A DNA stretch of 63,941 nucleotides, the filler included. It is 8 parts of 8 records of this genome, joined end to end, with 100 filler letters (N's around TTAATTAATTAA, not from the genome) between each part and the next. Parts side by side here need not be neighbours in the genome. Positions count along the whole stretch, not along the records: positions 45,475 to 56,596 come from SRR7504441_11; 7 more parts are not named here. One strand, given 5' to 3'. The translations under genes and the position numbers were made by a program. The notes below the pieces were generated by a model. It ran no database searches. It was not told where the DNA came from and worked only from the letters and a program-made list of their open reading frames with translations. The stretch's first letter is position 1. The number at the start of each line of letters is the position of its first letter. This document shows positions 1 to 63,941 of this stretch, in pieces.

Positions 1-18
1 AGCAGAAAGACGCTGCAA

Positions 19-777
19 TCAGAGTTGCTCCGGCTCGGGAGGTGCTTGCCTTGTCATTTCCGGTTTCATTGCTATTTGGGCACCGGGCTCCTGATACCCT
101 TGAGGCGGATTTTTTGCCGCGTGCTCCATTTCTTTGAGAAAGACGAACTGCTTCCACAAGCCACAGCAATAGCAGAACCATATGGTGCAGCAGTTGTCCT
201 CCACAGAGTCAGTGCGCAGCTGGTAGGAATCAATGATCATGTACTCCTGGATGGTGGTGAGACAGGCACCGATGCACGAGAATTGGAGAAGAAAGCTGCC
301 CACCGGAACTCCACCCAATACGACTGGAATGGCGAGGCAACAGCAAGCGCCGCACCCTTTGCCGCCGCAAGGCAAAGGCCCGCACTTTTCCTCCTTTTGA
401 TGCATTGTTACGATCTGCCCGAAGACGCAGCAGGGAGAGTGTACAGCTTGGGGAATGAAGGCCGGGCACCATGTGCAATCGCTCCCGCAGCAACCCATGT
501 CTGAGCCTTCCGGCTTCTTGTACGTGCAGCAGTCCCACCGCCCGATCTTATCCCACCGCTCCTGCGCAAAACCAACAGGCAGGTTGGGATCCGGCCCGGG
601 CACTTGCAGCTGGTCGCTTATGCAGGTGCAGCAGCCATCACACGGCGGACGCTTCTTTGACTGCTGCTGCGCGAGATCTTGTCGCGTATACGGGCTGCCC
701 ACCGAGACATTGGTCACTTGGACAGGTGGTGGTGGCGGTGGCGGTGGCGGAGGAGGTGGTGGAGGGGCCCCGTACAT
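19..777 (-). CDS. PLAC8/cornifelin-like cysteine-rich protein with N-terminal polyproline tract
   Basis: 252-aa ORF; PLAC8-type motifs PCCVFGQI and DNCCTIWFCYCCGLWKQ; hydrophobic central segment; poly-Pro N-terminus. Confidence 0.7.
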   Translation of the reverse strand: MYGAPPPPPPPPPPPPPPVQVTNVSVGSPYTRQDLAQQQSKKRPPCDGCCTCISDQLQVPGPDPNLPVGFAQERWDKIGRWDCCTYKKPEGSDMGCCGSDCTWCPAFIPQAVHSPCCVFGQIVTMHQKEEKCGPLPCGGKGCGACCCLAIPVVLGGVPVGSFLLQFSCIGACLTTIQEYMIIDSYQLRTDSVEDNCCTIWFCYCCGLWKQFVFLKEMEHAAKNPPQGYQEPGAQIAMKPEMTRQAPPEPEQL

Positions 778-842
778 TCGGTCACACCCGCTGATGTCAG
801 CACTAACGGCAATAAAAACGGCACAAAAACTGCATCTTCGGC

Positions 843-3279
843 ATGGCGGCGGTCAGGCTGCTCGCAGTCGGTTGGCTGTGCACACTCGCGGCGGCCACGA
901 CGGTGAGTGTCCAGACGGACAATGTGACGCACCAGATCAACCCTCTGTTCATGGGCTGCCATAGCGACAGCGGGTTCGCGCATACCCAGCGCAACTTCTA
1001 CTCGCAGATGATCTACGGCGAGAGCTTCGAGTTTGGGAACCAGTCCTCCTGGGACTACAAGCCCAACGCGTACGACGCGGCCCCCACCGCCGCCCGCGTC
1101 AAATGGAACAGTCTGATCACCGGCAAGGCTGCCGGCAGCGTGTCGTTTGATCAAAGCGCGGCGCACCACGGCTACGCCTCTCTCAAGCTCGAGCACGCCG
1201 GAGGGGGCGGGGAGGTGGCGGCAACCAACAGAGGGATCGGGAACGAGGGTCTGTTCATCCAAGCCAAGGAGTATGAGGGGTATTTGTTCGCCAAGGCAGG
1301 CCAGGCCGGCGCACGGCTGGTGGTGAGCCTCCGGGACTATACGACCAGCGCGGTGCTGGCCTCTCAGACTATCGAGCTCGCCCCAACCAGCGAGTGGACC
1401 CAGTACAAGTTCCGGCTGAGTGCCGCCGCTGCAGCTGAGTGCAAGGCGGTCCCAGAGGGCTCAAACCCGCAGGTGGATTGCCACGTGATGCGAGGTGGAA
1501 TGGCTGGTCCTCCCACGGCCAGCCAGGGCCACATCTGCATCCAGTGCTTCGGCGAGTTTGCGGTTGGGCTCGACGCGCCCGGGACCGTGCATGTGGACTA
1601 TGTCTTCCTGCAGCCGGGCCAGTGGGGGCGGTATGGCGAAGGCCCATTCGTAAAGGACGGCCTGCAAGTGCTAAAGGACATGGGGATCACAACGATCCGA
1701 CTGGGCGGCAGCTTCACTGACCCGAGTTACTATTTCTGGAAGAACTGGCGTGGCAACCCGTGGGAGCGCCAGAGCCTGGGTGCCAAGTGGGGGTCGGAGA
1801 TTGTCTCCGGGTTTGGACCGTTCGAGTTCATCGACATGTGCGCCGAGCTCGGGATCGAGCCGGTAGTCACCACCACCGGGCAAGCCGGCGGGTCAGTGCC
1901 CTGCTGCAATGCCAGCGACATGGCCGATTTGATCGAATACACCTGGGGCGACAGCGATACCCGGTGGGGCAAGCAACGGGCCGATGATGGGCATCCCGAG
2001 CCCTACCAGTTGCGGTACGTCGAGCTCGGAAACGAGCAATACAATACAGACTACCCCAAGCAGGTGGCGGCGATGGAAGCCAGGGCCAAGGCGATAGGCA
2101 AGCCCGACTTCTTCTATTACCTCTCGCCAAACAACGGTCCAAAACAGGCTGCGGAAGTGGGGCTGAGTCTGTTGCAGGCAAGTGGCTGGATGAGCAAGAC
2201 GCGGCTGCTGTCGAGGCGCTCGGACTCGGAACTCGTGTGCTGTCGGATCTGCATGTCGGTGCCGGAGGCGGTGTGGAGGCTGCCACTGCGCTGTTTACAT
2301 CTCACCCAAATAACACGATGGGCGCAGCCAACGCTGAGGTCTGCAGCACCGTCGTGCCTGTGTTAGATTGAGATGTGTTGCTCAGACTAATGATGGCACC
2401 CACACCATGCTGCGGGCAGCCAAAGAGGCGGCAGATCTGAATGAATGGTTCAACTGCTTTGCTGTGGACGGCACAGGCGCCTTCTGCGATCGGCTCAAGT
2501 TCCGGACAGCATCCTTCTGCAATGAGCGGTCCGGCCACTTTGACGCGTTTGATCAAGGCATTTCCATGTTTCTGCCTAACATGACGGTGTTTTAATGGGC
2601 CTGAGCCTGTTGCTGAGAGAGGTTGTGGCAGTGGATTCAGCCACCAGGCTACGTCCATGTGATGTACTCTCAGACCTGGCATGCCAATGGACTGTCTGTT
2701 CAGGTCAGCAGCGATCATCAGGAGTGCGACTTCTACGCCTTTTTCAAGGACCATGGCTGTAGAACTTGGAGCGGCAACTGCACCCAGGCCACCTGGCCCG
2801 GTGGTCCCCAGTCCACGCCTACTCTGCACAAGAATGTAGGCCATGGTGCGTTCCCAGTGGTTGGGACAAACGTGTATTGCTCTGAGCAGCCGGTATTTCA
2901 AGACGGGCCAGCCGCCACAGCTTCAGACGAAGCTTGCCAGCAACAATGCTTGAAGGGCGCGCCACCGGTGGTGTCGGCGTCGGCTCAAAAGAGCGAGGAC
3001 GGCACCGAGCTGGTGCTCCGACTGGCCAATCCGGGAGACAACGCGGCTGTGGTTGCGGTCGATTTCGAAGGCGCAGACCAGTGGACACTAAAGGAGCAAT
3101 GGATGTTGAGCAGCCCAGCGGCCGATCTCGCCACCCAGCGCTTTGATGCAAACACACCCGCCGAGCCGACACGAATTGCTCCAGTCAAGACAGTATCAAC
3201 CACATCGGCTGCAACGAGATCTATCACCGTAGCTCCAATCTCAATCGTTGTGAATGTGTACACGAATTCGAAACATTAA
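843..3279 (+). CDS. Secreted GH51-like alpha-L-arabinofuranosidase, ~767 aa, 4 exons
   Basis: Signal-peptide-like N-terminus; GH51-type motifs SQMIYGESFE, FGPFEFIDMC, RADDGHPEPYQLRYVELGNEQY, C-terminal VSASAQKSEDGTELVLRLANP. GT-AG introns 2137-2177, 2339-2385 and 2587-2631 join the reading frames into one CDS. Confidence 0.88.
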
Positions 3280-3553
3280 TGACATTATTCAATATGTTGT
3301 AGACTACTCTACTGTCTAGAGAGCTGAAGTCTAATTATCAATACAAATAGTGGATTTAAAGCTTCAAATACAAGGTTGGTACACGGGTACCGAAGTACAG
3401 GTACGGCTGCACCGCTGCCGTGCGGCTGTAGTGATCAGTAGCGCTGTCGTTTGCAGCACACAACGGTCACAACCGCCAGGGCTCGACTCGGCGCAGGCAC
3501 ATCTCCGAGCCCAGCGACTCGCAAGGGGGTTGGCCTCGTAGCGCCGGTGGCGG

Positions 3554-6500
3554 ATGGACCCCTACGCGCGGATCGAGCGCGGTCGGTGTGCTCACGCCCC
3601 GCAGCTGGCTGCGGCCGGGCCCGGTGGGAGCGCTAGCTGGGAATGGTCGTGCTCGGGCTCGGCCGAGCGGTGCCTCACCATCACTGACCTCACCGTTAAG
3701 AAAACGAGCGAGACGGACGGCGACTACCACTTGGCCTTCAGCCCGGAGCTCGCCCGCGGGCGGCATACCTGGACCGTGCACGTGCGCGGCCGCCGGGCGA
3801 GCGGTGGCGCCAACGGGGGGGGGGCAGGTGGGCCACTCTTCTAATATGAGCATGGGGATCTGCGCCGGGGAGCTTGCGCCCAACAAACACGCCACCAGCT
3901 CGCCGAACCGCAACTGGTGCCTGATCTTCTACGCCGGCGGCTCTATGTACGAGTACAACAAGTGAGTGTATCGGGGCGCACAGGTTGGTCACCCGGGGGG
4001 GCAGCGGGAGCCAGGTCCGTTGCACCGAGACGAGGTACGACTGGAATGGCGATGGCAAGAAGGTCCAGTTCAGCTACGACGCCGGCTCGGGCAGCTTCGC
4101 GGTCTTGAACGATGGCGATCCAAAGTTTGAGTATAGCGTGGCCTCGGAGTCAATGCCGGTCAAGTTTTGGGTCTGCCTGGTGGGCTAGCCTTCAGTGAGC
4201 GCTGGCCGGAGCGTCCGGGGCAGGACTACACGAATGAATGGATCCGGCTCGAGGACTACACCGCCCGGGTGCTGCCCGCAGCGGGCTGCCACTCACAGAT
4301 GAGCCTGCAGACCGGTGGCACCGGTGGTTCGCTTGACCCTTATCAAGAGCTGTTCGCCCCCGGGCTGGCCGAGGAGGCCGAAAAGCTAGCCGGACCGTTC
4401 GAGCAGGCCGTCGCCAGCACTCGGCGAGGGCTGCATCGTGACCCGTCGCTTGCTGACCCGATAGACGCTATCGTGGGCGGGCACTCTGGGCTGTTTGCGC
4501 CTGCGATGCCGGACTCGGTGCGGATGAAGGCTGCGAGAGAGCTGGCCAAAGCCACTCGGCTGTTCACGCGGGCCAAGCAGGAGACTGAGAGCACGGCGCT
4601 CGCGATGCGCACAGCTTTGGCACGCGTGAGTTCCATCTCATGCTAGATTGTTCATAGCGCGGATGACTGGCGCAGCTTAGTAGCTCAACCAGCCGGCAGG
4701 TGGACGCGCTCCTCAAGGGGGCAATCAAGCAGGCGGCCGACGCGGCCCCCAAGCCCGTACCCAAGCGGAAGAATGGCGTCAAGCAGACCGCTGAGACAGC
4801 CAACATTGCTATGCTCAAGCTGATGCTCACAATGGTCAACGCCAAGGTGGCCTCCCCGCGCAGCCCAGCCTGAGCCCGGTCCAGGCCAAGGTGGATCCGG
4901 CCACCATGAAGCGGGTGCTGGGGGTTATCGAACGAACACTCGAGGAGCTTGGAGCCGGCGCGCTCTCAAAAAACTCGACTGTGCGACCCAAGGAGCTCAA
5001 GTCGACCTTGATGGATCAGATCACCGACTTCCTGGCCGCTTCGCTGCGCTCCGCCACCGATGAGCCGATGCAGCGCCAGCTGGCAGCTGCTTTGACTCAG
5101 TTCGCAGCAGTCCGCAGTGACTTCCGGTATCAGGTGCAGTTTCGGATGTGAGCAGAACGGGCTGATCCATCGGGGTGCAGGCGGCTGCGTTGAGCACCAA
5201 GCGGGCGACCGGGATCAGCTGGCTTGAAGCTGAAGTCCAGCAAGGCTTGACGGCGCTGCTGGACAAGGTTGTGGTCCCGCATCTGGACGACACCCGCGAG
5301 GGCCTGCCGGATGCCGCTACCCAGGCCAGCGGGATGCTCGAAAAGCTGCTCCGGCGGGCGGTATGCGCGCACTAGGCCGCGGCGTGACAGTGGGCAGGTG
5401 CTGGACCCAACCGCTAACCAGACACAGCTTGAGGAGCAGATGCAGCGGGTCTGGCCAGATGAGGCAACTCGTCCCGGGTTGGGATATTTTGGCACAGTGG
5501 CCGCGGTCGGAATGATGCGCAGTGTCACCCGTCATGCGATAGCTGAGGCCAACAGAGGGGCTGATTGGTACATGAGTATGCGCTGCTTTTTCTCATCGGA
5601 TGATGAGCGCTATGGATTCGAAGCAATGTGCTCACAGGTGAACGCTCAGTGTGCTTGGGGTTGACCGGTTAGTTCAGATCTGCACTCTGAGAGAGAAGTT
5701 CCCCAAGCTGAGTTCTCGCGATCAAACCAAGGAGCTGGAAGGCCTGCTCATACCAAATGCTCAGGCGCTGTCTGCTGTGCACACTGGGCTGATGGCTCGT
5801 GAATACGAGCGACTGGAGATCAGCACCCAGATAGAGCTAGCACTGTGCGTATATTGTGTGATGCAGAGCGTGCTCAGGGCTGGCTGCATTGCATTAGTGG
5901 AGCAAACGGCGGAGCCCCCGCAGGCAATAGATCTATCCCAGCTGGCGCAGCAGGCTGTGGGTCTCCAACTTGGGGCTCCAGAGCTGCACAATACCGCAAT
6001 TGGCAAACAAGTGAAGGCTGCTGCACAGCGGATTCCAAAGATCTGGCCTGCAGGCTTGCATGTGCCGCATGGCGACCCAGGCGTGCTTGAAAAGAAGAAG
6101 CCAGAGACAGTCCTGTATCCGCCAACAGGGGAGTATGCAATCATTGATCCATGCAATTATATATTCGAGTTTGCTGTGGGCATACTGAAGGAGACAGTGG
6201 CGGAGCTCCGGCAGGCAGCAAGTGCAGGAAAGGAGGCATTTAATGCTGCTAGCATCAAGATGCTTCGGTTGCTACGTCTGACAGCACTCAACTTGGCTGC
6301 TTGGCAAGAAAAAAAGCTAAGCAAGGAGGAGGCTGGTCAGGAGTTGAGTGCAGGAAGTGTCCCAAGCCCGGAGCTGCAGCAAGCTCTGTTTGACACGGCT
6401 CGTCAGACGCTCACTGGACTGGAATCCATATACAAGCAGCCAGATGCAGCTGCTCTTGGGGAGGAGCTCCCAGAGATTGTGTCGATGTATGGCGATGCGC

Positions 6501-6793
6501 TCCTTCAGCAAGCAAGCACATTCTACTATATGAACTCTAAGAATTCTTCACAGCTTCTCATGGATACAATTGACAGTGCTGGTGTCCAGATGTCTGAGTC
6601 GGCTGTAACTCTATATCCCAATGCCGTGCCAGTATCAGCTTCAGTGGGGCGCAAAGTGGTAGATGCTATGTGCTCAAACATCAACAGTCCAATTCAGGCT
6701 GCACTACTCTTTGACAGCACCAACCAGGCAGATGCGCTGGCTAACTTGGACAACACTGAGCCTGTGATCAAGATTGTCGACTCTTTCATGGTC
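3554..6793 (+). CDS. Large multi-exon protein with N-terminal SPRY/B30.2-like beta-sandwich followed by a helical region; 3' end truncated by contig end
   Basis: GT-AG introns 3782-3827, 3962-4004, 4180-4223, possibly 4269-4310, 4626-4675, 4847-4884/4890, 5134-5180, 5361-5397 and 5638-5677 join short ORFs. SPRY-like pattern RGRHTWTVHV...MSMGIC...VQFSYDAGSGSFAVLNDG...PVKFWVCL. Confidence 0.6.
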
Positions 6794-6893
6794 NNNNNNN
6801 NNNNNNNNNNNNNNNNNNNNNNNNNNNNNNNNNNNNNTTAATTAATTAANNNNNNNNNNNNNNNNNNNNNNNNNNNNNNNNNNNNNNNNNNNN
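6794..6893. other. Artificial contig-joining spacer (44 N + TTAATTAATTAA + 44 N)
   Basis: Identical 100-nt block with stop codons in all six frames, repeated seven times in the window. Confidence 0.98.
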
Positions 6894-6894
6894 A

Positions 6895-9800
6895 GGTCTG
6901 GATTTCAAGAAGCTGCCAATGCTCGAAAACATTGATTCCGAATTAATGCCAAAGTTAATCGAGACTCTTGTAACGTACTCAAACTTCGATGGAACTGTAA
7001 CCATTCCATCTCTACTAGATTCTGCTCCGGGTGCACCTGTGGTGCAAACGCTCATGCCTGTTCAATCAGGATTGCAGCTGGTCAGTGGCTGTGTTGTGCC
7101 AGCATCATCAACCTATGAAGCAATTACAAATGGGAAGGAGGTCAAAGCCTCTATTGCTGGAAGCATCAATTTCAACACTGGTGCATTCAGCCTGTCAATG
7201 GATATGGAGGGCGACATCGGTTATCACTCATCTGGATTCTCATTAGCAGTAACCAGATTGAGTTTTCTGATTCAACGCTCGGCATCTGATCCCGATACAG
7301 CACAACTCATTGAAGCTGCAAATAACTCTGCTACAAGTGCCGGTAAGAGCAACATGCTATTTCAGATGCAGGGTCATGGGTATGTTAAAGTCCCCTCCAT
7401 AGATATCGAGCTACAGATCAAAATGACTGGCCAACTAGATCGGCAAAGTACATTACTGCAAGCCTCAGTTGATGGTAAACTATTCAACACAAATGTCTCC
7501 CTTATTGTTGGCCTGGCTTCACCAAAGGGGGGAAATGCGCGTTACTATTGTGTGTTTTCGATGCCCAAAGGGTTGAAGCTTGCCGACATCCCAGGGCTTT
7601 CGAGCATACCTAAGATCGATCAAGTCCCAACCCTGTTCAATGGAACCAAGCTCACCTTTGCAAACTATGATGGGACTGTTGGCTCGCTGTCTGCTGCAAA
7701 TCTGGTACAGGACGTGACTAAGAGCATTCTGAGACTCGAAAAAGCCATCTATCAAAAGGTGAAGAGCAACAAGACTGACCTAGTTTCTTTGTTGGCCGAG
7801 CTGAAGTCTGTCAAGCGCAGAATTTTGAATGCCACTGACCAATTGATTGCTGCCAAAACTGCCGTAGAAATTCGATCTGTCGACCAGGCTCTGAAGGACA
7901 TTGGTGCCAACGCAACTCAGACGATGAAGACTGTAGCTTCCGTGATGGAAGATATTGGAGCAAGCCAGGAGAGCTTTGCTCAGATTGCTATGAACACTCT
8001 TCTTGCTCGAGTTCCAGTTGGTCTACAAGCTACGATCAAGAATTTTGCCAACCAACTTGTTGCAGCAAGGGAGGCGCTCAATGCTGCACGTTTGAATCAG
8101 ACGATTGGAGAAGGCGTGAACACAACGCAATTGGTAAATGCTGCTACCAGTGCGTTCAAAGATCTCACTGACCTTGTTGGTGACCCCATTGTGGAGTCAT
8201 CTTACATGCAAGCTCTGACAAGTAGTAAAGATGCGACAACCATGCTGGATGAGGCAAAACAGTCTCTACAGACAGCCCAATCGACCTTCAAGATAGCGCA
8301 GAAAGCGGTGGCTGACCTGCTCAGTGCTGCTAAGGGATCATCTGGTTCAGTCCTGCTGCAAAGCCCCGATAACTGGAACGAAGTCGGAGAGCCTGGTATT
8401 GATTCCGCAGAGGTGACCGACATGGACAACAAGGTGGATTTATTCCTGGCAGCACAGCAGGCGCTTGGAGACAAGGTACAGCAAGCTAATCATGTGGATG
8501 GCTCCAGTGTTGATATTAAAGCTGCGCAAGCTGCTTTTGACACTGCAAAATCTGCCATGCAATCTGCAATGACCAGCTTGGGTTTGAAAGCAGCGCAAGA
8601 TCAAGCACGCTACATTTCTGCATTCAAATTCAAACAAGAAGCTGGTGGGAAATTTGACGCGTTGAACAAATTGAAGGACAACAGTGAACTGACTTTAAGC
8701 GACGCCAAATCCAGGATGGCAGATCTCCTGTCAAAAGCCAACTTCGGACCTGAGAAGATCAAGCAAATAGAAAAAATGGCAGCGCTAGCACACTCAGCCC
8801 AACAGGCCGTCATGGGAGACAGCCGAGCAGAGATTCTGGTTCAGCAAGCACAGAGCGCCATGAATGCTGCCTTCCAGCTTGCTGGAGTAGACCCGTCAGC
8901 CAATACGAATTACATGAAATTCCTCCAAGATGCAGCTGTTGGTTCTGGTCTGATAACAGAAAGTCAGAGCAAACTGTTGCAATTAGCCCTAAGCAGCCTC
9001 GACATTTCCAAGGGGCTTCGAATTCCGAGAACTACAGCTACACTCCCTGCAGACACAGGTGTAGGTCGGATAACGGGTGGTCGAGACCTGAACATGACAG
9101 TCGAGGCATGGCTAAATTTGGAGACCAAGGAATTTGCCATGAACGCGAGCTTGTCTGCAGTGTCAGCTAAGGCTACTGCTGACGCCCTGGGAAAACCTAC
9201 GGCTGGTGTGACCATGCGCATGAACCATGTTGGTTTAGAATTTTCACGCACCAAGCCAGTTGCAGTGACCTGTAGCATGGACGAGGACTGTCCTCTGGTA
9301 GTGGGTTATGCAGATTCCTGCTGCCGGTCTGGAAAATGTGTTCCTTCAGAAACCTGCGAGACACTGGATAATTCATCTGACCCTGCGAGCAACTCTTCAA
9401 ACTCTTCAATGGAAATCCGGGTTGCTCTCAACCTTAATGCAAGTGTTGTCATCCAACAGCTACCTAAACCGATTGATGTCTCAGTCACTGGTCTTTACAA
9501 TAGTAAGGAGCTGAGACTAGTAGGATATGCCAAGACCACCTTCTATGACGAACGCGCTCTCTTCAGTCTGGCATTGGTCAAACCACTTGGCTCTGATGGG
9601 CGACCTGCAGGTGGCAACTCCTCATTTGCAGCCCTGCTGTCGCTGCCAGATGGATTTTCATTTTCCAAACTGGTGAGTCCTTCAGTCGATGGAGCCAGCT
9701 CCCTGCCAAGGCTGACAGATACTCAGGTACTTGTTGCAAATCTGGATGGCACTATGGCTATGCCAGTTTTCGTCAAAGATGCTTCTGGCAACGCTACGGC

Positions 9801-12800
9801 TCAAGTGGCTATAAACAACATCTATGTGAAGAATGGCCTTCATTTCCATAGTGGCTGTATCATCTCTGGTTCCAGCCGCATGGGTACTGTGACGAATGAT
9901 AAGGACATTGAGGCAACCATCGCAGGTACCCTGGACTTCAAGACCAAGGCGTTTGATCTGGCAGTGGCTGTCAAGTCTGGTAGTGGCTTAAGTATTGGCT
10001 CTGGAGACTTCTCCTTCGCGGTCACATGGTTGTCATTCAGACTCAGGCGATCAGCAGAATCAGCTATCTTTTTCAGTTTTGACGGCAGAGCTGCGCTTCG
10101 TCTACCATTCCTTGACGATAAGATCAACATTACAGCTACAGGCCAGTTCTCCAACACTTCAATGAGCATATCTGCCTCTGTCGATGCGAATATCTGGAGT
10201 ACTCCTATTACGCTTGGCTTTGGAATGTCAAAACAGCGCAAGTCCAAAGAGAAGACAAAATATTATGCGATGCTAGAATTGAAAGAGGGCATCAAGCTGA
10301 CCAAAATACTCGGCGATAAAATTGATGGAATTGGCCAGGTTCCAGAATTTGCCAAGGGAGCAAAGCTGGCATACAGTAACTATGACGGGTTAGTTGGCAC
10401 ACTATCGCTCGATTTCCTTGCTGACAAGATAAAGGGACTATTGTCCAACATTACGAAAATTGGCGGTTCCAACAGTACAGCAATTGAAGGTTCCAAAGCA
10501 AATGCAGCTCAGAAAGCCCTCAAGGACATCCTTAGCTTGTTGAGTCGGTACACTGGAGCAACATCCACTGAGCTGGTGGAGGAGAGGGCCCAACTCAGCA
10601 GCCCGGTGGAATCGAAGGCCAGCGATTTGCTGACCAAGGCTTTGAATGCTCAGAATCTTGCTGTTGATGTACTTTTGAAGCTAGCGACACAAGCTGAAAA
10701 ACAAGCCTATGCGAAGCTTGCAGATGTCTTGGGGTCCGCCCAAGACGCCACAGCAGTTGAGGCCATTATTGAAGTAGGAACCGAATATCTCAAGTCTCAG
10801 CTAGAGCTCAAGGAAGCGCAAGAAAGTGTGACACCTACATCCTTACCAGTAAACATCACAGGAACACTGGCGACTCTGAATCAAAAGTTTCTCAGCGCAA
10901 AAGATGACTTGGCAGAAAAGTTTGGGCTCTTAAAGATGGACAAGGATAAACAAGATCTGTTCATGAAGCTTCTGAAAGGTTGGCAACAATTTAAGGACAA
11001 CAAGGCCGGCTGGTTAGACAAGCAGAAGTTGCTTGAATTGGCAGGGCTAAAGCTACAAAATGGCGCTCTTGTGATTCCTTACAGTCAGATGGTGTTTTCT
11101 CCTTCCGGGGCTCTGGGTGTGCTTACAAAGAATGGCCAGCCACTCACCGTTGGCGTTGTCGGCTTTATTCACCCGAAGAACAAAACATTTGCTCTGAACG
11201 TTACCTTAGAAGGACTGAACATTAACTTCGGGAATGTTGGTGACCTTGCTGTCACCTATCTAAAAATGTCGATTCATCGTCTGGTGCAGGCCAAGCCTGT
11301 CACCTTCTACCTTTTTGGGAACGGGTCTGTATCACTGTTAAACTTCCCAAAGCAGACAATCAATCTGATCGAAGGTCACCTCGTGGGATCAAAGTTTACA
11401 TTCAATGCTCAGATCAGTACAGACCTTTGGGGCACCCCACTGCGATCTTTCATGAGCTTTGAAAAAGACGGCAAAAACAAGACAATTGCGGTCTATATCT
11501 CACTGCCTGCAGGCTTCTCGCTGAGTCAAATCCCAGCATTGAAGAATGATGATTTCCAGATGCCAACTGTTGAAAAGGGTGGTAGTATGATGTTGGCAAA
11601 TTATAATGGTTCAATCACTGTACCAGCTATTGCAGCTTCTAATACCACTGCTGGTACTGAGGAGCATGTGGTGCAAGTATTCAAAGGATTTGCTCTGCGT
11701 AACACTACTGTCAATATTCCACTAGACATGATCTCTGAGGGCTCTTCAGTCTCCTGCTTCATTGAGGGATGGATAAAAATTGATGGTAACAAACTTGGAA
11801 ACGACTTTTCATTCAGGGCTGTGATTCGCACAAAACTTGAACTTGGAGATGGGAAAGTTGAGATCACCGGAGGAGGCGACCCCAGTGGTGCTGTAGCAGG
11901 CAAGGGGGCCTACTTGGACCTCAAATTGGCAAGGATCGCCGGCAATTTTACAGCAACGTTCGAAGGCAGCGCTGTATTGAAAGTCAAGCAGTGGGATATC
12001 GAGTTTGGTGTCCTAATGAAGGGGACCATAAAAAAGACATTGGTCCGGTTCGAGGCAAGCGCGTTCGTGGATCTATGGGGTGGGCGGGTACAGGCAATGG
12101 TCGACATCGTAAAACCTCGTGGCGAGGCAAGCAAGACAAAAGACATGACGTATGCAGCTACACTTGTCGTCACAGATCTTCAATTTGCAAATATAAACGC
12201 TCTTAAGGGTGACAGTACAGCAGGGGGGCTGGGAAAGATTTCACTGGGTGTCTTGGTGTTTGCGAACCGAAATGGTACCATAAATCCATGGAGGACGTCG
12301 CCAAACAAGTTACGCAACTTCACAATGGACGATTCGTATCACACAGAATTCTCCTACCGAGCAGGTGTCACTCTTCACTGCGAGATCAGCGCTGCTTCTG
12401 CCACCTCCTTGTCACCGCTGATGGATCAAATAGATGCCGAAAAGGTCCCCAAAGTGTTGGTGAATGCTTATTTCCCATGGAAGAAGGAGGGCGATCAATG
12501 TCAAAACTACCTGATCAGAGGTGAGCTCAAAGGCGATCTCAGCTTTGGATCCACATCAGGAGCGAATTCAATGGCACAGTTCACAATCTCAAAGTTGGGC
12601 TTTGGGTTACAACGGCTTGATTGTCAGACGGAATTTCATTTTGAAGCAAATTGGACTCTTGTCTTTGGCAGCGACATCACCAGCCTGTATCACCTTCCAC
12701 GGCTGGGTGGCGAAGCCAGAATTGACTATGCGCCAACAGGACTCAACATAACCGGGAAAGCAACACTTGATAATTTCTTCGGGATGTCAGCCCGGCTTGA

Positions 12801-15800
12801 CATGAGTCTCACCATTCCCAAGAATAAAGGACCCAAAAAGCAAGGAGCCGAGAAACCTAAGCGGCTGTGGAGTGTAGGCCTACAAATGACTGGAGACCCA
12901 ATGAAACTGCCACTCATGGCGACCAATGACGCAGTAAAAGATTCTCTCTCGATTGGGACGAACATAAACATGAACTTTGTGATTGCCAACAGAAATTACA
13001 CCATTCTTAGTCCTGAGTTGAAGCAGCCTGTTGTTGTCAAGCCAGGTTTTAACCTGATCGCACAAGCCAATCTAGGAAATACAAACGTCAAATTCCTCAG
13101 CTATCTTGGCAGCGTGTGGCGATTCAAATTATGGGTAGCATATCAGGACCCCAGCACAAATTGGGAGATTGGCCTGGTTGCTCTCGGCGGCAAATCTTTC
13201 ACACTGCCTGGTCCAGCATCTGGCACGGCGCGCCTTAGCATGATTGAAGTGCTGCTAACCAGGAGCCCTGGTGTTGACACAACCTTCATTCTGAATGCAC
13301 CGATTGTATTTGAGGGGGTCAAAATCTCAGGGAAGGAGGTGCCCCCGTACACAGGTGGCGTAAAGGGGAAAATAAATAGGAAGTCAATGGAATTCAGTGT
13401 CATATTTCCCCCTACTCCAATCTGGAGTGGCAGTTCAGTCCTTAAACAGCGACAACAATCATCTTTATCAGTTGGTGTGGTCCTAGTGATGGGCATGAAC
13501 TTTAGTACTGGCAAAGTAACGGGTGCTTTCCTGCTAACTCTGAAACTCAATCAGTTCAATGCCATGATTGATATGGTTCAGCCGAGTAGAGAGTACGGTT
13601 CTCAGCTTCAAAGTGGGTATGACAGGCTTGGCATAAAAAACATCGATGCATTTGCTGGCATTGCTTTCTCAACCGCTGATGATATCACCGTTCAGGTCCC
13701 TACGGTTGGTGCAATCACAATGAAAGCAGGCTTACAAGTGTACTTCAGGGCGAATTACAACGAACTGATTGGTCAAGGCTTGCTGAAGGACATACCACTT
13801 CCTGAGGGTTCAGCCACTGACGGGGCCTACGCTCAGCTCTATGTTCAAATCGGATTCAAACTCAGTGTGATCTTTGATCTTTCCATATCCAAGATCCCGT
13901 CTTTGCAGCAAATCATGACAGCCAATGGCGCGGGCCCTAATTCTGCACCCCTGAACAAAATTGGTTTCCTCGGACGCATTGAGACCAAGAAGCTACAGAT
14001 ATTAGTCACTTTGAACCCAGAATCAATGAAGGTCATTGCTGCCTTCAAAATCGACGCCTGCACGATGCAGTTCTTGATCTTTGTCGGTAAAAAGCCTGCG
14101 GTGAAAGGGCAGGTAGAAAGGGCGGGAGGAACAGCAGCTGATAGGAACGACGTTATTGTTGGCGTTGCATTCGCCAACTTCAAATTTTCAATCTTATCAT
14201 CTGCATTCAGCTTCCTGGACTTCATGACTTTATCTGCTGCTGCCCTGATTTTTACAAGAAGGGATTTGGGATCTCTCAGCTTCGCCGAGCTTGAACCTCC
14301 GCTCACCATAGAACAAGTTTCAGCAGGGGTTACAATCGAGGCATATTTGAGCTTAGAGAAATCTGGCTCACTGATGAAGGACGTGGCATCGCAAATGCCT
14401 GAGACTCGTTGTGGGTTCAGACTGAGCTTTAGTATAGACTCGCCATACACAGTCATGGTGAAAGCCTTCATTGACGGGGTATTCCCACTTGCCACTGGAG
14501 GTAATGGGAAGCCTCTACTTACCCTTGGTGGACAGCCTCTGCCAGCGCCTGCTGCTTTTGGTCCGTGCTACGCGTTTGCCCTCAGCCTTCTAATGAGTAC
14601 TGGGTCCTTCGCGATACAACTTGAGCTCTGCATTGAGGCTGCCCTGCCAAGTGCTGATGGCAAACCCATACAGATTGCTGGCGGAGTCCTGATCGATCCT
14701 GTGGCGGTATCATTCATCCTCTGGCTGCAAATGCGCACTCCTTGGAAGATCACGAACTGGTTCACCCTACTAGAGTCCGCCTTTGCAATTGGGATCGGCC
14801 CAGTGACATTTGCTACTGGCGTCCCTTCATCAATTGGTTTGGCTACAGGTCTACAACTGGGTGCCAATCCTAAAACTTGGATTAAGGGTTCTATTGCTGT
14901 CTGGGTGCCAGTTACCGTCCCACCATTGATCTGTGCTCGTGCCTCCCTCAACAAATTTGGCCTGGGGCACTTTATTCGTGCATTTTCGTCAGCATCACTT
15001 GGAGTGATGGAAGATATCTTGAATGCGTTCAGCATGGAGGGCATATTCTTCCAAATCTCAACATCACCAAAGGCTGAAATATGCCCAGTTTGCCCTTGTG
15101 ATGCTACAATCGATCCAGCATGCCCAATTGTCGTGTTCAACCCAGGGTTTGTGCTTTCCGTAAAGAAGTTCTCTATCTTCAACCTCATAGTCGGTGGAAT
15201 CTATATTGGTGTTAGTCCAATAAGATACACCATCAATGCATGGATCAATGGCTTTACTCTAGGTCCACTCCAATTTGGTGGCTACAAGCCCCCTGTTTGT
15301 TATAGCACCCCATGCCTGGATGCTCCAGGAATCGGTAATGTGAAGACGTTGCTTGAAACCGATACTGACGCAGTTGAAGAAGCAACCTGGCGCCCTGCAT
15401 TCCACCAAAAGAGCGCATTAGTGCGCCAGATGGACGATTACTACGAACTGGAGCGGCTCAACCTGCTGGAGGAGCCCGAAGATCGCGTCGCTGAGTATCA
15501 TGCGATGGTTCCATCTCACATGAAGCATGTTGCGCACGGACCTCGCTTTATTGATGGCCGGCTCCCAGCCTTGAACAAGGCTGACTGGGAGCAAGATGAT
15601 GTCCCTGATACGCCAGAGGAATGGTATGAGGAGCAAATTGAGGGCGAGGAAGATGGCGATGACGACTTTGGCATCGGCGACACACTCAATCTTGGGCACC
15701 AGATTAAATCTTCTGTGCGGTCTGCAGTCCACCTGGCCAAGCGACAAGAGTCTGCCAAGAAGCAGAAGCAACTCTTCTCAGCCAAGCACCAAAGAAAACT

Positions 15801-18800
15801 GCTCAACCTGGGAAAAGAGCTCTCTGAGAAGGAGACTATAAAGAAAGTGACCCAGAAGCAGACAGCTGAGATGCAGCAGAAGCTAAAGGTCCAAGAACAA
15901 CAGCGGCTGGCTGGTCTAAATGTGTCAGCGCAACCTATTCGCACTCCTGTTGACTGTGAGCAAGCAGAATGGTCCACCTGGTACCACCCTGAGGAAGGTA
16001 CTGACTCATTTAGTAGCACATGTTCAGTCCCTTGTGGAGGCGGTAAACAGGTCCGGATACGCCGGATCATCCGGCCGGCTGAGAATGGGGGACGACCATG
16101 CTTGAGTCCTACTTTGAGCAGCCAGAGTCGAGCATGCAACACGCAGAAGTGCACGGATCCATGTAGGAAACATGAGGTCTGTACTGTTGGAAAACAACAG
16201 GATTCAGAGAAACCGATTACTGAGAGGTGCAAGGACGTCTGTAGCAGATGTACTGCAGACCCGCGGTGTGGCTATTGCGCAATGACTGGACAATGCGTTC
16301 AAGGCACAACTGAGGGCCCTCTACCTTCTTCTACCTCGGCACAATGTGGTCCTGGATGGGAGTTTGGCTTCTGCAATCCAGCAAAGCGGAACGAATTGGA
16401 AGCATTGATGAAGTGTAAGCCTGATAGCGGCTGCAAAAAGAAGGACACATGGGAGCACGCGTGCCTGAGCACCAAGTTTGGCAGCTGTTTGCAGGTGCAG
16501 CAGTATGGTTGCCCAGATGGGAAATATCAGATCTTTGATGCATCTACTGTTGGGCCGGGGAAAGCAGTGGGGAAAACATGCAAAGAGGGAACAAGTGTGC
16601 CTGATGACCAGTGTGACCGAGATTACTCCAAACTGTGTCCCTATGGATGGAAGAAGCAAGATGACCCCATGAATGGTATTCAGCTGTGTGTTGCTGACGA
16701 AGGAGCATACGGTAACATGCAGTCTGTGCTAGGCTCTTAAGTATAGACCCCTGCCTATGTGTGGCCGCTTGTAGATTGCTAGTCTCACGTCACTAGCTGA
16801 GATCTGGCTTGCTTCAGGTGGAAATTGCCTCAGGTCACAAGACTTCAATGGTTGGAACACCACCCAGAAGGTGCAATGGTCCAAAGAGTGCTCAGCTGTC
16901 TGGCCCTGCAACGTGACATTACCCATCATCCCAATGCCAGACGAAATGCCTGTTGTTGGAGAACCAGGCAGCGGACGCTGTATGCCAAAGAAGGGCGGGC
17001 TTGTCATGGCAGAACAATGTGCAATGATGACATCACAGAGAGCGTGTGAAAATGGAGATAAGTGTCGTTGGGTAGGTACTTGCTGGATGGCTCAACACAA
17101 GTGTAATTTCTTCCCAGACAAGCTTGCAGCGGCGCAGTCTTTTGAAATTGCCTACCTGCAAACCACAGGAATGTGCGATGCTGCACCCACTCGGCCATCT
17201 GACCAATCCCGCTGTGAATTCTCTGTGCGGGGTGGCGGCGCATTTGATCAGGCAGTTGTAACACTTGGTTCAGTCAATGGCTTAGCCATTACTTTGAACC
17301 AGGGCAAACTCGGCATCTCGAAACTCGCCAATGACCAAGCTCTCTGGAAACTATATGGCGTCCCTGGTCACCTCGAGACATATTATTTACAGAGCCAGAA
17401 TGGCTGTGCACAGAAAACTGAGCCATGCGGCTACTGGCTCGCTGTGGAAGCTCCACGCACAACTGACTTTGCGCTGGTCCCAGCATCCAACCTAGATGCA
17501 AGATTGAAAGTTCAATTCAAGCCCATAGAGGGACATCCAGACCAGTTTGAACTGATTGCGCAAGGCTCCGCAAATCAGCCATGCACAGAAAGCAATCCCA
17601 GCTGGAGCGAGCTGGTGAGATCATCTGGTCGACGCCTGCTCGGCTCATCTAGACGACGGGCTCCATCAGAGGCCCAAATAAAGGCTCATGCAGAAGCAAT
17701 AGTAAAGTCCAACAAAGTGAAAGCGGAGAAAAATACGAAAGAAGGCGAAAAAAAGGATAAAGAGAAAAAGGAGGAGGCAGAAAAAGCTACGGTAAAGAGA
17801 AACAAAGAAAGACGTGAAGCCAGCAACAAGAATACGCTGAAGGACAAGCGGAATGAGTATAATCAAGAGGCACTAACCAAAAAAAGCGACCGCGATCGGC
17901 TGGTATTAGAGGAACGCGGTGAAAAAAGCCGTGAGACTGCGGCCAAAAATAGCGAAAGGCAGTTTAAAAAGCGCAGTGCCTACGATGCAAAGTCAAAGGC
18001 ATTGAGTGAGAGCAACATTGCAGTCAAGGCAAGAGAGAGCACACAAAGGCTGAACTTTACCGGGACGCAGCAAATTGCCAAGAATGACGACAGCAAGGCC
18101 CTAGAGGTGCAAGATAAGACTCTGGCAGCAGAGCGAGGAAATAAGCAGTTGACGGCCGAGGCGGCTCTTGCACACGAGAAAACCCAAAAAGCGCAAGACC
18201 TGAAGGAAAGGAACGACAAGGAAGCCGGTGCAAAGAAGGCCGCACGGGACGAGCGAGAGGCAAAAGCTCGAGGTGCAAAGCAATGCAAAGTAGACGAGCT
18301 TCAGGTCAAAGCTCAGGAGAAGATGGCCACGGAAAAACGAAATGCCAAGCCTGTGTGTGGAAAGCATCTCGGGTGGTCCAACTGGCAACCAGGTGATGGT
18401 GAGCCTTGGGCAGGACCAAAGGTGCGCTGACCACCTAGCTTTGCTGAAACTAGTCACTGCCCAGTAAATAGCTTGCGCATTCTATAGGTCCTCGAACCAC
18501 ATGGCGTTTGTCTCACTTGCTGTTACAGGTGCGACTCATTACTGAATGGGAACCCAGTCAATACGAAGTTTCGACTCTTCGCCCTGTCAAGATATCCTTC
18601 CCACAGGGAATACCAGCTGTATGGAAAGAGCGGAGAATGAATGTCTCGCCCCTGCTCAAGTGTTCTCAGGCGAGTGACACATGCACTTGGGACGAAAAGA
18701 AGGAACCTCAGCCTGCATGCCTTCGAATGGCCCAGGTGTGGCATACTCGATGCGGGAACAGCCTAGATGACATCTCGGTTGTACATTACCAAGGAAATGG

Positions 18801-21800
18801 CATGGCGAAGTCATTTCCAAGCCAGCCGGGCTGTTTGATTGAGCACATCCCCACTTGCAAGTCCGGGGTTATTGAATGGCAAGGCGCGAAGCGGGTGAGT
18901 CAGATCGTGCGTTCGAAGAATAAGGCCCAATCATCCGGTAAATGCGCAGGGCTGACTGTCACAAGGGCTCTTCAGCCCACCGCGCCAATACCAAGTGAAT
19001 GCGAAGTCGTCACCATAAATGAAGAGCCTATCAGCTGCCTTGCACAGGCACGCGCTTACCATGCATGGTGTAAGAACGACCGTGCTGACCGCGTCCGTGT
19101 CTTATTCACAGACAAGCAGCATAACGCGGTGGAAGCTGTGTACCCCCCGGTCAACTTTCACGATGAGGCAGCGCTCGCAGGTTGCTTCAACGCTGCGTCT
19201 GTCACTCTCACACAAAGTCTCTCGAGTGACATGATGACTGTCTTTGCATGCAGAGCACACTGCAAGGCGACAGGTAGTAGGTTCTTTGCGGTGCAAGATG
19301 GCCAAACATGTGGCTGTGGGAAAGATCTTCCACTTAATGATCCCGTAGATGCTGGCCTGTGTTCAGTTGCTTGTCGTGGGGAGAGCTGGGACTCTTCACT
19401 CTCATCAGCCGCACATTTGACCTGTGGTGGCAAGACAACAGCAAGTTTGTACTACACATTCACAGGACCTCCAGTTGCTCCTGATGACCTCTCTGTGACA
19501 GTTGACTCTAGTGTGAGTGTCACTCTGAAGTGGACGCCATCCAAACTGACGAATGGATATCCAATAACAGGTTATCAAGTGGAAATCGCTATCACAGGTG
19601 TCACACCATTTTGGAACTATACTAGTCATTTCATGCCGGACCGTGACAAGCAAGACGGGACTAGGCTTGCAATGCAGCTTTCTGGCCTAAATCCTGCAAC
19701 CCAGTACACTTTCCAAGTCGCAGCCATCAACAAACTAGGCCGGTCTCTGAGCAGTCTGCCAAAGCCGGCATTGACGGTGCCTTGCATGCGTACTGGCCTG
19801 GAATTAACCTTGGTGCTCTGACAGATCGCTGTGCCAAACACTTGTCCTCAACTCTTTCCCTCACGGAGATCGTACGGGGCTGCAGACAAGGTCAGAATTC
19901 ACTTTATTGACCCCAACATTAACGAATATGATATTATCTTTGCGACAAAGCACAACTCCTTGGGTACAATGGACTTCATCTCTCAAACCAGGATGAAGTT
20001 CCCAGACAACTCTATTGGGAAGGATGCGCAGAGAAGATTCATGGGGACTGTCAGCTTTGATGCCGGAGCACTGGTGCCTTCAGACTATGACGGTCGTATT
20101 GCATACTACAATTCCTGGAATTGTACTCGGATTGATGTAGAAAAGTTTAGTGTCACAGGCAGCCTGCTCAAACTTTCCAAGGCCATCTATAGCACAACTG
20201 ATCCTGTGAAGGTTGAATTCTGGGATGGTAATCAAGAGGCAGGAGACAGAGTTCTGATTGTGCCCATCGAGGCACAAAACAGCAGCGATTTGATGCAGCA
20301 TGCTGTCCGGTGGCTCAATACTGACAACACCAAGGGGCAGCCAGCCGATGCTAAAGCAGTCCCACACGGCCAGTTGACTTTTGAGCCTCCACTGCAGGAA
20401 GGGGCGTATTTTGCTGTGCTTGCGAGCCCACCACAATTTAAACAAGTAAAAGGAGGCACTCCAAACGCAACGCTGACCGTTGTGAAGCAGCTTCGAGCCT
20501 ACGCGCTCAGCGCTGACCCATTTGTGTGCAAAATCAAGTCTGGAACTCGTGGTATCTGCAAAGACACCGATACCATCCCCATCTTGTCTGGAAACAATGA
20601 GTATCACCATCAAGGCTTGCGTGGCACATGGTGTTGGCTTGATGCTTCCCAATGGGGCTATGTTTCAACATCGTTCCCATCCAATTTCCCCATGGCGCAA
20701 TGCCAGGTCTACTATGTGAATGGCACCAAGCACTTTGAAAGGTCTGCAGGAAATGCAACTGACCCGCTTAGCATAGAGAAGAAAGAGCGAGAGGGCAAAG
20801 CACAAGAGCAGCAGAACATTCAACAGAATGAGAAATCTCAAAAAGACAAACAGCAAAAAAGTTACACAGACAATGCTGAGAAGTCAAAGAAAGCCAACGC
20901 ACAGGAAAAACAGAAGAAGGCAGTTGAACACAAGCAAAGAGAAGCAGACGAGTCTCGCCAAAAGAAAATAGCAACAGAGGGACAGGAGAAAGAGATTGAG
21001 GAAAAGAAGGATGCGAGTAAGAAACAAGAGGCCGAGGACAGGAGAAGCGCAGAGAAAGCCAACGAACAAGCCGTCAAGAGCAATGAGCGTGGGGCAAAGC
21101 AGGTAGCAGAGAGCCTGGAAAAGAGAGCTGAGGAACGTGCTGTAAAGAAAGCAAACCGGATCGCAGCAGCCAAAGCAGCCGCTGAAAAGGCCAGCAAAGA
21201 AAGTGGCGAAAAGGTCAAAGCTCTGGGGGCTGAGCTTGCTTATAAGGAATCTAAAGAGAAGAAGGCTGCCCAGATGAAAGCAGACGCTGATGAGCGCAAT
21301 GTAAAAGCAGCCCAACGTGAGCTAGAAGCAGCAGCTGAAAAGAAAATGAAAGCTAAGAAAGTCAAGCAAGTCAGAGCAAGTGAAGCAAAGAAACAGGTAG
21401 ATAAGGCAATCTTCTTTATTGACCTCAATCTCGAAGCCATCCTTGAATCCAAGGTCGAAATTTCCGCTTCAATGTCACTAGTCATTTTTGGATTCACATT
21501 GGCAAGATTTGGCATTTACATCAAGCTGAATGACGCGCAAGTGACCGTCAAGTTCTATCAGCAAATTGGGTGTGCACCCAAGGTTGGATGCTTGTTTGGC
21601 TTTTACTTTGAATTGGACGCGAAAATGTTGAAAATGGTCCCATACGCTTTCAATTTCTTAGCCAGAGCCAAAGTTGCAAGTCTTTCAAAGCTTTTACAGG
21701 CAGTGGTCGACAAGTTGAAGGAGTTGGTGAAAAAATTCAACGAGGCTGTGGATCGAGCCAAGAGAGCTATCGATGATGCCAAAGATGCTTGCTACAAGCT

Positions 21801-24800
21801 ATACCCTCCAAAGTGGGAGGACGTGCAGAAGGAGCGGACAAGGAAGCGGATACAAGAACTCGACTTTAAGTCAAGAGACATGGACCAGAAGCACGAAGCA
21901 AACGAGAAGCAGAAAAGTAAAGCTTTCAAGGAGGGTCAACAGAAGAAAGATCAAAAGTCAAAGGACGAGTTAGCGAAAGCAAACGCGAACGAGGCCCGGG
22001 ACAAGGCAGATCAAAACAAGAAGATGGAGCTTCTCAGACAACAAAGTCAGAAAGAGACCGCAGGGAAACAGGAGGAGAAATCAGCCAAGGAGTCGCAGCT
22101 CAAAGCACGTGGGACAGAGCTAGAAATGAACAACAAGAAGGCAAGTCGGGAGACAGAGCGTTCTAACAAGCAATCCAGCGCCGCGGACGAATCAAAAACT
22201 AAAGTCGAGGAGCACAACTTCGCTGTGGAGCGCAAAAAGAAGGAAATTGATGCGTCCTATGACTACGTAGAGAAGCAGCAGAAGATTCAACAAACAACAA
22301 ACGAAAGAAGCACCAAGATTGCTCTCGACTCGGCTATGAACAAAGCAAAAGCTAACGAGGCTGAACTAGTGATTGCAGACGAGCGGAATACAAAACAAAT
22401 AACGCAAAACAGAGAGAAAGCTGAAGCACTTATACGCAGAAAGAACGCCGAGGAAGCAGCGGCTGAGAGGGCTCAAAAGCATGGTAAAAGAGAGGCTCAG
22501 AATCTTATCAACCGCCTCGGGCAAACTCGGAGGGCCGTTGCTGATGTGAAGTGTAAAGTGTTCGAGAGCACAGGCAGCCTTTTGCAGAATGCCCAATACA
22601 CCACACATCTGGCGGATAACTTGTATTCACTGTTTGCTGAAGGAGGGGCGCCAGGACAATCTCCGAACACGAGCACCTGTGACCGTGCATGTCGTGCATT
22701 CACATCTATGGTGGACAACATGAAGAGAAACTATGCTGACTTGACTGAAAGATCCTTATCCCTGAAGGAGCGGCTAGAAAATCAAAAGTTCAGAGCCGCC
22801 TGCAACAGTGCTCCGGATGACACTGTGCCTCCAGATAAGGACAAAACCGTATCTGAAATTAGTACAGTGATATCAAATCAAAAAGACTGGCTCATCCAAT
22901 TGTACGAGCTGCAAGTCCAGACCGGTGCCGTGCATTTCGCAGCTGCAAGTGCATATGGAAGCTCTATAGGTAACACTTCTAGTCCGCCATAGCTTGTTAG
23001 CAATATCTTGTCCTTGCTTGTGATTAACTTGGGCCATCCAGGTGCTGGATCAGCTGGGGCTTCAATGGATGCAGTCTATGCCTCGTCTCAGGCTACGCTG
23101 CAAGCAGCAGGAGCAGCCTCTGAAGTGCAGCAATCTGTGGTCAAAATGTTAGCAGATGGATTCAACAAAACAGGCCTTCTTATTCAACAGCGGCTGTCGC
23201 AAGAGAGGGCAGCCCGGAGTCTCCCCGAGGTTGGCATCAAACCAGCCCACCCAATTGCAGACATTGACAACCCCCAAGGTTCATTAGCTTCAGAATATCA
23301 AGAATGGAAGAAACTCGACACTCAATTCAGAAATGCCGAACTGGAAATAGGAGCTGCTGCAGGCAAGCTCTTCACAGCAAGGGCTCAGATGAACAACACA
23401 GTTGCAGAGATTACCCAGAAGGCTGCTCGGGGTGCGTGTGAGGAAGAAGAATATTCATCGTGCCGCGAAGTGCTGACGCGCCATTGTCCGAGTGGGATAT
23501 ACAAGATACGACCTAACCGGACTCTATACCGATCCTATTGTCGAGCTGGTCATGAATACCGAGCTTCAGGATGTCAGCCAGGCTGGGTATCAACCTCTGA
23601 AGGCGGAGGAAGTTGCTATCGGCTGTTCGTGCCCCAAGGACCTGTTGGCATGCCGAATGTACGAAACCAGTACAATATTGACGAGGATTTTGCTGCCTTC
23701 AACGTTGCTCAAAAGCACTGTAAAGCTCATGGTGCCGAGTTTGGAGGGTATGACGTCACTCAGAACAAGCAAGTCCTCATGGAATTGGGATGGCAAGACA
23801 ACAGTAAGCAGACACCAGAAGGCATTCCGGCAGTCTGGGTGGGGCCTGTCACTGCCACTGTCCATAATTCCACGGTCAATTCTACTCGAGCAGGTGGCAA
23901 CAGTAGCGCAGTGATCCGGACATTCAATGAAACTCGGACTGTGACCAGATTCACACATGGCGTGCTGACTGCAACCGGCGATGTCAAAGACATGCCACCG
24001 GCGTTCAAGAGTCAATTCATCTGCCGTATGCCTGCCATCTCAGAGACAATCCAGTTTGCAGTTGCCTCGTGCAACGCAACCTCGACTTTGGATCAACAAC
24101 ACTCCTGTGACAAATTGAATGACCATGAAATCTCTACATGGTGGAGCCCAGCATCAGATGAAGCACATCCAAATGTGACGCTCACATTCGGGGAAGATAC
24201 TAGCAAAGATACAGATGGCGAGGCTTTCCAAACATTGGCTACAGTCAATCGCGTCTCAATCAGCTTCAGGCCGAAGCAGTATAAGCGCGCTCTGCGGTTG
24301 TCAGCAATTCACCTCACTTTCTCCGATGGGTCGAAATCGCATGTCCCTCTTAGTGTGACTCATTCTGCTCTTCCACAAACTGCTGAGTTTGTGCTGACAA
24401 AGACTCGGAATGTAACACTGGGATGGGACCCTCAGGATGAGTACTACTATGAGGATGGTTCAGGCATTGAGGAGAAATCCCCTTTGCCTTTAGGCATTGC
24501 AGAGGTCAAGTTCTGGCTTGATCTAGGCGTGCACTATCTCCCTGTGAGCTCATGCAAGGCCTCCTCAGAGCGACATTCACAGCCATGCTCCAATGTTTAC
24601 GATGGCACAAATCTATGGTGGGGCCCGCTTGGAGCCAGTGCAGTTGATTCCTGGATCCAAGTTGACTTTGGAAGCAGCCAGCTGATCAATAGGATGGGCA
24701 TTGCATTCCGTGTCAGTACGTCAGCTCCTCGTGCGCAACGGCTGAAACTTACCTTTGCATCAGGAGTTCCCCAGAGCTTTAGCCTCCTTGAGGCTATGTC

Positions 24801-26973
24801 AAATGTCAACCAAACCGTCGCTTTAAGTCCGCAAGTCACCAGCTGGGTCCGAGTCCAGGTAGCAAAGTTATACCATGCAAATGGTCAAGCTTCTGGTCAG
24901 TACTTTGGAATATCAAGGCTCAACTTTTGGAGGAGTCAAGCTGTTCAGACTTCGGTGGATCCTCCACCAACTTGGGAGTACACCACTTCGCGACCTGATT
25001 GCAGTGACACTCAGGCAATTGAGTATGACTGTAACTGTGGCGAAGATGCTAAGTTTTGCACTGCGAACGGTCAGTATGTGGGATGGGATGGACAAGCATA
25101 TAAGCTCTGCTCACGAGATCACGACAAATGGTGGGTCCTGGCCGATGCCAGCTGTGGATCGCCACCGTATGCAAGGTGTCCAAGGGGATGGAAAGTGTAT
25201 TCTTCAAATGGAGGAACAATACTTGATCGATGCTGCAGAGGGAAATGTGCCGACGGCAAGGAGGAAGATGAGGCGCTGGGCACGCCACTAGATGGGAACT
25301 CCATTTGTGCAATCTATGGAGTCACACTGGCCCCAACCTCATCTGCTCCAACCTCATCAGCACCGACAACAAAAGCCCCCATTTCAGTCGCCCCAATCTC
25401 GTCAGCACCAACAACGCAGGCCCCAGTAGCGGCTGCCCCAAGCGAATCAGCACCAACAGAGGGGGCCACACCAGTCCCTGTTACCAGTGCTCCCAGCGAA
25501 CTTCCGCTGATTCCATCTAAGCCTGGGAATACAGAAAGTGCTTCAAGGAGACTTTTGGAATCTGAACCAGATCTTGACTCCGTCTGGAGTGAGCGATCAA
25601 AAAGGATGGTAAAGGCTCCAGATGGCAGGTTTGTAGTGGCAACTGACGGCCCAACTTCCGCTCCAACTGATCCTTCAAAGGCCCCAACCTATCCAGCTCC
25701 TTCGAAATCGCCAACTTGGAGCCCCACAGGGACCCCCTCAGTTTCTCCAACAGGAATGCCATCAGTTGCACCTTCTGCAGCGCCGTCGTCCAGCCCAACC
25801 AGCTATAGCCCTACCTTCAGCCCAACTGGAACCCCAAGCACGAGCCCTACTTTCAGTCCCAGCAACAGCCCTACCACAGGCGCACCTACATTTTCACCCA
25901 CAATTGCCCCAACAAAGTGGCAACCGCCGCCATGTGACGATATTGCGAAGGCCTCTCGAACTTTCTTAGACGAGCTACAGTCTTCAAGCCAAGCAATGGA
26001 GTTCCCAGCCCGAGATCTGTTCTACGGAGCGGCTGAGTTCTCAAACATGGCACACAAGTGTACAACTGGAGCCTATATTCAGGATGTACAATGCAAAGGC
26101 CTCACTCCTGCTGGGCACATCACAGCTTCAGAGTGCCAGCACAAGTGTTGTGAAGATGCGTCGTGCTCTGTGTGGCAGTGGCATGCTGAATCAGGTTGTC
26201 ACATGGGAGATTCAAACATGTGCATGGGCGCAGATGATTCATTTATTGAATCACGTGGATCTGGGTGGCATGGCCAGCTAATTGATCGCCAGAGAGGCGT
26301 CATAACACCCTACGGAGGTAGCCTGTCCTAACCTGCTGTTCTTGACTAATTTCTGTGGTGCTGCAGATCGGCCATTCCAGCTGGTCTCCCTTGGACCTGG
26401 ACATGGGTTTGGCTACTCTAATGCTCCTTCACGGGACCAACAGGACCAGTACGGAGTCATCCTGAACGACTTTAGTCTTTGGCTACGCAACTGGTCCGAT
26501 GAGGACGAAAGAGCTCTGATCCTGGTACGCTGCGACCTCCCGGCTATATCACTGAGCTGTGTGCTATTCAGGCGCAGATGCAGGCTATGGGCTTCTTCTC
26601 TAGCATTGGGAACGCAATCAGACGCGCAGCACAGAAACTTGCTATGGGTGTTTGCCTGGCAGGTCTCGCAATAGGTAAATTCGTGGTCACAGTCGGAGGA
26701 GCTATCATTACTGGCCTTGCCAATTTTGTCATTATGGCCCTAGAAGCAGCCATCAAAGCAATGGGCCCCCGCTTCTTTGAAATCATGAACCTAGAAATCA
26801 GTGGTGGGTTCAATGCAATGAGTGGAGGAACTGTTGCTTTTGGATTTGCTCTCGATATGTGGCTGGTGAACTTGCGAATCAATTTTAGTTTCAGAATCGA
26901 GTTTAACTTCCTCAAGATAGTTGAAAAGCTTTTCGGCCGATTGACCGAATCTCTTAAAAGCATCTTTGGTTGA
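6895..26973 (+). CDS. Giant (>6,500 aa, 5' truncated) multidomain extracellular/surface protein
   Basis: Seven consecutive same-strand ORFs joined in frame by GT-AG introns 16712-16817, 18422-18528, 19777-19824, 22970-23041, 26318-26366 and 26525-26571 (6,549 aa from 6895). Recognisable by motif: ~220-aa beta-rich repeats (to ~15300), TSP1 (15952-16152), PSI-like (16228-16374), CPW-WPC (16612-16909), WSC (19180-19455), FN3 (~19465-19776), K/E-rich coiled coils, C-type-lectin-like (~23570-24030), two discoidin/F5-8C-like domains (~24050-24935), S/T/P mucin tract, PAN/apple-like (~26090-26280). Confidence 0.85.
25330..25915 (+). repeat. Coding low-complexity Ser/Thr/Pro (APTSS / SPT) mucin-like repeats
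   Basis: Translation APTSSAPTSSAPTTKAP... and SPTWSPTGTPSVSPTG...SPTFSPT. Confidence 0.85.
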
Positions 26974-27595
26974 TCATTTGTGGAGTGACTCCAAGCCGGC
27001 AAGGGGCAGCAACATCACATGCAGGGCCGGCCCAAGATAGGATGTCCAACAGGACTGTTCTACCTCAGTCTGTACATGTCACTCGCCTCACTCTTATACT
27101 TAATTACAAGACTTAGTGCTCGAAGTGCTGATGCTCACCGGTCGTCAAAATAACTACAATCTTGTACTTGATTAATGATTATACGCGTGGCCTTCAATGA
27201 GCCACAACCATGCCATTTGCACTGCTCAGCACATCGGATGTGTGCATGAATGCATGGGTGATATTAAAACCGTAAAACATTCATTGATGATGTTGCACGA
27301 TTATTTAATTAGCTTAATATTGGGATTCAAACACCGTGAACATTTTGCAGCGGATATGTCTGCCTCTACCATCCTCTGCCATACTGAGAGGGATCTCAAC
27401 TCGAGTTTTGAGCCAACAGATGCACGTCGCAGGCACATTGCAGACACCATCTTGTATTTTGAATGTATACGCGGATGTGTTTAATATAAACTAGTGGTGC
27501 CGATTATCCTAAGGCCACACTTGGGGGCAGACTTGGTACAGTATACGCTCGATAGTTAGAAACTCCCCCTTGAAGAAAGTCATCATGGTAAATTG

Positions 27596-27695
27596 NNNNN
27601 NNNNNNNNNNNNNNNNNNNNNNNNNNNNNNNNNNNNNNNTTAATTAATTAANNNNNNNNNNNNNNNNNNNNNNNNNNNNNNNNNNNNNNNNNNNN
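27596..27695. other. Artificial contig-joining spacer
   Basis: 44 N + TTAATTAATTAA + 44 N. Confidence 0.98.
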
Positions 27696-27697
27696 CG

Positions 27698-27757
27698 AAG
27701 CCAAAGCCGCTTGAACAGCCGAAAGACAAAGCGGGGGGGTGCTGCATCGTATCATGA
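27698..27757 (+). CDS. 3' end fragment of a gene encoding a prenylated protein (C-terminal CaaX box)
   Basis: Reads KPKPLEQPKDKAGGCCIVS* followed by AT-rich 3' sequence; basic stretch plus CCIVS fits a CaaX signal with an adjacent palmitoylatable Cys. Confidence 0.55.
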   Translation, partial: KPKPLEQPKDKAGGCCIVS

Positions 27758-27958
27758 TTTATTATACATTGTTTACGAATAGTTATCATACTTTAGTTTC
27801 GAAGTAGTTTCGAAGCAACCGGCTCTAGTTCATTTAGTTTAGATTTAGAAGCAAAATCAAAGATGAATGAATTGTATTCAAAATTTTATCCATTTTCACA
27901 TTCGTACTTACAGTATTAATATGGGATCCACACCGACGCCGCCAATCTCTCACACGGT

Positions 27959-30900
27959 TCATCGAAATGGTGGTGCTTTGGGCTTCATTGAGTTCTCCAG
28001 CTTTTGTATTTCCTTTAGGAAGGGCTTTTGCGCATCGTTTGCGGTCCCCACAATACCTTGCGCCTGGGAGAGTGCTTCGATCACCTGCCAGCCACACGCG
28101 ATAAGCAAACCGCCGCCTGCAGCTTGCTGTCACCTTTGAGACACCAAGCTGCGCCTTCTTGGCAATTGCCTTCGTGGCACTGAATTTATCTTCAGTCGCA
28201 GTCGCCGCACGCACAGCAGAGCTCAGCTTTCGCTGCTGCCTTGCCATGTGCGCCGCACCTCGCTGGGCTATCCTCCGCTGCTCTCGAGCCACAGTAAAGC
28301 GATCATGAGCCACTGTCTCCAGATTCTGGAGCTCAAGCTTAAACTGGAGTGCTGCATTCTGCACATCAGGCAGTGCCGAGGAGCTCATAGGTGGTTCCTC
28401 GATCCGGTCCTGAAGTCGGCGGATTGTTTGGAGTGCGGTGTTTACTCTCTTCTGAACGCGGCGTTCCGCCACGTTGGTGTCATCCATCTGGATTGCTCGG
28501 AGTCGGTTTAGAGAGACATAGTCGGCGAGCCCCTTGTGCATTGATGCACTCAGCCTGGCCAACGTGCGCTCCCGATCTGAAACAGCACTATCGCCTTCCA
28601 CGCCAGGTAAACGTTCCTTGCCTTTGAGAAGGATCAGCTTCGACGACCTGTCAATTACAGAGCGATACAGCGATCCGACACTAGCCATGCTGATCTGCTG
28701 TTGGGCGGCTTCCATCTCAGTATCAAGCTGTGTACTGGTGCCATTAAATCCTCGCCTCGCCTGAGCATCCAAATTTTGGATAGCGCTTCTCACCTCCTCC
28801 GTCGCTGCCCTGGCAGCCTGCACAAGCGCGAGTCACACCACGCGCAAAGACGGGCGCACCTCATCAATGGCACGTTCCTTGTGCACCTGGTGCTCTTCAA
28901 TCAAACTCGCCTCAAGGGTGGTGGTGAAATTCTCCACTACAGCGCGCACCTCCTCCTTGGTATCGCTAGCATCAAACCGACCGATTTCCAGAGGCACGTC
29001 TGTCTCATTCCGACTGGTAGGCTGAATGGGTTTTGCATACTCCTTTACAAGTCGGAGCACCTCACTAGGAGTCTTGGCTGCAGTGTTACATATGGCCAGC
29101 GCTGTGGCCAAAACCTTCGGACCCGGAGCACTCGCCCACTGCCGCTCCAGCTGATCGAGGTTTACAGCCATTGTGGCAGCCAGTTTCTTGAGCTTATCCT
29201 GCATTGGATCCTCTTCAAGGGATTGCTTCATCCGCTCCAATTTGGACCGAGTTGTGCGAACCTCCACAAAGAGTGGCTGCTGCCATCTCCACTGCTGAAG
29301 CGAGGCCAAGCAACAGTCGCGGTACTTGAAAGCGAACACTGCATTGCATCTTTGCGATATTCTCTCCCTTAGAGTGTTACAGGGCTTGCGCTCAGCCTTA
29401 GCCAGCCGATCGCAAGGGCCCCCAGTTTTTCCAAAGGCGTCTGTCATATCAGCTGATGCATCCTTTTCCGTCTTGCGCTGAGCAATGAGTGCCGCCATTG
29501 TCTCTAATTCACTGGCATCTTGGCCACTTGCCTCTTGAGCATCAGTAACACTTGCCTCTTGAGCATCAGTAACACCCGCGACCTCATCCTCGATCGCGCT
29601 TCTAACGTCAGCTTCAGCACGCCTGTCAATGGTAGCTTCGATTCGGGTCAGAGCCCCAGAAGCATCTGGCTCATTCCCAGACATGGCTGCCTGATATGCA
29701 GCAAATCGGTCTTTCGCCTCTCGGGGAATCAATCGCCATAGGCTCTCAACTTTGGTCAGTTTCATCTGAATCTGGCGTTTGAGCTTTTTTACCTTATTCT
29801 GCCGTTGAACGCCTTGTAACGATCCTATTGCACCAGCTCGATTTTCAGGGTTCTTGACAGCAGAAAGCAACTTCTCCAGCTGCTGCTTGAGCAACCCAAG
29901 CTTTTTTGCTGCGACAAAGGCGCCTTTGGCCTTTTCAAGCTTCTGGACAGTATGTCTCACTTTCCTCTGATGTTTTATAATCTTGAGTATCTTTGCACGA
30001 AGTGAGTTTGTCTCTGCCTGGGCTGACTGGCTCTGCTCGATTGTCACACTACTCTTGGAGTGGTTCCGCAGCTCCTTGAGCACTGCATTCAGGTTGACTC
30101 TAAGCTGATCAACAAAGTCGCTTGCCAGTTGGGCTTTCTTCAAAGAGCCCATGAGCTGATCTTCAGCATTGACCACTTGCTCCTCCATTGACTCTTCAGT
30201 GGATGCAAGCCCTGAGCTAGTCCACACACGTTTATTGTCAAACTCGCACCCGGTGCCACTGGTCTTGTTGCTCATTACTTCCTGCATGGTGCACAACCGC
30301 AGGTCCTTACCAAAGCAGATTGCTTTGGCTTCAGCAAATGTCTTGTCGCTGTGGCATCCATAGTCGGCCATTGGGACCTTGCCATCAATATCGTCACAGC
30401 ACTTGACATTTAGCTGGGCGTCAAGTGGTGAGCAAGCCTGCGGGATCTGCTCAAGAAAGCCAATGTTGCCTGGCAGTGTTATTTTGCCCTCACACTGATC
30501 CGCGAGCGTGCCGTTCTGGGAAGGCTGTGCAGGCCCTGACGGACTCTGCGACTCACCCAAGAGCTCTTCATCTGATGCCCCCAGAGGTGTGAAGGCAGGC
30601 GAGTTGGATACATCTTGCACATTGTTGGCGCTCCCAAAGTAAATCTGGCTGATGGAGCAAGCGCCCCCGAGAGGCACAAGCCTGACCACAAACTTGTGCG
30701 GCTGGGCAAACTCGAATGTTGGTGGGGCTCTGGTCCACTCTGTGACAGGTGGATCCCGCATCCCGTCCCACTTGTGCTCCAGCTGGTCGCTTCCTAGGAC
30801 TGAGAACCCATCCACTCCAGCAGGTGTATCAGCATCGCACTTGCCGACTGCCCACAGATAATACAACACCCCTTTCTGCACCAACACGTCGAATTCGACG

Positions 30901-33556
30901 GCCGCAGATGTGGCGCCCTGCGCCGGCCTTGGATCATAGACGACCCTCCCGTTCTCGGCTGCCATTGGTGCAGAGATGCTGTCGAAGTTGACTGCTGGCC
31001 TCCGTGAGCCTGCTGCATACCCTACCTCCTTTGTGCACCCGCGGAACGCAATGTCAAATGCAGCCGCCGCGCTGGACTTGGCCCACTCACCATGCAGCCT
31101 CTTGGCAGCATGCCACAGCTTGTTGGCTGTGGCAGTGACAGTGCTGGCTGAAGCCTGCTGCTCCAGCTCCCTGTACCGCTGGTACTGCGGCTGCTCCCAT
31201 CGCCAGCTCTCGAGCACTTGGCTGCAGCACACCCGCCGGGCCGCCTCAGCTTCAATCGCGCTGCACTTGTCAGCCTGCAGAGAGCCGCGATTGCTCCACA
31301 GGTCATCAAGCATCAACTTGGTGGCAAGACTCTTCTCAGCCGCCTGTAGACGGCTCAGCCCACACCACTAACCGGTTCACACCTTGGCATCAGCCTGTCG
31401 CTGGCTCCATATCTCCTGCTGGTACTGGGCATCCAACAGAGCTGGAAGCAGCACTGCTCGTTCGTGAGCGCTCACGTTCTGCATCTGCGCCTTGAGTCCT
31501 GCTAGCCGCACCTGCTGGGTCTTTTGCTCTAGCTGCACCTGCATCAGCTCCCGCTGGGCGGCCAGCACCGCCTGCCACACTGGGCTTAGTCCCAGGGGAG
31601 TAGGCACGCACACCTCCGACGCAGCAAGGTGAGCCGATTCTTGCTTCATTTGCTCTGCATGTGCCACTGCAATGTCCTGCTCGATGCTAGCGCCCTCTTC
31701 GGTAAGCGCAGTCATCAGAACTAGCCCGGCCTTGTCTTTGCACTCGAATCCACTCACAAGCTGCTCCAATCCCGACAGCCGGTCGCGCACTCCAGGTGCA
31801 GCCCGCCAGAGCTCTGGGCCTCCGAGCGCCGCCTCGTCACTGCCTGCTCCGGCTTGCATTCTCAGCCGGGACGCCTGCGCCTTGAGCTTGCCCACCGCTC
31901 GGTTCACGTGGTCGATCACTGTCTGTCGCTGCTCTGCTGCAGTCCCCACGAATCGCTCCACGGCCCCACCCAGCCGCTCCAGTTCCAACAGCTTGCGCTC
32001 GATCTGCTCGACCCTACGGGCCGTGCCGGTCTGGGCACTGTGCTGGGCCTCCCGTTGGGCTTCTTCGAGCAGTGCAGTCCGCCGAATGTTCTCCTGACGC
32101 TGCTGCACTTTGGCCTGCTCGATCCGGACTGCCAGCCGATCCAGAGCTGCCTGAGCCTGGCTCACGTCCTTCGGGAAGAGCAGCATGTCCTTCTCCCGTT
32201 CCATTGTCGCCTGTGAGCTGCGCAGCTCGTTCAGCTCGGCGGCCTTCCGCTCGAGTGCAGCCTTGTTTGCCTCTAGGCGTTTGGCAAGCCCAGCCGCCAC
32301 CTGCCCTGCGGTCAGCCCGGGCTCCGCAGCGCAGCAGTCCACCTTCAGTCGACGCTGGTGGCTCCGTTCCTCGATCTTCTGCTGGAGGTTGGTCCAGCCG
32401 GCCGCCTGAGCCTGGTAGACAGATGCCTCCCTCCTGGCAACCTCCTCTTGCATGGCCGACTTGGACGACGAGGGCACCACCCGCTGCAGCACCTGCCCTC
32501 CGCTTAGCACCGACCCAGCCGCCCACCCACCGACAGCGCGGCCTCGGCCGGCTCCAGAGTCTGCTGCTGCTTGGCGTCGAGCCTCTGCTTCTCAGCCAGC
32601 CTCGTCCGCTCGGCCCCGGCCCGCCGCTCTAGCTTGAGCAGCCGGGCCATCAGCAGCAGCTGCCGCTTGCGCACCGCCTCGTCCTGCAGTTGGACTCTGG
32701 CCAGCTCTTGCTGCAGCTCGTTCAAGATCGACAGCCCGTACTGCTTGTCGCCTCCGAGCCGGGCAGCGCCCGCACTCTCGAGCTCGCAACGCCGCTCGAG
32801 CTGACTCCGCCTGAGCCCGAGCGCCGTGCTGCGCGCCTCGGCCCGGGATAGCTCGCGCTGGGTGTCCCAGGCCCGACTTTGGGCCTGACTCAGCTCGCGG
32901 CTTGCCTTGAGTTGGGCCGCGGTCTGCTCCAGCTTGTCGCGCGTCTGCTTCTTCAATCGGGCCAGCTTGCGGGCCAGCTCGGTCCGGCCGCGCTCGCACT
33001 GGCCCGGGGTGAGCTCCGGCTCGGCCACCGGCTGCTTGAGCATGAAGGCTCCCCACGAGATCCGGCCGTCCCGGGCGCACTGCTCCTTGGCCGCGACGAA
33101 CAGCTCAGCCTCCACCGAGCTGTCCCATCGCTCGCGTGCCCGCCGGGCGGTCTCGGCCAACTGAGCCAGATCCCCGAATGAACCCTTGCCCAGCCGGGCC
33201 GCTCCCACCGCCTCCTGGGCCCGCCGGGCCACAGTGTCGAGCGGCTGCCGGGCCCGCCAGGCGTCCACCGCCGCCAGGCAGCCAGTGCTATTGCCCGCCG
33301 CAGTCACCGGCACCGGGTCCTCCGGCAGCTGCGCAGCCACCGCCGTCTCGCCCAGTTCCCACTTGCTTGGGGACAGACCCGGGCTGGCGTCCGAGTGGTG
33401 GCCAGGCCGGTCTGCCATCCAGCCGCCCCGAGCCAGTGAGAACTCCATCCTGATCGGGGCCGCGGCTGGCAACGCGGGCAGCGCCGGGAGCTTGCCGGCC
33501 ACCTGCTCCAGCCAGCAGGCGGCCACGAATGCCAGCAATTTCGCCAAAATCCTCAT
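27959..33556 (-). CDS. Secreted ~1,800-aa coiled-coil protein with a central beta-sandwich-like segment and a small Cys-rich lectin/Link-like domain
   Basis: Signal peptide MRILAKLLAFVAACWLEQVAG; introns 32493-32530, 31344-31382, 28818-28859 and 28085-28133 give a continuous frame ending KPKAPPFR*; A/E/Q/R-rich helices; Cys module VKCC...KTFAEAKAICFGKDLRLCTMQEV...GTGCEFDNKRVWTS (~30205-30410). Confidence 0.75.
29525..29575 (-). repeat. 24-nt in-frame tandem duplication (VTDAQEAS x2)
   Basis: cacttgcctcttgagcatcagtaa occurs twice in tandem. Confidence 0.85.
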
Positions 33557-34151
33557 TGCAATCCTCGTTTAGTTCCAACGGCGAAATTATTATTTCTGTT
33601 GTTGTTGCCCCTGTCTGCACAAACCCGCGGAGGCCGGCCACGCCATCGACATTGCTATCGCGAGCTGTCTTGATCTTGTGCGTCTTGTCGGTTAGGAACC
33701 CTTTGTTGACCTTGAGCTTGCACGGGGTGTTCAAGTAAGTGTCCTCTGTCTTTTGTTGTTGCCACGGGCTGGGGCTGGGGGCAGTGTGAGGCTGGTCTGG
33801 TTGCAGTCATCCCATCACATGGCTCCTTGTATGGCATGTCTTGGGAAAGCAAGCTATTATTGCAAAACTTGCAGCAAATGCATCTAACCACGCAACAATC
33901 GGCAAACTGCACATGGTCAATGCACATAACGCCGTCCTTCCGGTCGCAGATCTCGCAGTTACTGCAACGTCCTTGCAATTGACTGGTCATGACTGGTGAC
34001 AAACCGACGTCGGCCGATTTGAGCGAGCGGCATTGGCCGAGGAACACGATGCATAGCTGAAGCATTCCGAACTGTCCAGGATTGGAGTCAAACTGTGTCT
34101 TGGTGAATCCAGCACCTGCTATGAGTTGAGAATCGGCACCCTCAAGATTGC

Positions 34152-34251
34152 NNNNNNNNNNNNNNNNNNNNNNNNNNNNNNNNNNNNNNNNNNNNTTAAT
34201 TAATTAANNNNNNNNNNNNNNNNNNNNNNNNNNNNNNNNNNNNNNNNNNNN
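34152..34251. other. Artificial contig-joining spacer
   Basis: 44 N + TTAATTAATTAA + 44 N. Confidence 0.98.
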
Positions 34252-37200
34252 GTGCAGCTGGTCGGTACAGCGTGGGTGGTGGCAGGTGTCCCGCCGGCTT
34301 TTATTCGGCGCGAGGCTCCCCTACGTGTACAATCTGCCCAGCTGGGTCCAGCTGTCCAAGTACCTCCCTTGTACCAGTGCAGTGCCCTGCTGGTTATTAC
34401 TCCCTAGTTGGAGCAACAAAGTGCTTGCTTTGTCCTCCTGGATACTCGTGCCCAGCTGGAGAATATCCACAGCGCTGTCCAATTGGCTCGTACTCGCTTG
34501 GACCGAACGATAACTGCACCTGGTGCCCTGCAGGCTCAAAATGTCCCCTATCCTCGGAGCCACCTATGCAATGCCCTGAAGGAACGCATTCCCTTGGAGG
34601 AGCTATTGTCTGCACAACATGTCCCGCAGGTTCGGCCTGCAAATTGCGCACAGAGGACGCTGCCGAGCCCTGTCCAGCTGGAAGCTATTCTTTCGGAGCA
34701 AATGGAAATTGCACTGTCTGTGCTGCAGGATGGCAATGCCCACTAGTCACTGGTGCTGCTAATTCTCAATGCACAGCAGGATTTTACTCTGTTGGAAACG
34801 CAACACAGTGTACTCGTTGTCCTGAGGGTTTCGCCTGCCCCTTTACCATTGCTCCTACAATGATTCCATGCACACACGGGACCTATAGTGTTGGTGCACA
34901 AAGCACATGTACAATCTGCCCACCAGGCTTTGCGTGCACTTCAACAGTCTCAGCAACACAGATTCCATGTCATGCTGGGACCTGGTCCGCTGGGCGGCAG
35001 TCAAACTGTACTGCGTGTCCAGTTGGCTTTGAATGTCCTGCAAACACACACAACAGCGCAGCCCCATGCAACCCTGGCTACTACTCTCTTGGTAGCCAAT
35101 CTCAGTGCATCAGGTGCCCTGCAGGAGAGATGTGCCCACTGCCAAACATTACAGGGACTGCTTGTGCAGCTGGTCAGTACAGTTCTGTTGCAAGTATTGG
35201 ATGCTCCACCTGTCCAGCTGGGTACCACTGTCCTTCACCATCTGCTACACCTAGCATGTGTCCACTTGGCACCTGGGCAGCTCCTGGGCAGCAAAGTTGC
35301 TCACCATGTCGTGCAGGATATGTATGCTCTGTTCAGGGAGCTTCTTCTGCAACTGGCGGAAGAGAATCTTGTCCAGACTGCAAAGAGGACTGCCCTGTTG
35401 GCTATTATTGCCCTTCGCAGTCAAGCTCTGCAATTCCCTGTCCACCTGGAACCTATGGGTTTGAACTGAATGCTGAGAATTCAAGTAGTTGTTACACATG
35501 CCCACCTGGGTTCTACTGCATTGGGGGCAGAGCGCATCCAACAGCGGCAGAGCACTGTCCTGCAGGTACACACATTTGCTAGAATTGTGATATCTTAGAG
35601 CAGATGATTGTACTGTCAAGTATTTGCATTTGTTTGCCGTAGATTGATTCCTTGGCAGAGTGGCCAGCATGATAGGTATGCTTGTGGCAGGTCACTACTG
35701 CCCCAATGGCACTAGCTATGCAATGCAGTTCCCATGTCCTGGAGGTACATACCAGCCTGGCCTGGGCCGGGATGATGTTGGCGACTGCTTGACCTGCGAA
35801 GCTGGAACATATTGCCCAGCTAGCTCCACAAATCAGAACAACCTGTGCAAAGCTGGACACTACTGTCCAGCAGGGACAGCCAACTACAGGAGTTATCCAT
35901 GTCCAGTAGGAACATATTCAGGGCCATACACTGCACGTATGTCAGCCGCACAGTGCTATAGATGTACAATGGGCCACTATTGTTCAGAAGGATCGATTCA
36001 GCCTGTGGCATGTAGCCCTGGCACTTTCAATCCAGACTTTGGTGCTGGCTATGAAACAAACTGTATGAATTGCACAGCAGGCCATTCTTGTCCAGTGCCA
36101 GGGCTTGGACATGCAAATGGCACGTGCGCTCCAGGCCACTACTGCCCATCAGGCACAAGCTATCCAACTCAATTCAGTTGTCCAGCTGGCACTTTCACTG
36201 ACCTAAATGACCTTATTCGAGCAGAGGACTGTGACGCCTGCCCATTACGACGAGCATGCTCAGCAGGCACTGGTGGTGAAAGGTATTTCCCTGCCTGTGC
36301 AAAGGCATCCTCGGTCTGCTGATGTGACTTGTGTAGGCAACCTTCTATGCCCTGCGCAGCAGGCTATTATTGTCCAAATGGGACTGCCATTCCAAACCAG
36401 TACCCGTGTCCACCTGGTACCTATACAAACCGTACCAACCTGGCGTCAGCTGCTGAGTGCACAACTTGCGAAGCTGGCTCATTCTGTGCTGGAAATGCGA
36501 CTTCTCCATCTGGAGAATGTGCAGCGGGCTACTACTGCCCTCGTGGTATGTGCGCAAGGCTGCTGATGAGTGATTTTGTTGTTTTTGTAGGATCTTCGTC
36601 ACCTAGAGAACACCCTTGTCCTGCTGGGTCTTACGGTGCTAGCACTGGCCTGACAGCAGAAGCGCAGTGCACAGCATGCCCTCTTGGGAACTTCTGTCTC
36701 GAGGCATCTACTACACCAGAACCATGTACTGGGGGCACATTTAATGACCAACTCGGTGCACAAGCAGCAGGCCCTGGGCCATTTCCCATGTGTCAGCCAT
36801 GCGCTGCGGGACATTTTTGTCCATCTGGATCCATGACTATGACAGCCTGCCTGGAGGGAAGCTACTCTTCCTCTCAAGCAGAGTCTTGTACCACCTGTCT
36901 TGCAGGCTATTTCTGTCCCAATTCGACTACTGAAGCCCAGATGAAAATAAACACCTGCGCTGCTGGCCTCTACTGTCCTGCAGGACAGCCCAAGACACCA
37001 GATGGGGGATCAAATGCCTGTCCGCAGGGCCGATATTGCCCTCAAGCATGCGCTTTGCCAGTTTTATGCCCAGCTGGAACTTACAACCCATCCGAAGGTG
37101 GTAAAGATATTGAAGCATGCAACATATGCCCAGCTGGATCCTACTGCACTGAAGGTGACTAACTTCCTGTGTCACGAGCTCTATTTGTAGCCTGTATTCA

Positions 37201-38435
37201 ATATCCCATTTTTCTGAGCTCAAGCCTGTTTGCAGGCGCTGCATCTCCCACAGGAAAGTGTGCCCCTGGATACTACTGTGATCCTGGGTCAATTGGCCCG
37301 ATGCAGACCCCATGCCCGGCTGGGCGCTATCGGAATCTCACCGGAGGGATGCATTCTCAAGCCTGTGCCGTCTGCATTGCTGGTCATACTTGCCCAGAAG
37401 CCTCGAGCAGGGGAGAGATATGCCCAGCTGGCCACTATTGTGTTACTGGGGCCCAAACTCCAGAGCCCTGCCCAATAGGATCTTATGGCGCAGCACCTGG
37501 TCTTCGGCGCAGTACTGACTGTACACCGTGCCCTGGGGGGTCTTTCTGCCATGGTCTTGGCCTTACCACACCAACTGGTGGTTGCGATCCAGGCTACTAT
37601 TGCTTGCAGTCAGCATATCAATCAGCACCTATCGGACCACCAACAGGAGGCAAGTGCACCCCTGGAGGAGTGTGCCCTTTCGCCTCATCTTCACCGCAGG
37701 CATGCCCTGCTGGTACATACAACAATTTCAGTGGTGCTGAGCACTCAAACGACTGTCAGGCTTGTCTACCAGGGAAGTTCTGCTCTGGGACAACAGATCC
37801 GCATCCTTCTGGCGACTGTCAACCGGGCTATGTGTGTGCTAGTCGATTTGACAATCTGACAAATAGATTTATCGGTGCCATCAGAGCAGATGAGGTTGCC
37901 ACCCCTCCTGGCACGTTTAGTCTAGCAGGCGCCTACGCGCCAACGCCATGCCCAGCTGGAACTTACCAGAACGTGAGTGCACAAGACCGTTGCCTTCCGA
38001 CTCCAGCTGGATATTTCTCGCCACAAGGTACTTTTGATTTTACACAATATGTTTGTACAGCTGGCAACTACTGCCCTGTTGGTACACAGCATGCACAGCA
38101 ATATCCTTGTCCAAGTGGAACAGCAAGTGATCTGGTGGGACTCCAAAAACAGGAGCAATGTCCAAGCTGTCCACCTGGCTCCTACTGTGAAACAGCTGGC
38201 CTTTTACAGCCCACTGGGTTGTGTCGCAAAGGCTACTACTGGACAAAGGACATGCGCAGTGCGTGATGTGCCCACCAGGTGGTCACCCGCACTTGATTTT
38301 TGTGTGACCCAGTGTGACAGGACACTTTTGTGCTGAGGCTGACATTTGTGCCACTGGAACAAATACCTCCACTGTCAGCTTCAATGGAACAAATGCCTCC
38401 ATCGTCAGCTTTAACCAGACAATAACCTGGCCAGT
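34252..38435 (+). CDS. Internal fragment of a very large Cys-rich repeat protein (GCC2/GCC3, ephrin-receptor-like CPxGxYC repeats)
   Basis: Dozens of CPAG(Y/H/T)(Y/F)C and CxxCPxG units; introns 35566-35690, 36283-36336, 36546-36590, 37155-37235 and ~38279-38320; open at both contig ends; apparent frame break near 38240. Confidence 0.85.
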
Positions 38436-38535
38436 NNNNNNNNNNNNNNNNNNNNNNNNNNNNNNNNNNNNNNNNNNNNTTAATTAATTAANNNNNNNNN
38501 NNNNNNNNNNNNNNNNNNNNNNNNNNNNNNNNNNN
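38436..38535. other. Artificial contig-joining spacer
   Basis: 44 N + TTAATTAATTAA + 44 N. Confidence 0.98.
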
Positions 38536-39048
38536 TGGCTTGGGGGCGGCAGCTGGCTTGGGGGCAGGCTTGGGAGCCGCCTTCACCGGCTTGGCGGCCG
38601 GCTTGGGTGCGGGGCTTTCCAGCTCCTGGACCTGTGCCTGCTCCTCGGCCGCCTCCACGCGCTTTTGGAATCTGCGGGCTTGGTCGGCCTGGGCCTTGGA
38701 CGGGCCTGGGTCCGAGTTCATGTCCTTGGCCTGGGCCAGGAACTGGGCATAGGTCAGGTGCACCCCGGAGCTCATCTCGTCGTTTGAGCCGGAGGAGGTG
38801 TCCCCCTGCTCGTCCACGTCGAACTCGTCGTCCGCCGCCGCCACCGCCCGGGCCCGCCGCTGCTCCGGGCTCTCCCGGTGCCGGAACTGGTCGTGGCCGG
38901 CGATGGCGCCCGCCAGGCCGCTCCGATCCAGCTTGAAGGCCGACGCCGGCTGGCTGTCGTCGAGCGATCCGTACCCGTGCTCGAACGGAGCTCCGGCCGT
39001 CAGCCCGACGCCAAGCATTAAGAGCACGAGAAAACTTGAGCGCTCCAT
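38536..39048 (-). CDS. Secreted protein with Pro/Ala/Lys (PKPAA) repeats; 3' truncated
   Basis: Signal peptide MERSSFLVLLMLGVGLTAG from ATG 39048 (an upstream in-frame start at 39078 is possible); PAPKPAAKPVKAAPKPAPKP repeats run into the spacer. Confidence 0.7.
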
Positions 39049-39139
39049 TGGGTTGTTTTTGATGAAAATAAGGTCCAACCGTAGAAATGAATATTATTTA
39101 TTTAGCCCTGGCGTTGAGACTACCTCAAACTAAAATGCA

Positions 39140-42100
39140 ATGAAGTTGGCGAGGTGTGTCGTCCTGGCGATAGTAGCGGCCACGCTGCAATCGGACGGCT
39201 TGCCGGTGGATGACGCCGGTGCGTATCCCTCCGCCGGTGGCTTACGGGGGGACAGGCGCGGTGGGCCGGCTGCTGCTGGCGACGGAGCTGCCGGCCGGCG
39301 AGCAGGCGGCGGGGCTGCGGGTGGATCAGTCCAAGGCCCGGGCGGCGTACGAGCGCTCGCTCGACGAGCTCAAGAAGCTGAACGAGCAAGTCCAGCAGGC
39401 CGAGGAGGCCAAGAAGAGCGCGGCCAAAGAGGTTGCCACCCTGGGCGACAAGCTCAAGGAGGCCGAGAAGGCCGAGCGGGACAAGGACGGGCAGGTCAAG
39501 CAAGAGGAAGCCAACGTGCGCCAACTGGCCGCCCAACTGGCCGAATCGACAAAGGAGCGGGAGGAGCTTCGGGCGGAGCTCTCCAAGATTCGGTTAGCTG
39601 ACCAGCCGGAGCCGGAGGACAGCCAGCCGCTGACCGTGGAGGCCAAGCAGGCCGCCAGCCTGGCCCGCAAGAAGGCGGCCGAGGCGCAGGCCGCGGCCCA
39701 GGAGGCGGCCGACAAGGCGGGCGCGGTGCGGGACGCGGCCAAGAGCGCGGCCAAGAAGGAGGCGAAGGTGCAGGCGGCGCAGGAGGAGCTGGACGTGCGG
39801 CGGAAGGCGGCGCAGGAGGAGCAGCTGCAAGTGCAGGAACTGGAGATGCAGGTCAAGGCTGCCAAGGCCGAGTCCGACAAGCTGGTCGAGAAGGAAGCCA
39901 GCCAGAAGAAGAGCCTGCTTCAGGCCGAGGGCGCGGCAGAGACCAACAAGAAGAGCCTGCAAGATGCCGAGGCCCAGGAGCAAGCCTCGGACCGGCAACT
40001 CAAGCGCAAGGCCGAGCAGGCCGAGCAGCTGGAGCAAAAGGCCCTGGCGGCTGCGAGCGCCATGAAAGAGCGGCAGAGCGCTGCCAACCAGCTGAGCGCG
40101 CAGGTGGCTGATCAGACGGAGCGGGTGCACAAGGTGGAGGCCAAAGCCACCGAGCAGAAGGGGGAGGCTGTCAAAGCCGCAGCCCCGGTGGCGGCCTCCA
40201 ACATCGAGATCGCCGCGGCTGAGAGCAAGCTTGACTCGGTGCGCCAGGATCTCAAGTCTGCCAGGCACGCGCTCGGTGAGATCAAGAGCGAGATTGGCAG
40301 GCTCGAGCTCCAGAAGAGCAAGCTGGCCCAGCAGCTGGACCAGGCCGAGACAAAGCTCCAGATCCAGGAGCGCCAACGGACCGACGCTCAGACCGAGGCC
40401 AGAGTGGCCCAGAGCAAGCTTGCCGATGTGAGCAGCAGGATGGAAGCAAAGAAGAAAGCGGCCACACGGGCGAGTGCAATGGCGGCCTCCAAGCTGCAGA
40501 AGGAGGAGGATTGCGACGAGAGCGTCGCCAAGGCCGTGTCGGCGTATCAGAAGGCCGATGCAGAGAGGCTGGACAGCAAGGTCAAAGCCGAAGGAGAGAA
40601 GCTGGCTGAAACAGCCAGCAAGCAATCCTCGATTGCGGACAAGCTGGCCGCTGCCGAGCAGAAGCTGTCGACCGCAAAGGCCAAAAAGCAGGAGGTTGAC
40701 GCGTCAGTCAGTTCAGCAGCCGATCAGCTCGATCAGGATGCGCAATCAGCAGGCGAGCAAACGGCAGCGGCGGAGGCCCGTGAGCAGCAGGCCAAGGGCC
40801 AGCAGGTGGCAGCCAAGATCGAGGCCGAAGAGGCGCTCAAGGAGGCCGATCGAGTGGACAAGAAGCACCAGAAGGAGGCCAATGAGAGCGCCAAGAAGCT
40901 GGATGCCAAGATTGCGCAGGTCGATCAGCAACTGACAAGAGCCAGGGCTCAGCTGGTGCGGGCCGAGGACCGTTACAGCCAACTGCAGCAGAAGCTGCTC
41001 GGAGTCAAGCAGGCGAGCTCCGGGGCTGAGCAACAGGAAGCCGCAGAGCAGTCCGTGGCAGCCCAGGCCCAGTCAGAGCTGACACAGATGGCGGCCAAGC
41101 GCGACAGCTCCCAGGCGGCGCTGCAGACTCTGCAGGCTGCCGTGGCGGATCCAGCTGAGAAGCAGACGACACAGCTCGAAGCCAAAGCTGAGCAGGCGCT
41201 TGAGAAAGACCAGGCTGCGATCGACCAGTTGGAGGCCAATCTGCAGGCAAACCAGCAAAAGCTTGATTCGGCGCTTGGTGCTGCTCGTGAGGCGACAGCA
41301 GAGAAGGCCAGGATAAATGCAAAAGAGGAGGCGGCTGCTGAGACTGCCAAACAGGTAGCAGAGGAAGCAACAAAGCTGGAGAGGCAGGCTGCAACTGACA
41401 AGGAGGTGGCGGACCTAGAGCTGGTGGCTGCGGCCAAGGAGGGGAAGGCCGCAGCCAGCGACCCAGAAGCGGGCACTGCCAAAAAGGCCAAGGCGGCCGA
41501 GCAGGCTGTGGGGGTCAAACTGCAACAATCTAAGGCCAAGGCCGCAGCGCTGGCAACACAGGAAGAGCAGGCTGTCAAGCAGGCAGCTGAGGCCAAGGCA
41601 GAGCTGAAGCAAGCAGTCAGTCGGGCGGAGCAGGTCAAGCTGCAGGAGCAAAAGGAAGAGCAGGCGCAGCGCAAAATCGAGTCTGAGACATTCCAGGCTC
41701 GGCAACAACGTGACACAGACAAGCAAAAGGCTGGCGAGATGAAGCAGGTTGCAGCGGCCAAGAAGGACGAGGCTGCCAAGGCCGGACGCGAGGCTGCTGC
41801 CGCCAAGCGCGCTGAACAGGAGCTGAAAGACACGGAGGCCGAGGCAGAGCAGAAGAGCCAATCAGGCATGCAAAAGCTGGCCTCTGAGAAGACTAAGCTT
41901 AAAGAGGCAGAGAACAAAGTGGCTGGAGTTGCCGACAAGCTGGGCCGAGTGCAGGATCAACTCCAGGGGCTGAACATGCGCACTCATGAAGCTAAAGGTG
42001 AGGCAGCTGAGGCTCGCACCGAAATGGGAGCCCAGCAAAAGCGTCTGGTTAAGGCCAAAGCCAATTTGAAGGCAGGCAAGCAAGCAGTGGTTCAGCAAGC

Positions 42101-45100
42101 CAAGGAGAAGACGCTAGCAGCCGAGGAAGTCAAAGCAGCCAAGCAGAATTTGGACACGGCGCGTGAAAGGTATACAGATATGCAAACCAAATACCAAAAG
42201 CTGCAGGCACAGAAAAGCAAGGCCACAGAGAAGGTGGCTGACCAACAAATCAAGCTTGATGACATGGTTAGCACTCAGCAGATGGACTCCAAAGATGTGG
42301 AAGCCGCTAAGGATGAGGAACGGCAGGGCAGGGATGCACTTCTGGTAGCAAAAAGTGCCGTCAAGGATGCATCAAATATGGCCAAGAGCAAAGCTGAGAA
42401 AGCGAAGAAAGCCCGTGAGGATGCAAAAGCAGAACAGGTTGCCGCCAAGGGAGCTGTCCGCGCAGCCAAGGAGGCTGCTGAGCAGCAGAAGGAATGCTCT
42501 GAGAGCAAGCAACAGCTTGCACATGCCGAGGCCGCGCAGGAGGCAGCCAGTCTGGAGGTGGAGGCATCTCGATCCGCATACTCCAAGATACAGAATCTAG
42601 CTCAGACCCTCCGACATGAGGCAAACGAGTATGCCGATGCCAAGAATGCGGATGGGCCTGAGTCTCAGGGTGACATTTCCAAACGGGCAGCTAAGGCCAA
42701 CCTCAAGGCTGAGCTTCTGAAGGTCAAAGCCAAGCTTGACGCATCATTGGCTCATGCAGACGCCAACTATGAAACAATGCGGGCCTCAGCAGAGCTTCTC
42801 ACCAGCAAGGCTGAAAGGTACAAAACACATGCAGTCACCGCACGAAACCATGCAGACACTGCAACCAGCGACCTTAAGCATGCTGAGCATGAGGGTCAGC
42901 AGACGATCAAGGAGCTTGAGGCAGCCAAGGCGGAGAGCACCAGGGTGTGCAATGCAGCCAAGGAGCAGGAGATGAAGCTCCCAGATGTGCCAGCCACACC
43001 TAGCTCTGGTGAAATGAAGAAGGACGCCACAGCCACTGCAACTCCAGGGCGCATGCTGCTGCAGGACACGCGCCCAGAGACAGACGCCACTGTTGAGATT
43101 CCTGTGGACGATCAGACCTCAACAGAATCCTCTCTAAGGAAAACGGCAGCTGAGCAAAAATGTGAGATGTCGAAAAAAGCCACCAGTTTGAAGCAAGCCA
43201 TTGTCGATAAACAGAAGACGAAGGTTGCTGAACTGAAGAAGAAGGTTGCTGACCTCCAGACAGTTGCAAAGAAAAAGGAAAGCTGGGTCAAGGAGAATGA
43301 GGAGAAGGCAGCCAAGCAGACCAAGTCAGCTGAGGAGGCCAAGGCAGATGCCATACGACAAGCCCAAGCCAAAGCTAAGGTGGGAGAGAAGCTGGCCAAC
43401 AAGGCTGCAAAAAGAGCACTCGACAAGGGGGCTGCCGCAGATGTGGCAGCCGCAGAGATGACCAAGGAAGAGGTGGACAAACTGCTCGAGCAGAAGTCCC
43501 AACTGGCCCAGGACGAGGCAACCAAAGCTGTTGAACAGGCAAAACAAGATTTTGATGTTGCCATTGCAGCAGCTGAGGAGGCTCGTGGCAGCTGCCAAGG
43601 AGACTCTTCGCAGTGTGACCAGGTACTGCTAGATGCCAAGGCACAGGCAGAGTCAGCAAAGCTCCGGGCAACTGGAGCTGCATTTGATCGACAAGCCGAG
43701 CAGGTTGCTGCTGCTGCAGCTGAGCAAGGTGATGTAGCAAAGACCACTGCACAGATGGATCCACGTGTAGATGCAGCCAAGGAACGGATTGCCACAGCCA
43801 TGGCTGATCTCAAAGGGAAGCAGGAGGCAGTCACGGCCAAGAAAGATCTCCTGGCTGGGAAAGCTTGCAGCGGGGTCTCGGCAGCTGCAATGAAAAGCCA
43901 AGCAGATGAGGCACAAGCCAAAGCGGAGCTGGCCACGCAGAAAGCTTCCTCAGAGGCGACTGCTGTCCAACAGCAGGATCAGGCTCAGGTTGCGGAGGCA
44001 GCAAAGCAGGCAACAGAAGCAGCAGGCCAAGCCAAGGCTAAGCTATCCGCAGTGCAGGCCAAATTGCAGGCAGTGACTAAGAGCACAGACCAGCAGAAGG
44101 CCACACTAGCCGCGGCACAGAAGTTAAAAGACAGCCTCAGCACAGAAGTGGCAAAGGCCTTGAGTGAGATGAAAGGAGCTCAGGCCAAGCTCAAGAAGGC
44201 AACCAAGAGTTACCAAGACGCGCAGATGAAGCTCAGACAGGTGCAGGACAGAGCTGAGGCAGCAAAGGCTGAGGTCACATCAGTCAACACTTTGGTTGAC
44301 CAGGTGCAGAATGACGTTGACACTTCCAAGAGCCTGGTGGAGAAAAACAAGCAGCAGCTGGCTGAACTGAAGTCAAGACAGGCCACGGAGGGCGCCATGG
44401 TCAAGAAACTTACAGATGAAAAGATTGCAGTGCAAGACAAGACAGTTGCTCTCCAAGGAGAAGTGGAAGCGTCAAAGATTGCTGAGGCTGAAGCTCAGAA
44501 GAAAGTTAACAAAATCAAGCAGGACCTGGGCAGCGCAGAAGATGTAGCCAAAGCAGCCACGCAGGCTGCCTCTACTACTAAGAAGTTTGCTGAGCAGGCC
44601 GCTGAGCAGTTTGAGGGCCAAGAAAAGGCTTGGAAAGTCGAGAATAGCAAAGTGCAAGAGCTCAAACAATCTGCAGGCATGGTAGCTCGGCAAATCAAGC
44701 TGGCCAAGGAATCAGCCAAGGAAGCTTCCAGCGCAAATCATGCCAAGGCGCAGGCTTTAAAACAACTGGAGCAGAAAGCAGATGCTTCGCAGCAAGCGGC
44801 AGCTACTGCAAAGAATGAGGCGAACGAGCTAACAAGCGAGGAGAAGAACTTGGCATCAGTGTCTGAGGCGGCGACCAGCATGCGGGAGAAGGCTCTTGCC
44901 GTCAAAGACAAGGCTGCTTACAAGGCCAAGCAGGACAAGCAGAATGCTGACGACGAGGAAGCTGACGCTGCCAAGAAATTGGAAGCTGCAAAAGCTAAAC
45001 AAGGAGAAGCTGCCAAAGCCAAGGGTGTGTTGGATCAGATGAAAGCTGAACAGAAGAAGATAGGAGAGAGGGCCAATGCTGCCAGGGAAGCGGAGAATGT

Positions 45101-45374
45101 CGCCAAGGGCGCAGTGGAGCAATACACAAAGGAGCTTGAAGAGGCTAGATTCGAGAAAGCAGCTGCTCAGGATGCAGTGGACAATGCAAGAGAGCAAGCA
45201 ACAACAGCAGCTAAGGCTGCTGAAGAGGAGAAGTCACGGTTTGCTGAGGCCAAAGCATCTGAGCAAGAGTCTCAGAAGTCATATGATCAAGCCAAAGCGG
45301 CGGCAGCCAAGGCCAACGCCTCGGTAGAGGAACTGCGGGCGTCGAGACAAAGTGCTGTGGAGGCCAGTGACAAC
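39140..45374 (+). CDS. Secreted >2,060-aa Ala/Lys/Glu/Gln-rich coiled-coil protein; 3' truncated
   Basis: Signal peptide MKLARCVVLAIVAATLQSDG joined by a 37-nt intron (39219-39255) to the 6.1-kb ORF; almost entirely helix-forming A/K/E/Q sequence with few Cys. Confidence 0.85.
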
Positions 45375-45474
45375 NNNNNNNNNNNNNNNNNNNNNNNNNN
45401 NNNNNNNNNNNNNNNNNNTTAATTAATTAANNNNNNNNNNNNNNNNNNNNNNNNNNNNNNNNNNNNNNNNNNNN
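45375..45474. other. Artificial contig-joining spacer
   Basis: 44 N + TTAATTAATTAA + 44 N. Confidence 0.98.
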
Positions 45475-45512
45475 AATTTAAGACAGATTCATTACATTTA
45501 ATCGATCGATCA

Positions 45513-48500
45513 TCAATACCATCTACGCACATGGTCGTGTTGTGAGGCCATTGAAAACCTATCTGTTGACTCACGACTTTGAGGTTTCACAGTCCAAATG
45601 GTTCTCCAGTCGACAGAGGTCGGATCTTGACGCGCAAATTCAGGCCTGGGAGGAAGCAACCCCAACTCGGCCTTTTCTCGGACAAGCTGACCTGTGGGGC
45701 CGTATGGGCTGTAACGCACAATGTTTTCAAGCAATGCATACCATCGGAAGAGCTGTGAAAGTGGCTTATATACCAAGGGGTACAGAAAGTAAATCAGCGC
45801 TGGGCTCTTAAGATCGCTGCGATGCTTCAAGCATTTGATATGCCAAACAAGCAGCAAGAGCCATTCAAGTGCAATCAGGAAGAAGATCCACTGGAACAAG
45901 TGGATCTGGCCTTCAGGGTAGGTGAACAGATAAACAAAGAAGAAGATTCGGACCCAATCCTGAAAAATGTTGAACACCTGGCCAGCATACCATCAGTCAA
46001 CTGAGTGTGGTCCTAAAATACACAAGAGACCTCGAGCAAGAAGAAGGGCTTGAGGACTAGAGTACCGAGACCTCCACACCACTGGAACAGCAGGATTTTA
46101 ATGAATTTGAGGGTCATCCGATGTGATGTGACGTCCCAACTTTTCACGCGCTGCTGCCATAGTTGAAGAGTGTAGTCTGGCGGAGCAGTGTGCACCAACT
46201 CCCTAGGCTGATGCTTGATCTTGTACCCCTGCTTCATGCCGTGCAGAATCAGGCCCATCTGCAAATCTTCGCCGTTGAATATGCAGTCATGATTCCACAG
46301 GATACTTGACAACAGAATCGGGCGTTTCCACAGCGCAATAGCCCCATGGCAAGCAAGTGTGGTGCCATAAGAACTCTGTAATTGCTTGAAGAAGCCAGCC
46401 AATAGATATTCTAGGTTCTGGAAAGCAACAAGTTGGTTATCGAGATAATGCCGTGCATTCTTTTGCGCGTCTGCAATATTGACCGCTGAAATCCCATAAG
46501 CAATTGCTTGGATATCTGTTTCTGTTTCCATTTGTTTCAAGGGGAATTGGATTTCTCGTGGCAAACAGACATCGTCGTCAATCATCATAATGTATTTGAA
46601 CTTCGGGCACAGGCTTTGCTGCTCAAGCATTGGGATCCACGAGTCAAGCACCCAGAAAAAAGCGATTGTTTTGTTCCCAACTGGCAGGTAGACGTAATTG
46701 ATCCGTTCCAGCGTGGCCGGTTCACCAAGGCTCATCTGCTCCTGGTTCCAATCAGCCCACACATCCTCGACCAGGCGCCACGTCTCGTCGGGTGGGGCCA
46801 ATTCTCGTGCGTTGTCACATATGAAGATGTGGCTTGGCGGAAAGACCTGTAGTGCAGCTTTGAGCGCATCTTGCAAGCCCTGCCGTTTTTCCTTGGTGCA
46901 GTCGCAACGATGACAAGCAATCAAGAGTGCCACCTCGTGTCGGCTGCCACCATGCATGTGAGTCACATCATTTTTGTCCAGATTGTCCAGCATCTGGTGC
47001 CTCGAGCCCCGCGTGGGCCAGTCAATCTCCAGAATTGCCCAAACAAACAGCAAGTTTTCAAGAATCAATGCACCAAAACAGATGAAGTCATAAGCTCCAT
47101 ACTTGCTAAAGTCGCCAAATGGATTCAAATAGAAGACCCATGTACGGAGTCCTGAGTGAGTGTCAGAGGCCGATGGGGCAGGTGGGGCGAGTGAGAGGAA
47201 TAGGTACACCACCGCCATTCCCATCAGAAAGTGGACACAGTAGAAGCCAAGTCCACGGCCAGTGCACCCGAAGAACGTCTTTTCAGAGTCTTGGTGCGCC
47301 TTTTTCTGCTTTTCCCAGTCGTGAAGAGCTTGTGACCATTCCGGTGGGTGCCGGTCTGGTGGCATTGTCCCCATCATCACACCGCTGGTATCGTCACTGA
47401 GCACTTGCCCCTGGTGCTTGGTCTGGATTTCGGCCAGGATTTCTTTCCGCTCCTGCTGCTCTGACAGCTTATCTCGCCGCTTCTTGCGGATGAAAATGAA
47501 CTCTCCAATCACCCAGAGCGTTGCGAAACCGAGACACACAGCAAAGATGGTGCCGGTCTTCTTGTTGAGGTCGACCCGAAGCAGGTGGTCCAGGAAGGTC
47601 TCTTGCTTTCGCTGGAACAGATATTCCTCTGGCACTACCTGAAACTCGAGGCCGTCTCCCTCCCAAAACAGCTGGATGTGCGGGTAGATAGCTGGGCTCA
47701 TGTACTGCACCACGATGTCCACATAATCCCGGCCGTACAGGCAGCGGTCGCACTTGTTGTCATTGGTCGTCGTGTTAAGAATCGGACAATCGTTTAACCA
47801 GATGGTTGGCGACACGTCAATGTTGGAGAGGCGCGGCGACGAAGCTGCAGGAGCGTTGAAGACTTTGTTCATGCTAGTGGCGTCGCAGAACAAACTAGCC
47901 AGGCACCTGGCTTGCGATTCCTTATCTGCGATCCCCTGGCACACTCCACAGGCTAGGCACTGCTGCGGGCACACTTGATGGTCTGCTCTGTCCTTGCTCA
48001 GCGAAACCGGCAGTTGGGTGCACAGCACTGCAGGTGAGGTGGGCGGCCTCGCAATCCAGCGGTCCAGCGTGCCCGAACTTTGCCGTTGGCTGTACGCGTT
48101 GGCCACACGGCCCATCTGGACCATCTCCCCGTCAGACACCACCGTGAAGCTCAGCCGAGTGACGTAATCCGGGAGCCCGCCCACGTGCACCCGGCCGCGC
48201 CACTCCACCCCGAACTTCTTGGAGGTCTTGGCGTTGCCGTAGAACTGGTCCACGCAGGACTCGTAATCGTACTTGCCGAACGGCCAGTACTGGTGGTCTT
48301 GCTTGCCCCAGTGGAAGTCGAGGCGCTGGTCGGTCTGGGTGAAAGTCTCGCACGCCCCCCGGAACCAGTCCAGATTCAGATCCGAGTGGTAGTCGCTCTC
48401 CTTGCCGTATTGGAAGTAGGAGGCCTCGAGCCCGGACCCGTCCCGCACCGCGAACCACCAGTCGAACATCAGGCCCACAAAGGCCCAGACCGCGAACACG

Positions 48501-48577
48501 AGCAGCAAGACCACGCTGTCCCGGGCCACGGCCTTGAGCTGGGCCGGCTCCATCCCGCACAGGATCCGAGCCGCCAT
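45513..48577 (-). CDS. Membrane-integral processive GT2 glycosyltransferase (polysaccharide synthase-like) with N-terminal PA14-like domain, ~1,003 aa
   Basis: IFICDN, GNKT, MMIDDDV (DxD), GAIALW, NGEDL and QQRVKSW (QxxRW variant) motifs; several TM helices; PA14-like GLEASYF...FGVEWRGRV...QLFWEGDGLEFQVVPEEYLF; one intron 45978-46030 joins the two ORFs in frame. Confidence 0.85.
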
Positions 48578-48657
48578 AGCTCAGAGTGCAGCCAGGTGCC
48601 TGCCCTCCACCGAGAGCAAGCCTGCCCAACGGACTTTGGCGGAGGCGCCGTACCGTC
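48578..48657. promoter_or_regulatory. 80-bp divergent (bidirectional) promoter/5' UTR region
   Basis: Lies between head-to-head ATGs at 48577 (-) and 48658 (+). Confidence 0.55.
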
Positions 48658-51600
48658 ATGACGGGAACCGCAGCGGGAGAGCCGGCTCCGGAAGAGGGCA
48701 TAGACGAGGATGCGCTCTCGCGGCAGCTGGCTGTGTATGGGGTGGCCGGTCAAGCCAAGATCAAGCGGTCGCACGTGCTGGTGAGCGGGATGGGCGCGCT
48801 GGGGATCGAAATCGCCAAGAACCTCTGCCTGGCTGGCGTCCGAGCGGTCACCATCCACGACACAACCGACGCCACCCCGGCCGATCTGAACGGCAACTTC
48901 TACCTGTCCCCCGCCGACGTGGGCGCCAACCGGGCCTCGGGCACACTGGCTAAGCTCAAGGTGCTCAATCCGCAGGTGACAGTGGCGGCCCGCACCGACG
49001 AGCTGGCCGAGCTGGCCGGCGTGACGGTGCTGGTGGCCACCGAGATGCGGCTGGAGCAGCAGCTGAAGCTGAACGCGGTCTGTCGGGCCCAGGGGATCAG
49101 GTTCATCGCAGCGGAGGTGCGCGGGGTGTTCGGGAGCTGCTTCGTGGACTTTGGGGACGAGTTCGTGACCAGCGACCCCAACGGCATGCCCGTGATCCAG
49201 TGCATGCTGTCCAACATCAGCCGGGGCAGCCCGTGCCAACTGACCACCGTGGAGGAGGGGGTGGACCCAAAGACCGGCAAGATGCAGTATAAGCGCCACG
49301 AGCTGTATGACGGCGACACAATAACTCTCTCTGGTGTCAACGGCCTCCGGGCGGACGAGGCCGATGAGCAGTCGCCGATCGAGGCGGTCGAGCTGGCCGT
49401 CAAGGTGGTCGACCCGCACAACCTGACGGTCGATTTCGACACGTCGGAGCTCTCCGCTTACATTGGCGGCGCATCGATCACCGAGGTGAAGCAGCCCGTC
49501 CCGATCGGTTTCCAGCCGCTCCAAGCCAACGTGAGCGCGCCGGTGTTCATGATGGCCAACTCGCCGGATGAGGACAAGCAGTGGAACACGGCCTACTCGC
49601 AGGCGGCGCTCCACCTTGGGTTCCGGGCGCTCCACCAGTTTATTGAATCCGAGGGCCGGCTGCCCGGGCCGTGGTGCCAGGCAGACGCCGACGCCGTGGT
49701 CCAGATCGCCAGGGAGATCAACGGGGAGGACGGGGAGGTGGATCTGGCCGGCGGGCTGGCCGCGCGTCCGATTGAGCTGCTCGCGTTGACTAGCAGCGGG
49801 GTGCTCGCGCCACTGAGTGCGGTGCTGGGCGGGTATGTGGCCCAGGAGGCGCTCAAAGCGGTGATGGACAAGTACACCCCGCTCCAGCAGTACGTGTACA
49901 TGGCCTGCGAGGAGGTGGTGCCGGTGGATCTGGCCCAGCCGAGCCTCGAGTACGACCCGGTCGAGTTCCAACCGCACGATGGACAGACCGACGCGCAAGT
50001 GGTGTGCATCGGCAGGGATACCTGCGCCAAGCTGGCAGAGCTCAATCTGTTCATGATCGGGGCGGGCGCGATTGGGTGCGAGCTGATCAAGAATCTGGCC
50101 ATGCTCCGGTGCTGCACCCGCGGTAAGCTGCTGGTGACCGACCCGGACTCGATCGAGAAATCAAATTTAAACAGACAATTCCTGTTCACCTACAACGACA
50201 TCAGCCAGAACAAGTCGACCACCGCGATCAAGGCGGTGCAGGCCATGTACCCCCAGATGCAGGCCGAGTCTCTCACCGACCTGGTGGCGCCCTCCACAGA
50301 GGACAAGTTCCATGCAGACTTCTGGGATGCCCAGGACTGCTTCCTGAACGCGCTGGACAACGTCAAGGCCAGGGCGTACGTGGACCAGCGCTGTGCGGCG
50401 GCGCATAAGCCGCTGATTGACTCGGGCACCACGGGAACCAAGGGGCACACGCAGGTGGTAGTGCCTCTGCTCACAGAGACCTGGGGCGACCAAAAGGACC
50501 CGGATGTTGAGATGGGCATCCCGGAGTGCACCGTCAAGTTCTGGCCGTCAGTGATCGCGCACACCATCTCCTGGGCCAAGCAGCAGCTCGAGCTTCGGTT
50601 TTTCAGCGCGCCGGTCGAGATCAACAAGCTGCTCTCTGGTGACTTCAGCGAGAATGTGGCCAACTCAAAGGGCAAGGACGCGGCCAATCTGCTCAAGACA
50701 CTCAAGATGCTCAAAAAGCTGCTCGTAAACCGGCCGGCTGACTATGCCGACTGCTGCAGACTGGCGCGGACCAAGTTTGAGAAGCAGTTCAACCACCGGA
50801 TTCGACAGCTACTGATTGCGCACCCGGCGGACAAAATGGAAACGTTCAAGGATCAGCAGGGCAACGAATGCCAGAAACCATTCTGGTCGCTGCCTCGCCG
50901 GCTGCCAACTGCAATTGAGTTTGACCCGGCCGACTCGGCGCACGTGGACTATGTGATTGCGTATGCCATGCTGCTCTATCGACTGTGGAAGATGCCAGAG
51001 CCCGCTGAATGGTCTCACGAGGACAAGCAGGCGCAAGCCAGAGCGGTCGTGGCTGAAATGCAGCCTGAGCCTTTCGATGACAACAAGGTCGACCTGAACA
51101 AATTCAAGGAGGGCGTGTCTGCCAACGATTTGAAGAAAGCTGACAAAGCCAAGTTTGATGGCAGCCAGATGGCGGATCTGGCAGCCTTGACCCAGGAGCT
51201 GGCCGAGATGCTGGCTGAGGGTGGCGATGGACTTCAGTTCCTTGAAGACGAGTTTGAGAAGGACCACGATAGCAACTACCACATTGCATTCATCACAGCG
51301 GCTTCCAACATGCGGGCCCGGTGCTACTCTATCAAGGAGGAGACATTTTTGCAGACAAAGCTGATTGCGGGCAAGATTATTCCTGCAATTGCCACGACCA
51401 CCACTGTGGTGTCGGCAGCTGTAATCATCGAATTGATTAAGATCGTCCAGCAGCGGCCGCTAGAATCATTCAAGACCCTCTATTTGGATCTGGCCCTGCC
51501 AGTTTTGACTCATTACACCCCAAAGCAGCCGATTCAGAAGATGGTGCTTGCCCGCCCTTCGAGCTCCAAAGACGACTCCGCCTGGCAAGAAGTCTCAGGC

Positions 51601-54600
51601 TGCCTGCCGTACACTGCCTGGGACAGATGGGAAGTGCGCGAAGGCGACCTGACCATCAGGGCTCTGATTGAGCACTTCAAAGCCTTCTACGGCCTGCTGG
51701 TGTGGTCTGTCTTCTGGCATGGCCAGGCGGTGTTGGAAGGGCTTGGAGAGTCAGAGGTCTTCACTGGTGCGACTAAGAAGGCTGCCCTGAAGGAGCTGGC
51801 AGCAGTGATTGACCGCAAACTGACTGAGGTGCTGCAACAGGCAGCAGATGAAGACGCAGAAGGCGCAGACGCTGAGGATGCACAGGGGCCATTTGAAGAG
51901 TCAGAGCCCCTTGAGCTACTCATCACCTTCCGAACACCAAGCGGCGATGTGGTCAAAGAGACGCCGAAAGTGGTCGTTCACCTATCCGAGGCTGCGCGCG
52001 TCGAGGGCTTCTCCCAGCGTGCGGTGCTGCTTGAGAAACGGTTGGCGCTCCAAGATGAAGTGGTGGCCCAATTGAAAGAGGCCCTCGCGGCCAAGCCCGA
52101 GGTCCCAGTATGGAATCCAGTCCAGATTGTACTGTATGAGGGTGAGCACCCGACGCCTGCTTCAATTGCGCTCGAAGGCATGCTGTGTGAGCTGGGGATG
52201 GCGTACAGCAAGGAGCCTCAGTCGAAGGATGGCCCCGTGCTTGACCAGGATGGGCTGACCTTCTGGGACATGAAATCGGCCATCACACACATTGCCAATG
52301 TCAGCGCGATACCGTCATGGTATCCTCAGGAGGTAGAGGCGCGCACAAGGTGTCATGAGGCGCTGTTCTTGCATGAGAAGTGGCTCACGCCATACCTGAT
52401 TGAAACCATACTTGCTCCGTCGATGGGCTGGCGGGATGAGGTATCTGATGACGAACGATCCAAAGCGTGTGCAGAGTTGAGACAAGTTGCCTGGCCGCGC
52501 ATCCAATCGCTGCTCGAGCGCAGTGGCGGACCGCTGCTTGGTGGCGCCTACCCTTCCATGGGCGACCTGGTTGTGGGTATAGCCCTCACAGCAGCCCAAC
52601 TTCGGCTTCCAACCCTCGATATCTGGACCTCCCAGGTCTCCCAGTACACAAAAACTCTCAAGGTCAAGCTGCGGCAATGGGCAGAGTACATGGCACGGCA
52701 GGAGGTTGTGTTTGGAGGCTACTGCCTGCAAGCTCAGTTGCCGGAAGGGCAAGGGACTGTGGAGGATACTGACCAAGCTACTGTCGGGCAGCTGCTGGAC
52801 AAGCTGGCAGAGCTGAGCGGGCTTGCCGTGGATGACATGGCAATCAAGTGCGGAGGGGGCATCCTTGGGTGCAGGGCTGTGGTGCTGTTGGGGTACCCAG
52901 ACTGCAAACTCGAACCAGGCTATGACTGCGATCTCAAGCTGATTGATCTGGGGGTGCATCATAATGATGTGATCCTTGTGCGCTCAATTGCATCGCTTGA
53001 AGCCGACGATGGCGCCAACACCTGTGGTCCTTGTGGCCCACCACTACTCACTCGAACCACCACAGGTAACCGGGCGGTTTGCCCTGTCTGCTCAAAAGTA
53101 TTTGAGATGCATAACATCCAAGGCCACATCGAAATGCACCTTGAAGGCTCTGAGGATGGCCAAAGTGACGCGCCGGCAGGTCAGCTAGTTCGTACCTACA
53201 CGCGACACATCCTGGAAGAAGTACCTCAGATCACAAAGATCGATATGGACGAGGCTGGGCACGTCTTTTTCCCTTTTAAAGACGACGAGCCACGCGACGA
53301 GGCTCACATCGAGCAGGAGATTGCTTATCTGGTCGAGGGCCTGCCAAAGAAGAATCTGTCGGGCGGCGCCATGTTTGTAGCAAGGGACGTCAAGCGGCAG
53401 TACTATCTCAAGTGCATGGTCATCGGCCCGGAGGAGACGCCGTATGAATCCGGCTGCTTTGAGTTTGACATTGCGTTGCCTCCGAACTACCCCAAGTCTC
53501 CGCCCAAAGTACAACTTGTCACTACGGGCCGGGGTGCAGTCCGATTCAACGCGAATATGTATGCCAATGGCAAGGTGTGCTTATCACTGCTGGGCACCCA
53601 CTCCGGTGGGCTGCCGTGGGACCCCAAATCGTCCACTCTGCTCCAGGTAGTTGAGTCAATTGCGTGGTGCATCATGATTGGGAACGAAGTGCCTCGGCAT
53701 CCTTGGTTCAATGAGCCAGGGTACGCTGACGGGTATGAGCAGACAGGTAAGCTGACCGAATTGGCACAGGCACTGTCAGCCACCTACAACCGGGAGATCA
53801 GGAGGTGCACTATCAAGATTTGCATGATTGACCAAATTAAGTACCCACCTCTAGGATTTGAGGATGCAATCCGCGAGCACTTTTCGGCCAAAGGCGATGC
53901 AATCCTGGCCAAGGTGCGTGAGTGGGAAGCTGAAGATACTGAGGACGATTTCCAAGATATCTACCAACTCCGCCAGGAGGCTATCGTAGCATATAGCTCG
54001 GAACAGCTGCAAGGGGTTCTGAACAAGATGGTTTCTCTTCGCGAGAAGATGCGAGATGATTCCGACATACCAGAGGAGCCAGCAGTGCAGAACGTAACGG
54101 TGGAGGAAGTATCAGAGGAGGACTACATCACACTCAGCTGGACTCACCCTAAGGAGAAATTGGGCATCAAGTTTCACAATAATTCTTACATGATCTATAC
54201 CGTCAGCAAGAATGTTGGTAAGAAGAAATTCATGCTCCAGCGTCAGTTCAAGTGGCTCTGCCAGATCAACGGCCGAAGCGTCTTTGAAGCGCCTCTGAAA
54301 GAGAACATGAACGAAGTTTACAAGAACACACGACCGTTGGAGCTCACTTTCACAACTGAGGAAGAATACCTCAGGATCCGGCCAGCGGATTATCAAGAAG
54401 TGAGCGCTCCAGTCGAGGACGACACAATCGAAGCCGAGTTTGATAAGGACATCGCCAAGGCCCAGGAGAGACTTGCCCAGATGAAGGAGGCTGAGACCCA
54501 TTCGCTCGAGCAGGAAGCCGAAACATTTATCACCAGGGTAGACAAGCTGAGAGCGTTGTTAGAAGAAGACATCGGTGACCTGAACGACGAAGAAGTATAC

Positions 54601-56287
54601 AGCCCAGAGCCGGAGGCCCCTGAAGACCGAGATCCTGAATCGGAACCAATTTTCCTGTGGTACTTTTCGACCGTGGACTGCGAGGCGGCACCAGAGAGCG
54701 AGCAGGTGCAAGAGTGGGGAGAGTTCGACATGGACTCGAGCGCTTACCTTGAAGAGATGTTCGCTGAGGACTCAGCATCACCTGGATTTGAGATTGACAT
54801 CGGCGGACAGACCTATGTGATCGATTTGGCCGGTATGACCCAGACAAATACGGAATCTGGCACCAAGAGGTGGATCAAGCGTGAGCAGAAGCCAGTGTTG
54901 GACAAGGAGGCCGAGGAGGCGGCCCTGCAAGAGAGCCTGGCCACGCTGTTGGCTGTGACTGGTGGGCAGTACCCAGAGGATGTGCTGCTGGCGCTGCTCA
55001 AGCACCACCCAGCAAAGGACAACTTGGATGCAGTGATGAATGCTCTGTTTGCACCCGACTTCAACGGGATGCTGTGGCTGCAGAAGAGCTCGCAGGCAGA
55101 TTCAGTTGCTCAGAGCCTAGCGGGGTTGCCAAGGAGTCAAGTGGTGGAGGAATGGGTCTGCTGGTGTGGCGCCAACCAGCCTGTAGCTACGAACGTTTGC
55201 TCGATCTGCCAGCAGCCTCGGCAGCCCACTGCAAAGATTGTCCCCCGGCGGGCAACTACGGCAGAGGTTCTCAACAGGCTATCTGACAAGGTGACGCCGT
55301 ACAAAGAGGCGGTGGAAGAAGCAAGACAGCTGTGCTTTCTGCTGCAGGCACCAGCAGTGGTGTGGGAGTACGTGCCACCCGGCCAGAACAAGTGGCACAG
55401 CTTTGAAAGAGACGATATTGCAAAGATCGAGCGATGGTGCCAGCAGGGGGGCGAGCCTAACATCGAGGTCAAGCTACCTGGGCAGGGCAAGTACATTGTG
55501 GACATGGAGCAGCTCCGGATGCAGAAGTTTAATCCAGGGATGGGCTTCCAGGGTGGCAACACAATCCAACCGGTGACCCTGCCCCCATGCACACCTGCTG
55601 ACATTTGTGCAGGTCCGCCGGCGGGAAATGGGCTCGCGCATGACTGAGCTCTTCGAAAAGGCCCAGTTGAACGAGTCGGAGGCTTCGGCTCTGCTGGCTC
55701 AGCTTCAGACCAAGCATGACGCAATCAAGAAAAAGATTACGCAACATGCGGAAGAAGGCATAGATGACCAAAAGGAGGACGGGGAGTGCGCTATAATGTG
55801 GCCTCAGTGCGCAGAGTGCACGTTCATCAATGAGATTTCCGCAACTCACTGCGAGATGTGCAACGCCCCTGCGCCTCCTGCGATAGTGAACCCATTCGCT
55901 GAGGTCCTTGAGAAGACTTGGACCTGCGAGAAATGCAATTCCAAGAACCCTGACAACGCAACCGGCTGTATGTACTGTGGCATGCTTAACCCCTGGCTAC
56001 AAGGGCTCGGAAATTCACAGTATCTTGGAGGCAATTTCTCCATGTCCTATCAAGCTGGATATGGATTTGGTGGCAAGCAAGGCCCCAAGGGCAAAGGAAT
56101 CGATAAGCAGAAAGTTTTTGATACTGTTGTGGGCAGCCAGGGGCCTTTCATTACACGCACTATCACCACCACGGCTCTCAGAGAGGAGCTCGAAGATCTG
56201 ATCACGAGGCTGAAGAGCGGCGAGAACGTCACCTGTAGCACCGATGATCGGGCTCCTGTGGTCAATCCGCGCTATGATGCTCACTAG
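48658..56287 (+). CDS. UBA6-like E1 / GST-like / Ub-like / UBZ / BIRC6-UBE2Z-type E2 / PDZ-like / WWE / UBA-CUE-like / RanBP2-NZF fusion protein, ~2,529 aa
   Basis: One open frame 48658-55572 plus a 40-nt intron (55573-55612, branch-like GCTGAC) to the last exon. E1: SRQL, GAGAIGCE, DPDSIEKSNLNRQFLF, ALDN, catalytic IPECTVK (Cys 50527-50529), FEKD, IAGKIIPAIATTT, UFD to ~51985. E2: GPEETPYESGCFEFD...YPKSPPKV...TTG...RFNANMYANGKVCLSLLGT (Cys 53578-53580)...PWFNEPGY. Confidence 0.92.
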
Positions 56288-56596
56288 ACACCCCTTATTT
56301 GGGAACTTTATATTACAAGTAATATTAAACTCATCAAACGTATATTAAGGTACATGAATTGTACGCAACACATGACATTGAGTCTCTGTCTGGCTAGACT
56401 AGTGGAGGTGGGTCAGGCTGCCTGACAGTCATAATTTATTATGACAGCCATAATTGTCTCGCGGCAGCTAGTTTTTTTTGGCCAGCAGCTAAGCATTAAT
56501 TAGCGTTACGGTAGCTTCCATCTAAGCTTAAATTTGAATCTTTGTTACTCGTATTACACCCATTAGTTGATTAGTGTTGTGAATTAAACATAACAT

Positions 56597-56696
56597 NNNN
56601 NNNNNNNNNNNNNNNNNNNNNNNNNNNNNNNNNNNNNNNNTTAATTAATTAANNNNNNNNNNNNNNNNNNNNNNNNNNNNNNNNNNNNNNNNNNNN
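56597..56696. other. Artificial contig-joining spacer
   Basis: 44 N + TTAATTAATTAA + 44 N. Confidence 0.98.
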
Positions 56697-56857
56697 GTAA
56701 TGTACGCTGCAACTGAGACTAGAATTCAATGGTGTTTAAAGGCAATAATGATGCGTCCACTAAGCCAGTGTCTCAGTGAGCCGGCCACTCAATATTACTC
56801 AATATTAAGCATTGGGGGGCCCACAAGCTTACTGGTACCCGGTGTACACCCGGTGAG

Positions 56858-59359
56858 TTACGCCTTGAAGGTTTTGAGAGGGTCGTTCTTCTTCCCTCGC
56901 CCACCTTTGCCGCCTTTGCCTTTGCCTTTGCCTCGACCCTTCCCTTTTCCACCCTTCCTGCCTTGGTTCCTGGCCACCACAAAATGCGGATTCGTATCGT
57001 CACAGTACAGTTGGCTGGTCACCTTCTACGAGCTGACTTAGGCAGGGTCGTGCTATCCAGCAAATAGGATGGAATGTGCCCTAGATGCTTCGATACGGCC
57101 TGAAGGCAAGGTCAGAGCTGGTAGCTGCGAGGCTGTGCTGCCTTGGCGGTGCCTTTGTTGTCGTGCCTCAGCGCATCCTTGTCCAGAGGGTTATCCTCAA
57201 AGTGTGCCTGCAGATCCCAGCCACAGACCGCTCAGACCACATCCAGCAGCCACGCCCACTTTGAGTTTCTCCGAGTTCAGCAGCTCCTGGCGCAGGGCTC
57301 TGTTCCTAGCATTGTTCACCGCTGTGTTGGTCACCTGCCAGACGCAGCTCACCACATGTGCACCGGTGCGCCCACCTTCTGCAGCACGTCCTCGACTCTG
57401 TACCGCAGAGCCTCCAGGTCCGGCAGCTTGATTTTGCATTCCGAGACAGTAAACCCCGCCTGATACCGTCTAACGCTCACTATACGTGTCGCAAATATGG
57501 GGTGGGATACCTTTCTCTGGCGCTCAGCTATCACATTCAGAGCTTCTTGGTCGCCGTCGTCAACAAAAGAGAGAGCGATCCCCGTCTTGTTGCCTGGACC
57601 GGCCTTGCTGGCACCACGGCCGCAGCACCAGGCCGGCACCTCGAGCGGTCCGTCCTATCCGGTGCACATACTGAGCGTAAGTGTCGGGCAGGTCGAAATT
57701 CACCACAACTTTGACCTGCGCGCGATGCCCGGCTGCCGACCGGCACGGGATACCTCCTTGAAGTCAATCCCTCGCGTGATGCCATATGAGTTGTCCTCTT
57801 TGTCGCTCCGGCGCCGCTTCTTGGGCGAATGCTCTAGACAGGGCATCAGCACAGCCCAATCGAGAGCACCTTTATCTGCGAGCTGGTGCTTTTGGCCTGC
57901 CTCCATCTCGGCTTCAGCTTCGGCCATCTCCTTATCATCTCCCGAGATATCATCACTGTCCTCCGCATCGTCAGCTTCCTCATCCCCATCCTCATCCTCC
58001 TCCTCGTCCTCGGCCCCATCCTCATCCTCTTCCTCGTCCTCAGCCTCATCCTCAGCATCCGCATCCTGGCTGACTGAAGCTGCTGCGTCAGTCGCAATCA
58101 CAATCTCGACCACCCCTCTGTTGAATTGGTCCAGGATGTGGCTCCGTGAGTTGCGCGGCAGCTCGGCGTTCATCACCTGCCGCCAGCCTCGGCTCGATCT
58201 CGACCGCCGCCGCGCACCGCTGAGCTGATGCCAAAGTGCTCCAAAAAGAGGTGCAGCTTGAAGCAAGTGGGCACGTCGTGCACAAACACCAGCGTCTGCC
58301 CCGGCCAGATCGACTGTGTCGGGTGGATGGCACACCTTTCCCTTGATGTGCTGCAGTCGGAGCAAGCCGTAGAGCGCGAGGAACTTCTGACTGTCATTCA
58401 CGTGAAAGTACCACTGAGCCAGCCTGGCAGCCTCCTGGGCCGACTCCTCCAGCTTGAGTGTGACCGGGTTGTGCAGTACCAGCTTCTGGAGCGCCTGCAG
58501 CCGGCTGACTGCCCGGCTGGCACCTTGCCGGCACCTTAACGTCAGAGGTGAGCGTCGCCGACATGAGCAGCGACTGTGTGATCTTGGGAAGCTGTTTGGC
58601 CAACGTCTGCATGTCCCGCTCAAACCTGGAGCTAGATCAGCCCCGGGCCGCTGGCCGGCTTACCCGTACGAGAACATCAGATCGGCCTCGTCGACGACAA
58701 GCATCTTGAGACTGGTCAGCTCGAGCCCTCCGCTGTGTAGATGCTCTACCAGCCTGGCTGGAGTGGAGATCACGATGTCTGGCAGCTCGAGCAGCCGCAC
58801 CCTGGTCCGCGTCAGCCACAGTCCCAGGCTGCGCACCGTTGCTCGCTGGCGCTCATTTCGGCTGTGAGGTGGAACAGCCGCAGCTGCGTGCGGCAGAATG
58901 CAATTAGCTGTCGCATCACGGCCCGGACCTGCCGGCGCTGATCTGGCCGCCCGCACCCAGCGCACCTGGTCGCACAGGTCCGAAGTAGGCACCAGCACCA
59001 GCGCTTTGATGCCCTCAGTGTGCTCGCCCTGGTTGGCCTCCTGCAGTGCCAGCTCCCGGCTGCCCGCAGAGGCCGGACACCTTGAGTAACCGGTCGACCA
59101 GCGGGATCCCGTACGCCACTGTTTTGCCACTCCCAGTGCGCGCCCGCGCGAGGATGTCCTTGCCCTCCTGCGCCAGCCTGATGCTGCCGGTCTGCACCAT
59201 CGTAGGGCGTTTAAAGCCCTGGTGCGTAGGTCAGCCAGGCCAGCCGGTCAGGGCCACCATCTTAGCGAGCGCGCGCAGCAGCCGATCGTCCAAATCGAAA
59301 CCCCCGAAGGTCTGCTCATTGTCGTCGAGGGGCAGCGGCGGGGCAATCGGAAGCTCCAT
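56858..59359 (-). CDS. DBP9: DEAD-box RNA helicase DBP9/DDX56 (60S biogenesis), ~610 aa, ~16 introns
   Basis: Q motif [53 protein letters not shown]; family-typical [28 protein letters not shown] and terminal DPLKTF. Introns of 35-53 nt total 669 nt and leave a 1,833-nt in-frame CDS. Confidence 0.92.
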
Positions 59360-59477
59360 TGGCAGTGTTCCCGCGCGACGCCGCGAGCTCCAGCGTAAAA
59401 TTCCAGAGAGTGTTTCGACAACTGGCCATGGCTGGCTGCGACCTATTGAGTAGGAAGTGAGCGATAAGTGAGCGAGC

Positions 59478-59816
59478 ATGCAGCAGAGGTACATGCAGCA
59501 GCACATACGACAAATGCATGAAGACCAACCCAAGGAGCTGGTGGAAGACGGCATGGTAGCTGCTGCCAGGGTGTCACCATTGGAGTTGCATGCTAAGGAT
59601 TAATTTTGGCTGAGGATGACTGGAGGTGCAAAGTCAAAACTGCAAAGGAGCAGCTGGAAAAGTATGTGAAAACTGACACTGATCAATACCGTGAATGGTA
59701 CAAAGATATAGGCCAGGCTCTCCAGTTGATCCACCACGTTTGGAACAGCCAGAGCATCCCCTCTGCACTTGGAATTCAGGTATCGATAGTCTATAGCGTA
59801 TCGCAGCGTGCCATCC
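59478..59816 (+). CDS. Possible 5' part of an unknown spliced gene, divergent from DBP9, truncated by contig end
   Basis: ATG at 59478, a coding-looking segment KVKTAKEQLEKYVKTDTDQYREWYKDIGQALQLIHHVWNSQ and a CAG/GTATCG donor-like site near 59780; exon structure not resolved. Confidence 0.3.
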
Positions 59817-59916
59817 NNNNNNNNNNNNNNNNNNNNNNNNNNNNNNNNNNNNNNNNNNNNTTAATTAATTAANNNNNNNNNNNNNNNNNNNNNNNNNNNN
59901 NNNNNNNNNNNNNNNN
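59817..59916. other. Artificial contig-joining spacer
   Basis: 44 N + TTAATTAATTAA + 44 N. Confidence 0.98.
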
Positions 59917-61074
59917 CGAGGGGCAAGGCCTACATCGCAGTCTACCTCGCGATGGTGGCCATAACAGGTGGGATGTACTGGATCATCTACAGGGCTTACT
60001 CGACCGACCAGCTGGCCTACGTGCGCAGCCAGCCGGCTGGCGACCTGAACGCCACCCTCCCACTCTGTGCCGCGCTGGCCCCCGATTCGCTTTTCCTGAG
60101 CACCAGCCGGGCCCAGATGCTCAGGCTAGTCGAGGCCGGCTGCGTCTACCAATCCTTCCTGGCGATGTCGAGGCACGAGCAGGAGCTGCGCCAGCAGGCG
60201 CTCTCAGGGCGGGGGATCGGACAGGGTGGCGACCCGGTAGTGCTCGCCCTGGAGGAGGGCGAGTACGTTAACCAAGGTGACCCGGAGGCGATCGTTGGGA
60301 TCTTCGTGGCTTTTGTGTTCTATCTGGTGCTCAGCCTGGTGTCGCTAACCCCGCGGTGTATCAACGCTGTGTACAAGGCAGCCTTCCAGCAGGACAGCCA
60401 CAACCCGGGTCGGCAGACGGTTAAGAAGGCAGTAAAAGCCGTGCTATTCTTCCTGCTGACGACCTTACCGCTCCAGTTATACCTGAATACCCTGCTCGGA
60501 CCGAGCTGCCACCCCGTGCTGCCCGGGATCTGGCAATGCAAGGACTTCCTTCTCAAGGAAGCTGTGCTGTTTGTACCGTGTCTGAGCATATTCATTGTCG
60601 CGTACCTCTGTGTGGGGGTCAAGCAGGCGAGGGGTCCACAGCCACAGCCCTAATTGGGGGCAGGTGGACGAAATCCGACTCAAAGAGATTGTGCGGCTCT
60701 CCGGAATGATCATCGGGGTCTGGGGCTGTAGACCCCGCGCCTGTTTGATCCTCATACAGGTGATGATGTGCCTGATGACTGTATTCGCGGTGGTGGACCT
60801 CTACAGGGAATGGATCTCGCGTGCAGCCAAGCTCAGGACAGCACTCGGCTCTGTTATGGGCGGCGACTTCTCTTTTCTACTTTCGGTGGCCCGAGCAGGG
60901 CACATCCCGCAGGACGAGGTGTCGGGACTCACTCCGGTGATGAAGCTGCGCGCCGTGGTCTCTGTGCTGCTGCTCGGAGTTGGGTTCTTTGCGAGCAAAG
61001 CTTTTCAAGAAGGTGAGGTTCTGGTCTATAAGAAACTTTCTCCAGTGTCTGGCACGCATGTCTATGCGGTCTGA
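59917..61074 (+). CDS. Multi-pass membrane protein of unknown function; 5' truncated
   Basis: Several hydrophobic helices across ORFs 59952-60653 and 60595-61074, joinable in phase 0 by intron 60612 (or 60618) to 60759. Confidence 0.65.
60608..60759. mobile_element. Putative MITE/introner-like element with imperfect ~43-bp terminal inverted repeats, coinciding with an intron
   Basis: Left end CTGTGTGGGGGTCAAGCAGGCGAGGGGTCCACAGCCACAGCCC versus reverse complement of right end CTGTATGAGGATCAAACAGGCGCGGGGTCTACAGCCCCAGACC; no clear target-site duplication; single copy in window. Confidence 0.5.
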
Positions 61075-61570
61075 GCTCGGCCGAGGCACACCGCTGTAAT
61101 GTACTATAACAAGTCTAATCCGGATCATACTAATAATTAACATGTATGATTTTTTTCAAATTCTTTTAAATATTGTATTCGCTACTCGTATATCGATAGT
61201 TGGCGCGATTGTTTGAATTAACTAGTCCTTCTTACCTCAGCTCCACCTACCCGGGAACTGTGTAGTCCGTACATACAGGTGGGTTTCGTTGCAATTGCCA
61301 ATCGGGGATCTTGTCGTCTTGTCATGCTTGTAAGTTTGAGCTTTTCGTATATCTCACCGGTCCTAATTAAAGGACTTTCGTTGTCCCTGAACCGTATTTC
61401 TCTCTTAAAATCAATAATTAGAACTAGATATCAATAAACGACTTTTAACTCTCTTCACATATATGCCGTGATAGTAGCGTCCAATCCAGGGCTGTCTCGC
61501 TATCATCTTTCTAATCACTGACGGGTAAAGCCCGCTTAGGTCCTCCGCACCCACAGTGTTCAACTCATGA

Positions 61571-62545
61571 TCAAGACCCAAGCTTGGCTGCCAACGCCTC
61601 CCGGATCAACATTGCCTTGGCCCTGTGCGCTGGCCCGGTCATATGTGACCGGTCCAAATAGTAGCAATCGAACGAGGCCGAGGCCAAAGCTGCCGGCAGA
61701 CTCTCCCGCAGGTCCATCAGCAGGTAACTTTTCTCCTTACATAATGCTTTGATCTTTTCCGCAAGTAAGCAAGCGTACTCCCACTTTGGATCATCATACG
61801 CAGGGTGGCGCGGACTGAGCAAAAAGCACACCAGCACCCCAGCAGCCTGGCATCGCTCGGCTACTGTGCTCAAGTTGGCGGCGGCAATAGTGGCCACACT
61901 CTCAGGTGATGCCGGCTCCTTGGCATAGAGCCAGGCGAACGACCCGAACCCGAGCCTGAAATCGTAATCGTTCCCACCGTTGTGCAGCACCACCCCGCGG
62001 GGCTTGTGCTGCAGGCAAAGCGGTGTCAGGTGACGGATCAAGTCCACCGTCCGCGAGCCCCCAAAACCAGCGTTGAAGCAGCCGCGCACCGACGGGTGGC
62101 CTGGAGTGTCGACCGCCATATCGGCAGTGAGATGATGCCAGTAGGTGTACTCGGAGTCGCCCAGGAAGCACACTCCGCCGGGGGCGATCGGCGGTTGGGT
62201 CTCCTTCTGCGCCTGCTTACGCTCCTCGGCCCAGGTTCCGCACAGCGTATCCACTAGCCCTAACAGAGTGATAAACCCTCTGCAGACAGTCAACGCGAGA
62301 TCGACCACCCGGTTACCGGCGAGCCTAACGAGGAGCGAGTCCCGGCCATTCTTTAGTCCGACGTCGATGCACTTGCCGAAGAGCAGGCAGCCGAGCACGG
62401 GCAGAAGAATCAGCCCGACCAGCCAGCCCATCCCGGCCCAGACGAGCAGGCCTGCGAGCAGCCCGAAGCAGCTCATTGTCACCACCAGGAACACCAGTGG
62501 ATTGGTCGCCCGATCCCATTCCTGCTCCGGCGCCGCCTCAGCCAT
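61571..62545 (-). CDS. Membrane-anchored SGNH/GDSL hydrolase
   Basis: Block I FLGDS, block II NAGFGGS, block III GGND, block V DRSH; N-terminal hydrophobic helices; first ATG at 62545; no introns needed. Confidence 0.85.
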   Translation of the reverse strand: MAEAAPEQEWDRATNPLVFLVVTMSCFGLLAGLLVWAGMGWLVGLILLPVLGCLLFGKCIDVGLKNGRDSLLVRLAGNRVVDLALTVCRGFITLLGLVDTLCGTWAEERKQAQKETQPPIAPGGVCFLGDSEYTYWHHLTADMAVDTPGHPSVRGCFNAGFGGSRTVDLIRHLTPLCLQHKPRGVVLHNGGNDYDFRLGFGSFAWLYAKEPASPESVATIAAANLSTVAERCQAAGVLVCFLLSPRHPAYDDPKWEYACLLAEKIKALCKEKSYLLMDLRESLPAALASASFDCYYLDRSHMTGPAHRAKAMLIREALAAKLGS

Positions 62546-62643
62546 CCTTGAGTTACGCGAAGTGCCGTGCGCCGCGCCCGCCCGCACGGTCGTAAGATGA
62601 GTCCGTTATTCTCTGGAGCCGCGCATCCAACCTCGCGGCCGGC

Positions 62644-63808
62644 ATGGCCGGGACCAAGGCGGACGGGCCTCCACTGTACGCGGTTCCGTGCCTGGTGACG
62701 CTAGCCGCCTTCTGCTGTGGGCTCTCCTCGATCCAAGCTGCCTCCCGTTACCAGTTCACCTTGGCGGTCCAACTGCTGATGGCCGCCGCCAGCCTGGACG
62801 TGCCTGACCGCCCGCCCGCCGAATCACACCGGCACAGGCGCTCGACGGGCACATCGCCCGGTATTTGGACGCGTGCACCGAGCTCGGGGCCGAGCTGGAC
62901 TCGCTGTGCGACTTGGCCGACTTGTAACCGGCCAGCGCGCCTGCCACTGACCGGCTGGCAGTGGGGTGGCCCCTGCGCTGATTCTTCATTTCTGGGTGGG
63001 CTCGCGCCTGCCAGAGGTGGAAGGAAGCTTAGTCACGGTACTGGCCGGCGGGGATACGGGAGCCGGGGGGCAGGGGGGCATGATGTGGGCGGGGTGCTTG
63101 TTATACGGCTCGTGCTGCTGCCTCCGACTAGCCCGGTTCAACCTGAAGGACAGGCGGCTGGCCGGCCGGAACGGCCGGCTTATGCGGTCCAGGGAGGTAC
63201 TCTCCAAGCTGCCGGACCCGCCCCCGCCTCCGCGGCGAGTGCCGGTGCATAATCTTTTCCAGCGCAAGCTCTACTTTGAGGGAGTGCCTGCCCCGGTGCC
63301 CCAAAGCCCAGCTGGGGTCGAGTTGTAGCAGGTTGGTGCGAGCTACTTGCTCACGCCAGTGATGCTGGACTCGGTGCCCGCACGCTCCTTCTTTGTTCAG
63401 CTCCACCCGCTGCTATCCCGTGAGCCTCACGCTGCCCAGTCGGGTCTCACGTTAGGCCCAGGAGAACTGGCGCTCTCGCTGGCGCTGATTGTGGCCGGCC
63501 TGATGGTGAGCTGCGCCATAAGTCGGCCGAGGGGTCGGTCAGGTGAGCTCTGTGCCCACGCTGTCGTCAAAAATGCTCAAACAAAACCCCACCGACACAC
63601 ACCTTCGCTCACGGTGCGCCCATAGCGAGCCTAAGCGAGAGGCCAACCGGGCAGCTCGCGGGTGTCGCTCGGACTAAAGCTGCTGCTGGTGGCGGCTGGA
63701 TTGGTGCTAATCTATTGCTTCCCGTTCCAAGTGTTCATTTGGATGAATATTGCGCACTTTTGTAGCATTCCAATTGGGGTGTTCTTGTTCTACTATTGGG
63801 GTCAATGA
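62644..63808 (+). CDS. CDP-alcohol phosphatidyltransferase, PssA/CHO1-type phosphatidylserine synthase-like, multi-exon
   Basis: Removing introns 62800-62837 and 62924-62961 gives the signature DALDGHIARYLDACTELGAELDSLCDLADFGVAPA, followed by LRLARFN and YFEGVPAP; further short introns downstream are less certain; probable stop at 63806-63808. Confidence 0.85.
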
Positions 63809-63941
63809 GTAGTCACTAAGGGGTACTGGGGTGTAACCAGGGGGAGGGGAGTAGCTTGCAATTTTGTCACAAATGAATTTAAAATCACATCAAACATTTT
63901 CAAACGCTTAAATTAACCCTTTGCGGCAGCTAATTTTGGGC

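Follow-up and report, generated by a model that had tools for sequence, protein, structure and literature searches.

The window, which is the whole analysed stretch of 63,941 nt, consists of concatenated contigs, and the gene described here lies on its own contig of 11.1 kb. A single uninterrupted frame of 2353 codons (48586-55647, + strand) holds all the E1 and E2 motifs quoted in the first-pass annotation, and the fused E1-E2 pair proposed there is real. The span originally given for it, 50050-53920, takes in no more than the stretch from the active adenylation domain to the UBC domain; the gene is larger. Its product combines a complete canonical E1 with a UBX-like domain and a zinc finger, a UBC domain, a pair of WWE domains and additional zinc ribbons. 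The features are as follows:

45375..45474 (.), artificial spacer, N44 + TTAATTAATTAA + N44, at the left end of the gene's contig
48658..56287 (+), whole gene, 2529 aa; exon 1 48658-55572, intron 55573-55612, exon 2 55613-56287 (stop included)
48703..49275 (+), E1 inactive adenylation domain (first ThiF-like half); Pfam ThiF in two stretches, 243 bits in total; borders approximate, from the alignment to UBA1
48781-48825 (+), motif VSGMGALGIEIAKNL in the inactive adenylation domain
49285-49491 (+), E1 FCCH domain; Pfam E1_FCCH 8.2e-08
49492-49722 (+), E1 four-helix bundle; Pfam E1_4HB 2.7e-15
49993..50544 (+), E1 active adenylation domain, N-terminal part; Pfam and aligned motifs
50053-50097 (+), ATP-binding motif MIGAGAIGCELIKNL in the active adenylation domain
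50140-50187 (+), E1 motif DPDSIEKSNLNRQFLF in the active adenylation domain
50419-50451 (+), E1 motif DSGTTGTKGHT in the active adenylation domain
50518-50547 (+), IPECTVKFWP with the E1 catalytic Cys (residue 648 counted from 48586, codon 50527-50529), just upstream of SCCH
50545..51360 (+), E1 SCCH domain; Pfam UBA_E1_SCCH 1.7e-55, full profile 1-254
50776-50796 (+), E1 motif FEKQFNH, in the same frame as the other motifs
51616..51900 (+), E1 UFD, divergent; starts at WDRW (51619-51630)
51901..52734 (+), linker with no assigned fold; first ~170 residues conserved with P0364
52735..52854 (+), UBX-like / ubiquitin-like fold domain; Pfam OTU1_UBXL
53080..53139 (+), CxxC...HxxxH zinc finger; weak C2H2-type Pfam matches, E 0.07-0.08
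53308..53934 (+), BIRC6-type UBC domain with C-terminal helical extension; phmmer against PDB, Pfam, UBC tree
53452-53469 (+), E2 motif GCFEFD, in frame with the E1 motifs, as are the three E2 motifs below
53521-53556 (+), TTGRGAVRFNAN, containing the five-residue loop GRGAV; BIRC6 alignment
53578-53580 (+), codon of the UBC catalytic Cys (residue 1665 counted from 48586) in NGKVCLSLLG; BIRC6 alignment
53617-53649 (+), E2 motif WDPKSSTLLQV
53701-53724 (+), E2 motif PWFNEPGY
53785-53883 (+), E2 tail YN..IR..T...HF
54709..54882 (+), WWE domain 1; Pfam WWE 6e-21, two stretches
55153..55218 (+), putative CxC...CxxC zinc ribbon; sequence pattern, helices and strands of the model
55354..55557 (+), WWE domain 2, borders approximate; second Pfam WWE stretch
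55573..55612 (+), predicted 40-nt spliceosomal GT-AG intron, GTGACC...CTGAC...TGTGCAG; frame switch, HSP across the junction
55805..55981 (+), RanBP2-type zinc ribbons in exon 2; Pfam
56597-56696, matching artificial spacer at the right end of the gene's contig

The first ATG of the frame is at 48658. Near 55560-55613 the alignment to P0364, a relative derived from transcript data, passes into another reading frame, and when the intron is removed the tail forms a single HSP across the junction with P0364 2012-2342 (E 4.9e-49); the intron is predicted on these grounds. P0364, a Trinity transcript, is collinear with the gene product along the E1, the linker, the UBC and the tail. Short contigs that are close to identical were found in four metagenome runs from four studies, and among the contigs from other metagenome runs none bridges the E1 and the UBC. 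The window contains seven identical spacers, all of them outside the gene. The 11-kb contig is compact, with 80 nt separating two divergent start codons.

A complete E1 of the canonical ubiquitin type occupies the first 1080 residues; it comprises both adenylation domains, inactive and active, the FCCH domain, the four-helix bundle, the SCCH domain with its catalytic Cys and the UFD. Its catalytic and ATP-binding motifs are preserved in an alignment of E1s, and the column of the catalytic Cys is conserved in all 53 aligned sequences. E1s recruit their E2s mainly through the UFD, which here has 23-30% identity to any reference group and gives a weak Pfam E1_UFD match (0.0028, under the cut-off); the BLASTP alignment to UBA1 continues to UBA1 residue 1052 of 1058. 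In the PDB search the E1 part matched human UBA1 with E 5.4e-173 (580.7 bits) and UBA6 with E 9.1e-169 (566.7 bits), and the identities are nearly equal (36.6% and 36.1%, respectively). Matches of this strength, like that of the UBC part to BIRC6 given below, far exceed what chance would produce. Solved UBA6/BIRC6 complexes such as 9qgw and 9xgb were among the PDB matches.

The UBC is clearly of the BIRC6 type, in line with the first-pass annotation. In a phmmer search against PDB, BIRC6 was the top match with 146.9 bits (E 7.8e-42, over query 75-283), followed by UBE2Z with 91.7 and UBE2O with 86.6 bits, and the Pfam UQ_con match has a value of 7.7e-19. The single gap ahead of the catalytic Cys comprises two residues and lies in the BIRC6 row, the loop and the active site are ungapped, and the asparagine of the HPN-equivalent motif (FNAN) is kept. 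In an ML tree with UBE2O-like rows as outgroup and without a UBE2Z sequence, the domain falls inside the BIRC6-like clade with support 100/97.

The E1 had been read as UBA6 from a contrast of motifs between UBA6 and UBA1, and this contrast is borne out by 128 aligned E1s. The signature consists of three sites, (P/N)-H-W, in DPD/DND, KGH and WDxW; it was found in 26 of the 128 sequences, including 7/7 proteins named UBA6, the Telonema E1 and 9/9 fused E1s, while M-N-F, the commonest UBA1-type state, was found in 50. In addition, 20/20 non-UBA1 rows share the loss of one residue in the region of the gate helix. The ML tree excludes the E1 from the UBA1 crown clade (100/100), which was sampled from animals, fungi, Dictyostelium, red algae, oomycetes, Ancyromonas and Mantamonas, so that a firm grouping with UBA1 was not found; it is likewise excluded from the animal UBA6 clade (100/100). 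In the best tree, which is unrooted, a split with support 97/92 separates UBA1 plus UBA6 from the clade of our E1 (the window clade) plus the clade of E2→E1 fusions. According to the AU test, a grouping of the window clade with UBA6 is rejected at the borderline (dlnL 7.4, p-AU 0.047), while its placement as sister to the UBA1 clade is not rejected (dlnL 5.4, p-AU 0.158). The E1 is from a non-UBA1 lineage with signature residues common to animal UBA6. Since it has the UBA6 signature, yet lies outside both the UBA1 and the animal UBA6 clades, it is UBA6-like; orthology with animal UBA6 is not supported by the 97/92 split, the AU test and the equal identities.

Fusion of a non-UBA1 E1 to a BIRC6-like UBC is recurrent. 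It was detected in ten protein clusters and in both orders, E1→E2 in three of them and E2→E1 in seven, with Incisomonas, Picozoa and a ciliate among the named sources; this strengthens the Rosetta-stone argument made earlier for the pair. The Incisomonas marina transcript P0395 has the same domain order as our gene, P0232 also has the E1→E2 order, and the E1 is conserved in its full length across the three E1→E2 clusters. In the ML trees, the two orders fall into separate clades, by their E1s as well as by their UBCs. A single exclusive clade of the nine fused UBCs is rejected (p-AU 0.0023), while one clade of the fused UBCs and their E1-less sisters P0126 and P0127 is not rejected (p-AU 0.114), and the two fused E1 clades share one side of the 97/92 split; an independent origin of the two fusion orders is therefore not secure. 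Because the opposite-order fusion also occurs in other protists, the dedicated pairing of a UBA6-like E1 lineage with BIRC6-family E2s probably predates animals.

Between the E1 and the UBC lie approximately 470 residues of linker, including the UBX-like fold and the zinc finger. P0001 39-1278 is collinear with P0364. An Atlas search gave no match for the linker fold, and the AlphaFold model of residues 1105-1600 was unusable (mean pLDDT 42). OTU1_UBXL scored 24.5 bits for the segment alone (cut-off 22.7) and 20.5 bits in the whole protein; the zinc finger is, by its pattern, a possible ubiquitin-binding UBZ type. In the C-terminal part, the model matched the WWE domains of TRIP12, ZAP, RNF146 and HUWE1 in Foldseek (E 5e-05 to 1e-03), and WWE domain 2 aligns to P0364 2072-2155, itself a sub-threshold WWE match. 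The helical region preceding the CxC...CxxC ribbon may be UBA-like, as judged from the model; neither it nor the ribbon had a Pfam match. In window:55607-56287, Pfam detected Zn_ribbon_RanBP (6.9e-09) and DZR (7.4e-05).

From its sequence, we consider it probable (roughly 0.7) that this is a nuclear gene of a marine microbial eukaryote and that one polypeptide of approximately 2500 residues would perform both the E1 and the E2 steps of ubiquitylation. The E1 module would adenylate ubiquitin and form a thioester on its own Cys, and the tethered UBC could then receive the ubiquitin on its Cys, either between the chains of an oligomer or within the chain, a route read solely from the domain order. 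BIRC6 and UBE2O are E3-independent E2/E3 hybrids, and WWE domains are readers of poly-ADP-ribose. By likeness, the charged UBC may act as such a hybrid, with targets chosen by the WWE domains and the domains of ubiquitin-binding type, while the fusion would secure the E1-E2 pairing. As for the earlier statement that animal BIRC6 is selective for UBA6, published reports describe its charging by UBA6, which uses its UFD together with a gate helix of the SCCH domain that makes room for the UBC insertion loop (PMC12999496, PMC13623948), but one of them also describes charging of Drosophila BIRC6 by UBA1 (PMC12999496), so the type of UBC does not dictate the type of E1.

It is possible, albeit rather unlikely, that the fusion is real and its E1 is unrelated to UBA6, representing either a third lineage of E1s or an old or fast-evolving branch from the UBA1 side. 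In that case its likeness to UBA6 at these residues would reflect convergence or the retention of ancestral states, and the fusion would be uninformative on the animal UBA6-BIRC6 partnership. The nearly equal identities, the slightly higher PDB score of UBA1, both AU results and the grouping of UBA6 with UBA1, apart from the window clade, in the unrooted best tree agree with this explanation. It has to account, however, for three co-varying sites present in all named UBA6 proteins and all fused E1s, for the shared deletion in the gate-helix region and for the exclusion of the window clade from the UBA1 crown. Moreover, two of the three signature sites are UBA1-like in SUMO and NEDD8 E1s; if this holds, the shared UBA6-type states would be derived. 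We consider a UBA6-like E1 more likely.

The remaining explanations concern the gene itself. One of the modules could be a dead pseudo-enzyme, the protein serving as a scaffold or as a plain E2 charged by a separate UBA1, and the divergent UFD would fit this; it is improbable given that both catalytic cysteines, the ATP-binding loop, DxD...NRQ and the FNAN asparagine are present and that the E1→E2 clusters conserve the full-length E1. There is a slight chance that the contig derives from a giant virus or another mobile element, to which its compactness would correspond, but relatives were absent from the IMG/VR scan and occur in cellular transcriptomes and single-cell genomes (Incisomonas, Picozoa, Telonema, a ciliate), and the predicted GT-AG intron has a branch-site-like CTGAC. 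An artefact, be it a chimeric assembly or two adjacent genes read as one, is conceivable in a window made of metagenome-type contigs of which no other run offers an E1-UBC bridge. We give it hardly any weight, since the 7-kb frame is stop-free from E1 to UBC, the spacers fall outside the gene, the linker itself is conserved in P0364, and the same order recurs independently in P0395 and P0232.

The protein encoded in the window resembles animal UBA6 and BIRC6 in both catalytic modules: its E1 is canonical, single-chain and bears the UBA6-type signature residues, and its UBC has the five-residue loop and the C-terminal extension of BIRC6. It differs in that the modules are joined in one polypeptide and the E1 lies outside the animal UBA6 clade. 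According to Pfam, the protein has neither a BIR domain nor the giant BIRC6 scaffold, and UBX-like, WWE and zinc-ribbon domains are found instead. With UBA1 it shares an identical E1 domain architecture and the best single PDB score, but it is without the UBA1-type states DMD, KGN and WDRF and is excluded from that pan-eukaryotic clade. In the literature searched, the term "E1-E2 fusion" was used for bacterial Cap2 alone. CBASS Cap2 and related "E1-E2" defence proteins also combine E1 and E2 activities in one chain; however, the Cap2 E1 is of the simple ThiF/MoeB type without FCCH, SCCH and UFD, and the corresponding models match approximately 90 Rossmann-core residues of our protein (22-51 bits). 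The latter is a eukaryotic canonical E1 outside the Cap2 group. Like the UBE2O and BIRC6 hybrids, it is a big multidomain protein with a UBC of the same wider family, which suggests that it may ubiquitylate substrates independently of an E3, although UBE2O-like rows are an outgroup to its UBC and UBE2O-specific domains are absent (Pfam). Finally, the match of its WWE folds to those of the ubiquitin ligases RNF146, HUWE1, TRIP12 and Deltex suggests that ubiquitylation could be directed by poly-ADP-ribose. In those ligases WWE is paired with a RING or HECT E3, whereas here it is attached straight to the E1-E2 unit.

A single stop-free frame on the plus strand (48586-55647, 2353 codons) holds every motif quoted in the first-pass annotation, the E1 motifs within 50140-51630 and the E2 motifs within 53452-53883, and the gene is far larger than the span noted there. 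Its first ATG is at 48658 and the open frame closes with a TGA at 55645. The likeness to P0364, the closest full-length relative, which is derived from a transcriptome, switches frame near 55560-55613. When the predicted intron given below is removed, the tail matches residues 2012-2342 of P0364 in one HSP spanning the junction (E 4.9e-49). The features of this gene and its surroundings are:

55573-55612 (+), predicted GT...AG intron of 40 nt with a CTGAC branch-like site
to 56287 (+), second exon of the E1-E2 gene with RanBP2-type zinc ribbons; the modelled product has 2529 residues
46013-48577 (-), gene for an 854-aa protein that has a glycosyltransferase family 2-like domain, divergent from the E1-E2 gene
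6794-6893, 27596-27695, 34152-34251, 38436-38535, 45375-45474, 56597-56696 and 59817-59916, seven identical artificial spacers, each 44 N, TTAATTAATTAA, 44 N

The seven spacers show that the window consists of eight contigs placed end to end, and linkage between its segments is not to be assumed. The joining of eight separate contigs also accounts for abrupt shifts of GC content from one segment to the next, which in 2-kb windows ranges from 0.44 to 0.66. The contig at 45475-56596 carries just the E1-E2 gene and the divergent glycosyltransferase-like gene, a very compact arrangement with 80 nt between the two start codons. Genes with TSP1, WSC, fn3 and F5/8C domains sit on other contigs of the window, and their linkage to the E1-E2 gene is unsupported. 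Four metagenome runs, aquatic or marine and each from a different study, contain near-identical short contigs; the matching metagenome contigs cover at most 302 nt of the stretch, and none of them bridges E1 and UBC. No RNA run is listed among the matching sequencing runs, in which the shares are at most 0.11. When relatives of the E1-E2 protein were sought, the IMG/VR scan found none, the first of two metagenome-contig scans was empty and the second returned one contig of 1122 bp (L001), while look-ups in the protein Atlas gave no usable match.

According to the domain searches and alignments, both enzyme modules appear to be complete in the window protein. In the E1 part, Pfam detected ThiF in two stretches (3e-72), E1_FCCH (8.2e-08), E1_4HB (2.7e-15) and, across the full profile, UBA_E1_SCCH (1.7e-55). 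This is the layout of a canonical ubiquitin-type E1, in which a single chain contains both ThiF-like adenylation halves together with the inserted FCCH, four-helix bundle and SCCH domains. The segments IPECTVKFWP, MIGAGAIGCELIKNL and DPDSIEKSNLNRQFLF line up with the catalytic Cys, the ATP-binding GxGxxG and the DxD..NRQ motifs of 53 E1s, and no catalytic or nucleotide-binding motif is disrupted. The match to E1_UFD, the C-terminal ubiquitin-fold domain (UFD) by which E1s recruit the E2, is weak and partial (18.7 bits against a cut-off of 25, profile positions 1-31 only); the BLASTP match to UBA1 runs to residue 1052 of 1058. Identity in the UFD is 23-30% to any reference group. The UBC part was recognized as UQ_con (7.7e-19). 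In addition, the whole-frame scan revealed WWE in two stretches (1.9e-19), a fold also seen by Foldseek, which pointed to TRIP12, ZAP, RNF146 and HUWE1, and a UBX-like fold clears the Pfam cut-off when its segment is scanned alone. For the linker (residues 1105-1600), AlphaFold run on an alignment of six rows gave a model too poor for use, with a mean pLDDT of 42, and the C-terminal model (pLDDT 58) served for the WWE match only.

The UBC region was compared with all PDB chains and scored highest with human BIRC6 (146.9 bits), followed by Drosophila Bruce (135.4), UBE2Z (91.7), UBE2O (86.6) and ordinary E2s (about 40). On these scores UBE2Z (USE1) was rejected as the nearest relative; its match covers only positions 95-251 of the UBC query, that of BIRC6 positions 75-283. 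Early in the alignment with BIRC6, before the UBC core is reached, two residues of the window protein have no counterpart in BIRC6; from there on the alignment is gapless through the active site and over the C-terminal helices to construct residue 279. TTGRGAVRFN of the window protein stands opposite TTGGHSVRFN of BIRC6 without a gap, and the five-residue loops GRGAV and GGHSV are of equal length. We take this loop to be BIRC6 residues 4649-4653, mapped via the catalytic Cys 4666, a number consistent with the PDB chain numbering. In the accessible part of PMC13623948, the five-residue UBC loop is described as a determinant of charging by UBA6 over UBA1.

The careful maximum likelihood (ML) tree of UBC domains (63 rows, 221 columns, built without a UBE2Z row) places 57 rows in a BIRC6-like clade supported by 100/97 against the UBE2O-like rows; the internal backbone of this clade is poorly supported. 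Within it, the window UBC pairs with that of P0364 (100/98), and P0126 and P0127, proteins of 1072-1074 residues without E1, come next (100/99). These two proteins originate from ENA metagenome data and match the window protein from the UBX-like domain via the UBC into the tail. They may represent the E2 counterpart in unfused form or, alternatively, gene models truncated at the 5' end. The scaffold of BIRC6 is a giant of about 4800 aa, and in the window protein no BIR domain or BIRC6 family was matched by Pfam at E up to 0.01. Because the protein is without a BIR domain, its UBC is best described, as judged by sequence, as a BIRC6-family UBC and not as BIRC6 itself.

For the E1, overall similarity and signature residues behave differently. 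The PDB scores (580.7 bits for UBA1 vs 566.7 for UBA6) and the mean identities (36.6% vs 36.1%) fail to tell UBA1 from UBA6, while the motifs do tell them apart. The window E1 has the UBA6-type residues at DPD/DND, KGH, WDxW and FEKxFNH. At the first three of these sites, the state (P/N)-H-W was found in 26 of 128 aligned E1s, including all seven named UBA6 proteins, the Telonema protein P0006 and all nine fused E1s; M-N-F, the commonest UBA1-type state, was found in 50. The window E1 is P-H-W like six of the named UBA6 proteins, the seventh being N-H-W. At two of the signature sites, the SUMO and NEDD8 E1s resemble UBA1; if this holds, the shared UBA6-type states would be derived, favouring one UBA6-like group. 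A one-residue gap in the region of UBA6 residues 655-700 (about 50560-50700 in the window) is common to all 20 non-UBA1 rows (animal UBA6, two unnamed sequences, the window clade and the clade of proteins fused in the opposite order) and absent in most UBA1 rows, an observation that depends on the alignment. This region is named the gate helix in the part of PMC13623948 at hand. As stated in the excerpts of PMC12355090, UBA6 activates FAT10 besides ubiquitin and binds InsP6 in the SCCH.

In the careful ML tree of E1s (36 rows, 1004 columns, without a SUMO- or NEDD8-E1 outgroup), the UBA1 clade (100/100) comprises half of the rows (18 of 36), from animals with UBA7, fungi, Dictyostelium, red algae, oomycetes, Ancyromonas and Mantamonas. 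The window E1 lies outside this pan-eukaryotic UBA1 clade, in agreement with the quick tree of 53 rows, and also outside the animal UBA6 crown, a clade with support of 100/100 which two unnamed sequences join at 97/92. It groups with P0364 (100/100), and the stand-alone E1 of Telonema subtile joins the two, again at 100/100. The E1s of the proteins with the order E2→E1 form one clade of their own (100/100), and the split between UBA1 plus UBA6 and the window clade plus the E2→E1 clade is supported by 97/92 in the best tree, with which the quick tree is in accord. In AU tests, the tree was worse by 7.4 lnL (p 0.047) when the window clade was held with UBA6, and by 5.4 lnL (p 0.158) when it was held with UBA1; these tests leave the deep order of the E1 tree unsettled. 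When the two adenylation halves were used to root the tree (106 rows, 165 columns), UBA1 came out as a clade in each; the root fell into a polytomy for one half and among long branches for the other. The first-pass annotation had proposed a fusion of UBA6 with an E2 of a UBA6-specific class (BIRC6/UBE2Z). The BIRC6-type UBC and the UBA6-type motifs were confirmed, while strict orthology with UBA6 was not, the window E1 being outside the animal crown. It is defensible to regard it as a member of a non-UBA1 lineage with UBA6-type signatures, orthology with animal UBA6 being not established.

The fusion is not confined to the window. A search for long relatives retained four of 7998 scored candidates, and all four contain both E1 and UBC. 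Further fused proteins were three of 97 long UBC matches and at least one among the 120 E1 matches listed, and cluster look-ups provided longer members and names.

Fused E1 and UBC proteins arranged by domain order
E1 then UBC, linker of about 500 residues, 3 clusters: the window protein; P0002/P0364 (EukProt transcriptome); P0232/P0395 (Incisomonas marina)
UBC then E1, linker of about 100 residues, 7 clusters: two Picozoa clusters with proteins of up to 5319 aa; the ciliate Pseudocohnilembus persalinus; four metagenome proteins

The fused protein of P. persalinus is an NCBI entry with a generic name. The Picozoa proteins P0366, P0367 and P0374 (4621-5319 aa) have additional domains on the N-terminal side of the UBC (APC10/DOC-like, ankyrin, UBA and EF-hand). 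Fusions of BIRC6-like UBCs with further modules of the ubiquitin system were also seen, with a Ufd2 (E4) core, with RING plus UBX, in giant SPRY+ZZ+F5/8C scaffolds and as tandem triple UBCs (proteins P0261, P0163, P0166, P0189; P0205, P0207, P0211; P0288, P0303, P0315; P0224), and the family seems prone to forming all-in-one enzymes.

In the ML trees, the E1s and the UBCs of the two orders fall into separate clades each, which would fit two independent fusions, a conclusion that is not secure. A possible alternative is a single ancient fusion, after which the domain order changed and fissions gave rise to the Telonema E1 and to P0126/P0127. A single exclusive clade of all nine fused UBCs is rejected (p-AU 0.0023). 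When P0126/P0127 are admitted to that clade, it is unrejected (p-AU 0.114), and the fused E1s of the two orders may form sister clades; it is for these two reasons that we still consider a single origin. Under one or two fusions, a non-UBA1 E1 and a BIRC6-family UBC are kept together repeatedly outside animals. The Rosetta-stone argument of the first-pass annotation, according to which the fusion suggests an old partnership existing in a non-animal lineage, holds, and it is strengthened by the second order (E2→E1) with its seven clusters.

Membership in the bacterial Cap2-type E1-E2 systems was considered and rejected, since no Cap2 model matched at full length: the best PADLOC E1-E2 model reached 50.7 bits over about 90 residues of the adenylation (Rossmann) core only. 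In the literature searched, as far as its text was accessible, "E1-E2 fusion" referred to bacterial Cap2 and to unrelated viral glycoproteins only; an earlier mention in the two papers of Burroughs et al. on E1 and E2 evolution or in supplements is possible. The accessible text of PMC4327156 mentions neither UBA6 nor BIRC6 nor E1-E2 fusions of such type.

Animals retain a second ubiquitin E1, UBA6, with private E2s, and why they do so is an active research question. The specificity between E1 and E2 usually relies on transient docking. We propose, with a probability of roughly one in three, that a second UBA6-like activation lineage dedicated to BIRC6-family E2s long pre-dates animals and that the pair was hard-wired into single polypeptides, in both orders, in several protist lineages (stramenopile, Picozoa, ciliate, marine taxa). 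The products would be self-contained E1-E2-reader machines, that of the window ubiquitylating poly-ADP-ribosylated or ubiquitylated targets without free E1, E2 or E3. For the window protein itself, the probable mechanism is that the E1 module activates ubiquitin and passes it to the tethered UBC, within a chain or between chains. The charged UBC would then modify targets directly, like the E2/E3 hybrids BIRC6 and UBE2O, with the choice of target made by the WWE domains and by the zinc-ribbon and UBA-like elements.

Published views on the age of UBA6 disagree, at least in the sections accessible to us: it is restricted to chordates and echinoderms according to PMC12355090, while PMC11354881, with reference to Burroughs et al., has it arise in the ancestor shared by fungi and animals. 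According to the accessible portion of PMC12999496, nematodes and arthropods have lost UBA6, and in Drosophila it is UBA1 that charges BIRC6. Proteins that join a UBA6-like E1 to a BIRC6-type UBC, in either order and across several groups of protists, are evolutionary evidence of an old and functionally tight pairing. They offer a compact natural system for the study of E1-to-E2 thioester transfer and possibly a minimal ubiquitylation enzyme, and specialists in ubiquitin should find them of real interest.

Other contigs of the window contain two giant ORFs. In the ORF at 6919-16740 (3273 aa), Pfam detected only thrombospondin type-1 families (TSP_1, TSP1_spondin) in one stretch near the C-terminus; the ORF at 39210-45422 (2070 aa) has no Pfam match. 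The regions 18508-26331 and 35660-38266 each show three long ORFs in the same frame, parted by single stops (19819 TGA, 22990 TAG, 36320 TGA and 37160 TAA), and the downstream ORFs are without an ATG start. A variant genetic code was rejected because the separating stops mix TGA, TAG and TAA; tiny introns fit better. Candidate GT-AG introns span two of the stops, at 36283-36336 (54 nt) and 37155-37190 (36 nt), and each of the two ORF runs is probably one gene interrupted by very short introns, comparable to that of 40 nt predicted in the E1-E2 gene.

What the first reader, a model, noticed from the sequence alone, without database searches (positions are those of the whole stretch)
48658..56287. 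Single-polypeptide ubiquitination cascade: complete E1 fused to an E2 plus reader domains
Seen: one uninterrupted reading frame (no spacer, stop or required intron between the enzymes) carries a full two-half E1 with ATP loop GAGAIG, catalytic Cys (50527) and UFD, then a UBC domain with catalytic Cys (53578), plus GST-like, Ub-like, UBZ, PDZ-like, two WWE, UBA/CUE-like and three RanBP2/NZF modules. Established: canonical eukaryotic ubiquitin E1s (UBA1, UBA6) are stand-alone; E1-E2 fusions are best known from bacterial CBASS Cap2; BIRC6 and UBE2O-type UBC proteins act as E2/E3 hybrids without RING or HECT. Inference: a dedicated enzyme that activates, carries and delivers ubiquitin or a UBL on its own, insulated from the general E1/E2 pool, possibly for stress or antiviral signalling. 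I do not know a described eukaryotic protein with this architecture, but novelty needs a search.
Basis: partly seen in the sequence, partly recalled or inferred. Interest (0 to 1): 0.92.

Follow-up and report, generated by a model that had tools for sequence, protein, structure and literature searches.

The report
Ubiquitin E1 fused to BIRC6-type E2
A marine protist gene encodes, in one 2,529-residue protein, a complete ubiquitin-activating enzyme joined to a BIRC6-like ubiquitin-conjugating domain plus ADP-ribose and ubiquitin reader modules, a natural fusion that has relatives in databases but that I could not find described in print.

Summary
The core observation holds. One gene (48658-56287, + strand) has a 2,305-codon first exon, a 40-nt GT..AG intron (55573-55612) that RNA contigs of two studies splice out, and a 224-codon last exon.

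Domains confirmed:
- A full UBA1/UBA6-type E1: both adenylation halves, FCCH, 4HB, SCCH with Cys at 50527, and UFD.
- A GST-like domain, a ubiquitin-like domain and a C2H2 zinc finger.
- A BIRC6-type UBC with Cys at 53578.
- Two WWE domains and two RanBP2/NZF fingers.

Not supported: the PDZ-like module, the UBA/CUE-like module and the third NZF.

The architecture is not unique. The same E1-to-E2 order and linker occur in transcripts of other protists (Incisomonas marina and two unnamed) and on two metagenome contigs. A larger family (47 proteins; ciliates, Picozoa) has the reverse order, E2 then E1. E1 and E2 trees and an AU test (p 5e-6) indicate two independent fusions, both pairing a non-UBA1 E1 with a BIRC6-like UBC.

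Most likely it is a self-charging ubiquitylation enzyme aimed by WWE and NZF readers. That mechanism is inferred. I found no paper describing eukaryotic E1-E2 fusions. I rate it a new variant of a known kind.

The parts
48658..55572 (+). Exon 1 of the E1-E2 gene (2,305 codons from the ATG)
   Evidence: ORF 48586-55647. The N-terminus is collinear with relatives P0002/P0338. GC3 falls smoothly along it, with no step at the E1/E2 junction.
55573..55612 (+). 40-nt GT..AG spliceosomal intron, inside WWE2
   Evidence: Sequence. RNA contigs X1 record 3 and X9 record 23 skip it, and DNA contig X2 record 13 reads through it. Relative P0188 reads the same spliced junction.
55613..56287 (+). Exon 2 (224 codons plus stop): end of WWE2, NZF, RanBP2 finger and tail
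   Evidence: It is homologous to the C-termini of P0338 (36% identity), P0003, P0349 and P0350. RNA contigs of X1 cover 55226-55851 and 55891-56290, with a gap between.
48658..49998 (+). E1 first (inactive-type) adenylation half with FCCH (49285-49491) and 4HB (49492-49722)
   Evidence: Pfam ThiF, E1_FCCH, E1_4HB. Alignment to human UBA1.
49999..51495 (+). E1 active adenylation half with SCCH (50545-51360). ATP loop GAGAIG at 50059-50076; catalytic Cys codon at 50527-50529
   Evidence: Pfam. The motifs GAGAIGCE, NLNRQFLF, NALDNV.AR and IPeCT align with human UBA1. Coordinates.
51619..51990 (+). Ubiquitin-fold domain (UFD) with a loop insertion
   Evidence: Pfam E1_UFD is partial. It aligns over its full length with UBA1 and UBA6 UFDs, and the insertion is shared with P0338.
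52123..52716 (+). GST-like domain
   Evidence: Profile against PDB: 41 of 41 hits are GSTs, best 3.4e-5. AF2 model pLDDT is about 90. Foldseek gives 359 matches at E<=0.001; all 40 rows printed are GSTs, TM up to 0.77.
52720..53007 (+). Ubiquitin-like (beta-grasp) domain
   Evidence: OTU1_UBXL E 5.1e-5, and the same weak hit in P0003 and P0190. The model shows a beta-beta-alpha-beta-beta...beta pattern at pLDDT 82-94.
53080..53139 (+).
   Evidence: PDB hits are C2H2 fingers. TAX1BP1 UBZ scores E 0.02 and RAP80 E 2. The model has low confidence here.
53308..53934 (+). BIRC6-type UBC domain with C-terminal helical extension; catalytic Cys codon at 53578-53580; triad N-A-N
   Evidence: PDB: BIRC6 UBC 5.6e-42, UBE2Z 3.5e-25, UBE2O 1e-23. 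Pfam UQ_con. NAN is seen in all six aligned rows that cover this segment.
54064..54420 (+).
   Evidence: No Pfam or PDB support. The model has pLDDT about 30.
54427..54564 (+). Long acidic helix (coiled-coil-like)
   Evidence: Model helix 159-204. Composition.
54652..54888 (+). WWE domain 1
   Evidence: Pfam 1.7e-13. RNF146 WWE scores E 0.0043, with W, Y, Q and R positions kept. The Foldseek top rows (ranks 1-22 as printed) are all WWE domains, TM up to 0.82.
54898..55098 (+).
   Evidence: Model helices at pLDDT about 80. Conserved in L002-L004 and L007. There is no UBA or CUE hit; the best is a Ku70 SAP-like match at E 0.12.
55141..55251 (+).
   Evidence: No Pfam hit. The motif is kept in P0003 and P0188 but not in P0002.
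55357..55630 (+). WWE domain 2, interrupted by the intron
   Evidence: Pfam 5.1e-7. It is similar to WWE1 (E 4e-5).
55796..55870 (+). NZF zinc finger with the T-F ... M pattern of Npl4
   Evidence: Pfam Zn_ribbon_RanBP. It aligns to the Npl4 NZF 1nj3 (E 4.3e-4), and to HOIL-1L and TAB2 NZFs. That T-F/Phi is the ubiquitin-binding signature is recalled knowledge.
55907..55984 (+). Second RanBP2-type zinc finger (no T-F)
   Evidence: Second Pfam stretch. Weak RanBP2 and Nup153 hits.

Best explanation
This is a real, transcribed nuclear gene of a marine protist. It encodes a single-chain ubiquitylation enzyme. An E1 of the UBA1/UBA6 type is followed, after a structured spacer of about 450 residues (coiled coil, GST-like domain, ubiquitin-like domain, C2H2 finger), by a BIRC6-type UBC domain. 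After the UBC come a tail of two WWE domains, a helical bundle and NZF/RanBP2 fingers.

Proposed mechanism:
1. The active adenylation half adenylates ubiquitin and passes it to the SCCH cysteine (model residue 624).
2. The tethered UBC docks on the protein's own UFD/SCCH, as BIRC6's UBC docks on UBA6, and takes ubiquitin onto its cysteine (model residue 1641). This could happen within one chain or between chains of an oligomer.
3. Like BIRC6 and UBE2O, the UBC then modifies substrates without a RING or HECT partner. The WWE domains (ADP-ribose or poly-ADP-ribose) and the NZF (ubiquitin) choose the targets.

Shown here: the gene structure, splicing, domain content, conservation of the catalytic motifs, and membership in a small protist family with the same order.

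Inferred: every enzymatic step, ubiquitin as the cargo, transfer in cis, E3-independence, and ligand binding by the readers.
For: Gene and expression:
- The ORF is continuous.
- The intron is spliced in RNA contigs of two studies and retained in a DNA contig.
- GC3 has no compositional step at the junction.

E1:
- All Pfam modules are present.
- 580 bits to human UBA1 and 567 bits to UBA6, with ATP-loop, NRQ, Asp and Cys motifs aligned.
- The crossover loop keeps the acidic D-P of UBA1. The review PMC12355090 ties an acidic pocket there to Ub Arg72 (passages).
- The UFD is full length.

E2:
- Best match is the BIRC6 UBC at 5.6e-42. The alignment runs from before the UBC core through the C-terminal extension, with only a few short gaps after the catalytic Cys.
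- It has a loop of the same length as BIRC6 residues 4649-4653, counted from Cys4666.

Conservation:
- 51 of 51 fusion proteins keep the E1 Cys and ATP loop.
- 50 of 51 keep the E2 Cys.

Same architecture elsewhere:
- P0002/P0338, P0003, fragment P0035 and Incisomonas P0350.
- Contigs L001 and L004 are collinear on one strand.

Recurrent pairing: E1 tree, E2 tree and AU test show that two separate lineages fused a non-UBA1 E1 to a BIRC6-like UBC.

Readers:
- WWE fold.
- NZF like that of Npl4.

Known biology: UBA6-BIRC6 is a dedicated, very tight E1-E2 pair (abstract of PMC12999496; passages of PMC13623948).
Against: - There is no biochemical evidence of any kind.
- No RNA contig bridges the E1-E2 linker (51900-53400). 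Only DNA contigs lie there, so a single mRNA for this very locus rests on the open frame and on relatives' transcripts.
- The UBC triad is N-A-N, not H-P-N or BIRC6's N-P-N. The effect on catalysis is unknown.
- The E1 belongs to neither the UBA1 nor the UBA6 clade, so its cargo is not certain.
- Its sister E1s are stand-alone (P0068-P0070, including Telonema). The module can therefore work unfused and may also serve free E2s.
- A relative (P0196/P0349) is called as UBL+UBC+tail without E1, though its upstream DNA could not be read.
Confidence: 0.68

Rival explanations
1. The E1 module is not insulated. It is this organism's second general ubiquitin E1 (a UBA6-like role) and charges free E2s as well. 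The fused UBC is merely its privileged client.
For: - A full UFD, the E2-recruiting domain, is kept.
- The sister clade consists of stand-alone E1s.
- UBA6 serves several E2s while BIRC6 has priority (abstract of PMC12999496).
Against: - The tethered UBC would be at very high local concentration and could occupy the UFD most of the time.
- No genome is held, so I cannot tell whether the organism has other E1s.
Confidence: 0.3
2. The cargo is not ubiquitin but a lineage-specific ubiquitin-like protein, as FAT10 is for UBA6.
For: - The E1 forms its own clade outside UBA1 and UBA6.
- UBA6 is known to have dual specificity (passages of PMC12355090).
Against: - The crossover loop keeps the acidic D-P aligned with UBA1.
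- The fused E2 is of the ubiquitin-using BIRC6 type.
- An NZF with the Npl4 pattern sits in the tail.
- No UBL gene lies next to it.
Confidence: 0.12
3. One of the two enzymes is a pseudo-enzyme. For example, the N-A-N UBC cannot discharge and acts only as a regulatory or docking module on the E1.
For: - The Pro of the H/N-P-N triad is replaced by Ala in all six aligned rows that cover this segment.
- One Paramecium paralogue of the reverse-order family has lost the E2 Cys (P0063).
Against: - The Cys and the triad Asn are kept in this clade.
- 50 of 51 fusion proteins keep the E2 Cys and 51 of 51 keep the E1 Cys.
- Such conservation over deep divergence (37-49% identity) argues for catalysis.
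Confidence: 0.08
4. Artefact: a chimeric assembly or a read-through of two neighbouring genes.
For: No RNA contig spans 51900-53400 at this locus.
Against: - An open frame of 2,353 codons would not survive a chance join.
- The linker itself is a conserved, well-folded GST-like plus UBL unit.
- DNA contigs of another run cover 51678-52669.
- The same order is found in independent transcript assemblies and contigs.
- The GC3 profile is smooth.
Confidence: 0.02

Closest known systems
Metazoan UBA6-BIRC6 pair (separate proteins)
   Same: - A non-UBA1, full-length E1 works with a BIRC6-type UBC that carries the extended C-terminal helices and the five-residue loop before the Cys.
- BIRC6 acts as an E2/E3 hybrid.
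- The UFD is the main docking site (abstract of PMC12999496).
   Different: - Here the two are covalently joined by a GST-like/UBL/zinc-finger spacer.
- The E1 is not in the UBA6 clade.
- There is no BIR domain and no giant BIRC6 body.
- The triad is N-A-N.
- The tail carries WWE and NZF readers.
Reverse-order UBC-E1 fusion proteins of ciliates, Picozoa and unnamed protists (database entries named 'hypothetical' or 'UBC core domain-containing protein')
   Same: A BIRC6-like UBC and a complete E1 in one chain, with catalytic residues kept.
   Different: - The order is UBC then E1, about 100 residues apart.
- The GST-like/UBL spacer and tail segments found no match in them by BLASTP, and Pfam found no WWE in the four members scanned (P0004, P0034, P0013, P0341).
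- Both the E1 and the E2 fall in different clades.
- A common clade of all fused E1s is rejected.
Bacterial CBASS Cap2 (E1-E2 fusion)
   Same: Activation and conjugation domains are in one polypeptide (listings and passages).
   Different: - By recall, Cap2 has the E2 first and a single bacterial ThiF-type E1 domain that works as a homodimer. It conjugates a CD-NTase, not ubiquitin, and sits in a defence operon.
- The window's protein has a eukaryotic two-half E1 with FCCH, SCCH and UFD.
- The gene has a spliceosomal intron.
- No Pfam hit to a CD-NTase family was found among the neighbouring ORFs.
UBE2O (E2/E3 hybrid)
   Same: The same UBC subfamily (E 1e-23). It is a large multidomain E3-independent E2 (abstract listing of PMC12818219).
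   Different: UBE2O has no E1 module, is a more distant UBC match than BIRC6, and has different substrate-binding domains.
WWE-bearing ubiquitin ligases (RNF146, TRIP12, HUWE1, Deltex)
   Same: A WWE fold with the signature W/Y/Q/R positions. It couples ADP-ribose recognition to ubiquitylation.
   Different: Those are RING or HECT E3s. Here the WWE domains are attached directly to an E1-E2 unit.

Membership tests
Canonical single-chain ubiquitin E1 (UBA1/UBA6 type) | Two ThiF-type adenylation halves in one chain, with FCCH, 4HB and SCCH inserts | tested here: met
   Pfam ThiF x2, E1_FCCH, E1_4HB, UBA_E1_SCCH. 580 bits to human UBA1 over residues 10-955.
Canonical single-chain ubiquitin E1 (UBA1/UBA6 type) | ATP-binding and catalytic motifs (GxGxxG, NRQ, Asp, catalytic Cys in SCCH) | tested here: met
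   All are aligned and identical in class to human UBA1. They are kept in 51 of 51 fusion proteins.
Canonical single-chain ubiquitin E1 (UBA1/UBA6 type) | C-terminal ubiquitin-fold domain | tested here: met
   Full-length alignment with UBA1 and UBA6 UFDs, with a loop insertion. The Pfam match is partial only.
Canonical single-chain ubiquitin E1 (UBA1/UBA6 type) | Orthology to the UBA1 or the UBA6 clade | tested here: not met
   In the tree of 52 E1 domains, the window groups with P0002 and P0003 and with stand-alone P0068-P0070 (support 100). This is outside the UBA1 (96) and UBA6 (96) clades. The relation among these clades is unresolved.
Canonical single-chain ubiquitin E1 (UBA1/UBA6 type) | ATP-dependent ubiquitin adenylation and thioester formation | not testable with these tools
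   This needs biochemistry.
BIRC6-type UBC (E2/E3 hybrid E2s) | UBC fold with catalytic Cys and triad Asn, plus the BIRC6-like loop and C-terminal extension | tested here: met
   BIRC6 UBC scores 5.6e-42 over 209 residues. The segment before the Cys aligns without gaps; a few short gaps follow after it. The loop position was counted from Cys4666. The triad is N-A-N rather than N-P-N.
BIRC6-type UBC (E2/E3 hybrid E2s) | BIR repeat and the giant BIRC6 body (orthology to BIRC6 itself) | tested here: not met
   No BIR or BIRC6 Pfam family was found. In the E2 tree the window's clade is apart from the metazoan giants.
BIRC6-type UBC (E2/E3 hybrid E2s) | E3-independent substrate ubiquitylation | not testable with these tools
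   This needs biochemistry.
Protist E1-then-UBC fusion family (P0002/P0338, P0003, Incisomonas P0350, L001, L004) | Same domain order, with shared linker and tail | tested here: met
   Segment BLAST and tblastn show collinear matches of E1, UFD, (GST/UBL), pre-E2, UBC, helical region and last exon.
Protist E1-then-UBC fusion family (P0002/P0338, P0003, Incisomonas P0350, L001, L004) | E1 and E2 parts each cluster with the family | tested here: met
   E1: window+P0002 99, +P0003 97. E2: clade of 6 rows, 99.
Reverse-order UBC-E1 fusions (ciliates, Picozoa and others) | UBC N-terminal of the E1; common descent of the fused unit | tested here: not met
   The order is opposite. The clades are separate in both trees. 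The AU test rejects one clade of all fused E1s (delta lnL 124.6, p 5.5e-6; the group was named after the tree was seen).
Bacterial Cap2 (CBASS) | E2 then a single bacterial E1 domain, encoded beside a CD-NTase in a defence operon | tested here: not met
   The window has a eukaryotic two-half E1 in the opposite order and a spliced intron. Pfam found no CD-NTase family among the neighbouring ORFs. The Cap2 features are recalled.
WWE domain (ADP-ribose/PAR readers) | WWE fold with conserved ligand-contact positions | tested here: met
   Pfam. RNF146 alignment. The Foldseek top rows (ranks 1-22 as printed) are all WWE domains. Which positions touch iso-ADP-ribose is recalled; binding itself was not tested.
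PDZ and UBA/CUE domains | Sequence or fold match | tested here: inconclusive
   No sequence match. The PDZ-like stretch is modelled at pLDDT about 30. The helical bundle is modelled confidently, but no UBA or CUE entry is among the 46 Foldseek rows printed.

The most novel reading that the evidence does not exclude
A fully self-contained eukaryotic ubiquitylation machine. One polypeptide activates ubiquitin, hands it in cis to its own BIRC6-type UBC, and deposits it without any E3 on ADP-ribosylated or already ubiquitylated targets chosen by its WWE and NZF modules. Its independent re-invention in two protist lineages would show that the dedicated 'second E1 - BIRC6-type E2' axis is ancient in eukaryotes rather than a metazoan speciality.
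Probability: 0.3. Interest if true: 0.8.

Novelty: new variant of a known kind. Interest (0 to 1): 0.62.

Why it matters
Textbooks treat eukaryotic ubiquitin E1 and E2 as separate proteins. The 2025 E1 review I searched mentions E1-E2 fusion only for bacterial Cap2 (passages).

What the fusions suggest:
- Natural fusions act as evidence of functional coupling between the fused parts.
- Here a non-UBA1 E1 has been joined to a BIRC6-like UBC at least twice, in opposite orders.
- That points to a dedicated pairing far older and wider than the metazoan UBA6-BIRC6 axis that structural papers of 2025-2026 are dissecting.

What the protein offers:
- A compact natural scaffold for asking how E1-to-E2 transfer works when the E2 cannot leave.
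- A test of whether transfer is in cis or in trans.
- A test of whether such a unit is orthogonal to the cellular pool.
- The WWE and NZF tail suggests a direct link from ADP-ribosylation to ubiquitylation without an E3.

If the enzymology proves ordinary, the value is mainly evolutionary and as a tool.

Tried and rejected
- **Complex prediction**, UFD (residues 95-240 of A3's first row) with the UBC region (A6): score 0.00, no verdict. It says nothing either way.
- **RNA cover of the E1-E2 linker:** none among the four runs laid. This shows only that nothing was found, not that the region is untranscribed.
- **Run X5:** its contigs mostly run on unlike the window, so they come from other organisms.
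- **Metagenome scan with the GST-like profile:** nothing. A single-protein scan then gave 16 loci. Only L001 and L004 show E1 upstream. L002, L003, L005-L007, L012, L013, L015 and L016 are short contigs. L008-L011 and L014, with 10 kb upstream, show no E1.
- **Viral contigs:** no relatives of either fusion type. The method is pattern-based and reaches only close relatives.
- **PDZ and UBA/CUE:** not supported.
- **UBZ:** only a weak TAX1BP1 match.
- **Papers:** Burroughs et al. 2008 and 2009 (E2 fold; E1-like superfamily) are not held, and they may mention such fusions. The main text of Grau-Bove 2015 does not, but its supplementary architecture tables could not be seen.
- **Taxon of the window:** not resolved.

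Full report
**1. The gene**

Table-11 and table-1 ORF lists show a 2,353-codon frame at 48586-55647 on the + strand, and a second frame at 55607-56287. The first ATG is at 48658. Between the two frames lies a 40-nt stretch beginning GT and ending AG (55573-55612). Removing it joins the frames.

Contigs of four public runs were laid on 48000-56600:
- RNA run X1 record 3 has 133 + 51 letters across the joint.
- Run X9 record 23 has 28 + 111 letters across it. X9 is of another study and is labelled RNA by guess.
- Both skip exactly these 40 bases.
- A DNA contig of X2 (record 13, 55503-55649) reads through them.

The intron is therefore real, and the 3' part of the gene is transcribed. X1 also covers 53814-53971, 55226-55851 and 55891-56290.

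No RNA contig crosses 51900-53400. Only DNA contigs of X2 (51678-52669) lie there. Runs with any share of the sequence are marine or seawater metagenomes and metatranscriptomes, all with small shares. No genome is held. The taxon remains 'marine protist'.

**2. The E1**

Pfam finds ThiF twice (3e-72), E1_FCCH, E1_4HB and UBA_E1_SCCH (1.7e-55), plus a partial E1_UFD.

Against solved structures:

| Structure | E-value | Bits |
|---|---|---|
| Human UBA1 | 5.8e-173 | 580 |
| UBA6 | 9.1e-169 | 567 |
| Yeast Uba1 | about 5e-166 | |
| UBA7 | about 1e-138 | |

In the alignment to human UBA1, the ATP loop (GAGAIGCE), the NLNRQFLF and NALDNV.AR motifs and the Cys-bearing IP.CT motif are all in register. 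The crossover loop keeps an acidic D-P. A review places the Arg72 pocket of ubiquitin in that loop (passages).

An alignment with 13 other E1s shows the UFD over its whole length. A loop insertion there is shared with the closest relative.

**3. The E2**

The best solved match is the UBC domain of BIRC6 (5.6e-42), then UBE2Z (3.5e-25) and UBE2O (about 1e-23). Ordinary E2s score about 1e-9.

The match runs from before the UBC core through BIRC6's C-terminal helices. The Cys codon is at 53578. The triad reads N-A-N (BIRC6 has N-P-N), and this is seen in all six aligned rows that cover this segment.

Counting back from BIRC6 Cys4666, the 'insertion loop' 4649-4653 is reported to clash with UBA1's gate helix and to fit UBA6's (passages of PMC13623948). 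It aligns without a gap to GRGAV in the window.

**4. Other modules**

| Module | Result |
|---|---|
| GST-like | A five-sequence profile hits only GSTs in PDB (41 of 41, best 3.4e-5). The AF2 model of residues 1085-1600 (10-row alignment, mean pLDDT 66) is at about 90 over this domain. Foldseek gives 359 matches at E<=0.001, and all 40 rows printed are GSTs. |
| Ubiquitin-like | The next 95 residues model as beta-beta-alpha-beta-beta...beta at pLDDT 82-94. They give a weak OTU1_UBXL hit, repeated in two relatives. |
| Zinc finger | An ordinary C2H2 by sequence. The UBZ reading rests on a TAX1BP1 hit at E 0.02. |
| WWE1, WWE2 | Solid by Pfam, by alignment to RNF146 and by fold. The Foldseek top rows (ranks 1-22 as printed) are all WWE domains. 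|
| Zn fingers in last exon | Two RanBP-type fingers. The first aligns with the Npl4, HOIL-1L and TAB2 NZFs and has T-F and a later M as Npl4 does. That this marks ubiquitin binding is recalled. |
| PDZ-like | No support. The stretch models at pLDDT about 30. |
| UBA/CUE-like | A conserved, confidently modelled small helical bundle, with no UBA or CUE match. |
| Third NZF | A CxC...CxxC motif without Pfam support. |

**5. Relatives**

A full-length search gave 66 proteins. Of these, 49 carry both ThiF and UQ_con. Segment BLAST and motif mapping split them by domain order.

E1 then UBC, with the shared linker and tail:
- P0002, and its longer isoform P0338 found.
- P0003.
- Fragment P0035.
- Incisomonas marina P0350.

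UBC then E1:
- 47 proteins.
- They include Tetrahymena, Paramecium and Pseudocohnilembus entries and a Picozoa protein.

Two metagenome contigs (L001, L004) carry E1 end, UFD, UBC and helical region collinearly on one strand. The exhaustive representative search found further fragments of the window's family at 50-90% identity. It also found 711 proteins with E<=1e-30, nearly all sharing only the UBC.

All 51 fusion proteins examined keep the E1 Cys and ATP loop. 50 of 51 keep the E2 Cys; Paramecium P0063 does not.

**6. Trees**

*E1 domains.* I chose 52 rows from the 186 stored hits: the window, 2 E1-then-UBC, 24 of the 47 reverse-order proteins, the 8 nearest stand-alone E1s, 14 named canonical E1s and 3 others. 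The method was IQ-TREE quick with PMSF.
- The window groups with P0002 (99) and P0003 (97).
- The sister group is stand-alone E1s P0068-P0070 (the six rows together score 100). One of them is Telonema subtile.
- Reverse-order fusions form their own clade (100).
- UBA6 (96) and UBA1 (96) are separate clades.
- The relations among these four groups are unresolved, and the tree is unrooted.

*E2 domains.* 73 rows: the window, 2 E1-then-UBC, P0196, P0203, 25 reverse-order, 7 giants and every third of the remaining hits.
- The window's clade has support 99.
- The reverse-order clade has support 98.
- These are apart from each other and from the metazoan giants.

*AU test.* It rejects a tree holding all 27 fused E1s together (delta lnL 124.6, p 5.5e-6). 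The group was named after the tree was seen.

The simplest reading is two independent fusions. A single old fusion followed by fission and reordering is less parsimonious but not excluded.

**7. Is it an artefact?**

Unlikely, for five reasons:
- The frame is open for 7 kb.
- The spacer is itself conserved and folded.
- Independent assemblies show the same order.
- A DNA contig of another run lies inside the spacer.
- GC3 declines smoothly from 0.88 to about 0.61 within the E1 half and is flat across the junction. Two neighbouring genes show the same 5'-to-3' gradient.

**8. Mechanism**

By homology, ubiquitin is adenylated and thioesterified on the E1. It is then passed to the tethered UBC docked on the retained UFD/SCCH, and from there to substrates without a RING or HECT partner, as for BIRC6 and UBE2O. 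The WWE and NZF modules would do the aiming.

All of this is inference. The GST-like domain might mediate oligomerisation; that is speculation and was not tested. Whether the E1 also serves free E2s, and whether the cargo is ubiquitin alone, remain open.

**9. Literature**

Searches for E1-E2 fusion wording returned only bacterial Cap2 and related work, or irrelevant papers. Searches combining E1, E2, ciliates, Tetrahymena, fusion or domain architecture gave nothing relevant.

| Paper | What I looked at | Result |
|---|---|---|
| UBA6-BIRC6 structural papers | Passages found by term search; one abstract | No natural fusion mentioned; taxon analysis is metazoan |
| 2025 E1 review | Passages | Fusion named only for Cap2 |
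| Grau-Bove 2015 | Main-text passages | Does not mention it; supplements not seen |
| Burroughs et al. 2008, 2009 | Not held | May bear on priority |

**10. Verdict**

The finding is real and largely as described. It is a member of a small, unnamed protist family. Together with a larger reverse-order family, it shows that E1 - BIRC6-type E2 fusion is recurrent in eukaryotes. I rate it a new variant of a known kind, of moderate-to-high interest.

Noticed in passing
window 48577-48658: The E1-E2 gene and the minus-strand glycosyltransferase-2 gene (46013-48577) start only 80 bp apart, head to head. That is a very compact bidirectional arrangement for a eukaryote.
   Followed up: partly
window 48658-55572; 39177-45419; 46016-48577 (minus): There is a strong 5'-to-3' fall of third-position GC within genes (about 0.88-0.90 down to 0.55-0.61) in three genes. 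The long ORF 6850-16737 lacks it.
   Followed up: partly
window 56598-56640 and 56654-56696: Two runs of N lie about 310 bases after the stop codon, in an AT-rich stretch. They are either gaps or masked sequence.
   Followed up: no
window 5642-26331 and 34200-38266: A cluster of very long, mostly intron-poor ORFs carries extracellular-type modules: TSP1, FN3, WSC, F5/8 type C, CPW_WPC and ephrin-receptor-like cysteine repeats. It includes a 3,296-codon frame.
   Followed up: no
proteins P0013, P0341 (relatives, not in the window): Giant reverse-order fusions of 4,000-4,600 residues carry a ZZ finger, or ankyrin repeats plus an APC10/DOC-like domain, ahead of the UBC-E1 unit.
   Followed up: partly
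protein P0063 (Paramecium tetraurelia): One paralogue of the reverse-order family has lost the E2 catalytic Cys while keeping the E1 motifs.
   Followed up: no
proteins P0055, P0177 (Penicillium, Aspergillus entries): These fungal database entries join a UBA1-type E1 to GST domains (precomputed Pfam). This is a curious parallel to the GST-like domain after the window's UFD. They could be gene-model mergers.
   Followed up: no
proteins P0003, P0188: Their N-termini begin with a low-complexity, adapter-like stretch that the two otherwise unrelated N-termini share. These records are probably 5'-truncated assemblies rather than true starts. That the stretch derives from a sequencing adapter is recalled.
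   Followed up: no
proteins P0071-P0075 (unnamed): Stand-alone E1s from transcriptomes and metagenomes group with metazoan UBA6 (support 96). This hints that a UBA6-like second E1 is wider than Metazoa.
   Followed up: no
proteins P0196/P0349: A 1,072-residue relative is called as UBL + UBC + helical region + tail without an E1. It is either an unfused form or a gene call that misses upstream exons. Its contig could not be read.
   Followed up: no
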